DNA of 64,000 bases, taken from contig OY970296.1 in NCBI GenBank assembly GCA_963716175.1, positions 3,533,684 to 3,597,683 of the forward strand, read 5' to 3'. The position numbers and the translations under genes are program-made. Positions 1 through 64,000 of this stretch are shown one piece after another. This DNA comes from an uncultured Armatimonadetes bacterium (GTDB lineage Bacteria; Armatimonadota; Hebobacteria; Hebobacterales; Hebobacteraceae). The notes below the pieces were generated by a model. That model saw nothing but the letters and a program-made list of their open reading frames with translations, had not been told where the DNA came from and ran no database searches. How positions within the stretch are numbered: the stretch's first letter is position 1; every line of letters starts with the position of its first letter.

Positions 1-240
1 CACTTCCCCCTGATGCGCTTTGGGGTGGCTACCGCACGGCGCGGCTGGCTAGAGCCTGCGGATGTGCTCAACACCTTGCCTCTCTCCCAACTTAAGGTGC
101 GGCTTCGGCGCGGGCGGGGGCACTAGGCAACAGGCAGGCCGTCAGCAGCTTTCTGCTCTCACGGGAAGGAGAGTCTGCCGGAGGGTGGAACAGGTCTGCG
201 CCGCCCGCCTCAGGCGGGCTGTCGGCGACTGCTCCGGGAG

Positions 241-549
241 GTGAGTGGCTTGACCAAGGCAGAGCTGATCGACGCGGTGGCAGAGAGAACGCGTCTCAAG
301 AAGAAAGACTTGGACCCGATCCTCGACGCGGTGCTGGCGGTGATTGCGGGCACTCTCAGGAAGCACGAGAAGGTGCAGATCAGCGGGTTCGGCACTTTCG
401 AGGCCCGCCGCCGCAAAGCGCGCACCGCGCGCAATCCCCGTACCCAGGAAACCATCAAGGTTGGCCCGAGCTGGTCCCTCGGTTTTCGTCCCGGCAAACA
501 GCTCAGGGAGCTAGTCAGCGGGAGGCCCGGCTCCGCCGGCCTCCGCTGA
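241..549 (+). CDS. hup: HU/IHF-family histone-like DNA-binding protein
   Basis: 102 aa; GFGTFE...R.ARNP.T motif typical of HU; GTG start with GGGAGG SD at 234-239. Confidence 0.85.
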   Translation: MSGLTKAELIDAVAERTRLKKKDLDPILDAVLAVIAGTLRKHEKVQISGFGTFEARRRKARTARNPRTQETIKVGPSWSLGFRPGKQLRELVSGRPGSAGLR

Positions 550-559
550 GATGATGCCG

Positions 560-590
560 GCGGCGAGGCCGGCGCCGCCGGCCTCGCCGC
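560..590 (+). terminator. Perfect 15-bp GC palindrome (GCGGCGAGGCCGGCG / CGCCGGCCTCGCCGC) directly after hup stop
   Basis: inverted repeat read from sequence; no T-tract (common in high-GC genomes). Confidence 0.5.
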
Positions 591-591
591 G

Positions 592-619
592 TTGACACAG
601 CTCTGCCCCATGCTATAAT
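592..619 (+). promoter_or_regulatory. sigma70-type promoter TTGACA-N16-TATAAT for tRNA-Pro
   Basis: TTGACA 592-597, TATAAT 614-619, tRNA 5' end 11 nt downstream. Confidence 0.6.
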
Positions 620-629
620 GGCCAGGCCA

Positions 630-706
630 CGGGGCGTGGCGCAATTTGGTAGCGCACCGGAATGGGGTTCCGGTGGTTGTCGGTTCGAGTCCGGCCGCCC
701 CGACCA
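630..706 (+). tRNA. tRNA-Pro (anticodon GGG), CCA encoded
   Basis: cloverleaf folded by hand: acceptor CGGGGCG/CGCCCCG, D stem GCGC, anticodon stem CCGGA/TCCGG loop AUGGGGU, T loop TTCGAGT, discriminator A + CCA. Confidence 0.85.
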
Positions 707-1077
707 GCTTCCTGCCGCTGTCTCTCGAGCCCCCGCCCGGACGAGTCGCGATTCCCTTTGGGCCGACTCCCACGAGCTGGCCGCGGCGCGCCTGGAGATC
801 CCGGTTCTGGGGTCTCCCTCGCACATTGCTCATTGCATTCCCAGCCAGGATGTGCTAGTATCTGAGTAGACAAGTTAGCCCTGCGGTGTACGTGATTGTC
901 TCGGAAGTTTTGAGCCAACACTTACGTCTTGGGAGCCAGAGTCTAGCTGCCAAGTGGTAGCCCGCCTTCGGCGGGATTCACGCGGTATGCAGCGCGGTTC
1001 CCACCTGCTTAGGCAGGTTCAAAAACTCATGAGGCACACGGCATGCGCGGGGCTTGCTGTGGATGCGCCAAGGTAAA

Positions 1078-1106
1078 GCGGGCCTGCACGGCAGGCCCGC
1101 TTTCGC
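1078..1106 (+). terminator. GC hairpin GCGGGCCTGC-ACG-GCAGGCCCGC followed by TTTCGCG; ends the unexplained 707-1105 non-coding stretch
   Basis: 10-bp stem, 3-nt loop, T-containing tail. Confidence 0.45.
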
Positions 1107-1126
1107 GTGCGTGCTCGCGGGCCTGG

Positions 1127-1156
1127 TTGCGCTGACCCGGCTGCACCCACTATAAT
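1127..1156 (+). promoter_or_regulatory. putative promoter TTGCGC-N18-TATAAT upstream of glycosyltransferase gene
   Basis: TATAAT 1151-1156; weak -35. Confidence 0.35.
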
Positions 1157-1191
1157 AGCCGCCGGTCGTCATCGCACACGCGGGGGGAAAC

Positions 1192-2388
1192 GTGGAAGCT
1201 GTCGCTCGTGGCCTGGAAGCAGGAGCTGTGCCTCAAACCGCGCGGATCCTGCTGGTGGCGCCACCCGCGCGTGGCGGGCTTGCCCGGCACGTGATCTCCC
1301 TGCTCGCGGCGCTTCACCAGGAAGGCTACGAGCTGGGTGTTGCCTCCGACCCGGAGGGGCCCATTGCCGAGGCGGCGAGAGAGCGATCGCTTCCCTTCTA
1401 TGGCGTTTCGGTCTCCGGGGTGAATCCCTCGCGCGCGGCGGTGGGAGCGCTCCAGATCGCGGGAGCGATCTCCGGCCTCCAGGCCCAGATCATCCACTCC
1501 CATTCCTTCAGCGCCAGCCTGATCAGCGCCCTCGCCGCTCCCTTGGCCCGCTCAGCGCGACTGGTGGCTACCATTCACAACTACCCTCCAGATGCCACCG
1601 GTATGCGCGCCGCCCGCGCTCAGCATCGGTGGGCGCTGCGCCAGGTGGTCCGCCGAGCGGCTCGCCTGATCACAGTCTCCGATGCGCTGCGCAGCGACTT
1701 GCTCGCGCTCTACCCGGGCGTCGCCGACAAGGCGATCACGATCCCTAACGGCATCGAGATCCGTGCCAGGACGGCCCGTGATCCAGCAGCAGCGAGGTCG
1801 GCCCTGGGGCTTCCGGGCGATGCCGCGCTGGTGGGCATGGTGGCGCGGTTGGCCCCGCAGAAGGGCATCCCCGAGTTCATCCGCGCCTGCCGGCTGGTGG
1901 CGGACCGCTGGCCTGAGGTGCAGTTCGTGCTGGCCGGCGAGGGTCCGCTCAGAGAAGAGGCCGTTTCATTGCAGGACGAGCTGGCGCTAGGTGAGAGGCT
2001 GCATCTGGTGGGAGCGGTGAACTCGACCGGTGACCTGATCGCCGCCCTGGACTTGCTGGTGGTTGCCTCCACCTCCGAGGGCTCCTCGCTGGTAGCGATG
2101 GAGGCGATGGCTAGGGAGAAACCGGTGGTGGCCACCCGCGTTGGCGGGGTTCCCGAGGTGGTCGCTGACGGCAACACCGGCGTCCTGGTGCAGCCAGGCG
2201 ATCCGGCCGCGCTGGCGGAGGGGATTGAAGCGCTGCTGCGGGATCCGGAGCGCGCCCAGCGGATGGGTGAACGGGGGCGACGCCGAGTGGCGGAGAGATT
2301 CGACCTCCACCAGATGCTCGAACGCACCAAACAGGTCTACGCCGATCTTCTCAGGGAGCAGATCAAGACCAAAGGCGGCGCCACGTGA
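1192..2388 (+). CDS. GT4-family (GT-B) glycosyltransferase
   Basis: 398 aa; C-terminal EGSSLVAMEAMA..KPVVAT..GG.PEVV motif of group-1 glycosyltransferases; GTG start. Confidence 0.85.
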   Translation: MEAVARGLEAGAVPQTARILLVAPPARGGLARHVISLLAALHQEGYELGVASDPEGPIAEAARERSLPFYGVSVSGVNPSRAAVGALQIAGAISGLQAQIIHSHSFSASLISALAAPLARSARLVATIHNYPPDATGMRAARAQHRWALRQVVRRAARLITVSDALRSDLLALYPGVADKAITIPNGIEIRARTARDPAAARSALGLPGDAALVGMVARLAPQKGIPEFIRACRLVADRWPEVQFVLAGEGPLREEAVSLQDELALGERLHLVGAVNSTGDLIAALDLLVVASTSEGSSLVAMEAMAREKPVVATRVGGVPEVVADGNTGVLVQPGDPAALAEGIEALLRDPERAQRMGERGRRRVAERFDLHQMLERTKQVYADLLREQIKTKGGAT

Positions 2389-4577
2389 GGCCCGCCCTGG
2401 TAGCAATACTGGCGGTCGCCTGCATGGCGACCGGGCTGTCCGGCAGTGCTCTGGCTGGCGGGCGGAAGCTCGTCCTCGGCATCGTTGACCAGGTGACGTG
2501 GAGCGACCTGCTGAGCGACGAGGTCCAGGCGCCAACGCTGAAGGGATTGGCCAGGAACAGCGGCGCCGGCCTGATGTGCGTGCGCACCGGGCGGGCTTCG
2601 GGTGGCGGCTATCTCACCATCGGGGCCGGCGCCCGCGCCAGCGCCTCCCAGCCCCAATCCCAGCCCGGCCCTGAGGGAAGAGCCTTCCTGAGGAACGAGA
2701 TCGTGGGCGGCGAGGCCGCTGGTCGCGCATACGCTGCCTACACTGGGTGGCCGGTGGGCGCGAATGGCATCGTCCACCTGGGGATTGGCAACCTGGTGCG
2801 CCAGAATCAGCCCACTACGTATCCCATCACCCTCGGCCTGCTGGGAAGCGCTCTGCACCGGTCGGGCCTGCACGTCGCCTGTGTCGGCAACGCCGACCTT
2901 CCGGACTCACCGCATCGGGAGCTGGCGGCCGTGGCCATGGATGAGCGGGGCCGGGTGGAGTTCGGCGACATCGGCGCCGGGCTGCTGGAGCGTGATCCCA
3001 GGCTGCCTTACCTGCTCACCACCCGCGGTGACCGCCTGCTCTCGGCCTTTCGGCGCGCGTTGGCCGTGGCCGATCTGATCGTGGTTGACTTCGGCGAGAC
3101 CTCGCGGGTGGGAGAGTACGCCGATGCGATGCCTCCTGCCGCCGCCCAGGCTGCGCGGCGCCGCGCTGTCGAGCGGGTGGATAGCCTGCTCGCAGGTGTG
3201 CTGAGAGAACTCCCGCCGACTGGCTGGGGGCTGATGCTGCTGGCGCCCACCGCGCGCGCCGCAGATCCCGAGGAGCAGTTCGCCAATCTGACCCCGGTCA
3301 TCTTCTATCTGCCCGGGGCCGAGCCGGGTCTTCTGACTTCACCCTCAACTCGCCGTCCCGGGCTGGTAGTGAACACGGATGTCGCTCCCACCATTCTCGG
3401 CTACTTCAGCCTCCAGACCCCCCCGGCCGCGGTCGGGCGGCCGATGCGGGTTGAGCCGACCAGGGGCGACTTGCTGGCCCGGGTGAAGAGCGACGAGGCT
3501 CGCCAGGCTGGGGTTGAGGTGGCGAGGCGCTATGCCTTCCGCTGGCTGGCCGTGCTGGCTGCCATTGCCCTCTGGGCGGCCGCGGGGATGTTCGCGCTGG
3601 GAGAGGGGGCGGCGCGCTGGGCGCGCGTGCTGGTGCGAGGATTGCTGCTAGCCCTGTTGGCCGCGCCGCCGGCGCTGCTCCTGGTGGGCCTGCGCCCCAT
3701 GTCGGCGGCGCAGATGCTGGCGGGCGCGGTGGCGATCTCGCTGGTGATCGCGTTCCTCGGCGCGGCGGCGACTCGCTGGAGGGCCGGGCATGCCCCGCCG
3801 GCGCTGCTCCTGGTGGCCTTGCTCGTCTACGACCTGGTGAAGGGGCAGACTATGCTCCAGTGGTCGCCGTTGAGCTACTCCGCGGCCGCTGGCGCTCGCT
3901 TCTACGGCCTCGGCAACGAGTACGGGGGAGCGCTCCTGGGCGGCGCGCTGGTGAGCGTAGCGAGTCTGCTACCAGCGCGTGAACGCGGGGGCGCCGTCGG
4001 GCGCTTGCTGGTCGGTGTGGTGCTGCTGGGCATCGCAGGCCTGGCAGGCTATCCCCGATTCGGCGCGAATCTGGGGATGGCTCTCGCCTGCGCCATCGGG
4101 TTTGCGGCCTTCATCGTCTACCTGTGGAGCGAGCGGCCCACCTGGGCCGATGCCGTCGCGGCGCTGCTGGTGGCGCTGCTGGTGGCCGGGGCGGCCATGG
4201 CAGTAGATGTGTTCCGCCACGGAGCCGAGGCCTCGCACCTTGGCCTGTTCGCCGCCTCTCTCCGGTCTCAGGGATGGGGTGCGCTGGGCCAAGTAGCGAT
4301 CCGCAAATGGACCCTGAACTGGTTGCTGGTGCGCACCTCGCTGTGGACGGATGCCGCGCTGGCCGGGTTTGGGGTGGTGGGTGTGCTGCTGCTGGCACGG
4401 CCTCGCCGTGGCGTTGCTGCCATGGCAGAGCGCCCGTGGCTGGCGCCGGCTCTCACCGCCTGCGTGGTCGGGGCCATCGCCTCCTGGGCTCTCAACGACT
4501 CCGGCATCGTCGCTGCCGCGCTGGTGCTGCTGTATGGCGCCGGCTCCTTCGCCTACCTGGGGCTGGGCGAGGCCTGA
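2385..4577 (+). CDS. membrane protein: N-terminal signal peptide + alkaline-phosphatase-superfamily-like ectodomain (LGIVDQVTWSDL ... NTDVAPTILGY) fused to C-terminal ~10-12 TM domain
   Basis: 730 aa; GTGA overlap with upstream GT4 gene (translational coupling); hydrophobic C-terminal half. Confidence 0.65.
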   Translation: MRPALVAILAVACMATGLSGSALAGGRKLVLGIVDQVTWSDLLSDEVQAPTLKGLARNSGAGLMCVRTGRASGGGYLTIGAGARASASQPQSQPGPEGRAFLRNEIVGGEAAGRAYAAYTGWPVGANGIVHLGIGNLVRQNQPTTYPITLGLLGSALHRSGLHVACVGNADLPDSPHRELAAVAMDERGRVEFGDIGAGLLERDPRLPYLLTTRGDRLLSAFRRALAVADLIVVDFGETSRVGEYADAMPPAAAQAARRRAVERVDSLLAGVLRELPPTGWGLMLLAPTARAADPEEQFANLTPVIFYLPGAEPGLLTSPSTRRPGLVVNTDVAPTILGYFSLQTPPAAVGRPMRVEPTRGDLLARVKSDEARQAGVEVARRYAFRWLAVLAAIALWAAAGMFALGEGAARWARVLVRGLLLALLAAPPALLLVGLRPMSAAQMLAGAVAISLVIAFLGAAATRWRAGHAPPALLLVALLVYDLVKGQTMLQWSPLSYSAAAGARFYGLGNEYGGALLGGALVSVASLLPARERGGAVGRLLVGVVLLGIAGLAGYPRFGANLGMALACAIGFAAFIVYLWSERPTWADAVAALLVALLVAGAAMAVDVFRHGAEASHLGLFAASLRSQGWGALGQVAIRKWTLNWLLVRTSLWTDAALAGFGVVGVLLLARPRRGVAAMAERPWLAPALTACVVGAIASWALNDSGIVAAALVLLYGAGSFAYLGLGEA

Positions 4578-4667
4578 GCCGTTCTCAGCACAAACCGAGC
4601 AGCGCCAGCAGGCTCGCCTCCTTGCCCTGCTGCCAGCCGGACGGTAAAATCGCCGTGGGGTACGGCT

Positions 4668-5675
4668 ATGGGTGACGCGGGGCTGAAAGAGGCGCTGTAC
4701 TGGGAGGCGGCAGAAGGCGGACGGGTGCACTGCCTGCTCTGCCCGCATGGCTGCCGCATCGGGGAAGGGCAGGTGGGGCTGTGCCGGGTGCGGCGCAACG
4801 TCGGCGGAGTGCTGCGAAGCCTCAACTACGGCCGCGTCTCGGCCGTCAACTGGGACCCCATCGAGAAGAAGCCGCTATTCCACTTCCACCCCGGCTCGAT
4901 CATTCTCTCCCTGGGCAGCATCGGCTGCAATCTCGCCTGCTCCTTCTGCCAGAACTGGTCCATCTCCCAGGAAGAGGCCGGGACGCGCCGGCTGTCGCCA
5001 GAGCAAGCCGTGGCCATGGCGCGAGGCGATAGGGCCAACTTAGGCCTAGCCTATACCTACAACGAGCCGTTTGTCTGGTACGAGTTTGTGCTCGAGACCG
5101 CGCAGCTGGCAAGAGCGGCCGGGCTGAAGAACGTGCTGGTGACCAATGGCTATATCCGAGAGGAGCCCCTGCGCCAGCTCCTTCCTTTCGTTGATGCCAT
5201 GAATGTTGACATCAAAGCGATGAGCGACAGCTTCTACCGGGAGCTGTGCCAGGGCCGCGCCGAGCCGCCTCGCCGCACGGTCGAGATCGCCAAGGAGCAG
5301 GGCTGCCTGGTGGAGGTGACCAACCTGGTGATTCCGAACTGGAACGACTCCGAGGAAGCTATCGCCGGCTTCATCGCATGGACGGCCAGCGTAGACCCGG
5401 AGATGCCGGTCCACTTCTCGCGCTATCACCCGGATTATCAGCTCTCGGAGCCGCCCACGCCGCCCGAGACCCTGGCGCGGGCCCGGGAGATGGCACGCCA
5501 GAAGCTGCGCTATGTCTATGTGGGCAACCTATGGGGCGGAGAGGGAGAGGACACCGTCTGCCCAGGTTGTGACAAGGTGGTGGTGGAACGCCGCGGGTTC
5601 GCGGTGTCTCGGGTGTCCGTGCGCGGCGGACGCTGCGAGTTCTGCGGGGCCGAGATCAAGATTCTGGGCACGTGA
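4668..5675 (+). CDS. AmmeMemoRadiSam-system radical SAM enzyme (PflA-like)
   Basis: 335 aa; N-terminal HCLLCPHGC...GLCRVR, DPIEKKPLFHF, CNLACSFCQNW (CX3CX2C) match this family closely. Confidence 0.8.
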   Translation: MGDAGLKEALYWEAAEGGRVHCLLCPHGCRIGEGQVGLCRVRRNVGGVLRSLNYGRVSAVNWDPIEKKPLFHFHPGSIILSLGSIGCNLACSFCQNWSISQEEAGTRRLSPEQAVAMARGDRANLGLAYTYNEPFVWYEFVLETAQLARAAGLKNVLVTNGYIREEPLRQLLPFVDAMNVDIKAMSDSFYRELCQGRAEPPRRTVEIAKEQGCLVEVTNLVIPNWNDSEEAIAGFIAWTASVDPEMPVHFSRYHPDYQLSEPPTPPETLARAREMARQKLRYVYVGNLWGGEGEDTVCPGCDKVVVERRGFAVSRVSVRGGRCEFCGAEIKILGT

Positions 5676-5710
5676 TGGAGCGTGCCTGAGTGAAAGGAGA
5701 CATTTGAGCC

Positions 5711-6076
5711 ATGCCAGAACAGCCGAAGACAGTGTCGTGGCGGGATCTGTTTGAGAAGACGGTTGACCTTGGACTAGGGGCAGCCTTGCTGACCAAGGAA
5801 GCAGCCTCCAAGCTGGTGGAGGATGTGGTGAAGCGCGGCTCCATGAGCAAGGAGGAGGGCCAGAAACTGATCTCCGATATGCTGGAGAAGGGCAAGCAGC
5901 AGAAGGATAAGATGGAAGCCCTGATTCGGCGGACCATCGAGCGCATGCTGGCGCAATCGGACCTCGCCCGGCAGTCCACGGTAGAGAAGCTGGAGCGGCG
6001 TGTGTTCGAGCTGGAGGAGGAGCTGAGGCGGAGGCGAGAGCAAAGTGAGGCTCCCGCCGACCCGGACTGTCTATGA
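5711..6076 (+). CDS. phasin-family (PHA granule-associated) protein
   Basis: 121 aa, coiled-coil, LLTKEAASKLVEDVVKRGSMSKEEGQKLI pattern. Confidence 0.65.
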   Translation: MPEQPKTVSWRDLFEKTVDLGLGAALLTKEAASKLVEDVVKRGSMSKEEGQKLISDMLEKGKQQKDKMEALIRRTIERMLAQSDLARQSTVEKLERRVFELEEELRRRREQSEAPADPDCL

Positions 6077-7728
6077 ACCTGCCCATCGGTCTGCCCAACC
6101 TGGGGCGAGTGCGACAGATCCTTTCGGTTCTGGTTCTCGACTATGGGTTTGGCTTCTTCTTCGACCAGCTTGGCCTCGGCAGTCTGCTGCCGGTGGGCCG
6201 GCGGCGCGGCGTAGCACGACAATACGCCCGGCTCTCGGGCCCCGCTCGGCTTCGCCTGGCGCTGGCCGAGCTGGGGCCCACTTTCATCAAGCTCGGCCAG
6301 GTGCTGAGCGCGCGCGCCGACCTGCTCCCGGCCGCGGTGGTGGCGGAACTCCGGCACCTGCAGGACGAGGCGCCGGCCGTCCCCTTCGACCAGATCAGGG
6401 GCCGGATCGAGACCGAACTGGGCCGGCCGGTGGAGAGGTGCTTCGCCCGGCTCGATGCCGCGCCGCTTTCCGCCGCTTCTCTGGGCCAGGTGCATGCCGC
6501 GGCGCTGCCGGACGGGCGCGAGGTGACAGTGAAGGTGCTCCGCCCCGGCGCCCGCCACATGGTGGAGGCCGATCTCCAGATTCTGTCGGAGGTAGCGCGG
6601 CTGCTGCATCGGCAGGTGCCAGCCCTCCAGGTGTACGATCTGCCGGGGCTCATGCGGCAGTTCTCCAACCAGATGCAGGATGAGCTGATCTATACCCTGG
6701 AGGCGCACAACGCCGACCGCCTCCGGCAGATCCTCGGAGACGCGGGCATTCAAGTGCGCATTCCAGAGGTGATATGGGAGCTGACGACGCGCCGCGTCCT
6801 GACCACAGCGCGGGTCTATGGGCGGCGCGTAGACCGCCTCTCTGGGGTGGCTTTCGACCGGGCGGCGGCGGCGCGCGCCCTGGGCCAGGGCCTGCTCCAC
6901 CAGATGTTTGTGGACGGCTTCTTCCACGGCGACCCGCACCAGGGCAATGTGCTCTTCGGCGACCAGGGCGAGATCGTGATGCTCGATTTCGGCATCATGG
7001 GCTACCTCGACCCTCGGGATCGCGTCTTGCTCGGCCAGATCATGCGCCACCTGTACCGGCAGGATGTGGATGGGGTGATGGACGCCATGTTCGAACTGGG
7101 GAGTGTGGGTCCCGAGACCGATCCCGTGGCCCTGCGCAGCGAGCTCACCGGCATCGTCAGCCGATTCGTCACCCTCCCCCGCCGAGACTTCCCGCTGGGC
7201 GAGATGCTCACCCGCATGCTGCGTGTGCTCTGGCTCAACCAGGTGCGAGTCTCTCCGGAGCTGTCGCTGTCGGTCAAGGCCGTGCTCATGACCGAAGCGA
7301 TATGCAGCGAGCTGGATCCCGATTTCGACTTCCGGGAGCTGGTGCAGCCGGTGGTGGAGGAGGCGCGGGCGCAGCAGCTCAGCGCACACGCCATCTACGA
7401 CCGGGTGGCGCGGGCGGCAGAGGCCACCGGCCACCATCTCGGCAAGCTGCCGGGGCAGATAGACCGTCTTCTCTCTCTCGCCGGCCGCGGCGGCCTGCGG
7501 CTGCGGCTGGATGATCCGGGCGCCGAGGCGCGTTGGGCCGGCCTGGGGCGAGCGCTCAACCGCCTCTCCCTCAGTCTACTGGCAGCCGTGCTGTTCTTGA
7601 GCAGCGCCATCTACCTCTCCGGCGCCCGGCATCCCGCCCATGTGGGCCTGGGCGTGGCGGCGGTGGCGGCAGGCGTGGTCCTGGGCCTGGTCGTGGTCTT
7701 CTCTCTGCTTCGCCCCGGTCGCTTGTAG
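6073..7728 (+). CDS. ubiB: UbiB/ABC1/AarF atypical kinase
   Basis: 551 aa; LAELGPTFIKLGQVLS, AASLGQVHAA..G..V.VKV motifs; ATGA overlap with phasin gene; C-terminal TM. Confidence 0.85.
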   Translation: MNLPIGLPNLGRVRQILSVLVLDYGFGFFFDQLGLGSLLPVGRRRGVARQYARLSGPARLRLALAELGPTFIKLGQVLSARADLLPAAVVAELRHLQDEAPAVPFDQIRGRIETELGRPVERCFARLDAAPLSAASLGQVHAAALPDGREVTVKVLRPGARHMVEADLQILSEVARLLHRQVPALQVYDLPGLMRQFSNQMQDELIYTLEAHNADRLRQILGDAGIQVRIPEVIWELTTRRVLTTARVYGRRVDRLSGVAFDRAAAARALGQGLLHQMFVDGFFHGDPHQGNVLFGDQGEIVMLDFGIMGYLDPRDRVLLGQIMRHLYRQDVDGVMDAMFELGSVGPETDPVALRSELTGIVSRFVTLPRRDFPLGEMLTRMLRVLWLNQVRVSPELSLSVKAVLMTEAICSELDPDFDFRELVQPVVEEARAQQLSAHAIYDRVARAAEATGHHLGKLPGQIDRLLSLAGRGGLRLRLDDPGAEARWAGLGRALNRLSLSLLAAVLFLSSAIYLSGARHPAHVGLGVAAVAAGVVLGLVVVFSLLRPGRL

Positions 7729-7729
7729 T

Positions 7730-8332
7730 GTGCCATTCGGCTCGCTTGGAGCGCGCGACTTGCTGATCCTCGCCTCCCGATCACCTCGCCGCCAGAGCCT
7801 GCTGCGGTCGGCGGGGATTGACTTCCGGGTAGTGGCGCCCCCAATGGAGGACGCTACCTCGCGCCGCGTTCGCGGCAGCTACGCGGTGTGGGTGCGGCGG
7901 GCGGCTCTGCAGAAGGCGCTGGCGGTGGCCGCCCACGCGCGCGGCGTGGTGCTGGGCGCGGATACCATCGTGGTGTGCGAGGGCGAGGTGCTGGGCAAGC
8001 CCTCCGGCCCCAGTGATGCGCGCCGCATGCTCCGAAAGCTAAGCGGGAAGTGGCACCGAGTGTACACTGGCGTGGCGCTGGTATGTGGGAGGCAGCGTCT
8101 CCTGGACTACGAGCGAACGGAGGTGGCCTTTCGGCGGCTGTCGAAGCGGGAGGTTGATTGGTATGTCGAGACCGGGGAGCCCATGGACAAGGCCGGCGCC
8201 TATGCTATCCAGGAACAGGGTGCAGGCCTGGTGCAGGCGGTGCGAGGCTGCTATACCAATGTGATCGGGCTGCCGCTGCCCACGGTGCTCAAAATGCTGG
8301 CTCAGTTCCGGCCTGAAGATCGAGCCCGATGA
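7730..8332 (+). CDS. maf: Maf-like nucleoside triphosphate pyrophosphatase
   Basis: LILAS.SPRR, GADT.V, G.AYAIQ motifs; GTG start 2 nt after ubiB stop. Confidence 0.85.
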   Translation: MPFGSLGARDLLILASRSPRRQSLLRSAGIDFRVVAPPMEDATSRRVRGSYAVWVRRAALQKALAVAAHARGVVLGADTIVVCEGEVLGKPSGPSDARRMLRKLSGKWHRVYTGVALVCGRQRLLDYERTEVAFRRLSKREVDWYVETGEPMDKAGAYAIQEQGAGLVQAVRGCYTNVIGLPLPTVLKMLAQFRPEDRAR

Positions 8333-8415
8333 CGGGACCCAGGCTGCGGCCGGTGAGCGCGAACCGCCGAGGCGCGGCTCGTGCTACGTAGCGAAGCTAC
8401 TACGCAGAGTAGCAT

Positions 8416-9255
8416 ATGATCATCCAGCTTCGGAAGCAGTGGAGCCGCTCCCTGTTGCTGCTGGGCATCCTCTGTCTGGCCGCGCTCGGGCTGGAGGGCT
8501 GGCAGCGGGCGGCCCAGCGAGCTGGCGGCGCCATGTGGCTCGATCAGCTGGTCTGCACGGCCGCGTCCCCTGTTCAGCGCGCGCTGCTCCGCGCCTCCCG
8601 GGGTGCGGAAGGGGCCTGGCTGACGCTGGCGGGATCGCGTCGCCTGGCGCGAGAGAACGCTCGCCTGTCGCAGGAGGTGGCCGCTCTCCGCGCCAGACTC
8701 GACCGCCTGCAAGAGCGGTCGGCCGTACTCCGCCGGGAGAACGTCCTGCGCGCCGCCTATCCGACCGCGAATCGCCCCGAGCGGATCGCCCACATCATCG
8801 GGATCACGGCCGATGGGTGGGAGTCTTACCTGGTGCTGGATCGGGGAAGCTCGCAGGGGGTCCGGGTGCGCGATGTGGCGGTAGCGAGAGACGGCCTGGT
8901 GGGCCAGGTCTATGCCGTCGCCGCCCACAGCGCGCGGGTGCTGCCCATCACCGATCCCGCCAGCGGCGTGGCAGTGCGAGTGCAGAGGTCGCGGGAGGCG
9001 GGCATCGTCAAGGGCGCGGGCGAATGGCGCTGCGAGCTGCGCTACCTGGGGCCGCAGGCGCAAGTGCGCGCCGGGGATACGCTCCTGAGCGCCGGGACTG
9101 GAGGCGTGTTCCCGAAAGGGCTGCGGGTAGGCACCGTGGTCTCGGTGAGTTCGGACGCGAGCACCTCCGGAAAGATGGCCGTGGTGGCGCCCGCGGTCAG
9201 AATGCAGGAGGTGGAAGAGGTGCTGCTGCTGCCCCGGTCCGGGCCCAGTGGATGA
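8416..9255 (+). CDS. mreC: rod shape-determining protein MreC
   Basis: 279 aa; N-terminal TM, coiled coil, C-terminal beta domains (GLVGQVYAV...RVLPITDP.S.V). Confidence 0.8.
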   Translation: MIIQLRKQWSRSLLLLGILCLAALGLEGWQRAAQRAGGAMWLDQLVCTAASPVQRALLRASRGAEGAWLTLAGSRRLARENARLSQEVAALRARLDRLQERSAVLRRENVLRAAYPTANRPERIAHIIGITADGWESYLVLDRGSSQGVRVRDVAVARDGLVGQVYAVAAHSARVLPITDPASGVAVRVQRSREAGIVKGAGEWRCELRYLGPQAQVRAGDTLLSAGTGGVFPKGLRVGTVVSVSSDASTSGKMAVVAPAVRMQEVEEVLLLPRSGPSG

Positions 9256-10493
9256 GCGTTGGATTCGCCGCAACCGCGAGCAGCGCCGGTCGAGGAGATG
9301 ATGGCATGTTCCATACCGCCAGTGACAGTGACATCAAGCAGGGCCGGGTGAGCGATGTCTACTTCCAGCACGCGGTCGAGGTGCTGCGGGCGAAGGGCAT
9401 CAAGCGCCAGGTGCTGGCTGAGGTACGCGCCTCCTCCCTGCCGGATCGATACCGATGGGGGGTGCTCGCCGGGGTGGAGGAGGTAGCGCAGCTGGCAGCC
9501 GGGCTGCCTGCCACCGTGCGGTGCATGCCCGAGGGGAGCGTGTTCGAGGCGAATGAGCCCGTGCTCTCGATTGAGGGGGAGTACACGGAGTGGGGAGTCT
9601 ACGAGACGGCGCTGCTGGGCCTGCTCTGCCAGGCCTCAGGGGTGGCGACCAAAGCGGCGCGCTGCCGGCTCGCCGCGGGCAATCGGGCGTTGATCAGCTT
9701 CGGCGCCAAGCGCATGCACCCCGCGCTCGCTCCTATGATCGAGCGGAACGCCTACCTGGGCGGCTGTGATGGAGTGGCCGTGATCGCCAGCGCCGACCTG
9801 CTGGGGATACCGGCCTCCGGCACCATGCCGCACGCACTGATCTTGGTGGTGGGGGATGCAGTGAAGGCCTTCGAGATGTTCGACCAGGTCTTGCCCGCGA
9901 GCGTCCCACGCATCTGCCTGGTGGATACCCTGTGTGATGAGAAGAGGGAGGCGGTGGCCGCGGCCGAGGCCCTGGGGCCGGCGCTGGAGGCGGTGCGTCT
10001 GGACACGCCCGGCTCCCGCCGCGGTGACATGGCCGCCATCCTGCGGGAGGTGCGGTGGGAGCTGGACCTGCGCGGCCACCGTCAGGTCAAGCTGATGGTC
10101 TCTGGCGGCCTCGACGAGCAGTCTATCGTGGACCTGAATCCCTATGCCGATGGCTACGGCGTAGGCACCGCGATCAGCAACGCGGCCGTGGTGAACTTCG
10201 CGCTGGACATCGTGGAGATTGAGCGGAAGCCATTCACCAAGCGCGGCAAGACCTCCGGCCGCAAGGAAGTGCTGCGCTGCCCGGCCTGCGGCCAGCGGCG
10301 CATCGTGCCCGCGGGCGCACCCGCCCAGGCGGACCAAGCCCAGCAGGTGGCGGATCGCAAGTGCCTGTGCGGGGCCGAGATGGAGCAGTTGCTCCAGCCC
10401 TTGACCAAGGAGGGCAAGGCGGTCCGCGAGCTCAGGCCGGTGAAGGAGCTGCGGAGCTATGTGCTGGAGCAGACCGCGGGCCTGGGGCTGTGA
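9252..10493 (+). CDS. nicotinate phosphoribosyltransferase (NAPRTase family) with C-terminal Cys4 zinc-ribbon
   Basis: ATGA overlap with mreC stop (alternative ATG 9306); GAKRMHP, GTMPHALIL motifs; CPACG...CLCG ribbon. Confidence 0.75.
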   Translation: MSVGFAATASSAGRGDDGMFHTASDSDIKQGRVSDVYFQHAVEVLRAKGIKRQVLAEVRASSLPDRYRWGVLAGVEEVAQLAAGLPATVRCMPEGSVFEANEPVLSIEGEYTEWGVYETALLGLLCQASGVATKAARCRLAAGNRALISFGAKRMHPALAPMIERNAYLGGCDGVAVIASADLLGIPASGTMPHALILVVGDAVKAFEMFDQVLPASVPRICLVDTLCDEKREAVAAAEALGPALEAVRLDTPGSRRGDMAAILREVRWELDLRGHRQVKLMVSGGLDEQSIVDLNPYADGYGVGTAISNAAVVNFALDIVEIERKPFTKRGKTSGRKEVLRCPACGQRRIVPAGAPAQADQAQQVADRKCLCGAEMEQLLQPLTKEGKAVRELRPVKELRSYVLEQTAGLGL

Positions 10494-10505
10494 CGTTCAC
10501 AGCCC
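10485..10505. terminator. shared palindromic bidirectional terminator GGGCTGTGA-cgt-TCACAGCCC embedding both convergent stop codons
   Basis: perfect 9-bp inverted repeat containing TGA (10491-93) and TCA (10497-99). Confidence 0.5.
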
Positions 10506-11102
10506 AGCCACGATCACATACCCGACCTGGGGGTCGCCCGAGTAGGTGACGATGGCGTCTCCCGCGCGGGGCGTGCCGCTGCGCAGGTAGAGCTCGTAGC
10601 TCACGCGGACATCGGAGGAATCAGGCAGCTCTTCCGGCTCTCCGATCTTGGCCAACCGCACCGGGGGATTGCTGCCGAACTGCTCTTTCAACCGCTCCCC
10701 GGCCTGCTTGCGACTGCCGTACTTGTCTACCATCGCCGGGCAGTAGAACGCGGCCGCCTCATACTTGCCGGCGATCATCGCGCGCCAGAAACCGCTGACT
10801 GCCTCCCGCGCCGAGGCCGCCGGAGGGGGCGGCGGCTCTGGGCGGGTGAACGCAAAGAGCGCGCCGATCGCGGCCACCGCGACCAGCGCGACCGCGCCCC
10901 AGGTGAGCCAGGCCGGCCGCCGCGGGCGCGGCTTCTTCGCCGCCGCCGCTACCTTCTGCTGCTCGGCGAGCTCCCGTACCGCCTCTTCCACCTCGGCGGC
11001 CGGCTGCTCGGCAGTGGGTTTGCGGGGCCGTTGGAGCTGGCGAAGCGCCTCCTCCAGGTCATCCTGCGACCCGTCGCCGCCCAGATCAATGCGCCTTCGC
11101 AT
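10497..11102 (-). CDS. hypothetical membrane-anchored protein (single TM, C-terminal beta-rich domain)
   Basis: start trimmed to Met71 of the 271-aa ORF because the longer ORF overlaps tRNA-Arg; TM WLTWGAVALVAVAAIGALFAF. Confidence 0.5.
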   Translation of the reverse strand: MRRRIDLGGDGSQDDLEEALRQLQRPRKPTAEQPAAEVEEAVRELAEQQKVAAAAKKPRPRRPAWLTWGAVALVAVAAIGALFAFTRPEPPPPPAASAREAVSGFWRAMIAGKYEAAAFYCPAMVDKYGSRKQAGERLKEQFGSNPPVRLAKIGEPEELPDSSDVRVSYELYLRSGTPRAGDAIVTYSGDPQVGYVIVAGL

Positions 11103-11163
11103 GCTTATCCGCACTTCCCCTACAGGTTCGTTTCCGGCGAGGCGACTCGCTTTCCTGCTCGGC

Positions 11164-11192
11164 TTGACGTGCACGAACCGGGCTGTTAGACT
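11164..11192 (+). promoter_or_regulatory. putative promoter TTGACG-N17-TAGACT for tRNA-Arg
   Basis: tRNA 5' end 8 nt downstream of -10. Confidence 0.4.
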
Positions 11193-11200
11193 CGATCTAC

Positions 11201-11277
11201 GCCCCCGTAGCTCAGGCGGATAGAGCAGGGCTCTCCTAAGGCCCGTGTCGCGCGTTCGAGTCGCGCCGGGGGCTCCA
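11201..11277 (+). tRNA. tRNA-Arg (anticodon CCT), CCA encoded
   Basis: acceptor GCCCCCG/CGGGGGC, D stem GCTC/GAGC, anticodon loop CUCCUAA, T stem GCGCG/CGCGC loop TTCGAGT. Confidence 0.85.
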
Positions 11278-11535
11278 CTCAGCCAGCTGCGAGGCCGAAC
11301 GCGGCGCCGCATGGAGCCCAGGCCTCAGTGCAGTCCCGGCCAGCCTGGTGCGTGCAGGCTCTTGTTCCACACCGACATGGTTCTTTCCAAGACCGGCTTC
11401 TCGGCCTTGGGGCAGCCTGTGCCGCGCGCATCAGTCCCGCCGGGCTATAGCAAGCCAGCCTCGCTGTGAGGTAGGAGAAAGCGCGGGCAGCGGGAATGGT
11501 ACGGCGGCACTTCCCGCGGGGATGGTCGCGCTGCT

Positions 11536-12777
11536 ATGGGAAAGGGCGGAACTCGCGACTGGCGTCGGCTTCTCATCACCCTCGGCGTGGTGCTGGCGCT
11601 GGCCCAACTGTTCCGCGCTTTCCACGGAGCACAGACCCGGTTCATCGCCAATGACGGCGACTGGTACTACGCTCACCTTGCCTCCCTGTACTTCGACCAC
11701 GATCTCGATCTGAGCAATCAGATGGCGACCTGGCAGAAGACGGTGGGGGGGCCGCCGCTCGCGGTGGCGACCGGGCGCCCGACGCCCACCGCGTTCACGG
11801 TGGGACCGGCGGTGCTGTGGCTCCCCGCGTTCGCGCTGGCCGATGCTGTGGTGTGGGTGGCTGATAAGGTCCGGCCTCTGATACCCCGCAACGGCTGCAG
11901 CATGCCGTATCAGCTTGCAGTGGCCTGGGCCACGCTGCTCTACGGCCTGATCGGCGTGTGGTTCTCCTTCCAGGCCGCGCTCTGGTGGTGTGGAAGCGAG
12001 ATGAGGCGGTGGCGAGACGGCCCGGCGCTGGCGATTGCTGCCTCCCTCCTGGCCAGCCCCGCGCTCTACTATCTGTTCTTCGAGCCCACCATGGCCCATG
12101 GCCTCAGCATCTTCACGGCCTCGCTTCTGGTCTGGCTGTGGCTGAGGACGGGTCATTCCGGCCGCTGGTGGCGATGGGCCCTGGTCGGTCTCGCCGGGGG
12201 GCTGTGCGCGCTGATCCGGCCCCAGGATGGCATCTTGCTGCTGCTGCCCGCGAGCACCATCTTGCTGTTCCGGTCGTCCGGCCTGCTGGTGCGAGCAAGC
12301 GCCCTGGTCGCGGGCGCCGCCATTGCCTTCCTACCCCAGGCCCTGGTCTGGCAGGCCACCTTCGGGCGGCCTGTGGCCCTGCCTCAGGGACCTGACTTTC
12401 TGGTCTGGATCAGGCCGGCCCTGCTCCAGGTCTGGTTCTCGCCTCACCATGGGCTGTTCACTTGGACCCCGATCTGGCTCGCCGGATTGGTGGGCCTGCG
12501 CTTCGTCCCGCCGGAGAGGCGGCGAGACAGCGTCGCCCTGCTCCTGGTCTTTCTGCTGGAATCTTATGTGAACGCTGCCGCCCGCGACTGGTGGGCCGGC
12601 GACGCGTTCGGTGCCCGGCGTTTCCTCGGCCTTTTCCCTGTCTTCGCCCTCGGGCTCAGCTCACTCGCGTGCTGCCTGAGTCGGCGATCTTACGCCTACG
12701 CGGCGGCGGGCATCACCATCGCCGCCAATCTTGCTCTCATGGCGGCCTATGTGACCGGGCGCATTCCGCACGGGTGA
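11536..12777 (+). CDS. polytopic membrane protein, possibly GT-C-type glycosyltransferase
   Basis: 413 aa, ~10 TM, periplasmic acidic DxD-like loop (YFDHDLDLS); function uncertain. Confidence 0.6.
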   Translation: MGKGGTRDWRRLLITLGVVLALAQLFRAFHGAQTRFIANDGDWYYAHLASLYFDHDLDLSNQMATWQKTVGGPPLAVATGRPTPTAFTVGPAVLWLPAFALADAVVWVADKVRPLIPRNGCSMPYQLAVAWATLLYGLIGVWFSFQAALWWCGSEMRRWRDGPALAIAASLLASPALYYLFFEPTMAHGLSIFTASLLVWLWLRTGHSGRWWRWALVGLAGGLCALIRPQDGILLLLPASTILLFRSSGLLVRASALVAGAAIAFLPQALVWQATFGRPVALPQGPDFLVWIRPALLQVWFSPHHGLFTWTPIWLAGLVGLRFVPPERRRDSVALLLVFLLESYVNAAARDWWAGDAFGARRFLGLFPVFALGLSSLACCLSRRSYAYAAAGITIAANLALMAAYVTGRIPHG

Positions 12778-12830
12778 GGGTGATCGCCGGCCGCGAGGAG
12801 GAACCTCCGCCGCTGCCGAAGCCTGGTGGC

Positions 12831-13391
12831 GTGAAGATCGCCGTCGGCCTGGGCAACCCGGGAATCACCTACCGCAGAACCCGGCACAATATCGGTTACC
12901 TGGTGCTGAACGCGCTGGCCCGGCAGCGCGACATCCGCATTCGTCGCGGCCGGTTCCGATGCAGCCAGGGCGAAGGCGAGATCGGCAAGGAGCAGGTAGT
13001 GCTGGCGCGGCCTCTAACCTTCATGAACGAGAGCGGGGCCTGCGTCGCCGGCCTGGTGCGGCACTTCGACTGCGCCCTCGGCGACCTGCTGGTGGTCTGC
13101 GATGATGTCAATCTCGATCTCGGGAAGATGCGCCTGCGGCGAGCCGGGAGCGCGGGAGGCCACAAAGGCCTGATCTCCATCATCCAGCACCTGCACAGCG
13201 AGGAGTTCCCGCGGCTGCGCATCGGTATCAACCGCCCGCCCGAGGGGATGGACATGATGAGTTATGTGTTGGGGCCCTTCCGCCGGGGCGAGTGGCCGAC
13301 GGTGAACGAGACCATCGCCCGGGCGGCGCAAGCCGTCGAGACCTGGGTCTATCACGGGATCGAAGAGGCGATGAACCGGTTCAACGCCTAG
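12831..13391 (+). CDS. pth: peptidyl-tRNA hydrolase
   Basis: GLGNPG..Y..TRHN.G, HNG motifs; start GTG 12831 (alt. 12780). Confidence 0.85.
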   Translation: MKIAVGLGNPGITYRRTRHNIGYLVLNALARQRDIRIRRGRFRCSQGEGEIGKEQVVLARPLTFMNESGACVAGLVRHFDCALGDLLVVCDDVNLDLGKMRLRRAGSAGGHKGLISIIQHLHSEEFPRLRIGINRPPEGMDMMSYVLGPFRRGEWPTVNETIARAAQAVETWVYHGIEEAMNRFNA

Positions 13392-13393
13392 AA

Positions 13394-13432
13394 GCTGTTT
13401 CATAACCTTCCCAGGGAAGGTTATGAAACAGC
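13394..13432 (+). terminator. perfect 19-nt palindrome GCTGTTTCATAACCTTCCC-a-GGGAAGGTTATGAAACAGC after pth
   Basis: read directly; unusually AT-rich for this genome. Confidence 0.6.
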
Positions 13433-13581
13433 ACCGCACAACCTCAGGCCGTGGTAGGCGCATTTCATGCGAGGGCGCGGTGCGGCCAGCCAGCAGATAG
13501 GTTACGAAATGCGCTCTAGGCCCGCCTGCGGCGGGCCGGCGCGGCGGTGCGGACCGAGCACCTAGCCACTGAGAGGTGAGC

Positions 13582-14355
13582 ATGAAGAGTATCAGGCAGC
13601 GGGTGTTGAGTGGTGAACTCATGGTCGGGACCTGGCTCAATCTCGGCTCCAGCCTCACCGCCGAGATTGCGGGCAGGGCAGGATTCGACTGGGTGCTGGT
13701 TGACCTGGAGCACGGCGCGGGGGATCACGAGAGCCTGGTGCACCAGTTGCAGGCAGTGGAAGGCACGCCGGCGGCGGCGCTGGTGCGCATCGCTTGGAAC
13801 GAGCCCGCGCGCTTCAAGCGGGTGCTCGACCTGGGGGCTTCCGGCATCGTGGTGCCCTGGGTGACCACGGCAGCGGAGGCCGCGCAGGCGGTGGCCGCCA
13901 TGCGCTATCCGCCGCAGGGGATCAGAGGCGTGGCCAAGCTGAACCGCGCCAACGCCTTCGGCGAGGGCTTCGAGCATTACCTGGCCACCGCCAATGAGGA
14001 GCTTCTCACCGTGGTGCAGATCGAGACCGAACCGACGCTTGAGCGCGTGGGCGAGATCGCGGCCGTGGATGGAGTGGATGTGCTCTTCGTGGGCCCCCTC
14101 GACCTGAGCGTCAGCCTGGGCATCCCCCAGCAGTTCGACCATCCCAGCTTTCGCGTCGCCCTGGCGAAGGTGGTCTCGGCCGCACGGGCGGCCGGCAAGG
14201 CCGCGGGTATCTTGCTGGCCCGACCCGAGCAGGTGGCGCAGACCGTGGCCGATGGCTTCACCTTCGTGGGCCTGGGCTCGGACGGCGGCCTGATGGCCGA
14301 GGGCATGAAGCGGCTGGCCGCCGCTCTGCTCAGCCACAAACAGAGCCCAGCGTGA
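13582..14355 (+). CDS. HpcH/HpaI-family 2-keto-3-deoxy-acid aldolase
   Basis: GTW...S...E..AGFDWV..D.EHG, RYPP.G.RG motifs; GAGAGG SD 5 nt upstream. Confidence 0.85.
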   Translation: MKSIRQRVLSGELMVGTWLNLGSSLTAEIAGRAGFDWVLVDLEHGAGDHESLVHQLQAVEGTPAAALVRIAWNEPARFKRVLDLGASGIVVPWVTTAAEAAQAVAAMRYPPQGIRGVAKLNRANAFGEGFEHYLATANEELLTVVQIETEPTLERVGEIAAVDGVDVLFVGPLDLSVSLGIPQQFDHPSFRVALAKVVSAARAAGKAAGILLARPEQVAQTVADGFTFVGLGSDGGLMAEGMKRLAAALLSHKQSPA

Positions 14356-15317
14356 ACCGGGCCAGAATCGCGGCGACAGGCCCGGTGGATCCGATCGCGG
14401 CCGAGATTCTGGCGCCCTTCGGCGAGATCGTGACTGCGGCCAACACTAGCATGCAGTCACTGCTTCCACTCCTGAAAGGCGCGGTGGCCCTGATCGTCCG
14501 CGGCGATGGCCTGGCGAATGCGAGCATCATCGAGGCCGCTACGGATCTGAAGGTGATCGGGCGTACCGGCGTCGGCCACGACAATGTGGACATTGCCGCC
14601 GCTACCCGCCGGGGGATACCAGTGGTCTTCACACCGGGAGCGTCCGATAGGGCCGTCGCCGAGGGAGCGTTGGCGCTGATGCTGGCCCTGTGCAAGAACC
14701 TGTCCTACTGGGATCGGCAACTCAAGCAGGGGAACTGGCAGAGCCGGCACCAGTCCCGGCCCAGGGACCTGGATGGAGCGACCCTGGGCATCATCGGATT
14801 CGGCCGCATCGGGCAGATGCTGGCCGCGCTGGTGCGGCCGTTCAACATGACTACCGTGGCCTACGATCCCTATGTCCCCGCGGAGAAGGCGGAAGCGGTC
14901 GGGGCCAAGCTGGCTGATCTCGATGTGCTGCTCAGAAGCTCTGACTTCATCTCCCTCCACGCTGCCCTCACGGACGAAACGCGGGGCCTGATCAACCGCG
15001 AGCGGGTGGCCCTGGTGAAGCCCGGCGCCTATCTCATCAACCTGGCGCGGGGTGGGATCGTCGCCAGCCTGGACGTCCTCTATCAGGCCTTGCAGGAGGG
15101 CCGGCTGGCCGGAGTCGGGCTGGACGTGTTCGACCCCGAGCCGCCCGATGTGAGCCATCCCATCTTCAAGCTGCCCAACTGCCTCGCCTCGCCGCATGCC
15201 CTGGCCATGTCCGAGGGAGCCATGAAACGAATCTTCAGCTCCATGGCCGAGGACATGGCCGCGGTGCTGCGAGGTGAGCGCCCGCGCTTCGTAGTGAACC
15301 CGGAGGTGCTCGGGTAG
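14352..15317 (+). CDS. D-isomer-specific 2-hydroxyacid dehydrogenase (glyoxylate/hydroxypyruvate reductase-like)
   Basis: GxGxxG Rossmann (LGIIGFGRIGQ), catalytic R/E/H region; GTGA overlap with aldolase. Confidence 0.85.
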   Translation: MNRARIAATGPVDPIAAEILAPFGEIVTAANTSMQSLLPLLKGAVALIVRGDGLANASIIEAATDLKVIGRTGVGHDNVDIAAATRRGIPVVFTPGASDRAVAEGALALMLALCKNLSYWDRQLKQGNWQSRHQSRPRDLDGATLGIIGFGRIGQMLAALVRPFNMTTVAYDPYVPAEKAEAVGAKLADLDVLLRSSDFISLHAALTDETRGLINRERVALVKPGAYLINLARGGIVASLDVLYQALQEGRLAGVGLDVFDPEPPDVSHPIFKLPNCLASPHALAMSEGAMKRIFSSMAEDMAAVLRGERPRFVVNPEVLG

Positions 15318-15533
15318 TCTGCGGCGGGTGTCATCGGCTTCTCGGGCTCTACCGCAGACGCCTCCGGTGTCAGGCTGAGTCCGCCAGAGGCGGACGAAGC
15401 ATCACGCCGCGCGGAAGAGCCGAACGGCGGGATTCTTCGCTTCCTCCTTCTCCGAGGCTTCGCAGCACGAGCCGCTCAGAATGACAGCTGACGCGGGCCT
15501 GGCTCCTGCGATCACGTCCCGGCGGCCTCAACA

Positions 15534-15563
15534 TTGACAACCTCCTCCGCCTTCGGGCATAAT
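15534..15563 (+). promoter_or_regulatory. promoter TTGACA-N18-CATAAT followed by short GC hairpin leader
   Basis: TTGACA 15534-39, CATAAT 15558-63; hairpin GCGCCGC-gcgg-GGCGGCGC 15568-88. Confidence 0.5.
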
Positions 15564-15611
15564 CCGGGTGCGCCGCGCGGGGCGGCGCATATCCTTCTGG
15601 GAGGATTCAGC

Positions 15612-16760
15612 GTGGAAGAGAAGCAGCTCTTGATGATCCCTGGCCCGACGCCGGTGCCGCAGTCCATCTTGCTGGCCGGGGCCAAACCGATGATCAACCA
15701 CCGCGGCCCGGAGTTCAAGGCCGCCTTGGAGGAGTGCACCCAGGGCCTGAAGCGAGTCTTCCAAACCTCACATGAGGTCTATATCCTGACCGCCTCCGGC
15801 ACCGGGGGCCTGGAGGCGGCCGTGGTGAACACGCTCTCGCCCGGCGATCCGGTGCTGTCCGTCAGCATCGGGGTGTTCGGCGATCGCTTCGCCACCATTG
15901 CCTCCACCTACGGCGCGAAGGTCGAGAAGCTGGACTTCGAGATGGGCACGGCCGCCGATCCGGCCAAGATTCGGGAGCGCCTCGCGGCCGACAAGAAGAA
16001 GGAGATCAAGGCTGTCCTGGTCACCCAGAACGAGACTTCCACTGGCGTGACCAATGACCTCAAGACCATCGGCAGCGTGGTGCACGAGCATGGTGCCCTC
16101 CTCTTGGTGGATGGCATCAGCTCTGTGGTGGCGATGGACTGCCAGATGGACGCGTGGCACGTGGATGTGCTGGTCGCGGGCTCTCAGAAAGCCTTTATGA
16201 TCCCGCCCGGGCTCTGCTTCATCGCCGTCAACGACCGCGCCCAGGCAGCGATGCAGCAGGCGAAGATGCCGCGGTTCTACTTCGACTTGGGCCAGGCGAA
16301 GCGGTACCTGGCCGAAGGGCAGACTCCGTGGACACCAGCCGTGCCCCAGGTGCTGCAGCTGCGGGAGGCCTTGAAGCTGCTGGAGAAGGAGGGGCTAAGG
16401 AACTGCATCGCCCGCCACGCCAGGCTGGCAAGGGCTACTCGCGAGGGGGTGAAAGCCCTGGGCCTGAAGCTGCTCGCCGACGAGTCCTGCGCCAGCAATG
16501 CCGTCACCTCCGTGCGCAACCCGGAGGGAGTGGATGGCGCGGCCCTGCGCAAGGTGATGCGAGAGAAGTACGGCGTGGTGCTGGCCGGCGGACAGGGCGC
16601 CCTGCGCAATGATATCTTCCGCATCGGGCATCTCGGGTTGGTCAGCGAGACCGATATCATCGCGGTGCTGGGGACACTGGGCCTGGCGCTCAAAGAGCTG
16701 GGTGCAGAGGTGGATCCGGGGGCTGGAGTGACTGCCGCAGTGGCCGTGTTCGGGGGCTGA
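15612..16760 (+). CDS. class-V aminotransferase (serine-glyoxylate / serine-pyruvate aminotransferase; possibly acts as phosphoserine aminotransferase)
   Basis: 382 aa from GTG with GGGAGGA SD; LMIPGPT N-term, PLP-lysine region SQKAFM. Confidence 0.85.
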   Translation: MEEKQLLMIPGPTPVPQSILLAGAKPMINHRGPEFKAALEECTQGLKRVFQTSHEVYILTASGTGGLEAAVVNTLSPGDPVLSVSIGVFGDRFATIASTYGAKVEKLDFEMGTAADPAKIRERLAADKKKEIKAVLVTQNETSTGVTNDLKTIGSVVHEHGALLLVDGISSVVAMDCQMDAWHVDVLVAGSQKAFMIPPGLCFIAVNDRAQAAMQQAKMPRFYFDLGQAKRYLAEGQTPWTPAVPQVLQLREALKLLEKEGLRNCIARHARLARATREGVKALGLKLLADESCASNAVTSVRNPEGVDGAALRKVMREKYGVVLAGGQGALRNDIFRIGHLGLVSETDIIAVLGTLGLALKELGAEVDPGAGVTAAVAVFGG

Positions 16761-16763
16761 GGG

Positions 16764-18362
16764 ATGGCACGGACGTGGCGGGTTCTGGTCAGCGACCAGC
16801 TCTCCGAGGAAGGGCTTGCCGCCCTACGGGGCGATAACCAGGTCGAGGTGGTGGTGAAGACCGGCCTGGCGCCCGAGGAGCTGAAGCAGGAGATCGCCGA
16901 GGCCCATGCGCTGCTGGTGCGGAGCGCGACCAAGGTTACGGCAGAGGTGATCGCGGCCGGGGCAAAGCTGATGGTGATCGGGCGCGCCGGGGTGGGAGTG
17001 GACAACATTGACGTGCCGGCCGCCACCCGCCGCGGCATCGTGGTCTGCAACTCCCCCGAGGGCAACACCGTGGCCGCCGCCGAGCACACCTGGGCCCTCA
17101 TCCTGGCGCTCGCCCGCAGCATTCCCGCGGCCAGCGCCTCGGTGGCCGCGGGTGAGTGGAAGCGCAGCGCCTTCATGGGTGTGGAGCTGTTCAACAAGAC
17201 CCTGGGGGTCATCGGGCTGGGCAAGATCGGAAGAGAAGTCGCCCTGCGCGCCGCCGCCTTCGGCATGAGGGTCGTAGCTGACGATCCCTTCGTCTCTGCC
17301 GACCAGGCCGCTCGCCTGGGGACGGAGATCGTGGCGCTCCCGGAACTGCTGGCACGCTCCGATTTCATCACCATCCACGTGCCCCTCAATCGCGATACGC
17401 GGCATCTCCTGGATGCGGCTGCGCTGGCTCAGGTCAAGCCCGGGGTGCGCATTATCAACTGCGCGCGAGGAGGCATTGTGGACGAGGCCGCCCTGGCGCG
17501 GGCCATCAAGGAGGGGCGAGTGGCCGGGGCGGGCCTGGATGTGTTCGAGAAGGAGCCGCCGGCCGATAGCTCGCTGCTAGGCCTGAGCAATGTGGTGCTC
17601 ACCCCGCACTTGGGCGCCTCCACCGAGGAAGCGCAGCTCAAGGTGGCGGTGGACGTGGCGCAGCAGGTGCTGGACGTGCTGCATGGGAGGCCGGCGCGGA
17701 GCGCGGTCAACGTGCTGCCTGTCAGCGCCGAGTCCATGCGCACGCTGGAGCCCTACCTCCCGCTCGCCGAGAAGATGGGGCGGCTTCAGGGCCAGCTCGC
17801 GGAGGGTCCGCTCACTGTGGTGGAGCTGATCTATGCGGGCCAGTTAGCGGAAGAGGACTCCCGGCTGCTCACTCCGGCATTTCTGAAGGGGATGCTGGAG
17901 CCCGTCCTGGATGAGCCGGTCAACCTGGTGAACGCGGCCCTGGTGGCTCAGGCGCGAGGCATCAGGGTAGTCGAGTCTCGCAGCCGCGAGGCGGAGGACT
18001 TCGTCAGTTTGATCACCTCGCGAGCCAGTACGGAGGAGGCGGAGCGAGTGATCGCCGGGACTCTGTTCGGGCGGAGCGAACCCCGCATCGTGCTGATGGA
18101 CCGCTACCGCGTGGACTTTGTTCCCTCCGGCTATATGCTGGTCTCGATGCACATTGATAAGCCCGGCATCATCGGCAAGGTCGGCACGCTGCTGGGCCAG
18201 CATAGCATCAACATCGCCGGCATGCAGGTAGGCCGGGGCCAGCCCAAACCTGGCGGGCTGTCGGTGATGGTGTTGGCCCTGGACAACCCGGTGCCGCCCG
18301 AGGTCCTGGCCCAGTTGCGTCAGGTGGATGGGATCACCACCGCGGCACTGGTAGAGCTCTGA
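16764..18362 (+). CDS. serA: D-3-phosphoglycerate dehydrogenase (long form with ASB and ACT domains)
   Basis: 532 aa; GxGxxG, catalytic domain, C-terminal ACT (ISMHIDKPGIIGKVGTLLG). Confidence 0.9.
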   Translation: MARTWRVLVSDQLSEEGLAALRGDNQVEVVVKTGLAPEELKQEIAEAHALLVRSATKVTAEVIAAGAKLMVIGRAGVGVDNIDVPAATRRGIVVCNSPEGNTVAAAEHTWALILALARSIPAASASVAAGEWKRSAFMGVELFNKTLGVIGLGKIGREVALRAAAFGMRVVADDPFVSADQAARLGTEIVALPELLARSDFITIHVPLNRDTRHLLDAAALAQVKPGVRIINCARGGIVDEAALARAIKEGRVAGAGLDVFEKEPPADSSLLGLSNVVLTPHLGASTEEAQLKVAVDVAQQVLDVLHGRPARSAVNVLPVSAESMRTLEPYLPLAEKMGRLQGQLAEGPLTVVELIYAGQLAEEDSRLLTPAFLKGMLEPVLDEPVNLVNAALVAQARGIRVVESRSREAEDFVSLITSRASTEEAERVIAGTLFGRSEPRIVLMDRYRVDFVPSGYMLVSMHIDKPGIIGKVGTLLGQHSINIAGMQVGRGQPKPGGLSVMVLALDNPVPPEVLAQLRQVDGITTAALVEL

Positions 18363-18433
18363 CTGCGACTTCCCGACTCGTCTCTGCGCTGGCGGGGGAA
18401 CATGAGGGGTGCCATCCGTGCTGGGATGCTCAG

Positions 18434-19201
18434 ATGAAGATCCTGATCACCAACGACGACGGCATCGTCGCCCCCGGGCTGCTCGCGCTCCGTGCGGCCC
18501 TGCTGGAGATGGGAGAGGTCATCGCCATCGCCCCCGATCGTCCCCGCAGCGCCTGCGGTCACGCCGTCACCCTGCACAAGCCCCTGCGGCTGAACCGGGT
18601 GGAGCTGCCGGATGGCGGCGAGGGCTTCGCCTGCAATGGCACGCCCTCCGACTGCATCGCGCTGGGGGTGAGCGAGGACCTCGGCGGCCCGCCCGACCTG
18701 GTGGTCTCGGGGATCAACGGCGGCCCCAACCTGGGGTGGGACCTGACCTACTCCGGCACGGTGGCGGCGGCGATGGAGGGGGTGATCTGCGGAGTACCCA
18801 GTATCGCGATCAGCGTGGCGTCCCACACGGTCAGCGATTTTGGCCCCGCCGCTCGGTTCGCGCGCTACCTCAGCGAGGAGGTGGTCAGGCACGGCCTTCC
18901 CCAGGAGGTTTTCCTCAATGTGAACGTGCCGCCGGTGCGGGCCGAAGAGATCCAGGGCGTGGCCATCACCCATCAGGGACGGCTGATCTACGAGAACCGC
19001 ATCGAGCGGCGCACCGATCCCCGGGGCCGGGATTACTTCTGGTTCACCGGCGACCGGGTCGAGCACCGGGGCCAGCCCGGCAGCGATATCGAGGCCGTGG
19101 CCCGGAATCGCATCTCCATCACGCCCCTCCGCCTTGACCTCACCGACCACACCAGGCTGGCGCACCTGCGAGCCTGGGAACTGGAGTGGCCCCCAGGGTA
19201 G
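18434..19201 (+). CDS. surE: 5'/3'-nucleotidase SurE
   Basis: MKILITNDDGI N-terminal motif. Confidence 0.9.
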   Translation: MKILITNDDGIVAPGLLALRAALLEMGEVIAIAPDRPRSACGHAVTLHKPLRLNRVELPDGGEGFACNGTPSDCIALGVSEDLGGPPDLVVSGINGGPNLGWDLTYSGTVAAAMEGVICGVPSIAISVASHTVSDFGPAARFARYLSEEVVRHGLPQEVFLNVNVPPVRAEEIQGVAITHQGRLIYENRIERRTDPRGRDYFWFTGDRVEHRGQPGSDIEAVARNRISITPLRLDLTDHTRLAHLRAWELEWPPG

Positions 19202-19255
19202 AATGAGTGAGATCGGCGCTCGTTTCCCGCCGCACCATGGCCGGAAAGCTCCGAC

Positions 19256-20176
19256 GTGCCCAACTTCGAGCCTGCTTACCTGTCCTTGGACCCGGAAGCC
19301 CTGGCCGCACGCGTGCGCGAACTGCGGGAGCTGATGGGCGACTGTCAGCTCTGCCCGCGGCGGTGCGGGGCCGACCGGCTGGCCGGGCAGGTCGGCGCCT
19401 GCGGTGTGGGCGCAGAGCCGGTGGTCTCCAGCTACGGGCCCCACTTCGGCGAAGAGGCCCCTCTGGTGGGGCGGGCCGGCTCTGGCACGATCTTCCTCAC
19501 GCGCTGCAACCTGGGCTGCATCTTCTGCCAGAACTACGACATCTCACAGCTTGGCCATGGCCGCACCGTAACTTGCCAGGCCCTGGCCGAGATGATGCTG
19601 GAGCTGCAAGCGCGGGGCTGCCACAACATCAACTGGGTCACCCCCACCCATCAGGCCCCGATGCTGGTGCAGGCGCTGCAGATCGCTCGGGACAGGGGTC
19701 TGCGGGTCCCGATCGTCTACAACTGCGGGGGGTATGAATCGCTGAGCGCGCTCCGCCTGCTCGACGGCATCGTTGACATTTACATGCCAGACGCGAAGTA
19801 CGGAGACAACGCGGCGGGAAAGCAGTTGTCAGGTGTGCCGGGCTACTGGGACCGCAACCGGGAAGCGCTGGCCGAGATGCACCGCCAGGTGGGTGACCTG
19901 CAGACCGACCGTCTCGGCATCGCCACCCGCGGGCTGCTGGTGCGCCATCTCGTGTTGCCCGACAACCTGGCCGGAACCGCGGCGGTGATGGAGTTCCTGG
20001 CCGGCTTGAGCCGTGACAGCTATGTGAATGTGATGGCCCAATATCGCCCGCAATACCGGGCGCGGGAGGTAACCGCGATGGCGCGGCCCATCGCCTCGGG
20101 GGAGTTCCGCGAGGCGGTGCAGGCGGCGCTCGCGGCGGGCCTGCATCGCCTGGATGAGCGGTGGGCGCTGCGGTGA
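19256..20176 (+). CDS. radical SAM protein, PflX/COG1313-like (PFL-activase homolog)
   Basis: CQLCPRRCG..R..G..G.CG, CNLGCIFCQNY CX3CX2C. Confidence 0.8.
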   Translation: MPNFEPAYLSLDPEALAARVRELRELMGDCQLCPRRCGADRLAGQVGACGVGAEPVVSSYGPHFGEEAPLVGRAGSGTIFLTRCNLGCIFCQNYDISQLGHGRTVTCQALAEMMLELQARGCHNINWVTPTHQAPMLVQALQIARDRGLRVPIVYNCGGYESLSALRLLDGIVDIYMPDAKYGDNAAGKQLSGVPGYWDRNREALAEMHRQVGDLQTDRLGIATRGLLVRHLVLPDNLAGTAAVMEFLAGLSRDSYVNVMAQYRPQYRAREVTAMARPIASGEFREAVQAALAAGLHRLDERWALR

Positions 20177-21351
20177 CGACCTCTCCGCCCACCAACCCGC
20201 AGCTCTCGGGTCCTTCGACCGTCGCCTATCTCATCTTCCTGCTCTGGCTCGAGCTGGGATACGCGGTCGCTCTCGCGATTCTCCCGGGCCTTTCCTGGCG
20301 GGCCGCGCTCTGGCAGGGGGCAGTGTGCGTGGCGGCGATCATCCCGTTGCTGCTGGCGGTGGTGGAGGTCGTCGCTATTCCCAAGAGGCTGGGCCGGGTA
20401 CCAGCCGCGGTGATGAGAGCGATCTGGACCCTCGGGGGCCTGGCCGAGCTGATGCTGCCGTGGCTGGGGTGGGCGGCTGTGTTGTGGCTGATCAACCGCG
20501 GCGCGCTTTCCTGGCCAGTCGCATTCCGGTCTGGCGCAGGCATTGCCATGTTCTCCTATCTGACCGGTGCTGGGTTGGTCTTGTGGTTCCGGCCCCGGCC
20601 CGAGCAGGTACAGCTCTCATCCCTCGAGATCCCGATCCCAGGGCTGCCTCCGGAGTTCGAGGGATACCGCATCCTCCACCTCTCCGACCTCCATATCGGC
20701 AGTTCGGCTGCTGTGGCCGACTTGGGCCGCCGCCTGGCCAAGGCGGCCTCACTGCGCCCAGACCTGACAGCCTTCACCGGGGATCTGGCCGAGACGCCCA
20801 GCTTGGCTGACCGGGCGGCCGAGGTACTGTCTGCACTCGCCGCGCCCGATGGGGTGGTGGCGGTGCTGGGCAACCACGACATCTGGGCCGGGGAGAAGCG
20901 CGTCCGCGGCGCCCTCGAAGGGCGAGGGGTGAGGGTGCTGGTGAACCAGCACACTGCGATCTCCCGCGGTGGCGCCAGCATCTACCTCGCGGGCGTCAAC
21001 GATGCCTCCTACACGGGTCGCGACGATCTGGACGCCGCCCTGGCGGGGATTCCGGCAGGCGCGCCTGTGATTCTGCTCAGTCACGCCCCGGTCATCATCC
21101 GGCACCCCGCGATTGACCGTGTCGCTCTGGTGCTCTCGGGCCACACTCATGGCGGCCAACTCGTGCTTCCCTGGATCGGCGCCCTGTATGTCCCGTCGCG
21201 GCTCGGGCGGCGTTACGCCTCCGGGCTGCATCGGATCCCGAGCGGATGGCTGTTCATCACTCGTGGGCTGGGCGAAGTCTTTCCACCCATGCGCATCGCC
21301 TGTCCGCCCGAGATCGCACTGCTCACCTTGCGGTCAGCGCCTTCGGATTGA
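20161..21351 (+). CDS. membrane-anchored metallophosphoesterase (calcineurin-like)
   Basis: N-terminal 4-5 TM; HLSDLHIG, GDL, GNHD, GHTHGGQ motifs. Confidence 0.8.
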   Translation: MGAAVTTSPPTNPQLSGPSTVAYLIFLLWLELGYAVALAILPGLSWRAALWQGAVCVAAIIPLLLAVVEVVAIPKRLGRVPAAVMRAIWTLGGLAELMLPWLGWAAVLWLINRGALSWPVAFRSGAGIAMFSYLTGAGLVLWFRPRPEQVQLSSLEIPIPGLPPEFEGYRILHLSDLHIGSSAAVADLGRRLAKAASLRPDLTAFTGDLAETPSLADRAAEVLSALAAPDGVVAVLGNHDIWAGEKRVRGALEGRGVRVLVNQHTAISRGGASIYLAGVNDASYTGRDDLDAALAGIPAGAPVILLSHAPVIIRHPAIDRVALVLSGHTHGGQLVLPWIGALYVPSRLGRRYASGLHRIPSGWLFITRGLGEVFPPMRIACPPEIALLTLRSAPSD

Positions 21352-21377
21352 CACTCGGAAGCCGGACCCGATATACT
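21348..21377 (+). promoter_or_regulatory. promoter TTGACA-N18-TATACT for tRNA-Ser (-35 overlaps upstream stop codon)
   Basis: tRNA starts 6 nt after -10. Confidence 0.5.
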
Positions 21378-21383
21378 TCAAAC

Positions 21384-21469
21384 GGAGAGATGGCCGAGTT
21401 GGTCGAAGGCGCACGACTCGAAATCGTGTAACCCGTAAGGGTTCGGGGGTTCGAATCCCTCTCTCTCCG
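21384..21469 (+). tRNA. tRNA-Ser (anticodon CGA), long variable arm, no encoded CCA
   Basis: acceptor GGAGAGA/TCTCTCC, anticodon loop CUCGAAA, variable arm ~16 nt, T loop TTCGAAT. Confidence 0.85.
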
Positions 21470-21514
21470 CGGTGTTCTCATTCGGCGAGCTTCGCCCGCA
21501 GGAGGAGGTGCAAG

Positions 21515-21790
21515 ATGGTGCAGGTTGATTTCGACATGCTCGTTTTCCGTGAAGGCGAGTCCTACGTCGCCTACTGCCCTGAGTTGGATGTATCCTCCTG
21601 CGGCCACGATGTGGACGAAGCGCGCGCCAATCTGAAGACTGCAGTGCGGCTGCTTGTCGAGGAAGCAAACAGACTCGGCACTCTGGATCAGGTGCTGCAG
21701 GAGGCGGGGTACATCGCGGATGGCAAAGGTGGGTATTCATCTCCTCGCCTGGTGGCGACTGAAAGCGCGTCGGTCGCGGTCGGAGGGTGA
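21515..21790 (+). CDS. hicB: HicB-family antitoxin (UPF0150 fold)
   Basis: YVAYCPELDV.S.G.DVDEA..NLK.A..L pattern; [10 protein letters not shown]. Confidence 0.7.
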   Translation: MVQVDFDMLVFREGESYVAYCPELDVSSCGHDVDEARANLKTAVRLLVEEANRLGTLDQVLQEAGYIADGKGGYSSPRLVATESASVAVGG

Positions 21791-22023
21791 CATTGCCGCG
21801 GCTGTCGCCGATTCCGGGCCGGCGTCTGCGCCGGGTCTTCGAGCTGGCTGGATTCGTCTGCGTGCGGACAGAGGGCGATCACTTCGTGCTCACGAAACTG
21901 GGGCTGCCTCGGCCGCTAGTTATCCCGGACTACGATGCAGTGCCTGTCTTCGTGATTCGAAACAACCTCCGAACAGCAGGCCTTTCCCGCGAGGAGTACT
22001 TCCGCCTGCTCGAAAGCACATGA
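21787..22023 (+). CDS. hicA: HicA-family mRNA-interferase toxin
   Basis: 78 aa; L...GF..VR..G.H..L.K pattern; GTGA overlap with hicB. Confidence 0.7.
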   Translation: MTLPRLSPIPGRRLRRVFELAGFVCVRTEGDHFVLTKLGLPRPLVIPDYDAVPVFVIRNNLRTAGLSREEYFRLLEST

Positions 22024-22118
22024 CCCGGCGCGATGCCGAGCTGGCGCAGGCGGATGTGGTGGCGAAGCACCGGCAATTCCCGCCCGGCGACAGGTTCCTC
22101 CCGCAGGTGCAGGAGGCC

Positions 22119-22139
22119 GGAGGGAGGAAGCGGCTGCGG
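22119..22139 (+). repeat. 21-nt direct repeat GGAGGGAGGAAGCGGCTGCGG (copy 1)
   Basis: exact match to 24481-24501. Confidence 0.9.
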
Positions 22140-22412
22140 CCGAGTCAGGGGCGCAGCAGTACAGGGCACCGGGGAAGCTCGGAGGGGTCGCGAGGCGGAA
22201 AGAGAGGGCCCGGTCCCAGTATCCGTTGAGCTAGAGGGGGTAAAGCTCAAGGACGTGCCCGGGCCGGGCCCCGCATGCCTGTGCGCCGGCCTCATGCTGT
22301 ACTCGGGAAGGTGCTCAACGTGGTGCGCACAAGCGGGGTCAGTGTACCACACACATCGCGTCAGCGAACCATCGTTTCGCTATGAGAAAAACCGCCGCAG
22401 CCTGGGCCCAGG

Positions 22413-24164
22413 TCACGGCAAGCCGTCGGCGATGCGCTCCTGCCAGCCGGGCACCAGGAGGCGGGAGATGGCACCGGCTGCCGAGCGAAGCAGCGGGAGC
22501 CAGCGACGGATGTTCACCTCCGTGAAATCCTGTATCACCGCCGTCAGCGCTACTGCGCCAACTACCGCATTGTCGGGAGTGCTAAGAGGCACGGCCACGG
22601 CGCCTATGCCAAGGTCGGACTCTTCCAGGTTCAGCGCGTACCCTCGCTCCCGCACCAGGGCAAGCTCACGTCGAAGCTGCTGCGGAGACTTGATAGTCTT
22701 TGGAGTCCGCGACGACAAACCGTCCTGTAGGTAGCTTTCTATGCTTGCCCTGGACTGGGCCGCCAGGCAGCACTTCCCACCTGCCGTGGCGTGCAGAGGC
22801 GGGAAGGTCTCCTCGTCAGCGCTCAGCCGCACCGGACCGCTCGGATGGACAACCTGCAGGTCCATGGGCCACCGCCCAGTTGCGTCTGCGACGGTAATCC
22901 TGGCGACTGCCCCGGTCGCGTCGACCAGCTCCTGCAAGACGGCGCGAGTCAGCTCACTCAGGACGGCGGCGGAGCGGAGGAAACGGGCAATGGGCAGGAA
23001 ACCCAGCGGGTCCGGCCGGTAGCCTCTTCCGGGCGCATCCCGCGCCACGATACCCTCCTGCTCCAGGGTTCGCAACAGCCGCCGCGCGGCCGGCTCAGGG
23101 AGAGCGCGTATGCGCGCGGCCTCGCCCGCGGTGAGGCCTTCCGGCACCACGAGCAGCAGTTCGATGAGGCGCATCGCGCGGGCAACCGAACGAACTGCCG
23201 GCAAGGGACCGTCGCCGAACCCCGGGTCAGGGGTATCCGGGAGTGGTATCCCCTTCGGCCTGCGCCAAGCGGAAGCCCTCACTCGGGACAGCCACCACTC
23301 GTAGCTGAGGAGGGCCGAAATGGCGTCCGCCGACTGCTGCAAGTGCGCCACCAGTTGTGAGGTGTCAGCGCGTGGAGGGAAGACATCTGCGTAGGCCAGG
23401 GCCAGCGCTCCCTTCACCTCTCCTGACGCTGCGCGCAGGGGAACGGCCACGCCGGCGGACTGCATGGTGGCCTCCTTGTTGTTGAGGGCATAGCCTTGCT
23501 CTCGGATCCGCCGGAGTTCCTTCCTCAGTCTGGAGGGTGAAGTGATGGTGCGAGGGGTCATGCTCTCAAGACCAGGCCTGATGTAGTCCTCCAGTTGCTG
23601 CTCAGACAGGTGGGCGAGGTAGCACTTGCCGGAGGCTAGCGCATGTAGGGGTTCCGGGGGCCGCTCGGAGAGGTCCAATCGAACAGCAGTGTGGGGCAGA
23701 GACATCATGGTTGCAGTGCAGGTGCGGCTGGTGCGGTCAGGACAGAACAGGGCAGCTGTAGCGCCTGTGCGCGCAGCTAGCTCGTCCAGTATGCCCTTTG
23801 CTGCATCGGCGAAGTCGAGCAAGGGAGAAGCGAACGCCGCGAGGCGGACCATGCCGGCCGGATTCCTGGCATAGCGCTTCGTATCGACATCCTGGACGAC
23901 CACGCCCTCAGTCATGAGCGTGCGGAGCAGCCGCACGAGTGTCGGCTTGTGCAGCCCGAGCTCCAATGACAGCTGGGCGAGCGACTGCGGCTGCCGATGG
24001 CTCGTGAGCACGCGCAGGATGCGCATCGCACGAGCGGCAGACTGGACAGTACCGTCTCGTGCGCTCTTGGGGCTGTCTTGCGGCCGCTCTGATGATGTGC
24101 GTGACGTGGCAGGCACCTCACGTGGACCCAAACGGTGCTGTTCGCATCTGTTCGCCGATGCCAA
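22413..24164 (-). CDS. tandem-duplicated IclR-family transcriptional regulator (two HTH + effector modules)
   Basis: 583 aa; two copies of MRIL..L (HTH) followed by IclR effector domains with G..(A/C)(L/V)A.P motif. Confidence 0.8.
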   Translation of the reverse strand: MASANRCEQHRLGPREVPATSRTSSERPQDSPKSARDGTVQSAARAMRILRVLTSHRQPQSLAQLSLELGLHKPTLVRLLRTLMTEGVVVQDVDTKRYARNPAGMVRLAAFASPLLDFADAAKGILDELAARTGATAALFCPDRTSRTCTATMMSLPHTAVRLDLSERPPEPLHALASGKCYLAHLSEQQLEDYIRPGLESMTPRTITSPSRLRKELRRIREQGYALNNKEATMQSAGVAVPLRAASGEVKGALALAYADVFPPRADTSQLVAHLQQSADAISALLSYEWWLSRVRASAWRRPKGIPLPDTPDPGFGDGPLPAVRSVARAMRLIELLLVVPEGLTAGEAARIRALPEPAARRLLRTLEQEGIVARDAPGRGYRPDPLGFLPIARFLRSAAVLSELTRAVLQELVDATGAVARITVADATGRWPMDLQVVHPSGPVRLSADEETFPPLHATAGGKCCLAAQSRASIESYLQDGLSSRTPKTIKSPQQLRRELALVRERGYALNLEESDLGIGAVAVPLSTPDNAVVGAVALTAVIQDFTEVNIRRWLPLLRSAAGAISRLLVPGWQERIADGLP

Positions 24165-24211
24165 ACATACCTCCTAGTCACACTCGCGAGAGGCCTTGGG
24201 GGGCGCGGGCA

Positions 24212-24230
24212 GCAGGAGGGAGGAAACGGC
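24212..24230 (+). repeat. near-copy GCAGGAGGGAGGAAaCGGC of the repeat, in IclR promoter region
   Basis: 18/19 match to 24478-24496. Confidence 0.7.
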
Positions 24231-24480
24231 CGGGCTGATTGGTGGTGTCAGGAACAGAGAGCCAGGCCCCCGCCTCCGCCGCTCCGCTAGCTGAGGCTGA
24301 TGGCAGGCCTGGCTCTCAAAACGTGTCACATCCCGAAATGGCGATGAGGGCGCGGTCGCGGGCGCCCTCATGGCAGCTTTACTCCGCTGTCTGCGCGGCT
24401 ATTCCTGCAGCAATGCGGGCAGAGGGAAGCTCTGCACGCGTTCCCACGGCCGCAGGTCCATGGGGACGGCGAGGACGGCA

Positions 24481-24501
24481 GGAGGGAGGAAGCGGCTGCG
24501 G
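24481..24501 (+). repeat. 21-nt direct repeat GGAGGGAGGAAGCGGCTGCGG (copy 2)
   Basis: exact match to 22119-22139. Confidence 0.9.
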
Positions 24502-24560
24502 TAATGAGACGGTTGGCAGGTCGGCGCACAAACGGCGGCGCGATAGAGGGAAGACGGGGG

Positions 24561-25550
24561 ATGGCCGAGTCCGGGTGGTCTAGCGAGGACATGAGACACG
24601 CAATCAACCTCGGAGGCTACTACCTGGAAGCCGGTCTACGGGACTTCGGCGAATGGTCGGAGCAGATGGTGGAGGACGCGGGTGAGGAGATACGGCCCTA
24701 CTTGCGGCTGGTATGGACGGAAGCCAGCAGGCAGGTAGAGGAAGCGTATAGCGCACAAGGGGCGTCGGCCAGTGGTGCAGCGCAGGATAGGGTGGCTTTC
24801 TGCGTGATATGCGGGCGGCCTTGCGGTGAGGGGATGGAGGTCTGCCCCGACTGCGGCAACAGGACAAACCTCAGCGCGGGAGAAGGGGAGTTGCCTAACG
24901 GCGGCGAGGCGACCGCGACAGAGACGACTGAGACGGGGCCTAGCCGCGAGGCGTGGGAGCTCGTCCTTCGCGAGGCGCGACGGCACAAGAAGCCGTGGCT
25001 GGCGTTCGTCCTGGCGCTTTGTCTCGGTCCTCTGGGCGTCTTCTACATAGGCGCCAATTTCGGCTTGAGCGCAGTTGTTGTGTGGGGCATACTGGCTGCC
25101 CCCGCCGCCATGTGGGCTCCTTCATGGCATTGGATGGTCTGGGTCGCCAATCTTCTCTTGGCCATTCACGCAGCCGACCTCGCGCAGAAGCGGAATGCGC
25201 TACTCTCGGCCTCGCTGCTGATAATGGCTGAAGCCCCGACCAGCGAGGAACTCGCAGGCGTCTTCAACTTCTGGTCGGGACCGTATGCAATCACGACGCT
25301 TGCAAACGAGTTCCTACCCTCTGCTGCCTTCTGGATGACTCTCGTCGAGATGGTTCGCCAGGGCATAGGGCTGTTCCGCGAACATGCTGTGGGAGCGGGA
25401 GTATTCGTACTGGTGCTATCCCCAATTGTCGCCCTGGTCGCCACCTGGTTCTACGGCCTTATCGGCGGCATCGTTGCTCTCCTGGGCACCGGGATTCACT
25501 GGCTCGCCGCCAAGCTGAGTCGGCAACCGTTGTGGTTCCCGGACGCGTGA
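24561..25550 (+). CDS. hypothetical protein: cytoplasmic N-domain, Cys4 zinc ribbon (CVICG...CPDCG), C-terminal TM region
   Basis: start chosen at MAESGW (GGGGGA SD); longer ORF from 24504 possible. Confidence 0.5.
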   Translation: MAESGWSSEDMRHAINLGGYYLEAGLRDFGEWSEQMVEDAGEEIRPYLRLVWTEASRQVEEAYSAQGASASGAAQDRVAFCVICGRPCGEGMEVCPDCGNRTNLSAGEGELPNGGEATATETTETGPSREAWELVLREARRHKKPWLAFVLALCLGPLGVFYIGANFGLSAVVVWGILAAPAAMWAPSWHWMVWVANLLLAIHAADLAQKRNALLSASLLIMAEAPTSEELAGVFNFWSGPYAITTLANEFLPSAAFWMTLVEMVRQGIGLFREHAVGAGVFVLVLSPIVALVATWFYGLIGGIVALLGTGIHWLAAKLSRQPLWFPDA

Positions 25551-25568
25551 CAGGAATGGCCTAGGCGT

Positions 25569-26519
25569 TCAGAGACTGCCCCGTCGGACTTCCGCTCGGA
25601 CGAAGGCATTGTAGGAGGAGTAGCCCGCAGACCGCTCTTCTATGACAGCCGCGCCGCACTTCTCTCTGTATCTGTCCACGCGGCCACGGAGCTCGTGGGG
25701 GAGGGGCCTATCGTCGCCCTGTGTGTTGGTCGTGTCTGTAGGGTCGCCATACATTGGGAACTCTCTTCGGACCTGCCGCATCGCTTCGTCTTGCGAGAGC
25801 CCTGTCTCCCGCAGGCTCTTGAAGACGGAATAGCGAAACACTTGCTCCGACCAAATCACCATCCGTCGCTGGAGGTCGTGCAGGTTCCACCACTCGGCGA
25901 TGTCCTCGTCGGTGGCACCCTCGTTCCAGGCTTTGCTTACGACGCCGAGCGCAACGGAATGCCCAGCCCGCGCGTCAAGGAGAACGAGGTCGCCGAATCC
26001 CGGTGCCAGGGCGGCCGTGCCTTCCTTCTCACCTTGTTTCTTGCACATCTTGAGGGCGCGCAGAACCTCCTTGTGGGCGGCATACTCGGACATGCCACAG
26101 TTGAGTGATAGCATCTCCGTGTAGAGCCGCGCCAGTTCGTTTTCGACATGTGGAGTGGAGCGCATAGCGCGCACCAAGGGTAGTGCCCCTCCCCAAACCG
26201 GTGCCGCGGCGAGAAGGAGCGCAACGCGAAGGGGGACTTCGCGCTGAGGCGACAGCCACAACGCAATGAGTGAAACAAGCACCTGGGCCAGGAACGCGCA
26301 CCAGGTCACAAAGCGCTTTCGATTGGGTGCCCACCAGTGAACGAATGCGACGAACGTATAGCCATGCACGGTTTGCGCGAGCACGAGGGCTGATGTGAAC
26401 TGCCGCAGAATCGCATGGGTCATCCAGAATGTGAGAGTGTGGGCGGCAAGCGTAGACAACAGCGCGAGGGGAAGGAGAAGCGTCCAGCGCACAAAGCTCC
26501 CTGCCCTCACGGCCTGCAC
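25569..26519 (-). CDS. hypothetical membrane protein (N-terminal ~4 TM, C-terminal ~190 aa soluble domain); lower GC
   Basis: 316-aa ORF, no recognisable family. Confidence 0.5.
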   Translation of the reverse strand: MQAVRAGSFVRWTLLLPLALLSTLAAHTLTFWMTHAILRQFTSALVLAQTVHGYTFVAFVHWWAPNRKRFVTWCAFLAQVLVSLIALWLSPQREVPLRVALLLAAAPVWGGALPLVRAMRSTPHVENELARLYTEMLSLNCGMSEYAAHKEVLRALKMCKKQGEKEGTAALAPGFGDLVLLDARAGHSVALGVVSKAWNEGATDEDIAEWWNLHDLQRRMVIWSEQVFRYSVFKSLRETGLSQDEAMRQVRREFPMYGDPTDTTNTQGDDRPLPHELRGRVDRYREKCGAAVIEERSAGYSSYNAFVRAEVRRGSL

Positions 26520-26794
26520 ACCTTACACGGAGTCAGTCCGCGCGCTTCGGCTTCGGCGCGCGTCATGGGAATATCGGACTTCGAGAGCGAAGGGCAGCTG
26601 GCACGATGATACCGCTTCCCGGTAGCAGTGGCGTGGACTATGTCGGAAGCTGCCCCAGCGGGTGCCCGGGCGGACGAGGACGAGAGAGACGCCTTGGTCG
26701 CGGGGCTGTGCCGGGCGCCACGGCCGGCGGCGAACGCAAGAACCGCCACCACAACCACAACGGCGACAACCAAGGCCCAATGCTTCGACCTCAT
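26507..26794 (-). CDS. small protein with N-terminal hydrophobic anchor and Ada-type zinc-binding domain (YHR.SCP...CK.CRP)
   Basis: 95 aa; KRYHRASCPS...GLTPCKVCRP matches Ada metal-binding domain pattern. Confidence 0.5.
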   Translation of the reverse strand: MRSKHWALVVAVVVVVAVLAFAAGRGARHSPATKASLSSSSARAPAGAASDIVHATATGKRYHRASCPSLSKSDIPMTRAEAEARGLTPCKVCRP

Positions 26795-27037
26795 GCTATC
26801 CCTTCCTTACGCGACGCAACTGCAGTAAGCGGCTCAGCGTGGTGGCTCAGGAAGGGCCTTTGGGCGGTCGTTCGCCGCTGCCGGCGGACGGTCCTGCTGA
26901 TGTTCGCGCTCGCGCGCCCGGTGCGGCCAGCGCTATCTTTCCGGGGGCTTGTCAGGAGCGGTGACAGGAACCGGCCGGCAAGAGCAGGAACCGCCTTCTT
27001 GGCATAGACCTGGCATTACCCTGGGAGGGAATCAGCC

Positions 27038-27949
27038 ATGTTGACACGCGTTAGCGGCATCCTCGTGGGCTTCCTGGCGTTAGCAATGGTGACTGGCTGC
27101 TACCGAGGCCGGCCGGCCCCCAGCGCGGGCCGCAGGGAAGCGCAAGGGCCGGCCGGGCGGCAGACCATCCACCAGACCGGATCCACCACGATGCTGCCCA
27201 TGGCAGAGAAGTGGCACACGGCCTTCAACATCGAGCACCCGGAGATCGAGATCGTGGTTTCCGGCGGCGGTACCGAAGCCGGCCTAAAGGCCTTGATCTC
27301 GGAAACGGCCGAGATCGCTGATTCCTCCCGCGAGCTCGAGCCCGCAGAGATCCAACAGGCGAAGGCGGCCCAGGTGTACCTGCTGGCCACAAAGGTGGCC
27401 AGGGATGGTGTCGTGGTCATCGTCAACCCAGCCAACCCGATGCGCGCAATCACTCTGGAGCTGCTGTCCGACATTTACTCGGGGAAGGTCAAGGACTGGG
27501 GCCAGGCCGGAGTGTCCGGCCTCGGCGCCATCGAGCTAGTGAGCCGGGACCCCGCCTCCGGCACCCGGAAACTGTTCAAGGATGTGGCGGTCACTCTCAA
27601 GGGTCGGGACAAGGGCCGCGACTATGCCCCGAAGGCGCTGGAGCAAACCTCGAGCGAGGCCGTGCTCACCCTGGTCAGCCAGAGCAAGAACGCCATCGGC
27701 TACGTGGGGCTGGGGTATGTGAACAAGACCGTGCGGCCGCTCGACATCATCGTGGAGGAGGGACAGGAACCGATTCCTGCGTCGCCGGGCACGGTGCGCG
27801 ATGGCACCTACCCTCTGGCCCGGGACCTTTACTGCGTCACCAATGGAGAGCCGACGGGCGCAGTGAGAACCTACCTGGACTGGGTTCAGGGGCCACGAGG
27901 CCAGGTGATTGTGGAGCAGACCGGCTACGTTCCCCTGATCGCGCCATGA
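27038..27949 (+). CDS. PstS-family phosphate-binding lipoprotein (orphan, no pstCAB adjacent)
   Basis: lipobox LAMVTGC; GSTT, GGGT..G motifs of PstS fold. Confidence 0.75.
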   Translation: MLTRVSGILVGFLALAMVTGCYRGRPAPSAGRREAQGPAGRQTIHQTGSTTMLPMAEKWHTAFNIEHPEIEIVVSGGGTEAGLKALISETAEIADSSRELEPAEIQQAKAAQVYLLATKVARDGVVVIVNPANPMRAITLELLSDIYSGKVKDWGQAGVSGLGAIELVSRDPASGTRKLFKDVAVTLKGRDKGRDYAPKALEQTSSEAVLTLVSQSKNAIGYVGLGYVNKTVRPLDIIVEEGQEPIPASPGTVRDGTYPLARDLYCVTNGEPTGAVRTYLDWVQGPRGQVIVEQTGYVPLIAP

Positions 27950-28174
27950 GCGCGAGGCCATCTTAGCCTCACGCGGCCGCGGGTCGCCCGAGCGCTCTCC
28001 AGCCAAGCGCGCGTCGTCTCCCACCTACGGCCGCGGTCGGCAGCAGGCCTCCGGCCGCCGTTTGCCGACCGCGCGCACTGCCGGACCAGTCGAAGGGTTC
28101 GCGCGAGTGGCGATGAAAGGGGAAACAAGAGTCAGCGCGCGGTACCGCGCGCAGCCCAAGGAGGCAGTGGCAGC

Positions 28175-29488
28175 ATGACATCACAGCAAGATTCGGTCCC
28201 CTGCGGATTGCTGGAGGCGCGTTTCGTAGATATCTTCGGCCGGGTGAAGGCGATGGCCATTCCCCTGCAGCAGCCGTCGGCCGATCTGGCGCAAGTGGCG
28301 CGCGATCCTGCCGTGCTCAGAGGTATCAGCGTAGATGGATCCAGCGTCGCTGGCTACACTCAGGTGGAGGACTCGGACCTCCACCTGGCCCCGGATGTCA
28401 GCACCATCTTCCGAGTGCCGTATGACGGAAGGCGGGCCGCCGCCTATTGCGACATCTACCAGCGCGGGGAAGGGCCGCAGGGCGCGCCCGTTGCCGCCGA
28501 TCCCCGGGGCCGCCTGAAGGCGGTGCTGACCGAGTGCCTGACGCCTCAGCAGCGAGTCGAGATCAAGCCCGAGTTGGAGTTCTTCCTGTTGCGCGGGGAG
28601 GCGCCGGCCGATGGCGGAGGATACCTGGACATCTACCCGAATGACGAGCTGGCCGAGCGCCTGAACGAGATCTTCTTCTCCTTACAGCAGATGGGCATCC
28701 CCCTGGAGCGAGTGCACCACGAATGCGCGCCGGGGCAGGTTGAGGTGGAGGTGGACTACGCGCCCGTCGTCTCCCAGGCCGATCGGCTGGTGTCAGCGAA
28801 AGTCGCCATCCGGGCCCTTGCCCACCGCGCCGGATTGCGCGCCAACTTCATGCCCAAGCCGATGGCCGGCATCGCCGGCAGCGGGATGCACATTCACTTC
28901 CGCCTGCTCCAGGGCAACCGGAACCTGTTGGGCGCGGAGGGTGGCCGGCTTTCCGATACTGGCCGCCACTTCGTCGCCGGATTGCTGCGGCATGCACCCG
29001 CGCTCACCGCGGTGTGCAATCCCTCGGTGAACTCCTACAAGCGACTGGTGCCAGGCCACGAGGCCCCGGTGTATATCTGCTGGGGATACCGCAACCGCTC
29101 TGCCCTGGTCCGCGTCCCTCTGGCCACCAGCCCCGAGAAGGTCGCGGTCGAGCTCCGCTCTCCCGATGCCACGGCCAACTTCTACTTCGCCATTGCCGCC
29201 ATTCTCGCTGCCGGCATGGAGGGCGTGCGCCGCCAGCTTGAGCCGCCCGACGAGCGCCCGGAGAACGTCTATCAGCTGACGGCCGCGCAGCTCAGGCGCC
29301 TGGGCGTGAAGCCTCTGCCCGCCACCCTGGGAGAAGCGCTCGCCGCGCTGGAACGAGACCCGGTGGTGCTGGAGGCGCTGGGGGCCGAGGTGGCGCCGCG
29401 CTTCCTCGCGCTTCACCGGCAGACCTGGGACCAGTACCTGCACGGGGTCGTGACCGACTGGGAGCGGCAGACCTACGCTGATTACTGA
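28175..29488 (+). CDS. glutamine synthetase family protein (type I-like / gamma-glutamyl-amine ligase)
   Basis: 437 aa, GS catalytic domain motifs (HIHF, NPSVNSYKRL). Confidence 0.8.
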   Translation: MTSQQDSVPCGLLEARFVDIFGRVKAMAIPLQQPSADLAQVARDPAVLRGISVDGSSVAGYTQVEDSDLHLAPDVSTIFRVPYDGRRAAAYCDIYQRGEGPQGAPVAADPRGRLKAVLTECLTPQQRVEIKPELEFFLLRGEAPADGGGYLDIYPNDELAERLNEIFFSLQQMGIPLERVHHECAPGQVEVEVDYAPVVSQADRLVSAKVAIRALAHRAGLRANFMPKPMAGIAGSGMHIHFRLLQGNRNLLGAEGGRLSDTGRHFVAGLLRHAPALTAVCNPSVNSYKRLVPGHEAPVYICWGYRNRSALVRVPLATSPEKVAVELRSPDATANFYFAIAAILAAGMEGVRRQLEPPDERPENVYQLTAAQLRRLGVKPLPATLGEALAALERDPVVLEALGAEVAPRFLALHRQTWDQYLHGVVTDWERQTYADY

Positions 29489-29497
29489 TGTAGACAG

Positions 29498-29519
29498 TGG
29501 GAGCCCGCAGAGAGGCTCC
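29498..29519 (+). terminator. hairpin GGGAGCC-cgcagaga-GGCTCCC after GS gene
   Basis: 7-bp GC stem. Confidence 0.4.
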
Positions 29520-29799
29520 CCTACGAACTGCATTCAGATGTTGGGCAGGAGCTTCAGTCGCCTCTGGTGACTTGCCTCCTGCCCTTTCTGTGTCGCATGC
29601 TAGTCCGCAGAGGGGCTCGCCTGTGGGGTTCTGGGGCGGAGCGGCCGGCCGCTCGTAGGGGCGACTCTCAGCGGTCGCCCGACGGTGTCCTCACCCCTCA
29701 GACCGCCAGGCGATAAATGCTCTGCGGGAGGAGATGCAGGCTCCCGGAACGAAGCAAGGGCCGGCGGAAGTGGATGCTGGGTGGGAGGAGGCTGCTGGC

Positions 29800-32476
29800 A
29801 TGAGTGCATTGTCTCAGACCCCGCTCTTGCTGACCGCGGTTCTCCTGGTGCTGGCCGCAGGTGGAGCTTCTCTGATCCTGCTGCCCGGTCGGGGTGCGCG
29901 CAGAAGACGGCTCCGGGACCTGGTGACACTGCTCCGCGCCGCCGACCCGAGCGTGCGCGTCCAAGCCCTGGAGAGAGCCCATTCCCTGGCGGCCAGGGAC
30001 CGCCTCCTGCTCGGCGGCCTGCTCCGGCGCAATCTCGCTAGCTCCTCCAGGACCTCTGACCCAACGCAGCCCATGACCGTCTGGTTCATACGCCAGATCC
30101 TCGCCTTGCTCGTGGACGCGCGAACCGCGGTCAGGAGCGATGCCGCCCGCGCGCTGCGCGCGATCATGCAGAGTGATAGCTCACAGCTGATGGACAGGGA
30201 TGACCCGGCTGTGCTCTCCCCGGCAGTCGCGGGAGTGCTGGAGCTGGCCGGGGGCCGCGTGCTGGCCGCCAGCCGGGAGAGGCCTGACCAGACCCGGGTG
30301 CTCGCTTTCGCGGGAGATGCTGGAGGCCGGCCTGCGGCCTCTCGCGCTCGGCCTGCGGGATGGCATCAAGACGGAGACGCTGGAACCCTTGACTGCGGCC
30401 CTGCGGGATCGCAGCCCCCGCGTGCGGCGCAGCCTCTATGAGGTGCTGGCGGCCTTGGGTGGAGAGAAGTCCACTGAGCTGCTGGTGATGGCGCTCCAGG
30501 ACCCCAGTCCGGACCTCCGGGCCCAGGCCGCTCGTTCCCTGGGCAAGGCCAAGGCCGGATCAGCCGTGCCTCAGCTCACGCCTCTGCTGCGCGATCCGAT
30601 TGGCGAGGTGCGGGCGGCCGCCGCCTCGGCGCTGGCCGAGGTCGGCCTGGCCAGCGCCTGCGCGTCCGTGATCGAGGCCCTCGCCGAGGAGTGCCGGAGA
30701 GGGGATAGTGCGGAGGCTGCTCGTGCCGCCATGACCGATGCCATCGCGCGGCTGGCGGATGGGGGCCGCCCCGAGCTAACGCAAGCGCTGACCAGCCTAC
30801 CCAGGCCGGTGGCCTCCCGGCTGGCAGCCGCGCTGGAGCGGAACGGAGTAATAGAGCGCTGGCTCGCCGGCCGGGAAGCGAAGGAGCAAAGCGAGCTGCT
30901 TGCCGGCGCCGCCGAACTGGGAGTCTCCCGGCCCTTCCTGGAGGCGCTCGACTCTGCCGAGCAATCAGTTCGCCTGCAGTCTGCCGCCGCCCTGGGGCAT
31001 AGCCATGATCCTGCGGCACTGACCGCGGTGGCGGCCCTGCTCGCCGATTCGGATGCCAAGGTGAGAGGAGAGGTGGTGAACTCGCTGGCGAGGTTAAGCG
31101 GGCCGCTGAGCCTGGGCCCGCTGGCCCGGGGGGCGTCGGACCCGGACTCCGGGGTGCGTCTGGCGGCGGTCGGGGGCCTGGGGCACGTGCTCTCCGAGCA
31201 GTCGGCCTGGAGAAGCGATTCCCTGCCCGGCGATTTCGATCTGGCAGCCGCGCTCTCCCACTCGCAGCAATCGTTGCTGCTGGCAGCCAGAGATCCCGGG
31301 GAGGGGGTACGGGTGCAGGCGGCGCAGGCGCTTGCGGTCTTCAGTTCCGGGGAAGCGGCCTCGGCGCTGGTAGGATTGGCTTTGGGCGATGCCAGCCAGA
31401 TGGTTCGCGAGACCGCGACGCAGGCGGTGGCGCGGTGCGGATTCGCCCACATCCGACACCTGCTGGCCGCTGCGCTCGAGGATCAGGAGGAAAGCCAGCG
31501 AGTGCGCGCCATGGGAGTGCTGGGGGCGCTGGGAGGACCCGAGGCGGGACGGTATCTGGTTGAGGCCCTGCGTGATCCCGCAGCCCAGGTGAGGGAGGCG
31601 GCCCTTTCCGCCCTCTCCCACCATCCAGTGGACGCTCTTGCCGACCGGCTGGCACCGGAACTGAGGAACTCGGATCCGCGGGTGCGAGCCGGAGTAGCGG
31701 CCCTGCTGGGGGAGGCTGGCTCCGCTCAGTACGTTGATGCCCTGGCCCAGGCGCTCGCCGATCCGGACCAGGAGGTCCGAGTGAGCGCCCTGACTGCGCT
31801 GGCCCAGTTGGGGCGGCCAGTGCGCAGGTACGAGAGCGCGTTCAGCGCCAGGCTCAGCGATCCCAGCCCGCGGGTGCGGGAAACCGCGGCGGCCGCGCTG
31901 GAGGCGCTGCGGGAAGCCTGGACCGCCGCGCCCGAGGCCGCCGACTGGCTGCGGGCAGGCCCGCTATCGGCGGCGGGGGCGGCCGCGCTGGTGGAGGACG
32001 CGGTTGGCGGCGAGCTGGAGCCGCTCTTGCGAGCGCTGGACAATGCCCAGTCGGCCCGTTCCCTGGCCCTCTACCTTGCCGGCCTGGGCCGGGGAAAGCT
32101 AAACTCGCTGCTCTCCTCGCTGCGCCGGGCCGAAGGTCCGGCGCAGATGCGCGCGGTGGCTGCGCTCTCCCAGGCGCTTCGGCAGGCCGGAGCGGCTGAT
32201 GGCTATCTGGCCGAACTGAAAGCGATAGACTCCGAGGTCCGGCTGATGGCAGTCGAGATGGCAGGCCTGCTGGCCACGCCGGAGGCGATTGGCGCGCTGC
32301 TGGAGGTATTGGAGCGGGATCCACTGCCGGAGGTGAGGAGCCGCGCGGCCTCCATGCTTGCCGAGACGCCGGGCGGAAGCGTTGAGGCGGCCCTGCTGCG
32401 CGCCCAGGCGGAGGATCCCAACGAAGTGGTCCGCCTGGTCGCAGCCCGAGTCCTGGGCCGGCTGCCCCAGGCCTGA
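29800..32476 (+). CDS. membrane-anchored HEAT-repeat (PBS-lyase-type) protein, ~890 aa, interrupted by +1 frameshift near 30300-30315
   Basis: N-part (TM + HEAT-like) in frame 1 to ~30310, continues in frame 2 (EMLEAGLRPL...); ~20 HEAT repeats (DP..VR..A..AL). Confidence 0.65.
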
Positions 32477-32540
32477 AGCGCTCCTCTCCCACCGTGATTG
32501 ACCTCCGGGGCCGGCTCGGCCCCGAACTGCGAGGCAGCCC

Positions 32541-32954
32541 ATGAGATTCGCCACCGACTATCTCTGGTTCAACACCAGCAAGCCCCGTGAGTATGTCAAC
32601 ATCACCGAGCAGGTCGCGCGGGTGGTGGAGGAGAGCGGGATTCGAGAAGGGATGGTGTTGGTCTCCGCCATGCACATCACCGCCGGGGTATACGTGAATG
32701 ATGCGGAATCCGGGATCATCCGCGATATTGACGAGTGGGCCAATCGCCTCGCGCCCAAGGGGCCCGATTACCACCACCACCGAACCGGTGAGGGCAACGG
32801 GGACGCACACCTGAAGAGCCTCCTGGTTCACCATCAGGTGGTCGTGCCCATCACCGCCGGCCGGCTCGACCTGGGCCCCTGGCAGCGGATCTACTACGCC
32901 GAGTTCGACGGTCAGCGGCGCAAGCGGGTCATCATCAAGGCCATGGGCGAGTGA
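32541..32954 (+). CDS. YjbQ/UPF0047 family (secondary thiamine-phosphate synthase)
   Basis: 137 aa; HITAG...NDAESG, GD.H.K motifs. Confidence 0.85.
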
Positions 32955-32984
32955 GGCGCAGCCGCGGGCGGCGAACGTATCGGC

Positions 32985-33749
32985 TCAGGCTGACGCAGCT
33001 CCGCCGGGCAGCAGACGGCCGCTCTGCACCACATAGGGGTGGGTGGCCTCGGCCGACTGCCACTGCTGGCTTCCCCCGGCGCCAGGGTCGTAGGCACACA
33101 TCGCCATCACGCCGAGTGCCTGAAGCAGTCCAGTCGCCCGCCTCTCATATTCCCACCAGGCACCTGGCGGCATCTGTCGCACCAGCGCCCTGCGCGGCCA
33201 GCTGAAGGTCCGTGCCTTTCCCCCGGAGTGAGGGCGAATGGCCTGCTCGGTGCGTCTGAGCTGGCCGTCGGCCGTGAACTCGCCGGGCGGAAGGTAGCAC
33301 TCGGAGGGGGAGATGAAGACCAGACTCGCTTGCACCAGCGCCCGATCGGGGCCGGGATCCAGTCGGGCGATAGCTCGGCGCAGCTGAGCTGACCAGCTTG
33401 GGGCAGCGATGCACTGGCAATGCTCACCGGCCTGGAGCCCGGCCGCGAGGAACCGCGCTGCCACTGCCAACGCTTCCTGGCTCGTCTCCGGGAGCAGACA
33501 GAGATGGCTTCCCTCGGGAACTTGGTCGGCGGAGAACCCCAAGTCCACCATCTTCGCCCACGCATCGGCCGGGTGAGCGCCGGATGCGGCAGGCGCAAGC
33601 TGCCAGTGCGCGTAGTAGCCGGTGCGGCCGTCCGGGAAGCTCACCGCCAGGAAGAGGCGGCCCACCTCTTTGACTGTGCCAGTAGCGCCGACAGGTATAC
33701 CTGGCAGGGCCACCACCGTTCGCGCTCTATCGCCTACGCGCATCGCCAC
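32985..33749 (-). CDS. MEDS-domain-like protein with N-terminal small beta domain
   Basis: HLCLL.ETSQEALAVAARFLAAGLQAGE.C, C.YD pattern reminiscent of MEDS sensory domain; no HTH/kinase fused. Confidence 0.5.
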   Translation of the reverse strand: MAMRVGDRARTVVALPGIPVGATGTVKEVGRLFLAVSFPDGRTGYYAHWQLAPAASGAHPADAWAKMVDLGFSADQVPEGSHLCLLPETSQEALAVAARFLAAGLQAGEHCQCIAAPSWSAQLRRAIARLDPGPDRALVQASLVFISPSECYLPPGEFTADGQLRRTEQAIRPHSGGKARTFSWPRRALVRQMPPGAWWEYERRATGLLQALGVMAMCAYDPGAGGSQQWQSAEATHPYVVQSGRLLPGGAASA

Positions 33750-33939
33750 TCCACTGCCGCCTGCTCGGATGCCGTCCCCCTACCTAGTTACTTCCACTTG
33801 TAGGTTCGCTGTGTCGCTGCAAGACCTTCACATGTTTGTTCACGGCTCGCGCCATTGCTCACAGTTCCCGATGTAAGCGCTAACGCGGCTCGATGGTGAT
33901 TGCAGGGTCAAACGGCCGCCTGCCGAAACCCGCGGCACT

Positions 33940-34923
33940 GTGGCCGAATATCACTACTGCACCCATGCCGAGGTCCCCGACTGGGAGGCGCTGATCCGCG
34001 AGCTCTCGGCGTTAGAGGGACTGACTTTCTCCCACTATGATGGTGTCGTCCACGCCACGCCCAGCTTCCTGCAGTGGTACACCGCCCGGCCTGGCCTGAA
34101 GCCAGGCCTCTGCCAGGCCGCCTTTGCTGGGAACAAGCTGGTCTCCAACGTGTTCGTCACCCTGGCCCGGATGAGGCTGGGGGGCGGCCCCGTGATCTGT
34201 GGGCTGGTTGATACCGTGATGACTCACCCCGATCACCGCCGCAGAGGCCTCGCCACTGCGCTGCTCGAGCGCGCGCTGAGGGCGATGGAGTCGGAGGGCG
34301 CGGACCTCAGCCTGCTCTACACGGCGCGCGCGGAGGCAGTGCTTCCGCCCGAGCGGCTCTACCAGCGGCTGGGGTACGCGCCGCGAGAACTCGTGACCCG
34401 TCTGCTGAGGCCGGCCCGCCCGGCGGAAGGATCGCCCTCCGTGCTGATGCCTCCGGATGCAAGCGCCCGCCAAGTATTCGATCAGTCGCTGTCCGGGCAC
34501 GACGGCTGGCTTCTGCTCGACGATGATCTCTGGAGGTGGCGCCGCCAGCAGCGGCCCCGCGAGTATCCGGTGGCATTGCTCAGGACTGCCTCCGGCGGCG
34601 CAGCTGCGCTCTGTACGGGTGAGCTGATCATGTCTGGCGCGCCACTTCCGGTAAGCGTGATCAGCGATCTCGTGCTGCCCGCGGGTGCTGCCGCTCGCGG
34701 CGCGTTGGATGCTCTGCTCGCCTGCGCGCCCGCGGAGGCGGCGATCACTGTGCTCTGCCCGCAATCTGAGGTGCAGAGAGAACGGCTTCTGCTGGAGGCC
34801 GGCTTTGCGCCCTCCGGTGTGGAGGTGGCCATGCTGCGGCCCATTAGCGAGCGGGGCCGGGCCGCGCTCCGCGCACCAGCCGCTCCCTGGTACGTGGCTG
34901 TCGAGTCCGTGATCGGGGTCTGA
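33940..34923 (+). CDS. GNAT-family N-acetyltransferase
   Basis: HRRRGLATALLE acetyl-CoA binding motif. Confidence 0.75.
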   Translation: MAEYHYCTHAEVPDWEALIRELSALEGLTFSHYDGVVHATPSFLQWYTARPGLKPGLCQAAFAGNKLVSNVFVTLARMRLGGGPVICGLVDTVMTHPDHRRRGLATALLERALRAMESEGADLSLLYTARAEAVLPPERLYQRLGYAPRELVTRLLRPARPAEGSPSVLMPPDASARQVFDQSLSGHDGWLLLDDDLWRWRRQQRPREYPVALLRTASGGAAALCTGELIMSGAPLPVSVISDLVLPAGAAARGALDALLACAPAEAAITVLCPQSEVQRERLLLEAGFAPSGVEVAMLRPISERGRAALRAPAAPWYVAVESVIGV

Positions 34924-36024
34924 GCCGCAGTCCCCCAGAACGCCTTACCTGTCGTCAACCTCCCCGCCAGATCCTGGCCGTCTCCGCCCTGTCATAATCT
35001 GCCTCCCAAAGCTCGCCCCCCTTAGCTCCTGCCGCTAAAGTCTCTCCCGGCATCTGGCGATATCTAGTGTGGTGGGCTCAAGCGTACCGGACAGACAGCA
35101 GAGGGCGTGCGCTTGCCCCCCTTCACCATGACCAGAACCTGCGCTGCGCTGACTACGCTTGCCGCGTTGCCGGAAGGGCTAGGGGCCCAGAGCCCTGGCC
35201 GCCTTCGCAGAGAACATGCCCGCCCTGAGTTGGACGCTCGCTACCGCAGCGCCCCAGGGCGTCCGCTCGGGCGGGCACCAGCAGCGCTGGCGAGCTCAGT
35301 GGGCTCGCAAATCCGGCTTTTCGCAGCTCCGCCCTCTGGCCCGCATTCGACCCCGGTCGCTCCCGCACGGCCGGGCAGGATCGGGCCGCTTTTGCCTCCG
35401 CCCGCCCGGACCGGGAGCGCAAAGCTCCCGGTCCGGGCACTCCTTCTGCCTGATGGCCGCTTGCGATGAAGCGGTTCCAGGGAACGGACAGGGAGGCGAG
35501 TGGCTCTGAGCGCGCGAGCTGGGATAGGTTCGTGGAGGAGGTGCGCTTGGCCCTGGACGCGGCGCGGGCAGCGGGGGATCGGAGCCGACCGAGGCTCGGG
35601 CGGCTGGCGAGCCGGGTCACGGCAGGGCACTACTGGGTTTCGGGTCTGGCCATTGCTGAGGCTGTGGTGCAGGAGCATCAGGGAGTGGGGGAGCCATTCG
35701 CGTCCTTTCGCCGGGACGTCAGATCTACGTGCTGCCAATCTCATCCCCCTGGATCGGTGGTGTGCCTCGCGGAAGAGGGTGGGCAATGGTAGCACCCCTG
35801 GGGTTCCTCCATTGCCACTCCGCCCACCATCTGGTGGGTCTGGAGTGACTGACCCGCCGCCGGCCGGCGCCCGTCCCCCCGGTCGCGTCCGGTCGGCGGC
35901 CCGCGGGGCGCTCGACGGACCCCCGGTCCGCAGATTCCCGGGATTCCGCACACCGATGCGCAATCCCATCGCGAGCGCAAACGAGGGACTTCGGGGCGGC
36001 GAGTGCGTGGCCTTCTTGCGGTCG

Positions 36025-36828
36025 CTAGGGAACGCCTGCGAGCAGGGGCTGAAGCTGAGCGCGCAGCCGGAGCATGGCCTTGCCGTGAATCTGACAGACC
36101 CGGGATTCAGTCACCCCCAGCACACGGCCAATCTCCTTCAAGGTCAGCCCCTCATGATAGTAGAGGCTGACCGCCATCCGCTCGGCCTCCGGCAGCGCGT
36201 CGATCGCCTTCGCCAGCTCGTCTCGCTCTGCCCAGCGCTCCACTTGCTCCTCCGGGGAGAGGGCGCGGCGATCCGCCACCGTGTCACCCAGGGTGTCTTC
36301 GTCCCAACCCTCCCCGCGGCCGCCTGAGATCGCTTCATCCAGGGATTGGACGGCCTGCAGCGCCACCTCTTGGGCGATCTCACTCAGCTCCTCGACCGAG
36401 ACCTCCAGCGCCGCCGCCAGCTCCTCGTCAGAGGGAGGCCGGCCCAGCCTATCCTGCAGCCTGGCGCAGGCCGAGGTCACCTCCGACTCGCGCTGGCGAA
36501 CCGAGCGCGGCAGCCAGTCCATGTCCCGCAGCATATCCATCACTGCGCCCCGGATGCGGTGATAAGCATAGGTCTCGAACTTGACTCCTCGCCCGGGGTC
36601 GAACCGGTCAATGGCGTCTATCAGGCCCACCACCGCCTGGCTCAGCAGGTCCTCATAGCCCAGCGCCGACGCCGGCCTGAGGTTCATGCGCTCCACGACA
36701 TAGCGCGCCAGCGGGGCATAGCCCTCGATGAGCTGGCGCCGCAGCTCGGCCGCAGGCTCGGAATCGGCGCGGCTCGCCGCGTACTTCCCCCATACCCACT
36801 CTGAATCTTCCACCAGCCCCACCTCCAC
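36025..36828 (-). CDS. RNA polymerase sigma factor, FliA/WhiG (sigma-28) family
   Basis: regions 2 and 4 (YAYHRIRGA, LTLKEIG..LGVTESRVCQIH). Confidence 0.85.
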   Translation of the reverse strand: MEVGLVEDSEWVWGKYAASRADSEPAAELRRQLIEGYAPLARYVVERMNLRPASALGYEDLLSQAVVGLIDAIDRFDPGRGVKFETYAYHRIRGAVMDMLRDMDWLPRSVRQRESEVTSACARLQDRLGRPPSDEELAAALEVSVEELSEIAQEVALQAVQSLDEAISGGRGEGWDEDTLGDTVADRRALSPEEQVERWAERDELAKAIDALPEAERMAVSLYYHEGLTLKEIGRVLGVTESRVCQIHGKAMLRLRAQLQPLLAGVP

Positions 36829-36843
36829 CTGGCCCGGTCCGCG

Positions 36844-37149
36844 TCAGCGGACGGCGTGCTCGTGGCTCTCACCGCCGACCGCAGTCCCGACGGGACCGCC
36901 GCCGGCATCGTCAGCGAGTGATCCAGGTCTGGGCTGCGCCACCTCGTCCTCGCGGGGAGGCGGCCGCAGCCAGCCGAGGGCGTTCGCCGCCCAGCGTGCC
37001 AGCCAGATCACGGCCAGGAAGACCACGATGCTCGCCACCACGGCGTAGAAGGGCCCCATCCCCGCCCACAGCGCCAACTTCCCGGTAAGCGTGAGGGCCG
37101 CCATCCCCAGGCCCAGGGTCGCCCCACACACCAGGTCACACATCTTCAT
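36844..37149 (-). CDS. small 2-TM membrane protein immediately upstream of sigma factor (possible cotranscribed partner)
   Basis: 101 aa, two hydrophobic helices. Confidence 0.45.
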   Translation of the reverse strand: MKMCDLVCGATLGLGMAALTLTGKLALWAGMGPFYAVVASIVVFLAVIWLARWAANALGWLRPPPREDEVAQPRPGSLADDAGGGPVGTAVGGESHEHAVR

Positions 37150-37490
37150 CGGGGCTCTCCCCTGGGCCAGGAACCAGCGCGGGGATTAGGCAAGAGGCGG
37201 GTAGAGGGGATCCAACCGGTTGGCCAGGAGCCACGAGCGGCCTGGCGGCCACTAAGCGGCGCGACGTACGGCAAAACCGCCCGCCGGCCGCCTGAGCGGT
37301 TTCGGGCCTTCAGGCCCGGAATCGCGGCGGCCGCACGCGCGCCGTTCTGATCGCGCCGTCGTCCAAACCCCACGGTCCACGCCTCTGCTGGACTTCCTGG
37401 CTTCCTGCTGGTCCTGCGGCTCGCTCACGCGAGCCGCCAGAAAGCCACGTGGGGTCTATTCCATAGGGGTTCAGGGGTTTTGAGATCAGG

Positions 37491-38180
37491 CTAGGGCAGC
37501 CGATGTTCACCAGACCGCGCTGCCCCGAGTGCCTTGAGGCCTGATTGGGCGGCGGCATTGGCTGGGTCCAAGGCCAGCGCACGCCGGAATGCGCGCTCCG
37601 CCCCCGGCGCGTCGTCTGCCTTCCAGAGCGCGAAGCCAAGGAGCGCCTGTATTCGCGGCGCCTGGGGCACCAGCCTCGCGGCCTCTTCCGCGGACCGCCG
37701 CGCCTGGGCCGCCTGTCCCAGGCTCAGTAGCTGGTACGCTAACATGGCATGGGCTATGCCCTCGCGCGGGTCCAGCTCAATGGACCTGCGCAGCGACTGC
37801 ACCGCGCCTCGACTATCGCCCATCGCTCCCAGCACATCGCCCAGTTCGAGCGCGGCGCCGGGATCATCGGGTTTCGTCTCCGCCACCGCTCTCAGCTCGC
37901 GCGCCGCGGCCGATGTATTGCTTTCCGCGAGCAGGTGCATCGCCAGTTCCCGCCGCGCGCGGGGGTTGTCGGGGGACAGGGAGAGCGCTTGCTCGACTTT
38001 CGCGCGAGCGGCAGCACCTTCGGCTTTTGCGCCCAGCTTCTGCGCCTCATCCACTAACCGGTCGGATTGCGCCAGGCCCCGGACGCGCGGAAGCTCTGCC
38101 AGCGCCAGTCCCAGGGCCAGCACCGCGCCGAGGCTCGCCAGTACGATGAGTATGCGGAGAGTGGTATTCCGCGCTTCCAT
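37491..38180 (-). CDS. membrane-anchored TPR-repeat protein
   Basis: N-terminal TM then ~5 TPR repeats. Confidence 0.75.
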   Translation of the reverse strand: MEARNTTLRILIVLASLGAVLALGLALAELPRVRGLAQSDRLVDEAQKLGAKAEGAAARAKVEQALSLSPDNPRARRELAMHLLAESNTSAAARELRAVAETKPDDPGAALELGDVLGAMGDSRGAVQSLRRSIELDPREGIAHAMLAYQLLSLGQAAQARRSAEEAARLVPQAPRIQALLGFALWKADDAPGAERAFRRALALDPANAAAQSGLKALGAARSGEHRLP

Positions 38181-38184
38181 GTCT

Positions 38185-39933
38185 CTACCCGGCCGCCCGG
38201 CGAGCCCTGCCCGAGCGGACTACCTTGAAGGTTCCGGACGTCTTCTGCCATGCCACCAGGTAGTCGCCTGGGAGCAGCACCGACCAGGCCATTTCCCGGG
38301 GCGAGATGTCTCCATCTTGCCGCACCACACGCACCGGAACCGGCCGGCCCCTCCGCAGTGCCACTGCTTGTTCGAGGCTATTGCGGAAGACTTGTGCTCC
38401 CAGGTGGGTCTCTGGCAGATCCTGTACGTACAGGGCCAGATGGCCGCTTGGCCCTTGCAGCCGGTCTGCCAGATCAGCGCTGGCAGTAACGATCCGGGCC
38501 GCGGTTCGTCTCGCTTCCCTCCAGGGCAAGATGTACCAGGAGGTCAGACCAGCGGCGACGAGGAGGACGACCGCGATCCCAGCTCCGCGCTGCCAGCCCA
38601 TCTGGCGCGCACTGCACAGATCGCCGAAGAGCCACACCAGGCCAATCGTTGGCAAGTAAGCGAACCGGCTGTGTTCCAAGTCTGGCGCGGCTGCCGCCAG
38701 CGTCCACGCTGGCACCAGCATGAACAGGAAGAAGCCCGACCACAGCATGAGCCGACGACCGGGCACTCCTCCGAGTTGGCGCATCATCCACAGCAGGCCC
38801 AGTGCCATCAGCACCACAGTGACGGGCAGCCAGGGTCCACCCGCGAGCCGGAACAGGTCCTGATGAACCGGGAAGAAGAAGGCGACGATATGCCGAAAGG
38901 GCGTCCATGGCAAGACGGTGTCGTGGGCAGTCAGGTGGAGAGGGTATCCGCCCAGTCCGCCCCTGACGTGAATGCGCCACGCCAGATACCCGCAGAGCAC
39001 GATCGAGTAGCATCCCCCGACCATCACTGTGCGCCGCCAGCGGCCTTCCGGCTGCCCCAGAGCGGCCCAGAGCAGGGCCGCCGCTGGCAGCGCCAGGGCC
39101 GCCTCCTTGCTCAACAGGGCAAGCAGGAAGCTGCCCAGCGCGGCGGCCATGGCGAGCCACTGCCAGGCCCGCGCGGAGGAGGTGAGATAGGCCTGCAGGC
39201 TGAGCAGGGACAGGAGACAGAAGCAGGTGCACAGCAGGTCGGCGCTGCAGGAGGCCCAGACCACGGTTTCCACGTGAAGCGGATGCAACGCGAACAGCAT
39301 TCCCGCCAGGCCCGCCCCCAGTCTGCTGCCGGTCACACGACTCGCCAGCAGGTAGACCAGGACCGAGTTGGCCGCGTGCAGAGAGACGCTGGCGAGATGA
39401 TAGCCCATGGGCGCCCCTGCCCAGGCCTTCACGCCGATCCACCATAGCAGCATGGACACCGGCCGAGAGAAGTACTCCAGCACCTGACTGGTTGCTGCTT
39501 CGCGTAGGCCTCCGGCGGACTGCGCCACCCAGAGCAACCCGAAGTCGTCCGAGAGGAGGCCGACCTTCAGGCTTGGGAGATACACCAGGATGGCGGCCGC
39601 TATCACGGCAGTGGCAGGAGCCAGGCTCCTGCCCAATATGGCAGGCGCCGCCCGCGTCTCCGGCGTCTTGCTCGCGGCCGCAGGCGAGAAACCCAAGAGC
39701 CCGCGCCCGGCCACGGCCACCACTACCAGGCAGAGGGCGGCGACATTCGCGCTCCATTCCGCTGTCGGGAGGGCCGGCAGAAACCACCACCGCCACGCCA
39801 GGGCGGCCACCGCGATGCCGGCCGCCGCATTCACCAGGCGACGATCTCGCCTCCCGGCGGCCGCGGCGAGCCGGCCGGTCTTGCTCGTCCTCTTCCCGCG
39901 GGCGCGAGGTGGGCGCTTGAGGCCGTGGTGCAC
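38185..39933 (-). CDS. GT-C-fold membrane glycosyltransferase, TMTC/PMT-like (DUF1736-like YHL.N..LH motif)
   Basis: start trimmed to GTG just after the flavoprotein stop; YHLASVSLHAANSVLVYLL, HPLHVETV motifs; TPR partner encoded separately downstream. Confidence 0.65.
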   Translation of the reverse strand: MHHGLKRPPRARGKRTSKTGRLAAAAGRRDRRLVNAAAGIAVAALAWRWWFLPALPTAEWSANVAALCLVVVAVAGRGLLGFSPAAASKTPETRAAPAILGRSLAPATAVIAAAILVYLPSLKVGLLSDDFGLLWVAQSAGGLREAATSQVLEYFSRPVSMLLWWIGVKAWAGAPMGYHLASVSLHAANSVLVYLLASRVTGSRLGAGLAGMLFALHPLHVETVVWASCSADLLCTCFCLLSLLSLQAYLTSSARAWQWLAMAAALGSFLLALLSKEAALALPAAALLWAALGQPEGRWRRTVMVGGCYSIVLCGYLAWRIHVRGGLGGYPLHLTAHDTVLPWTPFRHIVAFFFPVHQDLFRLAGGPWLPVTVVLMALGLLWMMRQLGGVPGRRLMLWSGFFLFMLVPAWTLAAAAPDLEHSRFAYLPTIGLVWLFGDLCSARQMGWQRGAGIAVVLLVAAGLTSWYILPWREARRTAARIVTASADLADRLQGPSGHLALYVQDLPETHLGAQVFRNSLEQAVALRRGRPVPVRVVRQDGDISPREMAWSVLLPGDYLVAWQKTSGTFKVVRSGRARRAAG

Positions 39934-39935
39934 TT

Positions 39936-40523
39936 TCAGTCCCCCAGGCTGAGCTGCGCCAACCGCCGCCCCAGATCGCGCGCGGCCTCTAGCGCTCGCG
40001 CGTCTTGCAGAACATCGCCCGGGTCGCGTCCCACCGCACATACCTGCCAGCCCGCGTCGGAGGGGGAACCGGCCAGCATCATCCCGTGGTTGAGGGCGCA
40101 GGCGAGAACATGCGTGGCCGCCACCTCCTGGCCGCCCCAACGTGCGGCCCCGACCGTCACCACGGCGATCACCTTGCCCGACAGCTTGCGTCCCATCCAC
40201 CACAGCGGCCGCATGCGGTCGAAGACCGCTTTCAACTGCGCTGTCATGCTGTTGAGATAGACTGGCGTGCCGAACACGATGGCATCGGCCCAACCGAGCA
40301 GGGGATAGAGCTCCGTCATGTCATCCTGTTGGACGCAGCGGCCGGAGGGATCGCGCACACAAGAGGCGCAGGCGGTGCAGGGCATGATGGTTCTTCCCGC
40401 GACCGTGAACAGGGTGGCGGCCGCGCCCTCCTCCCGCGCCGCCTCCAGCACCCGCTCCATCAACAGCTCCGTATTCCCGCCCTTCCGCGGGCTGCCGACG
40501 AGGCCGAGGATATGCTGCATCAT
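39936..40523 (-). CDS. iron-sulfur flavoprotein (Isf) / NADPH-dependent FMN reductase family
   Basis: SPRKGGNT flavodoxin-like N-term and compact CX2CX2CX7C cluster motif. Confidence 0.8.
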   Translation of the reverse strand: MMQHILGLVGSPRKGGNTELLMERVLEAAREEGAAATLFTVAGRTIMPCTACASCVRDPSGRCVQQDDMTELYPLLGWADAIVFGTPVYLNSMTAQLKAVFDRMRPLWWMGRKLSGKVIAVVTVGAARWGGQEVAATHVLACALNHGMMLAGSPSDAGWQVCAVGRDPGDVLQDARALEAARDLGRRLAQLSLGD

Positions 40524-40672
40524 TGCCTCTCTCAGTTGGGCTGCGTTTATCCACGGGGCCGGCTGGGTCCTGCTATTCAGCCGGGTGCTGGAAAGACTGA
40601 GCCGTCTGGGTTATAGTTGGGTGCGTCAGCCGGGGTGGGTGCCTGCCTCTGGCCCGGGTCTGGACGCGACCA

Positions 40673-42253
40673 ATGGCGAATCGGCTAACGAACAACATGC
40701 TTCGCCGCCTCGCCTCCGAGATCGGCGTCGTCCGCAAGGACCACGGCGGCCGGCTCCGCGTCTGCCTGGTCTACCCGAACACCTACTTCGTGGGCATGTC
40801 CAGCCTGGGCTTGCAGGCCGTCTACCATCTCTTCAACGCCCGCCCCAATGTGGTCTGCGAGCGGGCCTTCTTGCCTGACCCCGCGGACTTGGCCGACCTG
40901 GTCCGCACCGGCGCCCCGCTAGTCTCCTATGAGTCACAGACTCCTCTCCAGCAGTTCGATGCCATCGCCTTCTCCATCTCCTATGAACTCGATTACATGA
41001 ATCTCGCGCGGGTGCTGCGGCTAGCGAAGCTGCCAGTGATGGCCCACGAACGGGACGACCGCCATCCCCTGGTTGTGGCCGGAGGCGCGGCCGTTTCCAT
41101 CAACCCGGAGCCGCTCGCCGACCTGGTGGATTTGTTCGTGGTAGGAGAGGCGGAGCCGGTTTGCGATCGGTTGCTGGCGGCGCTCGCCGGCCGCCTGTCG
41201 AGAGAAGAGCTGCTGGCAGGGCTGCCGGACCTGCCAGGGGTACACGTTCCGGCCCGAGGAAGCTTGCATGAGGGCTTGGCGAGGAGAGCCGTCCAACGCC
41301 AATATGCCCGGCCTTTGGATGCCTGGCCGACTCACTCGCGCCTCCTCACGCCGGACACGGAGTTCGGCAACCTATTCCTGGTTGAGGCCGCCCGCGGCTG
41401 CGGGCGGGGCTGCAAGTTCTGCGTGACGCCGGCCTGCTACTGGCCGTTGCGGTGGCGCTCGGCGGGGAAGATCATGGAATCAGTGGAGGCCGGTCTGGCC
41501 CACCGCGATGCGGTGGGCCTGGTCGGTGCTGCTGTCTCCGACCACCCCGAGATCGAGGAGATCGCGCGCCGCATCCGAGGGGCGGGCGCCAGACTGTCGG
41601 TCTCCTCCTTGCGCGCGGACACGGTGTCTCCAGCGCTCATCGGAGTTCTGGCCGGGAGCGGCGCCCGCAGCATCACCGTGGCGCCGGAGGCGGGGAGCGA
41701 CCGGCTGCGCGCGGCAATCGGCAAGGGTATCTCGGAGCAGGAGATCATCAAGGCGCTGCGCACGGCCGCCGACGGCGGCATCAGGGAGGCAAAGCTCTAT
41801 TTCATGGTGGGCTTGCCCGGGGAAGGGGAGGAGGACGTCGCCGCCATACCCGCCCTGGTCCGTAAGTGCCTCACGGCCGCCCACCTCGGCGCGCTGACCG
41901 TCGCCGTCGGTGCATTCGTGCCCAAACCCCACACCCCGTACGAACGTGAGCCCATGCTGTGGGTCGCCGAGCTCTGGCGCCGGCTGCGCGCCGTCCGCGA
42001 GGAGCTGCGGGGCGAACCGCGGGTCAAGTTGGCGCTGGAGAGCGCCAACTGGTCCTACCTGGAGGGGGCGCTCAGTCGGGGTGACAGGCGCCTGGGGCCG
42101 GTTATCGCTGCCGCGGAAGCGAGGGGAGGCAACCTGGCGGCCTGGCGCACCGCCTTCCGAGAGGCCGGCCTGAGCGCCGAGCAGTTCGCCGGTCGCGCCC
42201 CTGAAGGTGAGCTGCCCTGGGGGTTCATCCTCCCAGACGGGAGCAGTTTCTGA
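40673..42253 (+). CDS. B12-binding-domain radical SAM protein (TIGR03960-like uncharacterised family)
   Basis: LVYPNTYFVGMSSLGLQ N-term, CGRGCKFC, 526 aa. Confidence 0.75.
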   Translation: MANRLTNNMLRRLASEIGVVRKDHGGRLRVCLVYPNTYFVGMSSLGLQAVYHLFNARPNVVCERAFLPDPADLADLVRTGAPLVSYESQTPLQQFDAIAFSISYELDYMNLARVLRLAKLPVMAHERDDRHPLVVAGGAAVSINPEPLADLVDLFVVGEAEPVCDRLLAALAGRLSREELLAGLPDLPGVHVPARGSLHEGLARRAVQRQYARPLDAWPTHSRLLTPDTEFGNLFLVEAARGCGRGCKFCVTPACYWPLRWRSAGKIMESVEAGLAHRDAVGLVGAAVSDHPEIEEIARRIRGAGARLSVSSLRADTVSPALIGVLAGSGARSITVAPEAGSDRLRAAIGKGISEQEIIKALRTAADGGIREAKLYFMVGLPGEGEEDVAAIPALVRKCLTAAHLGALTVAVGAFVPKPHTPYEREPMLWVAELWRRLRAVREELRGEPRVKLALESANWSYLEGALSRGDRRLGPVIAAAEARGGNLAAWRTAFREAGLSAEQFAGRAPEGELPWGFILPDGSSF

Positions 42254-42394
42254 CGCGAGGGGCGCCGGCCGCTCGCGAGCCCCTGCGGGAACGAGGAAAT
42301 GACAGGCCGGCCCGAGTTGAGGCTAGGCCCAGATGGCAGGTAGTGTCATCTGGGTCGCCGAAAGATAGGCTGTAGGGTGCAGATGTAGTGCAGA

Positions 42395-42423
42395 TTGACT
42401 TGACCTGGCCGCCGTGCTAGCAT
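42395..42423 (+). promoter_or_regulatory. putative promoter TTGACT-N17-TAGCAT upstream of giant gene
   Basis: hexamers read from sequence. Confidence 0.4.
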
Positions 42424-42432
42424 GGCGCTCGG

Positions 42433-42522
42433 ATGAGGACTTGGCCGGCGGCGGAGAGAACGCGGCCGGCGAGGGTTTTGGACTGGCCCTCCGCCGGCAA
42501 AGCAGGAGGCGACTCGACATGA
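42433..42522 (+). other. 29-codon upstream ORF (MRTWPAAERTRPARVLDWPSAGKAGGDST) ending in ATGA overlap with main start
   Basis: in-frame ATG..TGA; stop overlaps main ATG 42519; could be coincidental. Confidence 0.25.
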
Positions 42523-45500
42523 ACGCAGCGCTCCGGTTCGGCATGCGGCGGGGGTTGATCTTTGGGCTCAGTGGTCTGCTCCTTGCCGTTCTCTGGGCCT
42601 CTTCCCCGGCGCTCGCGGCGCTGGGGAAGAAAGAGCCGACCCCGGAGCAGAAGAAGTGGTGGAAGACCTTCTCGAATGAGGTCAAGTCGGCCAATATCGA
42701 GCGCCACGTCGTCAACCTGAGCAACTCAGGTCCTCGCCTGGCTGGCTATCCCGGGGCCGAGGTGGCGGCCGAGTATATCGCGAAGGAAGTGCAGGCCCTG
42801 GGCCTGAAGGATGCCAGCCACGGCGGCCTCGATCCCAAGCTCCCCTACCGCGAAGCTTACTGGGTGACCGTTCCCTGGGTCTGGGGGCAGCCCACGGTGG
42901 AGGTGCTGGTCGGCGGCAAAGCCGTGGCGAGCTATCCGGTCTATCCCCTCTGGCCGAACCTGGTCCGGACCTCCCAATTGCCGGAAGGGGGCAAGACCTA
43001 CCGCTTGATAGCTGGCGGTGATGGAAGTCTGGCCGAGTTCAGCGGGAAAGACGTCGAGGACACGGCCGTTCTGCTGCAGTTCTCCGGTGGCACCACGTGG
43101 CTGAACGCCCCTCGCCTGGGCGCCCGCGCGGTGATCTTCATCGAGCCGGAGGCGCTCGAGCGGGGCGAGGCCGAGGCCAAGTTCCTGCGCATCCCCATCA
43201 ACATCCCTCGCTACTGGATCTCCCGCAGCGATGCCAACCGCTTGATCGCCAGGCTGAAGTCCCAGCCGGAGGTGATGATCCGGATTCAGTGCCACATGAC
43301 CTGGGAGAGAAAGCAGGCCTGGAATATCGTGGCCGAGATCCCGGGCACCGACAAAGAGCTGAAGAAGCAGGCGGTCTATCTCACCGCCTACTACGACACC
43401 ATGTCCATGGTGCCCCAGCTCTCGCCAGGGGCCGAGAGCACCGCGGGGGCGGCCAGCCTGCTCGAGCTGACCAGGATTCTGGCCAGGTATCCCCCCAAAC
43501 GCACGGTGCGGGTGATCTTCAACGGGGCCCATTTCCTGGGTCTGGCTGGGGTTCGCAACTACGTCGCCACGCACCTGAAGGAGCTGACCGACGGCCTGCC
43601 GGTGAGGGAGCGGACGCGCTTCTTGGGGTTGATCCCCTACACCCACACCGTGATGAAGAAGATGCCGATCAACCTCTTCCTGGCTTTCGACCTGTCCACT
43701 CACCACAGCCGGGTTGGCCTCTTCTACAAGGGGTTCTTCTACGACCAGCGCGAGGATATGGATATCAGCCGCCAGTTCTCTGATTTCGCCCGCACCCTGA
43801 GAGAGAATGCGGGGCTGATGGCGGATTGGGAGACGACCAAGGGCTTCACTGACGCCGAGGCCGGGTTCGCGGATGGCGTGAACCCGATCTACGGCAAGCC
43901 CTGGCGCACCTTCATCTTCGGGAAGATCGCGCTGGACAATGAGCCCATCACTCTGGGTGGGGGACGGGGAGCAGGCTTCGTCACCACCGATGACTCCCGG
44001 CCCCTGTTGGACACCCCCTTCGACACCGTTGACCAGGTGAACTTCAAGAACCTGTACACGCAGAGCTGCTTCCTTGCCGCCACCCTGTGGGACGTCGTGA
44101 ACGACCCCAAGATGCCGGTGGACAAGGACCCCAAGTTCGCGCGGATGACGCTCTCCGGCGGCTTCGCCGAGCTGACGGCGAAGGCCCTGGCCTTCGATCC
44201 CACCAGGAGCGTGGTGGCCGACAAAGTGGTGTCAGGCACCATGGTGGTGGCTCGCATGTCGGACTCCACCCTGATGGGCACGCGCGGTGACCTGGTGGAG
44301 ATCGTTGACGACCGGGGCCGCAGCCACTTCTGGGGTTACCCCACCATCAACGCTTACGGCTGGCGCAAGCCCAGCTACATCGAGGCCTACCACACCAACC
44401 CGCAGACCGGCGACATTGACTACGCTCCCGACTGGGGCCCCATGGTCAGCCGCAGCAACCCCGATCCCACCCAGTTCTTCATCACCTCCGGCAAGAAAGA
44501 ATGCACCATCGTCATCTTCGACTGCGTCCCCATTGCCCTCTATGACCTGGTTGACCCGCAGAGCCTGACCACGCTCCGCTATATCAAGGTCTACGACGGC
44601 CAGACCGATGCCGAGCCCAGACGCTACGGGCTGACCGTTCCCCATCCCGAGCCGCTGCGCGGCCATGTGGAGGACGTGGCCCTGGTGTTTGCGGACAAGG
44701 GCCAGCGGGTGAAGGTGATGATGGGCCTGGGGGGCGGCTCGATCCGCATGCTGTTGCTGAACGCGGCGACCATCAGCCCCAAGTACGAGAGCGGGCTGGG
44801 GTATCTCGCGGACAAGCCCTTCGCGCTCTCCCACACCCCGCTGCGGGTGACACAGGACATGTGGAAGCTGGACGACCTGCGGATGAAGAAGCTGGAGGGC
44901 TTCCGCATCGTGAATGAGGTGGTGCGATCCCTGCACACCACCGCCGGGACGCTGCTGGCGAAAGCGCAGAAGGCGCTGGACCGCAAAGACTACGAGCTGG
45001 CCGATGCCGAGGCGCGAGCGGCCTGGGGCTATGAGGCGCGGGCCTATCCCGCCGTGCTCTCCACTATGAACGACGTGGTGAAGGGCGTGCTCTTCTACCT
45101 CGCGCTGATGCTGCCGTTCGCCTTTTTCGTGGAGCGCCTGGTGTTCGCTTTCCCCAACCTGCGCACCCAGATCTTCGGCATCGTCATCATCTTCGCGGTG
45201 ATCTGCCTGATCTTCAGCTTCATCCATCCCGCCTTCGAGATCACCAAGAACCCCTGGATCGTGCCGCTGGCCTTCATTATGGTGGCCCTCAGCGTGTTGG
45301 TGATCACGCTGGTGACGATGAAGTTCGAGACTCAGCTCAAGATGCTCCAGATGAAAGTCTCCGGGGTGCACCGCGCCGACATCGGGCGCATGAGCGTGGC
45401 CGCCGCGGCCTTCGCCCTGGGGATCAGCAACATGCGCAAGCGCCGCGCCCGCACCGTGTTCACCTGCCTCACCCTGATCCTGCTCACCTTCACCGTGCTC

Positions 45501-47156
45501 TCCTTCACCTCGGTGAAGACCGCCACTCGCTACAACGAGCGCCGCGCCAAGGGCAAGCCCACCTACCAGGGCCTGCTGGTGCGCAACGCCATGTGGGAGC
45601 CGCTGGAGGAGTCAGCCTATCGGGTGCTGGATGACGAGTTCGGCCGCAGCCGGGCGGTGGCGCCTCGCGCCTGGTTCTTCACCTCCAAGACCGAGGAGCA
45701 GTCCTTCCTGCTCGTGAAGAGCCCGGCCACCGGGACCACCTACGACGCCCGCGCAGTCACCGGGCTGACCCCGGCCGAAACCGAGGTCACCGGCCTCAAC
45801 CACGCCCTGCTACCTGGCGGGCGCTGGTTCCGGCCCGGCGACGTGCATGCCGCCATCATCTCCGCCCGCATGGCGGACGCCTTCCACCTTCTGCCGAGCG
45901 ATGCGGGGAAGGTGAAGATTGACCTGGGCGGCGTGCCGTATGACCTGATCGGCATCCTCGACGCCAGCAAGGCGAAGCGCATCCTGGATCTGGACCAGGA
46001 ACCGCTCACCCCGGTGGACTGGATTCAGATGCAGCGCATGGCGCGGCAGGGCGGCGGCCAGCAGCAGCAGGGCCAGAAGTCAGGGTTCCAGGAGTACCTG
46101 CACCTCTCGCCCGACCAGGTGGTGTTCGTGCCCTTCAACACCGCCATCAACCTGGGGGCGGAGGTCGAGTCCGTGGCGGTGAGCTTCATCACCCCGCAGG
46201 AGGTGAAGCAGACCCTCCGCGCCCTCATGCCCAGGCTCGGCTTCAACCTCTACGCCGGCACCGGCACTGAGATCCGCAAGTGGAGCGCCATCGGGCGCAC
46301 CTCCATCTCCGGGATGAGCGATATCCTCATCCCCATCCTGATCGCGGCCCTGATCGTGCTCAACACCATGCTGGGCGCGGTCTACGAGCGGGTGCGAGAG
46401 ATTCACATCTTCAGCTCCATCGGGCTCGCCCCCAGCCACATCGCCACCCTGTTCATGGCCGAGTCCTTCGTCTACGCCATCCTGGGCGCCATCTTCGGCT
46501 ACCTCATCGGCCAGGGTATGGCCAAGATCATCACCGCCCTGCACCTTCTGCCCGGCCTCTACCTCAACTACTCGTCCGTGTCGGCGGTGGCCTCCACCAC
46601 CGTGGTCATCGGCGTGGTGCTGCTGTCCACGGTGTATCCGGCTCGCAAGGCCTCCGAGGTAGCCACGCCAGCGCTCGATCGCCGGTGGCAGGTGCCGGAG
46701 CCAGTTGGCGATTCCTGGGACATCCCCCTGCCCTTCGCGGTCACTGGCGAACAGGCCAACGCGCTCATCCGGTTCATGGTGGAGTGGTTCGAGGCCTATG
46801 AGGAGTATTCCATCGGGGATTTCGTCACCCAGGATGTCACCAACTTCGAGGAGAAGGCGGATTACGGCACTGCCTACGTGATTCAGCTCATGGCCTGGGT
46901 GGCGCCCTTCGACCTGGGCGTCAGCCAGAAGGTGCAGCTGCGGACCGTGCCCACCGACATGGAGGACGTGTTCGAGATCATGCTCCACCTGGAGCGTGTG
47001 AGCGGAGACGTCTCATCCTGGCGGCGGGTGAATCGCCGCTTCCTCAACACCTTGCGCAAGCAATTCCTGATCTGGCGGACGCTGCGAGCGGAAGAGCGAG
47101 ACCGCTATCTGGGCCTGACCCCGGCCGCCGGCGCCGCCGCGGAGGCCGCCTCCTGA
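42519..47156 (+). CDS. giant (~1545 aa) envelope protein: signal peptide, M28/PA-domain peptidase-like ectodomain with substituted metal ligands, central unknown region, C-terminal FtsX/MacB-type 4-TM permease module
   Basis: AGGAGG SD 6 nt upstream; M28-like blocks (NIVAEIPG, AYYDTM, GAESTAGAAS); FtsX signature region ...ERVREIHIFSSIGLAPS... Confidence 0.75.
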   Translation: MNAALRFGMRRGLIFGLSGLLLAVLWASSPALAALGKKEPTPEQKKWWKTFSNEVKSANIERHVVNLSNSGPRLAGYPGAEVAAEYIAKEVQALGLKDASHGGLDPKLPYREAYWVTVPWVWGQPTVEVLVGGKAVASYPVYPLWPNLVRTSQLPEGGKTYRLIAGGDGSLAEFSGKDVEDTAVLLQFSGGTTWLNAPRLGARAVIFIEPEALERGEAEAKFLRIPINIPRYWISRSDANRLIARLKSQPEVMIRIQCHMTWERKQAWNIVAEIPGTDKELKKQAVYLTAYYDTMSMVPQLSPGAESTAGAASLLELTRILARYPPKRTVRVIFNGAHFLGLAGVRNYVATHLKELTDGLPVRERTRFLGLIPYTHTVMKKMPINLFLAFDLSTHHSRVGLFYKGFFYDQREDMDISRQFSDFARTLRENAGLMADWETTKGFTDAEAGFADGVNPIYGKPWRTFIFGKIALDNEPITLGGGRGAGFVTTDDSRPLLDTPFDTVDQVNFKNLYTQSCFLAATLWDVVNDPKMPVDKDPKFARMTLSGGFAELTAKALAFDPTRSVVADKVVSGTMVVARMSDSTLMGTRGDLVEIVDDRGRSHFWGYPTINAYGWRKPSYIEAYHTNPQTGDIDYAPDWGPMVSRSNPDPTQFFITSGKKECTIVIFDCVPIALYDLVDPQSLTTLRYIKVYDGQTDAEPRRYGLTVPHPEPLRGHVEDVALVFADKGQRVKVMMGLGGGSIRMLLLNAATISPKYESGLGYLADKPFALSHTPLRVTQDMWKLDDLRMKKLEGFRIVNEVVRSLHTTAGTLLAKAQKALDRKDYELADAEARAAWGYEARAYPAVLSTMNDVVKGVLFYLALMLPFAFFVERLVFAFPNLRTQIFGIVIIFAVICLIFSFIHPAFEITKNPWIVPLAFIMVALSVLVITLVTMKFETQLKMLQMKVSGVHRADIGRMSVAAAAFALGISNMRKRRARTVFTCLTLILLTFTVLSFTSVKTATRYNERRAKGKPTYQGLLVRNAMWEPLEESAYRVLDDEFGRSRAVAPRAWFFTSKTEEQSFLLVKSPATGTTYDARAVTGLTPAETEVTGLNHALLPGGRWFRPGDVHAAIISARMADAFHLLPSDAGKVKIDLGGVPYDLIGILDASKAKRILDLDQEPLTPVDWIQMQRMARQGGGQQQQGQKSGFQEYLHLSPDQVVFVPFNTAINLGAEVESVAVSFITPQEVKQTLRALMPRLGFNLYAGTGTEIRKWSAIGRTSISGMSDILIPILIAALIVLNTMLGAVYERVREIHIFSSIGLAPSHIATLFMAESFVYAILGAIFGYLIGQGMAKIITALHLLPGLYLNYSSVSAVASTTVVIGVVLLSTVYPARKASEVATPALDRRWQVPEPVGDSWDIPLPFAVTGEQANALIRFMVEWFEAYEEYSIGDFVTQDVTNFEEKADYGTAYVIQLMAWVAPFDLGVSQKVQLRTVPTDMEDVFEIMLHLERVSGDVSSWRRVNRRFLNTLRKQFLIWRTLRAEERDRYLGLTPAAGAAAEAAS

Positions 47157-47197
47157 GGGGGGCTGGAGAGCAAGTGGTTCCATTCTACACAGGATAG

Positions 47198-49261
47198 GTG
47201 ACCAGGTTGGCTGAGGAACTGGAGGAGAAACCGGAAGCCGCGCCATCGGGAGCAGACGAGGGCGAGTATTACATGGAGCGCCGGCCGGAGCTGGAACCGA
47301 CAGAGTTCCGCGAAGGCTTCACCATGAAGACGTTCCTGGGCGCTCTCTTCATCGGGGTCATCATGATGCCGGGAGCCATCTACCTGGCGCTCATGATGGG
47401 CCAGAGCATGGGGTCCGCGGGCCAGTGGACCACCATCATCCTGATCACCGAGGTTGCCCGCCGCTCCTTCACCAAGGTGTCCCGCCAGGAGCTGTACATG
47501 ATCTACTACATGGCGGGCAGCCTGCTGTCCGCCGGCGGGACGCTGGCCGGAGGCGCCTTCGCCTATTTCGTGTGGAACGCCTACCTGATCAACTCCACCG
47601 CGGCGCAGAACTTCGGCATTGCCAAGCTCATCCCGCGCTGGGTGGCGCCGCCGCTGGGGTCTTCCGCCTACATCCAGCGCACCTTCCTGCACCATGACTG
47701 GACCATTCCCATCGTGCTGACCGTGCTGGGGAGTATCTTCGGGCGGGCGCAGTGGATCGGCATGGGCTACTTCCTGTTCCGCACCACCTCCGATGTGGAG
47801 CGACTGCCATTCCCCATGGCGCCCATCGCCGCTCAGGGGGCCACGGCGCTGGCCGAGGTCTCGGAGGAGAAGGAGTCCTGGCGCTGGCCGGTGTTCAGCG
47901 TGGCCACCATGATCGGGCTGGTATACGGCTTCTTCTACGTCGCCATCCCCGTGATCACCGGCGGCTTCCTCGCCGACCCGCTGAAGCTCATCCCCATCCC
48001 CTTCATTGACTTCGTGCAGAACGCAGAAGATGCGCTGCCCACCAACCGGATCGCGATCGCCACCGATCTGGGGCCCATCTTCTGGGGATTCGTGCTGCCC
48101 TTCCCCATCGTCGTCGGCGGCTTCATCACCTCCATGTTCACCAACTTCCTGTTCTCGCCCCTGCTCTACCATTTCACCTACAGCCCCGTCCTGGGCAAGT
48201 CCACCCTGTTCCCGCAGTGGTCCAAGGGCATGAACCTGATCCAGAGCCAGATGATCCTCGGCTTCGATTTCTACATGAGCTTCGGCATCGGGATCTCGCT
48301 TGCCATCGCCGCCATCGGCCTCTACTCGGTCCTCAGCACCCTGTTGAAAGCCCGGGTGGCTCGCGCCCAGGGCGCGGCCACCAGAGGCTACCGCGATGTC
48401 CCAGCCGGCAGAGGCGACTTCCCCATCTGGCTGGCGCTGGTGGCCTGGGCCTTGCCCGCGGTCTACTACGTGATCCTGGGGCACTATCTGGTGCCCAGGT
48501 TCCCCGTGTATTGGCTAATCTTCTTCGCTTTCGTGTGGACCCCGGTGATCTCCTATGTATCGGCGCGCATGAATGGCCTCCGGGGGTGGGGCATTGACAT
48601 CCCCTACGTGCGGCCTGCGGTGTTCATCCTCAGCGGGTACAAGGGGGTGGACATCTGGTTCGCGCCCATCAACCAGGACGACCACGGTTGGGCTGCTTCC
48701 CAGTTCCGCGAGGTGGAGCTGACCGGCACCAGGATGGTCAGCGTGGTGAAGGCGGAGGCCTTCCTGCTGGTGCTGATGCTGTTCTGCAGCTTCGTCTACT
48801 GGTCATTCTTCTGGAAGACCAGCCAGATCCCATCCTCCCAGTACCCGTACGCCCAGATGTTCTGGCCCCTCAACGCCTTCTGGCAATGCCTCTGGGCCAC
48901 CGCCACTATGCCGCACAAGGCCGGGGAGGCCACCTTCTTGCTCAAAGCCGTCAAGCCCTCGATCATCGGCTATACCGGCGCCGGCGCCATGGCCCTCTAC
49001 TGGATCATGAGCGCCTTCCGGGTGCCCACCCTGTGGTATTACGGGCTGATCGGAGGCTTCAGCGACACCACCTGGGCCATCCCCAGCTTCATCGGCGCCA
49101 TGCTGGGGCGTTATTACTTCGCCCGCCGCTTCGGCAAGAACCGCTGGCGCCAGTACACGCCGGTGCTGGCCGCCGGCTATGCCTGCGGAGTGGGCCTGAT
49201 CGGGATGGTGTCCATCGGCCTGACCATTATCTTCAAGGCGGTGCGGTCGCTGCCGTTCTGA
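47198..49261 (+). CDS. polytopic membrane protein, distant OPT-family (oligopeptide transporter)-like
   Basis: 687 aa, ~16 TM; N-terminal ...FTMKTFLGALFIGVIMMPGAIYLALMMG resembles OPT N-terminus; assignment tentative. Confidence 0.55.
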   Translation: MTRLAEELEEKPEAAPSGADEGEYYMERRPELEPTEFREGFTMKTFLGALFIGVIMMPGAIYLALMMGQSMGSAGQWTTIILITEVARRSFTKVSRQELYMIYYMAGSLLSAGGTLAGGAFAYFVWNAYLINSTAAQNFGIAKLIPRWVAPPLGSSAYIQRTFLHHDWTIPIVLTVLGSIFGRAQWIGMGYFLFRTTSDVERLPFPMAPIAAQGATALAEVSEEKESWRWPVFSVATMIGLVYGFFYVAIPVITGGFLADPLKLIPIPFIDFVQNAEDALPTNRIAIATDLGPIFWGFVLPFPIVVGGFITSMFTNFLFSPLLYHFTYSPVLGKSTLFPQWSKGMNLIQSQMILGFDFYMSFGIGISLAIAAIGLYSVLSTLLKARVARAQGAATRGYRDVPAGRGDFPIWLALVAWALPAVYYVILGHYLVPRFPVYWLIFFAFVWTPVISYVSARMNGLRGWGIDIPYVRPAVFILSGYKGVDIWFAPINQDDHGWAASQFREVELTGTRMVSVVKAEAFLLVLMLFCSFVYWSFFWKTSQIPSSQYPYAQMFWPLNAFWQCLWATATMPHKAGEATFLLKAVKPSIIGYTGAGAMALYWIMSAFRVPTLWYYGLIGGFSDTTWAIPSFIGAMLGRYYFARRFGKNRWRQYTPVLAAGYACGVGLIGMVSIGLTIIFKAVRSLPF

Positions 49262-49276
49262 CGCAGTTCGCGCCTG

Positions 49277-50245
49277 TTGCGTCAGACGGTCAATGGTGGA
49301 GGCGGTTTGACAGTACAAGTAGATTACGATACGACAGCCATCGGATGGCACGGAGTCTCGGTCCGGGTTCCGGCGGACTGGACTCTGGGTGCGGTAGGGG
49401 GTGATCGCAAGTCCGGCTACCTGCGGGTAGATGACGAGCGCATGCCGCGGCTCCAGCTGAAATGGTCGCAGGGCCACATCAACCTGGAGAAGAAGCGAAG
49501 CGAATACGCCAACCGGCTGACCACGGGCAAACGCAAGCGGCCCACCGGGCTCACCGTGGACCTGGAGGCCCGGGTAATCAGCGGGCGCTCGAAGCCGAAG
49601 AAGGAGCTGGCCACCTTCGCCTGGCGGGGCCCGCAGTGCGGGATGGGGGTGCTGTGGAACTGCCAGGTATGCAACCGGGCCCTCATCGCGCAGGTGAGCT
49701 GGCAGCAGCCGGAGCGCCTGCACGAGGTGGCCCAGCAGGTGCTGGGGTCGCTGGAAGATCACGCCATCGGCGGCTGGCAGTTGTGGGGCGTAGATAGCTT
49801 CGCCTTCCTCGCGCCAGAGGGTTATGACCTGGCGAAGTGGAAGCGAATGACGCGCTATCTCGAGCTGACCTTGACGACCAAGAGGGAGGCCACCCTCCGC
49901 GCGGTGCGGTGGGGAATGGTGGCGCTGGTGCTGGGCGGGCGGACGCTGATGGAGTGGTACCAGGACGAGAACAGGCGGCGGCGCGATGTGCGGTGGCAGG
50001 CGCAGGAGATGGAGGTGAAGGGCCACCAGGCGGTGGCAGCCTGGGGTGAGCGCAGACGATTCGCAGGGAGCGTGAGAAAGGGCCTGGCCAAGCTGCTGGG
50101 GCGCAAGCCGGCGGTGGATTTCGCCGCTTGCGCCTGGCACTGCCCGGACTCGAACCGGATCTACCTGGCGGAGACGATTTACGCCGAAGGGCAGGATGTG
50201 CTGAAAGGAGTGGTGGACTCCATCCTCTGCCATGAGGAGGCGTGA
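49277..50245 (+). CDS. hypothetical protein with Cys-rich motifs (C.x7.C.x2.C ; C.x3.C)
   Basis: 322 aa; alternative TTG start 49307 with GGTGGAGG SD. Confidence 0.55.
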   Translation: MRQTVNGGGGLTVQVDYDTTAIGWHGVSVRVPADWTLGAVGGDRKSGYLRVDDERMPRLQLKWSQGHINLEKKRSEYANRLTTGKRKRPTGLTVDLEARVISGRSKPKKELATFAWRGPQCGMGVLWNCQVCNRALIAQVSWQQPERLHEVAQQVLGSLEDHAIGGWQLWGVDSFAFLAPEGYDLAKWKRMTRYLELTLTTKREATLRAVRWGMVALVLGGRTLMEWYQDENRRRRDVRWQAQEMEVKGHQAVAAWGERRRFAGSVRKGLAKLLGRKPAVDFAACAWHCPDSNRIYLAETIYAEGQDVLKGVVDSILCHEEA

Positions 50246-50640
50246 GCATGCGCCGGCGGCGCAGGCCACGGCTCACGGCCGAGCAGGTGCTGCAGTCCCG
50301 GCCTCTGCGGAACCCGAGGCTGAGGACCGAGAAGATCGAGGGGGGAGGCCTGCGCCTCCACGTGCCCCGGCGCAGCGAATGGTGGGCCCGGGTGCTGGCG
50401 GTGATCTTTCCGATTCCGAAGGAGCGCAGGCTAGAGCTAGATGCGGCGGGGGAGGAGGTGTGGGAGATGTGCGACGGCGAGCACACCCTGCGCCAGATGA
50501 TTGCGCTCTTTCAGGAGCGACATAAGCTGACCCGGGCGGAAGCGGAATGGTCGCTGCGGACTTATCTCCGCGATCTGGGTAAGAGGAACTTGGTGGCCTT
50601 CGCCATCGAGAAGCAGCCGGAGAAGAGGCAGCAGGGCTGA
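50242..50640 (+). CDS. PqqD-family protein (RiPP-recognition-element-like fold)
   Basis: VWEMCDG.HTL..MI..F....L....EW.L..YL..L....L pattern; overlaps upstream stop. Confidence 0.6.
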   Translation: MSMRRRRRPRLTAEQVLQSRPLRNPRLRTEKIEGGGLRLHVPRRSEWWARVLAVIFPIPKERRLELDAAGEEVWEMCDGEHTLRQMIALFQERHKLTRAEAEWSLRTYLRDLGKRNLVAFAIEKQPEKRQQG

Positions 50641-50654
50641 TCAGGAGAGACGGC

Positions 50655-51353
50655 ATGGCAAACGCAGGGCAAGTGGTTCCAGGGGGCCGCATTCAGATCG
50701 AGAGTCAGATCGTCCTTCCCTGGTCGCGCACTCTCCAAATGACCAGGGAGAATATCTTCGTCCGGTTCGGCCGGTCTGTGATCACCGCCTCCGGCATCTT
50801 CCTCGGCATTGCCTTCATGAGCGCGGTGCTGTTCGGCGCCGCTGCCGGCCGGGTGCAGCAGCAGCTGGCCACCTCGCAGTTGGGCTTGCTGGGCACTGAG
50901 AGCACCAGCGGCGAGACGCAGGCCAGGACGATCTGGCTGGTGGGCATGTCCCTGCTGGTGGCCACCGTCGGGATCGTCAACTCCATGCTGATGTCGGTCA
51001 CCGAGCGCTACAAGGAAATCGGCACCATGAAGTGCCTGGGGGCGCTGGACCGCTTCATCGTGCGCCTCTTCATCCTGGAGGCGGCGCTGCTGGGCGTCCT
51101 GGGATCTATCGTCGGGGCGCTGGTGGGCACCGGCGCCATGACCTTGGTCTACACCTATCGCATGGGCTGGGGCCACGCCCTCTCGAGCTGGCACGAGACC
51201 GCGCTGCGGCTCGGTGGTTGGTCCATACCGCTCTGGTTGGCGATTGTCCTCGGCATCGTCGTCGGTGGGCTGCTGTCCGTCTGCGCCGCTCTCTATCCCG
51301 CCTGGCGGGCCGCCAAGATGCCCCCGGCCGCGGCGCTGCGCTCGGAGTTCTGA
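50655..51353 (+). CDS. FtsX-like ABC permease, minimal 4-TM form without large extracytoplasmic loop
   Basis: 232 aa; ...SVTERYKEIGTMKCLGA... FtsX-type core. Confidence 0.7.
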   Translation: MANAGQVVPGGRIQIESQIVLPWSRTLQMTRENIFVRFGRSVITASGIFLGIAFMSAVLFGAAAGRVQQQLATSQLGLLGTESTSGETQARTIWLVGMSLLVATVGIVNSMLMSVTERYKEIGTMKCLGALDRFIVRLFILEAALLGVLGSIVGALVGTGAMTLVYTYRMGWGHALSSWHETALRLGGWSIPLWLAIVLGIVVGGLLSVCAALYPAWRAAKMPPAAALRSEF

Positions 51354-51500
51354 TGGGTCTCGCCAGACGAAGCAGTGGCGCAGACCATCGGGGCGCCTGC
51401 GAGGGCGCAGAGATGCTCGGCGTCCATTGCTGTGATGGGCGAGGGTGGTCAGTGCACGAGTCCATCTTGTGGTTAGCTTGAGAAGCCAGGGAGGCTGCGC

Positions 51501-52244
51501 ATGTCTGTCTACGAGTATATTGTGCGTACCAAGGACCTGATGAAGGTCTACACGATGGGGGATACGGAGGTGCGCGCGGTGGATGGCGTTGCCCTCGACA
51601 TCAGGCGGGGCGAGTATATCTCCATCATGGGGCCTTCGGGATCGGGGAAATCCACGCTCTTCAACATGATCGGAGGGCTGGACAAGCCCAGCGGCGGCAC
51701 GGTCTTCATTGACGAGACGGATATGGCGCAGCTCACCGCCTCCGAGCTCGCCTACCTGCGCTGCCGCAAGATCGGCTATATCTTCCAGACCTTCAACCTG
51801 ATCCCGGTGATGACCGCGCTGGAGAACGTCACCCTGCCCATGATCTTCGCCGGCCTCTCCACCGACAATGCTCTGGACAAGGGAGTCGAGCTGCTCAAGA
51901 CTGTGGGCCTGGGCGATCGGCGAGATCATAAGCCCACGGAGCTTTCCGGCGGGCAGCAGCAGCGGGTGGCCATCGCCCGCGCCCTGGCCAACGACCCCGC
52001 CATCATCCTGGCGGACGAGCCCACGGGCAACCTCGACCTGCGCACCGGCAAAGAGATCATCGCCCTGCTCAAGCAGATGAACGAGGCGAAGAAGGTCACC
52101 GTCATCTCTGCGACCCACGATCTGAAGATGATTGACGTCTCGGACCGGGTGGTGTGGATTCGGGACGGCAAGATCGAGCGCATTCAGGAGCGCGCCGACA
52201 TTGACGTGAAGGTCGGCGTGATGGAAGGCGAAGAGGTAGGATAG
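51501..52244 (+). CDS. ABC transporter ATP-binding protein (MacB/LolD/FtsE-like)
   Basis: Walker [10 protein letters not shown], signature [15 protein letters not shown], Walker [12 protein letters not shown]. Confidence 0.9.
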
Positions 52245-52281
52245 AGAGGGCGAACGGGATGGATACGGCGGGATTCTCCGT

Positions 52282-52317
52282 GCGGCTTCGCCTCCGCATC
52301 CCGCGGAGGCGAAGCCG
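52282..52317 (+). terminator. rho-independent-like terminator GCGGCTTCGCCTCCGC-atccc-GCGGAGGCGAAGCCG + T-rich tail
   Basis: 15-bp stem followed by TTCCGGTTTGC. Confidence 0.6.
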
Positions 52318-52385
52318 TTCCGGTTTGCACGCGGACGCAGCGGCAGGCCACTGCGGCGCGGCGCACACCCTGGATGGCGCTTTCC

Positions 52386-52414
52386 TTGACACCGGAAAAG
52401 GAAACTCTTATGAT
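52386..52414 (+). promoter_or_regulatory. promoter TTGACA-N17-TATGAT; predicted TSS coincides with first ATG (leaderless)
   Basis: TTGACA 52386-91, TATGAT 52409-14, ATG at 52422. Confidence 0.5.
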
Positions 52415-52421
52415 CTCCTGG

Positions 52422-53066
52422 ATGGGCATGAGAGGAATGGATAGCCGCCGCGGTTACAGCAGCTTCCCCACCACCTTTCTCATCTTCTCCCTCCTCCTGC
52501 TGGTGCTGGCTGGCGGATTCGCGGTGGGCCGGCTCGTGGTTGGGCGGGCCTACGTGAAGTCGGCCGGGCAGTTCGAGAAGTGGCCCGGGCCTAAGGCCGA
52601 GGAAGCGACCGCTGCTCCTGCGGAGGGAGAGCTCCCGTCAGGGCAGGGCTATGTCCCGGCACCGTCTCGGCAGGCCGCGGAGTCCCAGTCGCCGGGGAAA
52701 CCGGAGGCGGCTCCGGGTGAGCAGACCGAGCAGGCCAAGCCGGAGGCGCCGGCGGCGGCCAGCGCACCCGCGCCCTCACCCGCGCCCCAGGCCTTGCCGG
52801 CGCCCGCGGAGAGCCCGCAGCCGGCGGAGGAGAAGGAGAGAAGGTACGCCATCCAGGTGGGAGTGTTCGAGGGGGAGGAGGGGGCGCAGAAGGTGGCGGA
52901 TGATCTGGCGCGGGCCGGCTATCCTGCCCAAGTGGAGAGCACCCGAGGCGAGCAGGGCAATGTCTATCGGGTACTCACTGGGCGCTACCGCACGGAGTAC
53001 GCCGCCCGCAAGGCTATGGATCAGCTCAGGCAGGAGGGGTTCTCGGGGTTCCTGGTCGAGCGCTGA
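52422..53066 (+). CDS. SPOR-domain (peptidoglycan-binding, division-site) membrane protein
   Basis: N-terminal TM, Pro/Ala/Glu-rich linker, C-terminal SPOR (YAIQVGVF...A..V...L...G....V). Confidence 0.7.
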   Translation: MGMRGMDSRRGYSSFPTTFLIFSLLLLVLAGGFAVGRLVVGRAYVKSAGQFEKWPGPKAEEATAAPAEGELPSGQGYVPAPSRQAAESQSPGKPEAAPGEQTEQAKPEAPAAASAPAPSPAPQALPAPAESPQPAEEKERRYAIQVGVFEGEEGAQKVADDLARAGYPAQVESTRGEQGNVYRVLTGRYRTEYAARKAMDQLRQEGFSGFLVER

Positions 53067-53095
53067 GGACGGACCTCGGTTCGGGAGAAGGTACG

Positions 53096-53710
53096 GTGAA
53101 GGAAGGCTCAGAGGATAATCGGACTGAAGATCAGGAGGGGGAGGCGGAGGAACCGGAGTTGCTGCCGGCGGAGGAACTGGTCTCGACCGAAGAAGAGGAG
53201 AGCAGAGGATCCGAAGTCGAGGTGCTGCAGAAAGAGCTGGCGCTGCTGGAGGGCCAGCTTCAGGACCTGCGGGACCGATACTTGCGAGCGGTGGCCAATC
53301 TGGATAATTCGCGCAAGCGGGCCCGGCGGGAGATGAGAGAGGTGCAGCAGCGGGCCGCGGCCAGCGTGCTGCTGGATCTGCTCACGGTGGTGGACAGCTT
53401 CGAGCGCGCCTTGGGGACGGCGAGAGACTTGGGGGCGGTCCCTGCCGAGACCAGGGCTGTGTACGATGGCCTCACCTTGATCTACCGGCAGTTAGTGGAT
53501 CTGCTGGGCCGGCGAGGGGTCAGACCCATCTCCGCGGTGGGCGCGCGATTCGACCCCAGCTTTCACGAGGCGGTTGCCCAGGTCCCAGCAGGCCCCGAGC
53601 AGGAGGAGGGGCTGGTGGCGCTGGAGGTGCAAAAGGGCTACCTGTATGGCGATCAGGTGCTGCGGCCCAGCAAGGTCGGGGTGACGGTGCACACCGCGTC
53701 CAGGAGCTAG
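53096..53710 (+). CDS. grpE: nucleotide exchange factor GrpE
   Basis: coiled-coil N-term, RKRA..E motif, C-terminal beta domain. Confidence 0.85.
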
Positions 53711-53919
53711 CATCGTGGTCGGTCTGGCAAGAGGGATGGGGTGAGGGATGTCGAAAGGACCGAGGCCGGGAGCGAGGTAAGGCCGTGCCAGGGCCGAGAC
53801 GCAGACGAAGAGGCAGCGATATACCCGAAGCCGCGGCGCAGCCGCCCGGCGCGGAATCTACTCAGGCCGGGGAGCCCGAGGTGGCCGAGGCTCTGCCGGC
53901 GGGAGGGGAAGAGAATCCC

Positions 53920-54974
53920 ATGTCTAGCAGCCAGCGTCCAGGTGCTGCCGTTATCCGGGTGATAGGCGTAGGCGGGGCGGGGGCCAACGCGGTAGACCGG
54001 ATGATCGCCGTGGGCCTCCAGGGCGTGGACTTCGTGGCCGCCAACACTGATCTCCAGGCGCTGTCACGATCTCAGGCCAAGTCCAAGCTTCAGCTCGGCG
54101 TCGCGGTCACCAATGGGCTGGGGGCCGGGGGCGATCCGGAGGTGGGGCGCGGGCGGCCGAGGAGAGCCGCGCTGAGATCAAAGGCCAGCTGGACGGGGCC
54201 GACATGGTGTTCATCACCGCCGGCATGGGCGGGGGCACGGGCACCGGCGGGGCGCCGATCGTGGCCGAGATCAGCCGGGAGGTGGGAGCGCTCACCGTCG
54301 CCGTGGTGACCAAGCCCTTCGGCTTCGAGCGAGGCCGCCGCCAGAGCATCGCCGAGGAGGGACTGGATAACCTGCGAACCAAGGTGGACACCCTGATCAC
54401 GGTCCCGAACGACCGCTTGCTCGGTGTGGTGCAGAAGAAGGTGACGCTGCTGGAGGCATTCCGCCTGGCCGATGAAGTGCTGCGGGAAGGCGTGCAGGGC
54501 ATCTCCGACCTCATCACCATCCCCGGGCTGATCAATCTCGATTTCGCCGACGTCAGAACCGTGATGGCTGATGCCGGGACCGCGCTGATGGGGATCGGCG
54601 TCGGGACCGGCGAGACCCGGGCCACCGATGCCGCCCAGGCCGCCATCTCCAGCCCCCTCCTGGAGACCTCCATTGACGGCGCCACCCGCATCCTCTTCAA
54701 TGTCACCGGCGGCAGCGATGTTTCGCTCTCCGAAGTGGAGGAGGCGGCCCAGGTCATCCGCTCGGCCTCGGAGTCTCCGGACACCAATGTGCTCTTCGGC
54801 GTAGTGGTAGGGGAGGAGCCCGAGGACGAGATTCGCATCACCGTTCTCGCCACCGGCTTCGATCGCAGCCGCCGCGCCAGCAGGCCGGCCGAGCACGCGC
54901 AGGCCAATCTGCCGGCCGTGGCGCCGGTTCCCGACGCCGACCTGGAGGTCCCCACCTTCCTACGGAATCGCTGA
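53920..54974 (+). CDS. ftsZ: cell division protein FtsZ, reading frame broken by 1-nt deletion at ~54150 (G/C run)
   Basis: N-part in frame 1 (…[14 protein letters not shown]…[12 protein letters not shown]), continues in frame 0 ([33 protein letters not shown]…). Confidence 0.8.
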
Positions 54975-54995
54975 GCGGCCGAGGACAAATGACAG

Positions 54996-55024
54996 CGAGG
55001 ATTCGGCCACCGGCCGAATCCTCG
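54996..55024. terminator. bidirectional hairpin CGAGGATTCGGCC-acc-GGCCGAATCCTCG between convergent ftsZ and mht
   Basis: 13-bp perfect stem. Confidence 0.55.
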
Positions 55025-55070
55025 CCGCATTGTGGGGCGGGCATGTCTCTGCATGCCCGCCGCTGTTGTC

Positions 55071-55961
55071 TCAGTCGGGCCGCCGCAGCCGCGCCACGAC
55101 CGCCCGGATATGCTCCGGCTTACTGCCGCAGCATCCGCCGATGATAGTCGCGCCCAGCTCGCGGAACTGCGGCGCAGCATCGGCGAACGTCTCGGGGGGC
55201 TCTGGAAACACCGTGCCGGTCTCGGTCCGCTGAGGCCGGCCGGCATTGGGCTGCGCGATCAGGGGCAGCGGCGTCGCCTCCCGGAACTGTCTGATGATGC
55301 CCACCATTTCGGCCGGCGAGATGGTACCGCAGTTCGCCCCGACCACCAGCGCGCCGGCGCTTGCCAGCTCTTCTGCCGCTCGCTGGGGCGAGACGCCGAA
55401 GATTGTGTGACCATTGGGGTCGAAGGCCATCGAGGCGGCCACCGGCCTCCGGGTGGCTACTACGGCGCGGATTGCCAGCGCGACCTCCTCTATCGCCGTG
55501 AACGTCTCGACGATGAAGAAGTCCACTCCCGCCTCCGCCAGCGCCTGGGCTTGCTCCTCGAAAGCGGCCGCCGCCGCGGCCTGCTCGAACTCGCCATAGG
55601 GTTCCAGGATCTTGCCGGTGGGCCCAATGCTCCCGGCCACGAAGGCCCGATCTCCCGTCACCTCCCGCGCCAGCGCCGCGGCCGCCGCGTTCAGCTCGAC
55701 GGTCCGTTCGCCCAGCCCGTAGCGCTCCAAAGCAACGCGGCTGCCCTGGAAGGTGTTAGTCTCCAGCACCTCCGCGCCGGCCTCCAGGAAGGCGCGATGC
55801 ACCGCTCGTACCAGCTCCGGCTGTTCGACATTGAGCAGCTCCAGAGACTGGCCCGAGGAGTGCCCGGCCGCGCTCAGGTTGGTGCCCATGGCCCCATCGC
55901 AGATCAGCAAGCCCTGGCGCAGCCTGGCTATCAGCTCCTGTGCTCGTTTCGCATCGCTCAT
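55071..55961 (-). CDS. homocysteine S-methyltransferase (Hcy-binding domain family)
   Basis: DGAMGT, GGCCG motifs. Confidence 0.85.
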   Translation of the reverse strand: MSDAKRAQELIARLRQGLLICDGAMGTNLSAAGHSSGQSLELLNVEQPELVRAVHRAFLEAGAEVLETNTFQGSRVALERYGLGERTVELNAAAAALAREVTGDRAFVAGSIGPTGKILEPYGEFEQAAAAAAFEEQAQALAEAGVDFFIVETFTAIEEVALAIRAVVATRRPVAASMAFDPNGHTIFGVSPQRAAEELASAGALVVGANCGTISPAEMVGIIRQFREATPLPLIAQPNAGRPQRTETGTVFPEPPETFADAAPQFRELGATIIGGCCGSKPEHIRAVVARLRRPD

Positions 55962-56070
55962 GGCAGGGCGATTCTAGCCCGCGGTCGGGGCGGTGTCAAC
56001 CACGGCGCAAGAGCAGGGGCCCTGCCTCAAGCGCTGAATCAGTCTGATGATCTGAATCCAGGAGCACAGC

Positions 56071-56829
56071 ATGGACTTCGGGATCATCGGCGGGACGGGC
56101 TTCTACAGCTTGGAGGGGCAGGGCGAGGCGGCGGTGGTGACGACGCCTTATGGACCGGTGGAAGTCAGCCGTACGCGCCTGGGGGGAACCGAGATCGCTT
56201 TCATCGCGCGCCACGGCGGGGAGCACAGTGTGCCTCCCCACCGCGTCAACTACCGCGCCAACATCAGTGCCCTGAAGCAGTTGGGGGTGACGAACATCCT
56301 CGCCTCGGCGAGTGTGGGCTCCATGTCCAGCACCATGCCTCCCGGCTCGCTGGTGATACTCACCCAGTTCCTGGATTTCACAAAGGCGCGGGCGAGCACT
56401 TTCTTCGACGGGGAGGGCGGCGAGGTCGTCCACACGGACATGACCGACCCCTACTGCCCGCACCTGCGCGAGGAGCTGCAGGCGGCGGCCGCCGCGCTCG
56501 GCGAGGGACTGCGCGCGACTGGCACCTATGTCTGCGCCGAGGGTCCTCGCTTCGAGACCCGGGCGGAGATCGAGATGTTCCGCCGCCTCGGGGGCGAGCT
56601 GGTGGGCATGACCAATGTCCCGGAGGTGACGCTGGCGCGGGAGGCGGGAATCTGCTACGCCGCGGTCGCAGCCGTCACCAACTGGGCCGCGGGCATCGCG
56701 GCCGAGCCGCTGAAGCACGAGGAAGTAAGTGACTTCATGTCAACTCAGACTCCCAGGCTGCGGGCGCTGTTCGCCCGCGTGGTACAGGACCATCGGGAGC
56801 TGGACTGCGCGTGCCGGGCGCGGGCGTGA
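56071..56829 (+). CDS. mtnP: S-methyl-5'-thioadenosine phosphorylase / purine nucleoside phosphorylase
   Basis: IGGTGFY, ARHG..H..PP..VNYRAN motifs. Confidence 0.85.
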   Translation: MDFGIIGGTGFYSLEGQGEAAVVTTPYGPVEVSRTRLGGTEIAFIARHGGEHSVPPHRVNYRANISALKQLGVTNILASASVGSMSSTMPPGSLVILTQFLDFTKARASTFFDGEGGEVVHTDMTDPYCPHLREELQAAAAALGEGLRATGTYVCAEGPRFETRAEIEMFRRLGGELVGMTNVPEVTLAREAGICYAAVAAVTNWAAGIAAEPLKHEEVSDFMSTQTPRLRALFARVVQDHRELDCACRARA

Positions 56830-57761
56830 GCGGCGATCGGGGCAGGGGAGGAGACCGGCTCTGGTGGGCCGCGCTCAGCCAGGTGGAAGGGCTGGGCGCT
56901 GCCGGACTGCTGCGCCTGGCACGGGCCTTCGGATCGCCGGAGGCCGCGCTCCAGGCTTCGCCGCAGGAGCTGGTGACTCGCGGGCGTCTCACAGTCCAGC
57001 AGGCGCAGGAAGTGAAGCTCGCCGCCGCATCGCTGCCCGCGGTGGAGCAGCGCATCGCCGCCTGGGCGCGCGCGGGGATCGAGCTGATCGCGGCGGGCGA
57101 GCCGGGCTATCCACTGGGCCTGACGGATCTGAAGGCTCCGCCGCCCCTGTTATATCTGAGAGGTGAGCTCAGGCCGGAGGACCGCCGCGCAGTGGCGGTG
57201 GTGGGGACACGAGAGCCTACCCGCGAGGGCGAGCTGATCGCCGAGCGCCTGGCCCAGGGGCTGGCCGAGCGGGGCCTGACCATTGTCAGCGGACTGGCGC
57301 GAGGGATTGACACCGCTGGGCACCGGGGCGCGCTGGCGGCGCAGGCCGGGCGGACCATCGCCATCCTCGGATGCGGCCTCCTCCGCATCTACCCTCCGGA
57401 GAATACTTGGCTATCCGAGGAGATCGCGCACCGCGGCTGCCTGATGGCCGAGGTTCCCCCAGAGACCGAGGTCAACCGCCGCTTTCTGCTGGCCCGCGAT
57501 CGCCTCCAGGCCGCATCGTCTCGCGCGGTGATCGTGGTGCAGGCTCACCGCGAGTGCGGCAGCATCGTCACCGCCAGCCACGCCCGCGCCTGCGGGCGGC
57601 TGCTCCTTGGGGTCCCGTGGCCGCGGCCGCCGTTCTCGGAGGGATGGGACAGGCTGCGCAAGCTGGGAGCGCAGCCAGTTGACCCTGAAGGGGACCTCGA
57701 CGCGGTCGCGGAGCAGCTTGACTCCTGGACCGGCCCGCCTGCCCAGTCGCCCCTGCTCTAG
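56811..57761 (+). CDS. dprA: DNA-processing protein DprA (Smf)
   Basis: GLARGID..AH..AL Rossmann-like DprA core. Confidence 0.85.
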   Translation: MPGAGVSGDRGRGGDRLWWAALSQVEGLGAAGLLRLARAFGSPEAALQASPQELVTRGRLTVQQAQEVKLAAASLPAVEQRIAAWARAGIELIAAGEPGYPLGLTDLKAPPPLLYLRGELRPEDRRAVAVVGTREPTREGELIAERLAQGLAERGLTIVSGLARGIDTAGHRGALAAQAGRTIAILGCGLLRIYPPENTWLSEEIAHRGCLMAEVPPETEVNRRFLLARDRLQAASSRAVIVVQAHRECGSIVTASHARACGRLLLGVPWPRPPFSEGWDRLRKLGAQPVDPEGDLDAVAEQLDSWTGPPAQSPLL

Positions 57762-59933
57762 ACGGCCCGGCGCCGGAGCCGCGGCCCTAGCCAGAGCCCC
57801 GCGCACACCGCCAGCGCCAGGAAGCTGATGACGCGGCCGATAACCAGCCCGCGGGGGTGGTAGAGGAACTCCACAGTGTGCTTGCCCTTCGGCAGCGGGG
57901 TGCCCATCAGCACGCTGTCTACGGTCACAAGCGGCGCCGCCCGGCCGTCCAGGCGGACTCGCCATCCGCGATCCCAGCGGTCATTCAGCACCAGTAGACC
58001 ATCGCGCTCGCACTCGGCCCGCACTATCACTCGTTCCGGCCGAGGCTCCTCGACGGTGAGCTTCGCGGGAGCAGACGCAGCCCCGCGCAAAGCCCCCATC
58101 TCGCCCTGCACCACTGCTGTCTGGCCCAACCTGCTGGCCCTGCTCAGCTCCACGGTGCGCCGGCGGGCCTCGTTCGCGTCTCGCGCCGGCAGTACCTCTG
58201 ACAGCACGAAGGCTCGGGGGAACGCGCCCTGGTTCCGGGTAGATGACAAAGGGTCCGACCCTCGTTGCCGGCACCCCCGGCAGGTTGGCCTGGGGAGGGA
58301 GCGCGAGATAGCGGGTCCCCACTACGGACAGCAGCCGCAGGTCTCCGGTCTGTGCTGCGGCCAAGGCCGACCGGAAGAAGCGCTCGTGCTCGGGGTCGGT
58401 GAACGTCGCGTAACCACCGATGATGCGAATCCCATAGGACTGAGGGACATCCGCGGGAAGCAGCACGCGCGCTTCCACCCAGCCGTCGGGGTTGCGCGCC
58501 CAGCCACCTGGCGGTACCCACTTGGCGTCAATGGTCGAGGCCGGCACGATCCAGGCCCGCCACCAGGTGGTGTCACTCAGCAGGGCCTCGGCGGCGGGAT
58601 TGGGTGCGGTGAGAACCATCGGGTCGCTCATCGGCGCCAATGTGCGATCGAACCAGACCAGATCACCGGCCGCGAACGCTGCCGCCACCGCTCCCAGGAC
58701 CAGCAGCCGGCGACCGCGGCCCATCGGGCGCCAGCTCGCGAGCACATCCCATCCCTGCCCAGCGAGCAACGCTGCCGCGAAGGTGAACAGGAAGATATAG
58801 CGGGCCGGCACTCGGAACTCCGAGAAGCCTGGCACGAACCGGAGCAACTGGTAGAGCGGGTTGCCCCGGGCCAGAGCCAGCGCCAGCGCGACCACGCCCA
58901 GGCCGGCGAGGGGCCAGCCGCGTCGGCGAGTAGCGCCCACCAGGGCGAGGGCGAGAGGCACCAGGCCGATGTAGAGCACGTACTCCCAATAGTAGTTCTC
59001 TCCGGTATAGCTGTTGAAGGCCGGCGTACCCTGCCAGTTCGGCCGAATCAGTCCAAACAGGTGCTTGGGAAGCAGGGAGAATGAGGTGACATAACGCAAG
59101 CTGCCCCGTTCGCCGTGGGGCGCGGCCGCCGCCAGGTCATAGGTCATCAAGAGCTGGACCGCGGCCAGCCCCAACCCGAGAGCGAGAATCGCCACCAGCA
59201 ATCCAGCCGCGCGCCGCAGCGGCCATCGCCGCTCGGCCCGGCGCGAGGCCGCCCACCGCCAGCCCACCCAGAAGAGCACGATCAGGGTGATCTGAAACAG
59301 AGTCTGTGGATGGCCGCACAGGGCGCTGGCGGCCCAGGCCGTGCCCGCCAGCGCGGCATTGGGCAGCAGGGGTCCGCGCCAGGCGCGCTCGACGAACAGG
59401 ATCACGACCGGCAGCCAGCTGGCCGCGCAGAGCAGGCTGACGTGCTGCAGATGCGCGAACAGGTAGCCACCGAAAGAGAAGGTGAGAGCGGCCAGCCAAG
59501 CCGAGAACGGCGAGAGTCCGAGCAGTCGGGCGAGCAGATACATGGAGACCGCGGCCAGCAGCAGATGCGAGATCACCAGCCAGTTGATGGCGCCGGAGGA
59601 GGGGAGGAGCCACGAGAGCAGGAGGGAAACCGGGTAGAAGACGGCGATCTGACCCTCAGCCGCGATCGGATAGCCGCAGAAGAGGTACGGCGACCACAGA
59701 GGAAGACGTCCGGCCCGCAAGCTCTCGTGCAGCAGCGACTTCGCCGGCTGGAAGAAGTAGCAGATGTCGCTCAGCAACACAAAGCCCCGCAGCACCGCCG
59801 CCCGCCACAACAGGACCATTTGCAGCGCCACCAACGAGCCGATGGCGGCGCCGTCAGTGCGCCACCGCCAAGACCTCGAGGCTGGGGCGTTGCCGGTCTG
59901 ACGAGGGCCGACTGCTCGTCTACGTCTGGGCAT
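57758..59933 (-). CDS. YfhO-family GT-C membrane protein, frame broken near 58216-58232 (C5 run)
   Basis: 650-aa N-part plus 163-aa C-part (…PKGKHTVEFLYHP) in different frames overlapping 57981-58249. Confidence 0.7.
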
Positions 59934-60124
59934 CGTAAGTCACTCTTCTGGTTGGGAAGAGGGCAAACCTACTGGAGCCGGCCTCTCAGGCTTTAGGTCC
60001 GATAATAGTTCTTATGTTACATTTCTACCCAGGACCCCGCTGGCTCTGAGGGGCGGCTTAGCTAGCCTGGAATGCCGCGAGGGGCGTTCGAGGGCAGTGC
60101 CCGCGGCCGGAGGTGGACGCCTTG

Positions 60125-60862
60125 CTACCCCCGGGCGTTGGTGGCGTGGGCCACGTAGAAGACGCGGTCGCTCATTGCGGTTGGCGGAGTGACGCGGTAG
60201 GCGTCGTAGCTGCGGGTGTCGCTGAACGCGGCCTCGAACAGTAGAAGGCGCAGTTCGGCATCGGTGTACGCGCGCTGGCGGTGGGTCAGGCTAAACTGCT
60301 CCTTCGCGGGCAGGATCTCGAAGTGCATCCGGATGCTGCTGATCCGGCTCTTCGCATCATACTTGCTCAGCCAACGGTACTTCACGTCGGCCCCCTCCTG
60401 GCTGGCCTGCGTGAATAGCTCGGCCTCGAGTGCGCGCACAGTGTTGACATCGAAGATGAGCAGACCGCCGGGCTTCAGCGCGGCGTGGCAGTTAGCAAAC
60501 GCGCGTTTGAGGTTATCCGGATCCAGAATGTAGTTGAGGCTGTCATAGAGGCAGACCGCGTGATCGAAGTTGGCTGGAAGCTGGAAGTCACAGAGATCGC
60601 GGCAGATGAACTCCACCTCCAGCCCGCGCGCGGCCGCCTTCCGCCTCGCCTCCACCAACATGGGCTGCGAGCGGTCCACCCCGGTGACCACGCAAGCGCG
60701 CGCCGCGAACTCCAGCGCCACCGATCCAGTCCCGGTGGCGAGGTCCAGCAGATGCGTCCCCGGCCGAATCAGCCGGCCCGAGAGGGCGGCCAGCTCGGAG
60801 ACGTAATCCGCCCACCGGGGGTAGGGGACTGAGGACATCGAGCGCGTCGTAGTAGGGGGCAA
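60125..60862 (-). CDS. class I SAM-dependent methyltransferase
   Basis: LDLATGTGSVA motif I. Confidence 0.8.
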   Translation of the reverse strand: MPPTTTRSMSSVPYPRWADYVSELAALSGRLIRPGTHLLDLATGTGSVALEFAARACVVTGVDRSQPMLVEARRKAAARGLEVEFICRDLCDFQLPANFDHAVCLYDSLNYILDPDNLKRAFANCHAALKPGGLLIFDVNTVRALEAELFTQASQEGADVKYRWLSKYDAKSRISSIRMHFEILPAKEQFSLTHRQRAYTDAELRLLLFEAAFSDTRSYDAYRVTPPTAMSDRVFYVAHATNARG

Positions 60863-60920
60863 GGCGGGCGAACGGATCTGGCTCCCGCCGGCCTTCCTGC
60901 TTCATCCCGCCGCCCCTCCC

Positions 60921-61955
60921 CTACTCCGGCAGTACCAGTTGCCGACCCACTGCTGCCGCCACTCGCGCCGCGGCCCGCATCAGCTCGGCGAATTTGTCCG
61001 GGCGCAGGGACTGGGGCCCATCTGACAGCGCGGCCGACGGATCTGGGTGAACCTCCACCATGATGCCGTCCGCGCCGGCGGCGATCGCGCCCAGGGCGAT
61101 GGCGGTGACATAGCGCCAGTCTCCAGCGGCGTGGCTGGGGTCAGCGATCACTGGCAGGTGGGTGAACCGCTTGATCACGGGAACTGCGTTCACGTCCATG
61201 GTGTAGCGGGTGGCGTCCTCGAAAGTGGTGATCCCCCGCTCGCACAGCACCACATTCGGGTTGCCCTCCAGCATGATGTACTCGGAGGCCATCAGCAGGT
61301 CGCGGATGCGGCAGCCGGGGTTGCGCTTCAGCACCACCGGCTTGCCTGTCCTCCCGACCTCCTGCAGCAGTCGGAAGTTCTGCATGTTGCGCGCGCCCAC
61401 CTGGATCGCGTCAGCATATTCCGCGATCATCGGCAGATCGCCGGGATGGAGCACCTCAGTCACGATCGGCAGCCCGGTGAGCCGGCGCACTTCAGCCAGA
61501 ATCTCCAGCCCCTCCACCCCCAGTCCCTGGAAGCTATAGGGCGAAGTGCGCGGTTTGAAGGCCCCGCCTCGCAGCAGGTTCGCCCCCGCCCCCTTGACGG
61601 CCCACGCCGTCTCCAGCATCTGCTGCCGGGTCTCGACGCTGCAGGGCCCCGCGATCACGGCCAGCCGCGTCGCCCCGATGGTGACAGGCCCCACCTGCAC
61701 CAGGGAAGGCTCGGGGTGAGTGCGGCGCGAGGCGAGCTTGTAAGGCTCGGAAATGAGGGTGACGCGCTCGACTCCGGGGAGGGCGGAGAAGTGATCCACC
61801 AGCTCGGCCTTCTCGGCATCCATCGCCCCCAGCAAAGCGATCACCTTCCGCTCCACTCCGGGGTTGATGAATGGGCGGAAGCCGGCCTTCTCCACCGCCC
61901 GCAGGACGGCCTCGACCTCCGCCTCCGACGCCCCCGCCTGCATGATGATCACCAT
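60921..61955 (-). CDS. aroF: 3-deoxy-7-phosphoheptulonate (DAHP) synthase, type I-beta with N-terminal ferredoxin-like regulatory domain
   Basis: AGPCSVE, KPRTSPY, GARNMQN motifs. Confidence 0.9.
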   Translation of the reverse strand: MVIIMQAGASEAEVEAVLRAVEKAGFRPFINPGVERKVIALLGAMDAEKAELVDHFSALPGVERVTLISEPYKLASRRTHPEPSLVQVGPVTIGATRLAVIAGPCSVETRQQMLETAWAVKGAGANLLRGGAFKPRTSPYSFQGLGVEGLEILAEVRRLTGLPIVTEVLHPGDLPMIAEYADAIQVGARNMQNFRLLQEVGRTGKPVVLKRNPGCRIRDLLMASEYIMLEGNPNVVLCERGITTFEDATRYTMDVNAVPVIKRFTHLPVIADPSHAAGDWRYVTAIALGAIAAGADGIMVEVHPDPSAALSDGPQSLRPDKFAELMRAAARVAAAVGRQLVLPE

Positions 61956-61970
61956 CGGTCAAGGCCTCGG

Positions 61971-62414
61971 CTAGAACGCGTCGCCACCGGCATGGCTGGC
62001 GCGGGCCAGCACTTCCTCGGTGGCATAGATAGGCGCTTCCGCGCGCAGAGCCAGGGCCACCGCATCCCCGGGACGCGCCGGGAGCGAAATCTCATCTCGC
62101 CCTGCCAGCAAGTGCAGGCTGGCGTAGAAGGTGTCCGCGCTGAGATCGTCAATCACCACTCGCTGGAGCGCGGTCGAGAGCCTCTCGATCAGACGCAGGG
62201 CGAGGTCGTGGGTGAGGGGCCGGGCCACGATATGCTGCTGGAGAGCCACGTGAATCGCTAGCCCTTCACAGGAGCCGACGGGAACCCGCAGCTCGCGGGC
62301 GTCCCCATCCCTCAGAATGAGCAAGGGGACTCGTTCCTCACCCTCGGGAGGATCCGGCTCCTGCTCGAACACACCAACGACTTCGACCTTGACCTCATCC
62401 TCACGGGTGGCCAC
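61971..62414 (-). CDS. bifunctional nuclease family protein (BFN/DUF151)
   Basis: RPLTHDL, TFYA, RP.DA.ALA motifs. Confidence 0.8.
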   Translation of the reverse strand: MATREDEVKVEVVGVFEQEPDPPEGEERVPLLILRDGDARELRVPVGSCEGLAIHVALQQHIVARPLTHDLALRLIERLSTALQRVVIDDLSADTFYASLHLLAGRDEISLPARPGDAVALALRAEAPIYATEEVLARASHAGGDAF

Positions 62415-62444
62415 ACCAGCCCTCCTGAGGCCTCCCCCGCGGCT

Positions 62445-63710
62445 TCACTTCGACTCCTTGTTCAGCTCCCGCTGCACCCACTTGAGGAACTCGGCATTAG
62501 ATGAGGTCTTGCGCAGGCCGGTCAGCAGCAGCTCCGTCGCCTGGGTAGTGTCGAGCGCGTTCAGCACCCGGCGCAGTTGGTAGACCCGCTGCAGCTCTTC
62601 TTCCGAGAACAGCAGTTCCTGGTGGCGAGTGCCGGAGCGCTGAATGTCAATCGCGGGGAAGATGCCGCGGTCCGCCATGGAGCGATCGAGCACCACCTCC
62701 CAGTTGCCAGTGGCCTTGAACTCCTCGAAGATCATGTCGTCCATGCGGCTTCCGGTCTCGACCAGAGCAGTGGCGATCACCGTCAGGCTGCCGCCTTCCT
62801 CAATGTTGCGGGCGGAAGCGAAGAAGCGCTTGGGGCGATAGAGGGCACTGGGGTCTAGGCCGCCGGATAGGGTACGGCCGCTGGGCGCCACCGTGAGGTT
62901 GGAGGCGCGGGCGAGACGGGTGAGGGAATCCAACAGCACCACCACATCCTTGCCTGCCTCTACCAGCCGCTTGGCGTGCTCCAGCACGATCTCCTGAAGC
63001 TTGAGGTGATTCTCGGGCACCTCGTCGAAAGTGGAGGCGGCCACTTCCCCATCCACCGAGCGTCGGATATCAGTCACCTCTTCCGGCCGCTCGTCAATCA
63101 GCAGCACCATCAGGTGGGCTTCGGGGTGGTTGGTGGTGATGCTGTTCGCAAGCTGCTTCAGCATCGTGGTCTTGCCGGCCTTGGGCGGGGAAACGATCAT
63201 TCCTCGTTGGCCCTTGCCCACCGGCGCCACGATGTCTATGAAGCGGCCGGTGACGGCGGTGGGCGATGTCTCCATGCGCAGCCGCTCCGAGGGATAGACG
63301 GGGATCAGCTCGTCGAAGCTCTTGCGCTGGCGCGCTGCCTCCGGCGGCAAGCCGTTCACCGCCTCCACTTTGAGCAGGCTGTAGTAGCGCTCCCCGCTCT
63401 TGGGCAGTCGCACTGCCCCCACCACCGTGTCCCCGGTCTTGAGGCCCAGGCGCTTGATCTGGGATTGGGACACGTAGACGTCTTCCTGGCTGGGCAGGTA
63501 GTTGCGCACCCGGAGAAACCCGTACCCCTCTGGCAAAATCTCCAGCACTCCCTGGGTCCAGATCAGGCCGTTCCGCTCTGCCTGGCGCCGCATGATCTCG
63601 ACCATTAGCTCTCGCTTGCGCAGCTTCTCGTACTCAGAGACCGAGAGCTCCTTGGCGATCCCTTGCAGGTCGTCCAGGCTCTTCTCTTCCAGTTCCTGTA
63701 GTTCCAGCAC
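62445..63710 (-). CDS. rho: transcription termination factor Rho
   Basis: N-terminal RNA-binding domain, Walker A GKT, Rho Q/R loops. Confidence 0.9.
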
Positions 63711-64000
63711 CTCTCCCGCCCTCTCTACGCCGCGCTGGTAAGCAGTGTCAACGACGAAGGCCGCGCGGCCTGCTATGACGATGCCGGCAAGACTCCCCCG
63801 GCCGGTTCGAGCACATCAGTGGGGATTGTTGCTTGCTTCGGAAATGTCGGGATAAAGGACCCCGCGCGCACGACCAGGATTTCTGCTCCGGGCCTAAGTC
63901 CAGACCGAGCGACGCACGCACATGCTAGGGAATTCAGTCCGGTTACACCACCGCAATTATACCACAAACCTCCCGCTAGGTACACCGACACTGTCACAAT

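Follow-up and report, generated by a model that had tools for sequence, protein, structure and literature searches.

Integrase 3′ Ends at a tRNA-Ser Hot Spot as the Probable Source of a 21-Nucleotide Repeat around a Tandem IclR Gene in an Armatimonadota Bacterium

Organization of the Locus

The window, the whole 64-kb stretch of DNA that was analysed, harbors a gene for a tandem IclR regulator that lies downstream of a tRNA-Ser(CGA) gene and is bracketed by copies of a short repeat. The features of this region are as follows, with window coordinates and strand.

21384–21470, + strand: tRNA-Ser(CGA), found by ARAGORN (Rfam tRNA, 59 bits)
21515–21790, + strand: hicB-like ORF, with no Pfam match
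21787–22023, + strand: hicA (Pfam HicA_toxin, E = 3e-6)
22018–22139, + strand: integrase relic A, 122 nt, the last ~40 codons (MTRRDAEL...AGGRKRLR), with the 21-mer at 22119–22139
22140–22412, unstranded: conserved non-coding stretch of ~275 nt, running from relic A to the IclR stop codon
22413–24164, − strand: tandem IclR regulator gene, two HTH_IclR plus IclR_C units (Pfam)
24027–24205, − strand: conserved IclR 5′ region, 87% identical to locus L220 over 178 nt
24202–24238, + strand: integrase relic B, a degenerate tail of ~35 nt, ~12 codons, GARAAGGRKRPG followed by TGA
24250–24355, unstranded: spacer piece, 76% identical over 108 nt to L222 (2121–2225)
24426–24504, + strand: integrase relic C, ~55–80 nt, ~25 codons, ...ARTAGGRKRLR followed by TAA, with the 21-mer at 24481–24501
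24505–24560, + strand: leader of ~55 nt, GGCGC-N10-GCGC[CG], also found after the integrase stop codon in several islands
24561–25550, + strand: downstream gene for a 329-aa membrane protein (ORF list), with a weak zinc-ribbon signal (Pfam DZR)
26507–26794, − strand: small Ada-Zn-like ORF (weak Pfam Ada_Zn_binding), 85% identical over 46 aa to L133 13557–13694 (tblastx)

The annotated start of the IclR gene is probably the ATG at 24026, and the protein P0121 is 100% identical to the window IclR from residue 47. The interior of the gene is only 56–79% identical to L220. The start of the downstream gene, ATG 24561, was set by comparison of the conserved leader. In an Rfam scan of 19000–28000 (E ≤ 1), the gathering score was reached by tRNA-Ser alone; matches to sX4 and Plastid-psbl-rps4 overlapped tRNA-Ser and fell below their own gathering scores.

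The Repeat and Its Parent Integrase Family

The exact 21-mer, GGAGGGAGGAAGCGGCTGCGG, occurs twice in the window, at 22119–22139 and 24481–24501, both on the + strand and 2362 bp apart, as the preliminary description had reported, and no further match with up to three mismatches was found on either strand of the 64 kb. The 19-nt near copy noticed there, GCAGGAGGGAGGAAaCGGC at 24212–24230, was recovered as well, with 18 of its 19 nt matching copy C. The view that such identity would hardly arise by chance also held, since dinucleotide-preserving shuffles gave an expectation of 0.01 matches; for the 12-mer AGGAGGGAGGAA with up to one mismatch, four occurrences were observed versus 0.29 expected. 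The tandem IclR ORF (22413–24164) has copy A on one side and copies B and C on the other, so that the repeats do bracket the gene. Beyond the 21-mer, copies A and C share 73% identity over 55 nt and copies B and C 79% over 38 nt (alignable across 43 columns), and no additional copy was present in the remaining 61 kb of the window.

When translated, the 21-mer reads Gly-Gly-Arg-Lys-Arg-Leu-Arg (GGRKRLR), and AGGRKR is in frame in all three copies, with a stop codon 0–2 codons after B and C. At the DNA level it is a non-palindromic purine run devoid of dyad symmetry. It corresponds to the conserved C-terminus (last seven codons) of XerD-like tyrosine integrases of ~325 aa, mostly from Armatimonadota. 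The exact 21-mer was found in four metagenome contigs; in three of these (L120–L122), and in the MAG L060, it ends the string ...LLGHSSLDMTRRY[AC]EL...AGGRKRLR, which is followed by a stop codon. Among 120 integrase homologues (~323–327 aa, with PF00589 and PF02899), the tail HRxxSPGDRFLxxVxxxGGRKRLR was kept down to ~46% identity. In integrases retrieved by protein similarity, without the motif, the 21-mer varies at 1–4 mostly synonymous positions, which places the constraint at the protein level. An invariant DNA site was thus rejected, the exact conservation among metagenome matches being an ascertainment effect.

A degenerate 18-mer with which the genome contigs were scanned proved too loose a pattern, giving at least 119 single matches in unrelated phyla; among the matches listed for it, flanking homology was seen in L060 only. 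In viral contigs, integrase alignment returned only distant relatives (≤44% identity), with matches ending before the tail, and these contigs contained neither the 21-mer of the tail nor an 18-mer taken from the ~275-nt element.

The parent genes share with XerC/XerD-like tyrosine recombinases a common architecture (PF00589 with an N-terminal SAM-like domain, PF02899/PF13495) and the invariant R, K, H-x-x-R, H and Y residues. Unlike XerC/XerD, they present a ~31-residue C-terminal extension past the Pfam catalytic domain, ending SPGDRFL...GGRKRLR, and, unlike the XerC/XerD dimer resolvase, they constitute a family of island integrases at tRNA genes. The parent elements span 7–10 kb and include int, small ORFs, an HTH_17 excisionase-like gene, a D5_N primase and sometimes a serine recombinase. 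They insert at tRNA genes in Armatimonadota-like bacteria, and the att repeat of the family is the tRNA gene itself, observed as an 83–86-nt duplicated tRNA-Leu in L127, L209 and L213.

Integrase Relics in the Window

In contrast with XerC/XerD genes, the window copies are fragments. Relic A is 94% identical over 122 nt to the 3′ end of the L121 integrase gene, matches the protein P0016 at 82.5% over 40 aa (tblastn, E = 4e-15) and is detected by the tail profile with E = 2e-16 (nhmmer); its substitutions relative to L060 are biased to synonymous ones. Its catalytic Tyr has changed to Asp (TRRDAEL versus TRRYAEL), and its stop codon has been lost. Relic C carries an L122-type tail allele (94.6% identity to the L122 integrase end over 37 nt) and is detected at 24453–24504 with E = 2e-6 (nhmmer); its local alignments span −55 to +23 around the 21-mer, with scores of 28–42 versus a shuffle maximum of 18. 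Because A and C belong to different integrase tail alleles, of the L121 and L122 types, respectively, they do not represent a recent duplication. Relic B gives a weak signal (nhmmer, E = 1), is followed two codons later by an in-frame stop, and occupies the position of a 130-nt relic in L217. All three relics lie in one orientation, and none contains the complete R-K-H-R-H-Y catalytic domain; judged from their sequences, the window copies are relics that are non-functional as integrases.

A tblastn search with 120 integrases revealed no other integrase fragment in the window at E ≤ 0.01, and the extension of one match into hicA was an alignment artefact. A putative RNA hairpin in the tail (TTCCTC.../...GGAGGGAGGAA) was discarded, with −6.6 kcal/mol and zero covariation (RNAalifold). 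Extra tail relics were found in L211 (8065–8136, E = 9e-15), beyond the attR tRNA copy, and in L213 (4526–4562, E = 1e-4). Altogether, seven of the seven relics seen keep only the last ≤170 nt of an integrase gene of ~975 nt.

These observations bear on the regulatory and att-like readings of the repeat. The 21-mer could be taken for operators of the tandem IclR protein, or for a target-site duplication or att scar of an IclR-cassette insertion, as the copies bracket the gene, B and C lie within its divergent upstream region, and in other genomes the IclR block repeatedly adjoins the motif. However, the 21-mer is a non-palindromic integrase coding end with an in-frame stop, the tail profile found no match in the IclR homologue loci L218/L219 and L222, and the orthologous locus L220/L221 has one tail copy only, 3′ of the IclR gene. 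Moreover, the flanks of A and C differ and match different integrase alleles, so that they were not made by one duplication, and the att site of the element family is a tRNA gene. This reading is therefore considered highly improbable. Among the proposals of the preliminary description, the IclR operators are not sustained; the scar of an inserted cassette stands insofar as the copies are scars of mobile DNA beside a tRNA hot spot, but not as a target-site duplication or att site. A purine-rich super-Shine-Dalgarno element, likewise proposed there, is not supported either, since the conserved start ATG 24561 lies ~70 nt from the purine run and copy A has no downstream start; ATG 24561 has a GA-rich stretch of its own.

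The tRNA-Ser Gene as an Integration Hot Spot

The window is syntenic from 7.9 to 21.3 kb with L124 and L133, up to tRNA-Ser(CGA), and synteny with L220 likewise stops at this gene. L124 and L133 carry a full-length integrase gene immediately after tRNA-Ser(CGA); in the window, only the three 3′ fragments are found. The tRNA-Ser(CGA) of the window is an integration hot spot. The hicB-like/hicA pair is positioned between tRNA-Ser and relic A and is absent at the orthologous L220, where the tRNA and the relic lie only 102 nt apart.

By tblastx, the only sequences that the window shared with L127 and L133 were the tail of int and a single small Ada-like ORF; the hallmark island genes (HTH_17 excisionase-like and D5_N primase) were not detected in the window in this comparison. 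The Ada-Zn-like ORF is common to the tRNA-Ser island of L133/L134, which argues that the region is island-derived. As for an attR in the window, neither a second tRNA-Ser 3′ end (up to three mismatches) nor a significant local alignment was found, and a repeat of the tRNA-Ser 3′ end is absent in L124 and L133 too. No partial tRNA precedes relic B or C, and an 11-nt match to the tRNA 5′ end at 24554 was at chance level.

Origin of the Relics

The repeats are very likely vestigial integrase 3′ ends at a tRNA-Ser hot spot, presumably with no role as IclR operators. According to this explanation, the three tail fragments would derive from at least two integrase alleles, and the identical 21-mer of A and C would result from protein-level constraint in the parent genes, being identical in several living copies, and would reflect neither recent duplication nor a DNA-binding function. 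The tail–IclR–tail layout may have arisen by tandem accretion, with related elements integrating one after another at the tRNA, and the integrase bodies would have been removed later by deletions and gene replacements, such as that by hicBA. The L211 relic, which lies beyond the attR tRNA copy, is as predicted by tandem accretion.

Islands are known to accumulate in tandem at tRNA genes and ssrA (PMC4891358; PMC3146451); examples are accretion of the ICESt1 type (Pavlovic et al. 2004, cited in PMC4891358) and the tandem ssrA islands of Dehalococcoides (PMC3146451). As in those cases, a tRNA gene is here the repeatedly used site, an intact tyrosine integrase lies right behind the tRNA in related loci, and the remains have lost integrase function. 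Unlike the described accretion, in which the repeat is the att site at the tRNA or ssrA 3′ end, the repeat is here the 3′ end of the integrase gene, the window has no surviving att repeats, and the integrase is kept as its last ≤170 nt only.

Several observations count against accretion. Random deletion endpoints would not yield the bias by which all seven relics are limited to ≤170 nt. Relic A and its non-coding neighbor (82–89% identity to L220) outdo both the core genes (70%) and the IclR interior, whereas a neutral relic should decay faster; at the level of sequence, this excess conservation may be a sign of selection, gene conversion or recent transfer. The stop codon of relic A is also missing, at a junction shared with L220, CTGCGG|CCGAG, which is unpredicted by simple accretion. 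Finally, the attR, a partial tRNA before B or C, the primase and the excisionase are all undetected in the window.

The IclR Block and Possible Roles of the Tails

The ~275-nt stretch is 82–89% identical to L220 and 73–80% to L217. When it is considered together with relic A, the identity to L220 reaches 83.5% over 394 nt, while the flanking core genes show 70%. A coding test revealed no codon-position bias in this stretch (mismatches 15/13/13), no Rfam match was obtained for it, and RNAalifold, with four sequences only, gave −61 kcal/mol for either strand and few covariations.

It is conceivable, though unlikely, that the tails are now selected as cis elements, acting as a promoter or leader (relic C plus the leader) or as a ~400-nt ncRNA or IclR 3′ UTR (relic A plus the 275-nt stretch). 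Conservation above that of core genes without codon bias speaks for this alternative, as do the strong predicted consensus fold of the 275-nt element, the retention of the 3′ end alone in all relics, and the sole terminator-like site of the region, which maps to the distal end of A (22041–22023) on the strand of IclR. In addition, the tail, stop codon and ~55-nt leader, with its GGCGC-N10-GCGCC dyad, precede unrelated genes in L207, L127, L211 and the window; the leader layout of the window matches that of L207 (after an intact int) and of the second tails of L127 and L211, and the leader is 79% identical to L120 over 77 nt. However, no sigma-70-like promoter was found in or near the tails, the tail hairpin has no covariation support, and the stems of the 275-nt element, compared in four sequences, are mostly invariant and hence uninformative. 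The 13-nt deletion in the L220 relic and the bad degradation of B imply that at least some copies are decaying, and intact integrase paralogues could, through gene conversion, give the tail a semblance of conservation.

The IclR block abuts integrase tails on its left side in L220, on its right side in L217 (130 nt) and on both sides in the window. At the right end, homology of the IclR 5′ region with L220 stops at the start of relic B, as read directly from the junctions. The spacer piece has as its counterpart in L222 the DNA downstream of a response-regulator gene, and the B–C spacer showed no significant similarity to the left end of the block that would mark a second block copy. The junctions point to an older tail–IclR–tail arrangement, whose origin may lie in tandem insertion with deletion or in tail-mediated recombination.

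In a scenario of the latter kind, the IclR block (the 275-nt element, IclR and its 5′ region, ~2.07 kb) would travel with one ~130-nt tail and enter integrase genes by a single Campbell-type crossover, mediated by RecA or an integrase, resulting in tail–block–tail and in a resident integrase extended past its stop codon and disabled. Besides the tail relics adjoining the block in three lineages, this proposal, which is considered quite doubtful, accommodates the left junction CTGCGG|C[CT]GAG common to the window, L220 and L217. The L217 left flank, GCTTCACTGGGGGCGCGGGCA...CTGCGG, resembles the right end of the block joined to a B-type tail, which amounts to a head-to-tail junction, and the L220 right junction fits deletion of the second tail between short GCAGG repeats. 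The tail alleles are mosaic as well: L121 and L122 are 98.4% identical, yet 12 of their 28 mismatches are clustered within the 40 nt preceding the 21-mer, and P0036 bears the common tail on a divergent integrase body. On the other hand, neither a circular form nor an intact donor of the block was seen, the L217 left-flank tail was undetected by the nhmmer profile at E ≤ 100 and was recognized by eye from a 14-nt identity, tails are missing from the IclR homologue loci L218 and L222, and most of the same junctions are explained by tandem accretion with differential deletion.

CIMEs and IS26-type translocatable units are cis-mobilizable and move by recombination between flanking direct repeats. 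Like them, the IclR block has no recombinase of its own, has direct repeats derived from mobile elements, and presents flanks that vary between genomes. Unlike them, it offers no evidence of excision or circles, and its repeats are integrase coding ends instead of att or insertion sequences; the likeness is a speculative one. That the tail is a portable recombination anchor moving the IclR block into the integrases of related islands and disabling these, and/or that the relic together with the 275-nt stretch makes up a non-coding unit of ~400 nt (a structured or antisense RNA) that is under selection and tied to the IclR gene, appears improbable; if true, either reading would explain the 3′-end bias, the flanking of the IclR block in three lineages and the conservation above that of coding DNA.

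Significance

Under the favored explanation, by which the repeats are vestigial integrase 3′ ends, a striking exact repeat with a regulatory or att-like appearance would be pseudogene debris, and the main value of the finding lies in correct annotation. The repeat would also point to a degraded island and to a tRNA-Ser gene used as an integration hot spot, in a phylum that has received little study. The analysis also outlines for Armatimonadota a family of small integrative elements that target tRNA genes and encode an integrase with a distinctive basic C-terminal tail. The 3′-end bias, the conservation above that of coding DNA and the association with IclR, if real, could show how island evolution puts integrase remnants to new use as homology anchors or as regulatory DNA.

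Identity of the repeat

The preliminary description had reported an exact 21-nt direct repeat around the tandem IclR gene, with a near copy in between, and this was borne out. The 21-mer GGAGGGAGGAAGCGGCTGCGG was located on the + strand at 22119-22139 and 24481-24501, with a spacing of 2362 bp, and the near copy GCAGGAGGGAGGAAaCGGC at 24212-24230. No further match with up to 3 mismatches was found on either strand of the 64-kb window, the shuffle expectation being 0.01. The three copies (A, B and C) are all in direct orientation, the rest of the 64 kb being without copies, and a weaker similarity reaches upstream of the 21-mer (A versus C, 73% over 55 nt; B versus C, 79% over 38 nt). Two other pairs of short direct repeats are not mobile repeats: 14529-14617/16950-17038 are conserved motifs of two paralogous 2-hydroxyacid dehydrogenase genes, and 4924-4970/19503-19549 those of two paralogous radical-SAM genes (CxxxCxxC).

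Features around the repeat
21384-21470: tRNA-Ser(CGA), integration hot spot
22018-22139, + strand: copy A, 94% identical over 122 nt to the integrase end of metagenome contig L121
22140-22412: ~275 nt of non-coding DNA separating relic A from the IclR stop, 73-80% identical to locus L217
22413-24164, - strand: tandem IclR regulator, 583-codon ORF with two HTH_IclR + IclR_C units

Metagenome contigs were scanned for the exact 21-mer, and four contained it. A stop codon lies directly 3′ in three of the four (L120-L122) and in L060, an Armatimonadetes MAG and the sole genome match with flanking homology among the matches listed. The ORF closed by the 21-mer in L060 and L120-L122 reads ...HPHRFRHTCAVMFLR.GGDAF.LQKLLGHSSLDMTRRY[AC]EL...SPGDRFLSQV.KAGGRKRLR* and corresponds to the C-terminal, catalytic half of a tyrosine recombinase. 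Querying protein sequences with the repaired L121 integrase brought up a family of ~323-327-aa proteins (PF02899/PF13495 plus PF00589), many labelled Armatimonadota, in which the tail HRxxSPGDRFLxxVxxxGGRKRLR is retained down to ~46% identity, beyond the Pfam catalytic domain that ends at residue 292 of 323. Since the 21-mer and its stop end integrase ORFs and the tail is family-wide, the 21-mer encodes the last seven integrase residues, GGRKRLR. The reading frame was confirmed by the 13 codons upstream, in which four of the eight differences from L060 are synonymous third-position changes.

The exact 21-mer is the commonest version, carried by L060, L120/L207, L121 and L122, and its variation was assessed among integrase genes retrieved by protein identity.

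Differences from the 21-mer in integrase genes of other loci
L208 and L209: 1, synonymous
L127: 2, synonymous
L124: 3
L133: 4, all synonymous
L213: 4

The exactness among metagenome matches is accordingly an ascertainment effect, and it is the protein tail that is under constraint.

Decayed integrase ends in the window

Copy A (tblastn E = 4e-15; nhmmer E = 2e-16, with a profile built from the 3′-terminal 75 nt of ten integrase genes) begins at the Met of ...LDMTRRY..., with the catalytic Tyr replaced by Asp and CCG in place of the stop codon. Copy C was aligned from about -55 nt through its TAA stop (nhmmer E = 2e-6), with local alignments scoring 28-42 where shuffled sequences reached no more than 18; its nearest tail allele is that of L122 (94.6% over 37 nt), and similarity runs ~45 nt beyond the stop into the post-integrase sequence of L120. 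Copy B is a degraded ~35-nt tail, GARAAGGRKRPG followed by TGA, that reached only E = 1 with nhmmer, yet 18 of 19 nt are identical to C. AGGRKR is readable in the same frame in all three. Lacking the catalytic domain, and with Tyr changed to Asp, the relics do not qualify as functional tyrosine recombinases. Because the tail alleles of A and C differ, the same two alleles separating L121 from L122, these copies derive from different integrase genes and not from one duplication.

The tRNA-Ser integration hot spot

The window is syntenic at 7.9-21.3 kb with L124 and L133 (Maf, MreB/C, Pth, aminotransferase, PGDH, SurE, radical SAM, metallophosphoesterase, tRNA-Ser(CGA)), where tRNA-Ser(CGA) is followed by a full-length integrase gene. 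One additional island gene is common to the window (26507-26794) and L133, but no primase, excisionase or attR was found in the window. What the window contains at this integration hot spot is therefore a degraded island. A hicB-like/hicA toxin-antitoxin pair (21515-22023) lies between tRNA-Ser and relic A and is absent from the orthologous L220 (4112-4215); the hicA stop TGA falls inside the ATGACC opening relic A, so that it is supplied by integrase-derived sequence.

The parent elements of 7-10 kb comprise int, 1-2 small ORFs, HTH_17, a D5_N primase and sometimes a serine recombinase, and target at least four tRNAs (Ser-CGA, Ser-GGA, Leu-CAA, Leu-TAA). Their borders are duplicated, almost complete tRNA genes: 83-87 nt of tRNA-Leu, almost the whole gene, were duplicated on integration in L127 (83 identical nt, 9773-9855 and 18817-18899), L209 (7506-7591 and 14504-14589) and L213 (2222-2308 and 12857-12943). 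Since the elements are bounded in this way, the tRNA, and not the integrase tail, serves as the family's att site. On sequence comparison, the relics did not pass as the target-site duplication or att core that had been proposed, nor as IclR operators or Shine-Dalgarno elements.

The IclR block in related genomes

The IclR block (the 275-nt stretch, the IclR gene and its 5′ region) recurs with integrase tails elsewhere. In a relative, the orthologous region is L220/L221 (radical SAM, metallophosphoesterase, tRNA-Ser(CGA); 70% DNA identity), which is without hicBA and has 102 nt between the tRNA and a ~170-nt integrase relic that is frameshifted by a 13-nt deletion. This relic shares with copy A the stop-less junction CTGCGG|CCGAG, after which come the 275-nt stretch, IclR, the IclR 5′ region and then sequence resembling the L121 DNA after the integrase stop; no B or C copy was found there. 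In L217, from the same MAG as L060, the 5′ side of the block carries a ~130-nt relic (DMNRRYAEL...GGRKRLR*) in the position of copy B, then a leader and an SLH gene; on the opposite side nothing but a heavily degraded tail-like stretch is present, which ends in CTGCGG and has the 14-mer GGGGGCGCGGGCA in common with the left portion of B. No tails were found near the IclR homologues of L218/L219 and L222. The link between tail and IclR is not accidental, yet it is probably not regulatory, and the loci fit an older tail-IclR-tail layout whose decay took a different course in each lineage.

The tandem IclR gene (22413-24205 versus L220, L217 and L222) shows 56-79% DNA and 58-60% aa identity, and is thus less conserved than the non-coding DNA flanking it (82-89%) or the nearby core genes (70%), having either evolved fast or been exchanged between conserved flanks. 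Part of the B-C spacer (24250-24355) shows 76% identity to the DNA that directly follows the response-regulator gene adjoining the L222 IclR homologue, which suggests that a response-regulator-like gene was deleted from the window.

Such a layout could have arisen by tandem accretion of two elements at the tRNA, followed by deletions, and L211 carries an integrase-tail relic just beyond the attR tRNA copy, exactly as this process would leave it. Insertion of a unit of tail plus IclR block by recombination through the tail also fits. Mosaic tails support recombination in this region: over 1.7 kb L121 and L122 share 98.4% identity, yet 12 of 28 mismatches lie in the 40 nt upstream of the 21-mer (L122 353-391), and P0036, a homologous protein, joins the common tail to a divergent integrase body. 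The allele swapped between L121 and L122 (SQVQKA versus PAVRTA) looks like a short gene-conversion patch, and both share the same integrase frameshift.

The nearest known situation is that of genomic islands that decay and accrete in tandem at tRNA or tmRNA genes, as described in PMC4891358 (citing Pavlovic et al. 2004) and PMC3146451. In known accretion the repeated marker is the att repeat, whereas in the window it is the integrase's own coding end.

Conserved sequences retained with the relics

All relics found, namely window A, B and C, L220, L217, L211 (8065-8136) and L213 (4526-4562), keep at most the last 170 nt of the ~975-nt integrase gene; weaker candidates are L208 11227-11265, L127 11473-11497 and L133 12271-12315. 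The extra tail relics in other islands lie on the same strand, with in-frame stops, downstream of the intact integrase, that of L211 being located past a DUF6308 gene as well as the attR tRNA copy.

A ~55-nt leader (cagagcg..GGCGCagaaagggcgGCGCC..aggagcgagggaaATG) follows tail and stop, whether of an integrase gene or of a relic, and is conserved ahead of unrelated genes, which encode an SLH protein, a small membrane protein family and a zinc-ribbon membrane protein.

Positions of the ~55-nt leader, with a GGCGC-N10-GCGCC dyad
L207: 5145-5193
L127: 11498-11553
L211: 8137-8190
Window: 24505-24560

The conserved leader places the start of the downstream gene in the window at 24561. The leader may be an island regulatory site, and promoter or leader protection could explain the retained 3′ ends; no sigma-70-like promoter was predicted at the tail or leader.

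Identity to L220 is 82-89% in relic A and the 275-nt stretch and 84-87% in the IclR 5′ region, against 70% in core genes and 56-79% in the IclR interior. The 275-nt stretch showed neither codon-position bias nor an Rfam match. A strong fold was predicted on either strand, from four sequences only and with few covariations, including a long invariant GC-rich stem (GGGGCCCGGCCCGGG / CCGGGCCC). The stretch is a candidate for a structured RNA or a conserved 3′ UTR. Any of selection, recent transfer or gene conversion from intact paralogues could explain the conservation above background.

The repeat is real and is explained by an ordinary process, being a known kind of genomic scar in a new instance from a little-studied phylum; what remains of interest is the bias towards 3′ ends, the above-background conservation and the repeated association with the IclR block.

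Follow-up and report, generated by a model that had tools for sequence, protein, structure and literature searches.

The closest described relatives of the locus analysed here are ABC systems of the type VII (MacB/FtsEX/LolCDE) class. FtsEX, acting with EnvC, PcsB or RipC, draws its energy from the cytoplasm and acts outside; it combines an FtsX-type permease and a MacB/FtsE-type ATPase with an extracytoplasmic peptidase-like partner, which in EnvC is catalytically degenerate. LolCDE uses two different FtsX-type subunits, LolC and LolE, with a single ATPase gene (lolD). These traits recur in a group of genes lying in a 64,000-nucleotide stretch of DNA from an uncultured Armatimonadetes bacterium (the window). 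The unit specifies two different FtsX-type permeases, one minimal and one of 1545 amino acids that contains a complete FtsX module (the giant subunit). It is a conserved, unstudied membrane machine of the Armatimonadota. A literature search returned no paper describing the six-gene system, and the preliminary description of this DNA was right in presenting the cluster as conserved and undescribed, with a MacB/FtsX-type ABC module at its core.

An ORF check of the window recovered, on the plus strand, all seven co-directional genes listed in the preliminary description, whose domain calls hold (Table 1). Homologues of each product number from hundreds to thousands, which marks the ORFs as real genes rather than chance occurrences in a sequence with 67% GC. 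From the radical SAM gene through the ATPase gene, the intergenic gaps measure 265, 41, 45, -4, 14 and 147 bp, the PqqD-like gene start overlapping the preceding stop. The giant gene starts at the ATG at 42519, the mechanical ORF start being 42414. The TTG at 49307, which follows a GGAGG, is most likely the real start of the 322-aa ORF.

Table 1. Coordinates of the genes and other features of the locus (window positions).
Feature	Position	Strand	Product or residues	Evidence or remark
Radical SAM gene	40673-42253	+	526 aa	PF19864 1e-46, PF04055 1e-20 (Pfam)
Promoter-like site	42395-42423	+		TTGACT-17-TAGCAT with TG, in the radical SAM-giant gap
Shine-Dalgarno sequence	42504-42509	+		AGGAGG before giant gene
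Giant gene	42519-47156	+	1545 aa	PF04389 M28 3e-9, PF02687 FtsX 3e-14 (Pfam)
Giant, ectodomain	42624-45074	+	residues 36-852	Alignment to YwaD
Giant, three extra TM helices	45075-45314	+	residues 853-932	Link ectodomain to FtsX module; highly conserved
Giant, FtsX module	45453-46634	+	residues 979-1372	Pfam, PDB sequence matches, hydropathy
Giant, cytoplasmic C-terminal domain	46671-47153	+	residues 1385-1545	Conserved family signature
OPT-fold polytopic protein gene	47198-49261	+	687 aa	No Pfam match of its own
322-aa ORF	49277-50245	+	322 aa	Identical to database protein P0241
PsbP/Mog1/DUF1795-like gene	49307-50245	+	312 aa	From TTG start
PqqD-like gene	50242-50640	+	132 aa	PF05402 2.5e-8 (Pfam)
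Small FtsX gene	50655-51353	+	232 aa	PF02687 9e-21 (Pfam)
ABC ATPase gene	51501-52244	+	247 aa	PF00005 2e-34 (Pfam)

Conservation was judged against 83 related loci. The conserved unit comprises six genes (42519-52244), the radical SAM gene lying outside it. Forty-three of these loci share the order giant, OPT-like, PsbP-like, PqqD-like, FtsX, ATPase, and 10 more, interrupted by contig ends, are compatible with it, so that the neighbourhood check called for earlier gave a positive outcome for these six genes; the flanking genes vary from locus to locus. The OPT-like gene almost always follows the giant gene directly, and in Armatimonadota the genes for the PsbP/Mog1-like Cys3His protein and the PqqD-like protein are also found downstream. 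Pairing of giant and OPT-like genes extends to Hydrogenedentota, Latescibacterota, Desantisbacteria and Brocadiia, where DUF6785/DUF6784 membrane proteins accompany them. Loci outside the Armatimonadota with the two genes adjacent are L022, L025, L057, L077, L078 and L080; in L026, L057 and L080, the tblastn matches to the two genes meet or overlap at their ends. The small FtsX and ATPase genes do not adjoin the giant gene in several non-Armatimonadota loci (L022, L057, L077, L078), and at 10 loci the OPT-like gene occurs without the rest of the cluster. The overall distribution is vertical, phylum-wide and of the housekeeping type.

The radical SAM gene, initially counted as part of the unit, adjoins it in no more than 4 of the other 83 loci, in varying position, and is missing from most, L001-L004 included. 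A promoter-like site lies between the two genes. It was recognised by consensus alone, three such sites being found in the region against 1.5 expected, and is a weak indication that transcription of the giant gene starts on its own. The radical SAM protein is of the B12-binding type; its best model, the uncharacterised TIGR03960 (NCBIfam 'hypoth_equivalog_domain'), outscores the RiPP radical-SAM models of that scan by a wide margin. These data bear on the suggestion that the locus serves RiPP maturation, export or immunity, the radical SAM enzyme and the PqqD-like element modifying a precursor and the ABC system exporting the peptide. A PqqD-family domain is indeed present, and the B12-binding radical SAM gene beside the unit has family members near the cluster in L006, L012, L019 and L024. 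However, that gene is absent from most loci and its best model is that of an uncharacterised family, the cluster contains no further modifying enzymes, and the PqqD-like protein falls under the lasso, PQQ and SCM cut-offs. Moreover, no conserved small ORF that might be a precursor was found in the loci compared, nor is there room for one, the FtsX-ATPase gap ranging from an overlap to 374 bp and often being below 70 bp. Together with the vertical spread, these points largely refute the RiPP reading, which we regard as extremely improbable.

The ATPase belongs to the MacB/LolD/FtsE group, and its translation has intact Walker A, Q-loop, signature, Walker B with catalytic Glu, and H-loop motifs. 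In the hydropathy map, the small FtsX shows four TM helices and a loop of about 29 residues replacing the periplasmic domain of MacB, LolC and FtsX. Against NCBIfam, the ATPase scores 235 bits with LolD, 226 with MacB and 202 with FtsE, each below the curated cut-off, and it scores 215 bits with the darobactin exporter ATPase model; the best matches of the ATPase (LolD) and of the small FtsX (lolCE) are far below cut-off. Membership in FtsEX was rejected on the equivalog models (FtsE 202 against a cut-off of 265, FtsX 35-40 against 225-255). LolCDE was rejected as well, its equivalog scores being far below cut-offs, as was MacAB, given the MacB score and the lack of a MacA adaptor. A BceAB- or MacB-like function in resistance to antimicrobial peptides or in their efflux, whereby the ectodomain senses a peptide antibiotic or strips it from its target, might be read from the darobactin exporter and MacB scores, from the BceB-like asymmetry of the FtsX modules, only one of which bears an ectodomain, and from the name 'ABC-type antimicrobial peptide transport system permease subunit' given by one source to a homologue. 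It is nonetheless quite improbable: the ATPase scores under every curated cut-off, inheritance is vertical across the phylum and not sporadic, and in the loci compared the cluster contains no two-component system, MacA-type adaptor or conserved outer-membrane factor.

The giant subunit (488 homologues) consists, from N to C terminus, of a signal peptide, a PA/M28-like ectodomain, three TM helices, an FtsX module with a MacB periplasmic core domain, and a cytoplasmic C-domain. A hydropathy script finds eight hydrophobic segments in a self-consistent topology, with the N-terminal domain outside and the C terminus inside. Sequence comparison with the PDB returned YwaD (5e-8), nicalin (5e-3) and YtrF (1e-8), with MacB and LolC also matched, while sub-sequences gave MacB_PCD (PF12704, 27.3 bits) and a weak PA match. 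Together with Pfam, these matches confirm the earlier view of a degenerate M28/PA ectodomain fused to its own FtsX permease. Within that module, TM1 is followed by the MacB-type periplasmic core domain (998-1268) and by TM2-4 with an intact coupling-helix motif. The secreted ectodomain, of about 820 residues, comprises a PA-like insert (~170-242), an M28-like core (~255-530), a region without domain match (530-770) and a probable helical stalk predicted from sequence (770-852). It lacks the catalytic Glu-Glu and the His/Asp metal ligands: alignment to YwaD places Y291, E306, H338 and F339 at metal and catalytic positions. Among 209 family members, His is replaced by Tyr in 162, the bridging Asp by Glu in 174, the catalytic Glu by His in 198 and the Zn-Glu by Phe in 152. 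Conservation of the replacing residues themselves suggests a retained non-catalytic site; D293, E306 and H338, which are conserved, might still coordinate a single metal and sustain some unexpected activity.

The same substitutions, affecting the catalytic Glu and three metal-ligand positions in nearly all 209 relatives, argue against nutritional peptide acquisition, in which the M28 domain would act as an aminopeptidase on the cell surface, its products being imported by the OPT protein. The database names 'M28 family peptidase' and 'peptide transporter' are in line with such a role, as is the placement of expressed M28 and OPT proteins of Fervidibacter sacchari under peptide catabolism (PMC11535203). 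Yet it leaves the FtsX modules, the ATPase and the cytoplasmic proteins unexplained, and appears distinctly unlikely. Genome papers on Armatimonadota interpret such genes as serving nutritional acquisition.

Alternatively, the dead M28 domain fused to FtsX could make the unit an FtsEX-like cell-wall regulator of the EnvC or PcsB/RipC kind. ATP-driven motion would expose the domain and activate a separate peptidoglycan hydrolase in growth or division, the OPT-fold permease recycling peptides. A pseudo-peptidase activator controlled by FtsEX has precedent in published reports (among them PMC7668044 and PMC10694151). The LysM repeats carried by a Poribacteria homologue of the giant subunit fit such a role, as does the vertical, housekeeping-type distribution. 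The SPOR and ftsZ genes downstream in the window point the same way; nevertheless, the SPOR gene is kept in only 5 loci and GrpE in 4, all close relatives, and both are absent at 50% identity, so that the hint of a division role drawn from this position extends no further than these. With the FtsE and FtsX scores far below cut-off and no conserved hydrolase gene in or beside the cluster in the loci compared, this alternative is unlikely.

The giant's C-domain has no match in Pfam or the PDB by sequence but is matched by 1469 cluster representatives. In the full-length proteins listed (1450-3053 aa) the match lies no further than about 200 residues from the C terminus; shorter proteins may be fragments. 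PADLOC-DB model PDLC01991 ('CARF_m8--CARF_LolE_TM') matches giant residues 802-1465 (E 1e-59), the C-domain alone matching positions 543-683 of 810 (E 6e-9). Conceivably, then, the giant subunit is an anti-phage or signalling effector of the 'CARF_m8' group, its C-domain sensing a nucleotide second messenger and gating the machine. But PDLC01991 extends 127 positions beyond the giant's end and the CARF part may be missing; the C-domain matches neither Pfam CARF families nor PDB CARF structures, no CRISPR, cyclase or other defence genes lie near the unit, and its chromosomal neighbours are core housekeeping genes (GrpE, ftsZ, Rho, serA). We consider this role very improbable.

The 687-aa protein of the window has no match in Pfam or NCBIfam, whereas PF03169 (OPT) is matched by 4 of 27 relatives (best 7e-8). 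Its AF2 model (pLDDT 82) had only two significant Foldseek matches in the PDB, both to barley Yellow Stripe 1 (7wst/7wsr; E 5e-11 and 2e-10, probability 1.0, TM-score 0.57-0.68). The fold thus sustains the proposal of an OPT-like transporter. The 312-aa protein is a cytoplasmic tandem PsbP/Mog1/DUF1795-like protein. Having six Cys, it was overstated as 'Cys-rich'; a conserved Cys3His(+Cys,His) motif is nonetheless present, C129, C289, C318 and H319 being invariant and C132 and H288 nearly so. The adjacent product was correctly ascribed to the PqqD family, as a PqqD-like (RRE-type) protein: its PF05402 match spans the whole 67-position model, it has a basic, Arg-rich N-terminal extension of about 50 residues, it scores under cut-off for all NCBIfam PqqD subfamilies, and the nearest solved chain is TbiB1 (E 0.32). 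Of the peptide theme proposed for the locus, the M28/PA-like, OPT-fold and PqqD-like calls stand but a peptide substrate is not secured, OPT-family substrates including metal chelates too.

The balance of probability tips toward an envelope machine of six genes with an asymmetric type VII ABC complex at its core, which moves a ligand-binding pseudo-peptidase ectodomain and works with an OPT-fold permease. Of the two readings offered in the preliminary description, the evidence favours that of a mechanotransmission system regulating an envelope pseudo-peptidase. Judging from gene order, a heterodimer of giant and small FtsX subunits would carry two docked ATPase copies. The FtsX stalk helices would relay ATP binding and hydrolysis, as they do in MacB, LolCDE and FtsEX, and the motion would shift the periplasmic core domain and the fused ectodomain. 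The latter may bind, rather than cleave, a peptide-bearing ligand at the cell surface, candidates being stem peptides of peptidoglycan, oligopeptides or segments of unfolded protein. Relatives of the giant subunit equip the ectodomain with further modules that bind surfaces, namely LysM, F5/8 type C, Big_5 and a parvulin PPIase. The ligand might be captured, released or passed to the OPT-fold permease for membrane crossing, gene order alone suggesting a physical link between permease and giant complex. On the cytoplasmic side, the C-domain and the PsbP-like and PqqD-like proteins would control or couple the ATPase cycle.

The machine so envisaged differs from FtsEX in that the partner is fused into the permease and is M28/PA-like rather than LytM, CHAP or NlpC/P60; its permeases form a heteromeric pair, it has an OPT-fold permease and two cytoplasmic proteins besides, and it scores below the FtsE/FtsX equivalog cut-offs. 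Compared with LolCDE, one subunit is devoid of any periplasmic domain, the giant ectodomain has no Lol counterpart and a LolA/LolB-type partner is absent. MacAB-TolC shares the FtsX fold, the periplasmic core domain and the ATPase type; in the unit, however, the ATPase is a separate protein, adaptor and conserved outer-membrane duct are absent, and the giant's ectodomain, extra TM block and C-domain are missing from MacB. BceAB-type transporters show the same asymmetry, a large extracellular domain on one FtsX module only, but BceB has both modules on one 10-TM chain, whereas here they lie on two, without a BceRS-type two-component system and with an ectodomain of another fold, about four times larger. 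The 687-aa protein resembles OPT/YSL proteins over its whole chain, and some relatives reach Pfam OPT, yet identity to Yellow Stripe 1 is only 13-15% and obligatory partnering with an FtsX-type giant is undescribed for OPT proteins. Likewise, the 132-aa protein resembles PqqD and RiPP recognition elements through PF05402, but lies under curated cut-offs, bears the basic extension and occurs in a locus without precursor or conserved modifying enzyme. Two PADLOC-DB models, the one above and 'CARF_m8--CARF_Beta-galactosidase_LolE_TM', share the stalk, extra TM block, FtsX module and first ~150 C-domain residues, and the strong match implies that the same or a sister family is already catalogued computationally; these models, which reportedly derive from the 2020 CARF census of Makarova et al., extend past the giant's C terminus, possibly with a CARF module that it lacks, and the unit has no defence context. 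Finally, nicastrin, nicalin and the transferrin receptor also have an M28/PA-type ectodomain, anchored to a membrane machine, in which the residues for zinc binding and catalysis are lost, nicalin being a weak sequence match; they are eukaryotic and single-pass, none is fused to an ABC permease, and the likeness goes no further than fold and family.

The seven co-directional genes that the preliminary description had grouped into one locus were all recovered by ORF calling on the plus strand of the window, exactly as it had placed them, and database searches returned hundreds to thousands of homologues of their products. Successive genes are separated by 265, 41, 45, -4, 14 and 147 bp. GC content in the window runs from 64 to 72%, the nearest relatives of all products lie in Armatimonadota metagenome-assembled genomes (names as given by the sources), and the cluster is surrounded by chromosomal housekeeping genes (sigma factor, SPOR, GrpE, ftsZ, DprA, Rho, a serA-type PGDH, 6S RNA and tRNAs). 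A consensus scan placed a promoter-like site between the radical-SAM gene and the gene for the 1545-aa protein (the giant). The terminator scan gave 6 sites versus 5.1 in shuffles, no excess, and the Rfam scan no RNA family within the cluster.

Homologues of the giant at 51-55% identity head the same six-gene order (giant, ~670-aa membrane protein, ~270-300-aa protein, PqqD, FtsX, ABC) in loci L001, L002 and L003/L004 of other genomes, the last two from candidate division KD3-62, with wholly different flanks (rhomboid, hemerythrin, SBP). An alignment of the OPT-like protein was scanned over one genome per species; more than 400 relatives were found and the best 80 loci retained. For the gene-order counts, the window proteins were compared by tblastn with 83 independent loci. 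The full order was kept in 43 of the 83, so that the neighbourhood stood up to comparison across genomes, and a compatible order broken by contig ends was seen in 10. Elsewhere (PqqD)-FtsX-ABC lay upstream of giant-OPT (6 loci, Zipacnadia and Desantisbacteria), giant-OPT-FtsX-ABC occurred once (Hydrogenedentota), an ABC gene on the opposite strand preceded giant-OPT in a single locus (L066), giant-OPT stood by itself in 12 loci (five broken by contig ends) and the OPT-like gene was alone in 10. The ATPase gene is adjacent in 50/83 loci and its product is 63-90% identical across the phylum. In some lineages the tblastn match ends of the giant and the OPT-like protein touch or overlap.

Membership of the radical-SAM gene in the cluster was not borne out: it lies nearby in only 4 of the 83 loci and at differing positions, upstream in L006 and L012 and downstream in L019 and L024, a recurrence too irregular for a core component, yet more than nothing. 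Its product matches PF19864 (1e-46) and PF04055 (1e-20) in Pfam; the best-scoring model is the uncharacterised, B12-binding TIGR03960 (328 bits; cut-off 462). The hint of a division role, drawn from the SPOR-GrpE-FtsZ genes downstream, also lost its footing, synteny being limited to close relatives: SPOR follows the cluster in no more than five loci (L003, L005, L008, L009 and L010), and of these L005, L008, L009 and L010 alone also retain GrpE. No further recurrent flanking gene was found across the loci, the SBP, rhomboid and M16 neighbours being non-recurrent. With the radical-SAM gene so rarely present, SPOR and GrpE confined to close relatives, no other recurrent flank and a promoter-like site in between, the conserved unit is the six genes from the giant to the ATPase.

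Other features of the window are collected in the table; ftsZ is split over two reading frames, reflecting either an assembly frameshift or a disrupted gene. Downstream of the cluster in L022 lies a gene for a HEAT-repeat + F5/8-C protein. In Chthonomonadales, one locus (L054) carries a DUF2092 (LolA-like) + redoxin/AhpC fusion between giant and OPT-like genes, and the corresponding place in L084 is taken by genes for a DNA methylase and a Uma2 nuclease; these were rejected as unrelated insertions. Both loci also carry, between the OPT-like and PsbP-like genes, a ~280-aa membrane protein (two copies, 38% identical; no Pfam match) ending in LYLDG(H/T)V, a motif that we take to resemble the H-X9-DG motif of prepilin-type/DUF1559 proteins. 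Considered as a member of the 312-aa family, this protein proved unrelated and lineage-specific.

Positions of features in the window, in the giant protein (residues) and in related loci (L numbers)
Feature	Position	Strand	Remarks
Quinolinate phosphoribosyltransferase-domain protein	8439-10493		domain preceded by ~300 residues without family match
tRNA genes	630-703, 21384-21469		two
6S RNA	875-1057		82 bits
IclR-type protein	22413-24164	-	583 aa, two tandem IclR units
HEAT-repeat protein	30200-32476	+	758 aa
Overlapping ORFs	37534-40293		637 aa (+), 702 aa (-), 440 aa (-); upstream of radical-SAM gene; no Pfam match
Radical-SAM gene	40673-42253	+	
Promoter-like site	42395		
Six-gene unit	42519-52244	+	
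Giant	42519-47156	+	1545 aa; likely start ATG 42519 behind AGGAGG
Giant, signal peptide	residues 13-31		then ALA/A; hydropathy and sequence
Giant, outside domain	residues 36-852		
Giant, three TM helices	residues 853-932		then basic cytoplasmic linker
Giant, FtsX TM1	residues 979-997		
Giant, periplasmic domain	residues 998-1268		MacB_PCD (PF12704), 27.3 bits against cut-off 27 on sub-sequence
Giant, TM2-4	residues 1269-1372		typical coupling-helix motif, aligned to YtrF
Giant, cytoplasmic C-domain			160 residues
CARF_m8 match region	45075-47153		giant residues 802-1545
OPT-like gene	47198-49261	+	687 aa
312-aa protein gene (previously 322 aa)	start 49307	+	likely start TTG behind GGAGG; identical to database protein P0241
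ftsZ	53785-54974		
ftsZ, first part	53785-54309		Tubulin model positions 2-89
ftsZ, second part	54204-54974		Tubulin model positions 112-189 + FtsZ_C
DUF6785+DUF6784 proteins	L022 16-1608, 3539-5569		
DUF6785+DUF6784 protein	L025 2711-4732		
DUF6785+DUF6784 protein	L057 11993-13891		
DUF6785+DUF6784 protein	L077 8037-9959		
DUF6785+DUF6784 proteins	L078 12-1718, 1906-3834		
DUF6785+DUF6784 protein	L080 3065-5101		
DUF2092 + redoxin/AhpC fusion	L054 8494-9648		
~280-aa membrane protein	L054 11980-12813, L084 9555-10397		

Pfam matches to M28 (3e-9) and FtsX (PF02687, 3e-14) confirmed that the giant fuses an M28/PA-like ectodomain to its own FtsX module in a single polypeptide. TM helices, signal peptide and stalk were assigned with a simple hydropathy script and by inspection rather than with dedicated predictors; the script gave eight hydrophobic segments. 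PF12704 is precomputed for many giant homologues, and the FtsX module matched the PDB sequences of YtrF, MacB, LolC and LolF. Sequence searches of residues 530-852 and of the C-domain yielded neither a Pfam family nor a solved structure. For the ectodomain, alignments were obtained with the aminopeptidases YwaD and 3iib, and a weak one with nicalin. In the YwaD alignment Tyr291 takes the place of a zinc-ligand His, Glu306 that of the bridging Asp, and His338-Phe339 that of the Glu-Glu residues that serve as general base and zinc ligand, so that the M28 zinc-ligand/catalytic-Glu set is not preserved, with the two C-terminal ligands lying outside the mapping. Among 209 family members, distant ones included, the replacing Tyr, Glu, His and Phe recur in 162, 174, 198 and 152, respectively. 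Because the same replacements dominate throughout the family, the ectodomain is, judged from its sequence, not a canonical M28 peptidase; the conservation of the replacing residues themselves points to a putative binding site retained in a degenerate M28 domain. In a published Armatimonadota study, "M28" and "OPT" proteins found to be expressed are assigned to peptide catabolism (PMC11535203). The state of the active site contradicts the corresponding alternative, a nutritional peptidase with its importer, which we consider quite unlikely.

Searched in full with HMMER, 1.84 billion representatives gave 1469 matches to the C-domain at E <= 1e-3. Among the full-length matches listed (1450-3053 aa), it lies at the C-terminus or at most ~200 residues from it; shorter matches may be gene fragments. 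The C-domain is the signature of the giant family. The ectodomains of longer relatives gain Big_5 or a parvulin PPIase, LysM repeats are found in Candidatus Poribacteria and F5/8 type C domains in Desantisbacteria, all of them modules for surface binding or chaperoning, as would suit an ectodomain at work in the periplasm or wall.

The membrane half of the giant is also matched by two PADLOC-DB models, PDLC01991/PDLC01990 (CARF_m8; E 1.3e-59, 200 bits, model positions 24-634 of 810), labelled "CARF_m8--CARF_LolE_TM" and "CARF_m8--CARF_Beta-galactosidase_LolE_TM". The C-domain alone matches the former (positions 543-683 of 810, E 6e-9) and gave no match to Pfam and PDB CARF families. As the model runs 127 positions past the end of the giant, the CARF module may be absent here. 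The models, which presumably derive from the 2020 CARF census, indicate that the giant family, or a sister branch, has already figured in a computational census; their defence label is probably no functional statement for this locus. A defence or signalling effector, for which this label is the sole basis, was set aside for want of a defence context and seems very improbable.

The second FtsX protein (232 aa; PF02687, 9e-21) has four TM helices and a ~29-residue loop in place of the periplasmic domain, PF12704 being absent. The ATPase (247 aa; ABC_tran, 2e-34) has all motifs intact, and its top NCBIfam models are LolD, MacB, DarD and FtsE, all below cut-off. The MacB-type ABC module proposed at the outset is thereby upheld: PF02687 in the giant and the small FtsX, MacB_PCD, and a cognate MacB/LolD/FtsE-type ATPase. 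In the 312-aa protein C129, C289, C318 and H319 are invariant, and C132 and H288 nearly so; from these a predicted structural zinc site can reasonably be inferred. This protein, one of two for which a structure was modelled (the other being the OPT-like protein), has the features of a PsbP/Mog1/DUF1795-like fold, an alpha-beta-alpha sandwich with antiparallel sheet. Folds of this kind bind proteins or ligands in widely differing contexts and do not point to a function. Profiles of the 312-aa family and of the C-domain gave nothing significant against PDB sequences. The 132-aa protein covers the whole PqqD model (PF05402; 2.5e-8, 34.6 bits against a gathering score of 23.4), in agreement with its earlier assignment; it scores below the curated PqqD subfamilies (lasso, PQQ, SCM), has a basic N-terminal extension and among PDB sequences found only TbiB1, at E 0.32. 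A RiPP cluster, previously offered as one reading of the locus, now appears most improbable: the search for a precursor ORF found no conserved small ORF in the FtsX-ATPase gap, the intergenic gaps are too short and variable, and the unit lacks a conserved enzyme, the radical-SAM gene being so sparsely shared.

The 687-aa protein has no Pfam or NCBIfam match of its own, and its family profile returned nothing significant against PDB sequences. PF03169 (OPT) was reached by 4 of 27 relatives, with a best value of 7e-8; the database protein P0143 scored 24.7 bits against a cut-off of 25.8. When the AlphaFold2 model (pLDDT 82) was compared with solved structures by Foldseek, the only match was barley Yellow Stripe 1 (HvYS1 7wst/7wsr; E 5e-11 and 2e-10, probability 1.0, TM-score 0.57-0.68), the next-ranked structure having an E of 0.02. 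Since Yellow Stripe 1 is an OPT-family transporter, the original designation as OPT-like is correct at the level of the modelled fold. In lineages outside Armatimonadota, one or two membrane proteins of ~640-680 aa with DUF6785+DUF6784 (Pfam E 1e-135 to 1e-152) accompany the giant-OPT pair; no paper on these uncharacterised families was found. These proteins share with the OPT-like family an E[KR]LxFP motif in collinear position, and hhalign gave a weak collinear match for DUF6785 (probability 28%, E 6e-4), so that kinship is only hinted at by the sequences.

By analogy with MacB, LolCDE and FtsEX, two copies of the ATPase would sit on a heterodimer of the giant and the small FtsX, and the long TM1/TM2 helices would relay the ATP cycle to the periplasmic core domain and thence, via the stalk and the extra TM block, to the fused ectodomain. 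Gene linkage suggests that the ectodomain would bind a peptide-bearing ligand and co-operate with the OPT-fold permease, and that the C-domain and the PsbP-like and PqqD-like proteins would act from the cytoplasmic side. We hold this general mechanism, a type VII ABC cycle moving a fused ectodomain with an OPT-fold permease, to have slightly better than even chances, and any particular ligand much lower ones. More tentatively, and with the odds against the whole combination, the unit might represent a new class of ATP-powered envelope machine. Its FtsX mechanotransmitter, fused to a nicastrin/transferrin-receptor-like pseudo-peptidase receptor, would be physically coupled to an OPT-fold channel; cytoplasmic ATP hydrolysis would gate the capture and translocation of a peptide-bearing molecule (candidates are cell-wall stem peptides, oligopeptides and protein segments) across the cytoplasmic membrane; and control would be exerted from the cytoplasm by the PqqD-like protein, the PsbP-like zinc protein and the family-specific C-domain. 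If true, a type VII ABC system would for the first time be seen to energise a secondary-transporter fold, and the machine would be one that nearly all Armatimonadota possess and that several candidate phyla also have.

Full-text literature searches brought up no paper describing the system, in keeping with the first impression that the combination was not a described one. Because it is large, strongly conserved and named only generically in databases, the system probably belongs to the core of envelope physiology in Armatimonadota and is misread by annotation as "peptidase plus peptide transporter". Among the genomes compared, MAGs of Armatimonas, Chthonomonas and Capsulimonadaceae have the cluster, which could serve as a concrete target in those few Armatimonadota that are in culture. 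We know of almost no functional data on bacterial OPT proteins; here an OPT-fold transporter is an obligatory neighbour in several poorly known phyla.

Type VII ABC systems (MacB, LolCDE, FtsEX, BceAB) have central roles in building the envelope, in division and in resistance to antibiotics. The marks of this MacB/FtsX-fold superfamily, a four-TM FtsX domain, MacB_PCD between TM1 and TM2 and a cognate ATPase, are all present in the unit. It differs from FtsEX in its scores against the equivalog models (FtsE model TIGR02673, 202 bits versus a cut-off of 264.85; FtsX models, 35-40 bits versus 225-255) and in lacking a conserved link to division genes. A regulator of the FtsEX kind to which a dead, EnvC-like peptidase is fused is made attractive by the LysM-bearing relatives, but is rather unlikely in view of these differences and of the lack of a conserved hydrolase partner. 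The LolD, LolC and LolE equivalog models likewise separate the unit from LolCDE (LolD 235 against 307.75; lolCE model 62.9 for the small FtsX and 18.8 for the giant against 362.45). In MacAB-TolC the ATPase is fused to the permease, whereas here it is a separate gene; no HlyD-type adaptor gene occurs in any locus examined and no outer-membrane factor is encoded, the only OEP gene lying ~9 kb upstream in L003/L004. Resistance of the BceAB/MacB type is decidedly improbable, the unit having neither the accessory genes nor the sporadic distribution. To our knowledge, every well-studied type VII ABC system acts on partners that are separate from it; in this unit the permease itself includes the effector-like domain, and the two permeases form an extremely asymmetric pair. 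Such a natural fusion might reveal how force passes from FtsX-type proteins to the partners on which they act.

Follow-up and report, generated by a model that had tools for sequence, protein, structure and literature searches.

Type VII ABC systems form a small, much-studied class of mechanotransducers, the outputs of which are efflux, lipoprotein extraction and hydrolase activation. In eukaryotes, pseudo-peptidases with the M28 fold have roles in binding or as scaffolds, transferrin receptor, nicastrin and nicalin being examples; in bacteria, none fused to a motor is known to us. MacAB-TolC, LolCDE, FtsEX-EnvC, YbbAP-TesA and Bacillus subtilis YtrF have in common a four-helix FtsX core in which an extracytoplasmic domain separates TM1 from TM2, an ERxREI coupling-helix motif and an operon-encoded ATPase of the LolD, MacB or FtsE type. 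The partners of FtsEX are amidases or PcsB/RipC, and that of YbbAP is TesA (PMC12646458, PMC7668044). E. coli FtsEX controls a catalytically degenerate peptidase, EnvC, which is a degenerate LytM protein (PMC7668044).

The window (the whole stretch of DNA analysed, 64,000 nucleotides from an uncultured Armatimonadetes bacterium) encodes a giant protein of 1545 residues. A sequence-only reading had described an M28 peptidase-like domain in this protein as catalytically degenerate, and had proposed a binding or pseudo-enzyme ectodomain, like the inactive M28/PA proteins of the transferrin-receptor class, coupled to an FtsX permease for ATP-driven conformational control. The open reading frame is real: an AGGAGG lies just 5' of the ATG at 42519, and the stop codon occupies 47154-47156. 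An Rfam scan around the gene detected no RNA elements, and we found no literature on this family, its gene cassette or its combination of domains. Coordinates of the features discussed below are collected in Table 1.

Table 1. Features of the giant gene, its substituted metal site and the downstream cassette (positions in the window; res, residues of the giant protein).
Feature	Position	Strand	Basis
Sigma-70-like promoter candidate, TTGACT-17-TAGCAT, TG extended, 5' of the giant gene	42395..42423	+	Consensus match only
Gene for M28-like/PA ectodomain-FtsX fusion, 1545 aa	42519..47156	+	Identical protein P0001 in public collection
N-terminal signal peptide or membrane anchor, res 1-35 (hydrophobic 13-31, then ALA-A)	42519..42623	+	Hydropathy, sequence reading
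N-terminal part of protease-like domain with inserted PA (protease-associated) domain, res 36-255, approximate boundaries	42624..43283	+	Profile alignment to 2ek8/6hc6/3iib and TfR1; Pfam PA matches in homologues; model
M28-fold core, metal site substituted, res 256-530	43284..44108	+	Pfam, phmmer, profile, Foldseek
A-Y-Y-D, res 290-293: Tyr291 in place of ligand His97	43386..43397	+	Alignments to solved enzymes
G-A-E-S-T, res 304-308: bridging-Asp loop, canonical GAxDxxSG minus one residue	43428..43442	+	
His338-Phe339 in place of catalytic Glu151 and ligand Glu152	43530..43535	+	Alignments to solved enzymes
Asp391, counterpart of ligand Asp179, kept	43689..43691	+	Motif LFLAFD at strand end
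L-D-T-P-F-D, res 497-502: Asp498 in place of ligand His256	44007..44024	+	Family profile alignment
Beta-rich extracytoplasmic domain, res 545-770, without family assignment	44151..44828	+	DSSP of model
Three long stalk helices, then three extra transmembrane helices, res 773-932	44835..45314	+	Hydropathy, model
MacB/FtsX-type core: TM1 979-997, extracytoplasmic domain 998-1268, TM2-4 1269-1372	45453..46634	+	PF02687, hydropathy
C-terminal cytoplasmic domain, res 1373-1545, conserved, without known family	46635..47153	+	
Polytopic membrane protein, 687 aa, distant OPT-like ('peptide transporter')	47198..49261	+	PF03169 matches in the family
Soluble protein, 322 aa, two PsbP/Mog1-like domains and conserved Cys/His cluster	49277..50245	+	Model, fold search
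PqqD-like (peptide-chaperone/RRE-type) protein, 132 aa	50242..50640	+	PF05402, E 2.5e-8
Small FtsX permease, 232 aa, 4 TM	50655..51353	+	PF02687, E 9e-21; hydropathy, synteny
ABC ATPase, LolD/MacB/FtsE type	51501..52244	+	PF00005, E 1.8e-34

The M28 peptidase-like domain was recovered by Pfam, by the family profile and by structure prediction. PF04389 scored 37.2 bits against a cut-off of 21.3 (E 3.3e-9), in a match spanning profile positions 1-80 of 193 only. The solved PA-M28 aminopeptidases YwaD/BSAP (6hc6), 3iib and 2ek8 were matched by phmmer at E values from 2.5e-7 to 1.7e-5, and the family profile aligned with 2ek8 at E 5.5e-21 and with 1amp at E 4.7e-6. An AF2 model of residues 36-880 (pLDDT 91.3, pTM 0.88) contained a PA and M28-fold ectodomain, for which the best Foldseek matches were 2ek8 (E 2.6e-25), 6hc6/7, 3iib and PaAP (E 1e-25 to 1e-20), with GCPII and TfR1 ranking below these bacterial enzymes (TfR1, E 2e-18). 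The predicted fold is thus that of bacterial PA-domain di-zinc aminopeptidases, and the M28 assignment, on these profile and model comparisons, is not a chance one. The best matches in both sequence and structure, which share the fold and the arrangement of PA within M28, are the enzymes of Aneurinibacillus AM-1 (2ek8), Bacillus subtilis (BSAP/YwaD, 6hc6), Shewanella (3iib) and Pseudomonas aeruginosa (PaAP, the 8ac entries). Unlike these secreted enzymes, the giant protein is membrane-tethered, fused to an ABC permease and equipped with an extra beta-rich domain. The latter is conserved in the family, with homologue matches reaching query residue ~845, and Pfam gave no significant match to residues 545-770.

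Metal ligands were mapped against the solved di-zinc enzymes 1amp, 2ek8, 6hc6 and 3iib, and are numbered as in Aeromonas aminopeptidase (AAP), the sequence of which is identical to 1amp_A. Both blocks singled out by the sequence-only reading were found as it had described them: AYYDTM (residues 290-295, nt 43386-43403), with Tyr for the His of HxD, and GAESTAGAAS (residues 304-313, nt 43428-43457), where GA(D/N)D(N)xSG would be expected. In the alignments, the first Tyr of YYD takes the place of His97, and the x-D of HxD is represented by Tyr292-Asp293. HMMER paired Asp117 of AAP with Ser307 or left it as an insertion relative to the family; the neighbouring Glu306 is the sole acidic candidate in the bridging-Asp loop and could substitute for Asp117. 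The canonical 'YHTPxD' ('YHTPED' in 6hc6, 'HHTPND' in 3iib) reads 'LDTPFD'. The equivalence of Asp391 to Asp179 was assigned from the motif h-x-h-D-h-S/T and the strand position, and lies outside any significant HMMER or pairwise alignment. Of the features of the bacterial aminopeptidases, the giant protein thus retains Asp293 (the second-shell Asp of HxD), the DTPxD block and the ligand of Asp179 type. Other residues stand in place of both His ligands, the ligand Glu and the catalytic Glu, and the bridging-Asp loop is shorter by one residue. Because of these replacements, the ectodomain, as judged from the aligned residues, is not a canonical co-catalytic zinc aminopeptidase; we infer that it cannot act as one and is inactive as a peptidase. 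A ligand set shifted to other positions and restoring activity was considered and rejected. Across the family, residues 255-530 contain a single conserved His, His338 (142/146 representatives), and a Glu-Glu pair is absent both from this region and from all 150 representatives; with a single conserved core His and no such pair, a shifted set of five zinc ligands is impossible.

Conservation of the substituted pocket was examined in 120 close homologues and in 150 representatives of 30-50% identity. Among the close homologues, position 291 was Tyr or Phe, Glu306 was present in 118/120, and His338, Asp391 and Asp498 were each present in all 120. The representatives carried Y111/H12/F8 at position 291 and E103/D22 at position 306, with positions 307 and 339 (F/G/Y/C/H) variable; Asp293 was found in 146/147, Asp391 in 143/147, Asp502 in 144/145 and Asp498 in 124/145, the last being replaced by Asn, Gly, Ala or Lys in ~15%. 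When the 247 columns of the alignment of these divergent representatives were ranked by conservation, Asp391 came 8th, His338 9th and Asp498 23rd, compared with 107th for Ser307 and 121st for Phe339. None of the 150 had a canonical M28 site. A few distant members, P0257 (AHYDS/GANDATG) among them, retain His291 and a bridging-loop Asp, and all of these have His or Phe at the position of the catalytic Glu. Since the columns of His338, Asp391 and Asp498 rank with the most conserved, whereas those of Phe339 and Ser307 drift, the former active site has been repurposed and has not decayed, and the pattern of substitution indicates that the pocket is under strong purifying selection. By homology to the M28 site, the pocket residues are expected to cluster. 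The description 'catalytically degenerate' is therefore correct as regards the canonical ligands, but 'degenerate' is a misleading term for a pocket conserved to this degree.

The proposed resemblance to the transferrin receptor likewise holds in part. TfR1, nicalin and nicastrin also use an M28-like fold that has lost its zinc ligands as the ectodomain of membrane complexes, for binding or as a scaffold, and the family profile matched TfR1 at E 2e-6 (N-terminal and PA part) and nicalin at E 8e-7. These matches are weaker than those to the bacterial aminopeptidases, which are the closest structures, and TfR/GCPII have a C-terminal helical dimerisation domain that is absent here, its place in the model being taken by ~16 beta strands followed by the stalk. 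The likeness is thus one of analogy only. The giant protein is bacterial and of independent origin, its substituted residues are highly conserved and it is fused to an ATP-driven permease.

Coupling of the M28-like domain to an FtsX permease was borne out. PF02687 matched the giant protein with 53.6 bits against a cut-off of 25.5 (E 2.9e-14), and the best solved relatives of this part were YtrF, MacB and LolC, with the profile also aligning to LolF. The alignment to YtrF (9o9x) spans NTM..ER.REI..SIG, and the coupling-helix motif, ERVREI, falls within the TM2-4 region. Hydropathy places a 270-residue loop between the helices at 979-997 and 1269-1287; many homologues match MacB_PCD (PF12704), the giant protein itself not above threshold, and the family profile aligns this loop to the MacB periplasmic domain and LolF. 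The downstream ABC ATPase has intact Walker A, signature, Walker B and H-loop motifs. It scored 235 bits with the LolD model and 226 bits with the MacB model, each under the equivalog cut-off, and both models outscored FtsE. The small FtsX has a ~30-residue loop where a periplasmic domain would be and is presumed, from synteny, to be the heterodimer partner of the giant subunit; use of the downstream ATPase is assigned on the same grounds. ATP-driven control of the ectodomain may reasonably be inferred, because a real FtsX/MacB-type permease and an intact LolD/MacB-type ATPase are encoded in the same conserved operon. As in LolC/LolE, two different permease subunits would be involved. The arrangement differs from known type VII systems in the 820-residue N-terminal ectodomain and the three transmembrane helices added before the core, in a partner FtsX that lacks a periplasmic domain, and in a conserved cytoplasmic tail of 170 residues, which has near-invariant columns in the homologue alignment and no significant Pfam match (residues 1373-1545). 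FtsEX, moreover, controls its degenerate peptidase EnvC by recruitment, whereas here the pseudo-peptidase is fused.

The remaining genes of the cassette, for OPT-like, PsbP-like and PqqD-like proteins, have no counterpart in known type VII systems. Pfam OPT (PF03169) did not match the 687-residue protein of this locus, but did match 4 of 30 members of its family (best E 7e-8), and some members carry the NCBI name 'peptide transporter'. The model of the 322-residue protein (pLDDT 89.4) matched PsbP at E 5e-5, with a TM-score to the target of 0.55-0.6 per half. Searches of the PDB with profiles of this family and the OPT-like family gave no match, and no solved relative of the OPT-like protein was found. 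The PqqD-like protein, also called at loci L001-L004, scored 34.6 bits with PF05402 (cut-off 23.4); the NCBIfam lasso/PQQ PqqD models and all specific RiPP models were under curated cut-offs. As in RiPP clusters such as those for lasso peptides, a PqqD-like gene thus lies beside ABC transporter genes. Unlike in those clusters, neither a precursor peptide nor a conserved maturation enzyme was found at L001-L004 or in the tblastn synteny table, in which small ORFs were covered in part, and the radical SAM gene seen near some loci is of the widespread TIGR03960 type; a RiPP cluster was therefore set aside. No candidate gene for a peptide substrate was found.

All five downstream genes were present at 40 of the 54 Armatimonadota loci with sufficient flanking DNA, covering Chthonomonadales, Armatimonadales, Capsulimonadaceae and Hebobacteria, and a gene of the 687-residue type lay 3' of the giant gene at 47/54. 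The link to the OPT-like protein is not universal: in Fimbriimonadales (7/54 loci) the giant gene occurs without the cassette, and distant relatives have a DUF6785/DUF6784 membrane protein as partner instead. Comparison of the two kinds of partner by profile hhalign was negative, and homology between them is not claimed. A gene for a SPOR-domain protein is found immediately downstream, both in the window and in close relatives, with one weak case elsewhere. In some lineages a B12-radical SAM gene is close by, without being constantly linked. Among relatives of the giant protein, one is fused to a parvulin PPIase and one (P0143) to a LysM domain together with an NMB0315-like domain I. The conserved six-gene cassette, which the sequence-only reading had missed, points to peptide handling. 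Hints of a peptide come from the OPT matches, the 'peptide transporter' name, the PqqD-like protein and the parvulin PPIase and LysM fusions.

We consider it fairly likely that the giant protein carries a binding ectodomain, not a peptidase, on a heterodimeric type VII ABC mechanotransducer that probably handles peptides. The former active-site pocket would be retained to bind a cation or some other positively charged group, and the PA domain would form a lid over it. The likeliest ligand would be a peptide, bound by its free amino terminus or by a basic side chain, and the pocket might also contain one metal. Movement would be relayed between the ectodomain and the four-helix FtsX core by the beta-rich domain, the three-helix stalk and the three extra membrane helices. 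That core probably has the small FtsX as its partner, together with two copies of the downstream LolD/MacB-type ATPase. Driven by ATP binding and hydrolysis, the stalk would shift, so that the ectodomain opens, closes or is repositioned, by mechanotransmission as in MacB, LolCDE and FtsEX. A peptide captured outside might then be passed to, or received from, the OPT-like protein. A peptide ligand is suggested by the conserved partners, namely the OPT-like protein, the PqqD-like peptide-binding protein and the tandem PsbP/Mog1-like adaptor; its identity and the direction of transfer are speculative.

The invariant His at the general-base position and the three conserved carboxylates could, alternatively, form a mononuclear metal site in a non-canonical hydrolase. 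In one reading, which we regard as rather unlikely, the di-zinc site has been rebuilt as a new His/carboxylate centre, mononuclear or metal-free, that binds or processes the free N-terminus of a peptide such as a released peptidoglycan stem or a secreted signal peptide. The cassette would then be an ATP-powered, hitherto unrecognised machine for extracytoplasmic peptide capture and hand-off, from the type VII ABC motor through the OPT-like channel to the cytoplasmic PqqD-like chaperone, and a housekeeping signature of Armatimonadota. A new catalytic site proper, with His338, Glu306, Asp391 and Asp498 binding one metal or forming a His/carboxylate set, seems to us unlikely. The ectodomain would be a hydrolase, for example of peptidoglycan stems or secreted peptides, toggled by the ABC motor. 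Near-invariance of the substituted residues beside a drifting ex-ligand position 339 is typical of functional sites, glutaminyl cyclase provides a precedent as a mono-zinc derivative of the M28 fold, and type VII ABC systems do team with hydrolases. To our knowledge, however, no functioning M28-fold enzyme lacks both the Glu general base and the His ligands, and the tolerance of Phe at position 291 and the loss of Asp498 in part of the family also argue against catalysis.

A dead peptidase domain in an EnvC-like role, regulating the cell wall in an ATP-dependent manner like FtsEX, is also unlikely in our view. Its task would be to bind a separate peptidoglycan hydrolase and switch it on or hold it back, or else to bind peptidoglycan directly, with the OPT-like and PqqD-like genes as accessories, for example in recycling released peptides. 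The precedent of EnvC under FtsEX control, the near-universal presence of the family in the phylum, suggesting a housekeeping role in the envelope, the LysM and NMB0315-like fusion in P0143 and the SPOR-domain neighbour all fit such a role. The fusion is a single case, though, the SPOR-domain gene is largely confined to close relatives, the ATPase fits the LolD and MacB models better than FtsE, and the cassette has no conserved hydrolase gene at L001-L004 or in the synteny table. Public annotation names relatives of the giant protein 'M28 family peptidase', as would suit an ordinary active M28 aminopeptidase with mis-aligned ligands. Four independent alignments to solved enzymes concur, however, and the core has one conserved His; a decaying pseudogene or fusion artefact is at odds with an AF2 model that is confident throughout and with an intact 1.5-kb-plus architecture kept in 410 species-level genomes and 749 clusters (50% identity, E < 1e-30). 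We therefore regard an ordinary enzyme, a pseudogene or an artefact as highly improbable.

As a binding ectodomain on a type VII ABC mechanotransducer, the family would bring to this class a new output module, an arrangement of a giant subunit with a minimal FtsX, and new partners. Protease inventories should leave its members out of the M28 peptidases, which corrects the public annotation. Conservation of the family extends to at least 410 species-level genomes of the poorly studied phylum Armatimonadota, and the cultured groups named among the matches are Chthonomonas (a MAG of Chthonomonas calidirosea) and the family Capsulimonadaceae.

The giant protein, identical over its full length to a 'hypothetical protein' in the public collection (P0001), is a structural homologue of the M28 peptidases. 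In Pfam, residues 269-352 match Peptidase_M28 (E 3.3e-9; 37.2 bits, cut-off 21.3) over profile positions 1-80 of 193 only, and residues 1271-1379 match FtsX (E 2.9e-14). A phmmer search of all PDB chains matched three di-zinc aminopeptidases with PA domains, BSAP/YwaD (6hc6), 3iib and 2ek8, and gave a weak match to nicalin. A profile built from 81 family members reached 2ek8 (E 5.5e-21), 6hc6 (E 2.9e-16), nicalin (E 8e-7), the N-terminal/PA part of transferrin receptor 1 (E 2e-6) and Aeromonas aminopeptidase (AAP; 1amp, E 4.7e-6). AlphaFold2 modelling of residues 36-880 from the 81-member alignment was confident (pLDDT 91.3, pTM 0.88), and Foldseek comparison of this ectodomain model with the PDB returned 2ek8, BSAP, 3iib and PaAP at the top (E 1e-25 to 1e-20), with GCPII and TfR1 next (E about 1e-20 to 1e-18).

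The sequence-only reading had claimed that the canonical M28 zinc ligands are substituted in this protein, citing AYYDTM (residues 290-295), with Tyr for His in the HxD block, and GAESTAGAAS (residues 304-313). It was correct: alignment shows both His ligands, the Glu ligand and the catalytic Glu replaced, and structure prediction gives an M28 fold. The AAP sequence used, identical to 1amp_A, was aligned to the family HMM; in this and in alignments to solved aminopeptidases, the first Tyr of YYD takes the place of the His. HMMER either aligned Asp117 of AAP to Ser307 or placed it in an insertion; the sole acidic residue of the bridging-Asp loop is Glu306. Retention of all five ligands at shifted positions is excluded, because within residues 255-530 the family has a lone conserved His (His338) and no Glu-Glu pair. 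Because it departs from the catalytic site at four of six criteria, the protein should not, on sequence grounds, be classed as a peptidase. Its proposed likeness to the transferrin-receptor class held in part: its way of working would resemble that of eukaryotic non-peptidase M28/PA proteins, but without the helical domain it falls outside the TfR/GCPII subfamily.

Catalytic-site positions of AAP and their counterparts in the giant protein (a: phmmer, b: family-profile, c: AAP-HMM alignments; rank: column entropy among 247 scored columns of the M28 core)
AAP	Giant protein	Basis	120 homologues	150 representatives	Rank
His97 (ligand)	Tyr291	a, b, c	Y104/F14/H2	Y111/H12/F8	40th
Asp99 (second shell, HxD)	Asp293	a, b, c			1st
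Asp117 (bridging)	Glu306 or Ser307; loop shorter by one residue	b, c	306: E118/D2	306: E103/D22	49th; 107th
Glu151 (catalytic)	His338	a, b, c	H 120/120	H 142/146	9th
Glu152 (ligand)	Phe339	a, b, c	mostly F	variable (F, G, Y, C, H)	121st
Asp179 (ligand)	Asp391, LFLAFD at strand end	motif and model only	D 120/120	D143/E4	8th
His256 (ligand)	Asp498	b: LDTPFD vs YHTPED (6hc6), HHTPND (3iib)	D 120/120	D 124/145	23rd
	Asp502				2nd

Conservation was scored in 120 homologues and, separately, in 150 representatives at 30-50% identity, and no member of either sample carried the canonical ligand set. To judge from the entropy ranks, the former zinc site has not decayed. Its lost portion drifts (positions 339 and 307, with Phe tolerated at 291), and the remainder, His338 and a carboxylate cluster, stays fixed. 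Three carboxylates and one His buried together normally bind cations, so this pocket would bind a cation, which could be a metal ion or, on a ligand, an ammonium or guanidinium group.

A word-indexed search with the giant protein returned 487 clusters, those named belonging to Armatimonadota or candidate division KD3-62 and annotated as 'M28 family peptidase' or 'FtsX-like permease family protein'. With the ectodomain as query, exhaustive HMMER searching gave 749 clusters (50% identity) at E < 1e-30 and 2358 at E < 1e-3; the majority of these relatives have 1450-1700 residues and match the ectodomain end to end. A scan of species-representative genomes found relatives in 410 species. Among the best 80, all lineage-naming titles were Armatimonadota (a Chthonomonas calidirosea MAG, other Chthonomonadales, Fimbriimonadia, Armatimonadaceae, Capsulimonadaceae and Candidatus Hebobacteria) bar two MAGs labelled Bacillota. 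Two MAG contigs so labelled (loci L009 and L014) carry copies 72-77% identical to the giant protein, which probably reflects mistaken binning or labelling.

Features in the window, in the giant protein and at distant loci
Feature	Position	Remarks
tRNA genes	630-703; 21384-21469	Rfam
6S RNA gene	875-1057	Rfam, 82 bits
HEAT-repeat protein, 758 aa	30200-32476	
MEDS-domain protein	32985-33749	
Sigma-70 family factor	36025-36828	
702-aa ORF	38185-40293 (-)	no Pfam match
B12-binding radical SAM protein	40673-42253	TIGR03960 family
Giant gene	42519..47156 (+)	ATG with AGGAGG upstream; 1545 residues
Signal peptide or anchor	residues 1-35	hydropathy/model
N-terminal protease-like part, PA domain inserted	residues 36-255	model
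M28 core	residues 256-530	model
Beta-rich domain, about 16 strands	about 545-770	model; no Pfam match
Three long helices leading into transmembrane helix	residues 773-876	hydropathy/model
Two more transmembrane helices, then cytoplasmic segment	helices end by residue 932	hydropathy/model
FtsX TM1	residues 979-997	hydropathy
Extracytoplasmic domain, 270 residues	after TM1	MacB_PCD in many homologues; aligns to MacB, LolF
TM2-4	residues 1269-1372	carries NTMLGAVYERVREIHIFSSIGL
Cytoplasmic tail, 170 residues	46635-47153	conserved; no known family matched
Polytopic membrane protein, 687 residues	47198-49261	
Soluble protein, 322 residues	49277-50245	
PqqD-like protein, 132 residues	50242-50640	PF05402 E 2.5e-8
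FtsX, 232 residues, four helices	50655-51353	about 30 residues replace periplasmic domain
LolD/MacB/FtsE-type ATPase	51501-52244	motifs intact
SPOR-domain protein	52374-53066	
GrpE	53096-53710	
DUF6785/DUF6784-linked loci of distant relatives	L086:7883-9892; L087:3134-5353	

The topology is self-consistent, with the N-terminus inside and both large domains outside. NTMLGAVYERVREIHIFSSIGL was aligned by phmmer with the coupling-helix region of YtrF, MacB and LolC, and the C-terminal tail ranks among the best-conserved parts of the protein (e.g. APFDLGVSQ, RVNRRFLNTLRKQFLIWRTL). Larger relatives (P0093, P0143, P0240, P0251) add a parvulin-type PPIase, LysM with an NMB0315-like domain I, Big_5 or a C-terminal WCX; these modules may hint at a polypeptide or peptidoglycan ligand.

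Five genes follow on the same strand with short gaps, and gene calls repeat this order in relatives at 50-56% identity. Of the 54 loci that extend 7.5 kb or more downstream, 40 hold all five genes, three hold most, four hold the 687-residue gene alone and seven, several titled Fimbriimonadales, hold none. PF03169 (OPT) matched four of 30 members of the 687-residue family (best E 7e-8), the window's own protein not among them, and NCBI names some members 'peptide transporter'; the sequences suggest a remote OPT relative. Two distant relatives of the giant protein (31-34% identity) adjoin a DUF6785/DUF6784 membrane protein of 670-740 aa rather than the OPT-like one, and hhalign detected no similarity between the two kinds of partner. 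One of them (P0228, at L087) also adjoins an ABC ATPase, and one further distant relative stands alone. The 322-residue protein matched no Pfam or NCBIfam family; its model (pLDDT 89.4) has two PsbP/Mog1-like domains (Foldseek to PsbP, E 5e-5), a generic adaptor fold that gives no pointer to function, and its invariant or near-invariant C129, C132, H288, C289, C318 and H319 look like a zinc site bridging both halves.

In close relatives (L007, L011, L015, L016), homologues of the window's TIGR03960 protein precede the cassette; in another lineage (L061, L067, L078; 36-38% identity) they come right after the ATPase, a recurrent but loose linkage of radical SAM and PqqD-like genes. L011 and L015 carry the 702-aa ORF (45-48% identity) beside the radical SAM gene. 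Conservation of the SPOR/GrpE pair after the ATPase is confined to the closest relatives (L005-L017), SPOR also matching weakly in KD3-62 (L002); the HEAT-repeat, MEDS-domain and sigma-70 genes are not cassette-linked in other genomes.

The giant protein has the sequence-level features of type VII ABC permeases, among which its N-terminal extension is unprecedented. To our knowledge, described type VII systems rarely include a minimal FtsX without periplasmic domain, the presumed heterodimer partner here. By analogy with the type VII paradigm of MacB, LolCDE, FtsEX and YbbAP (PMC5985334, PMC7668044, PMC12646458), this FtsX and two ATPase copies would pair with the giant subunit, the ATP cycle would move stalk and ectodomain, and the ectodomain would bind its ligand, not cleave it. 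The ligand could, speculatively, be a peptide, which the OPT-like and PqqD-like proteins might receive or deliver.

Of the two main rivals to such a binding role, one would make the His338/carboxylate pocket a new catalytic centre. The other likens the cassette to FtsEX as a regulator of the cell wall, its dead peptidase domain standing in for EnvC, a degenerate LytM protein. A link to the wall is favoured by the LysM fusion and the SPOR neighbour, and peptides by the OPT-like and PqqD-like genes; a stem peptide of peptidoglycan as ligand would reconcile both sets of hints. A literature search found no description of the family, the cassette or the domain combination, and the wider result is a cassette found across the phylum, so far uncharacterised and centred on the giant protein.
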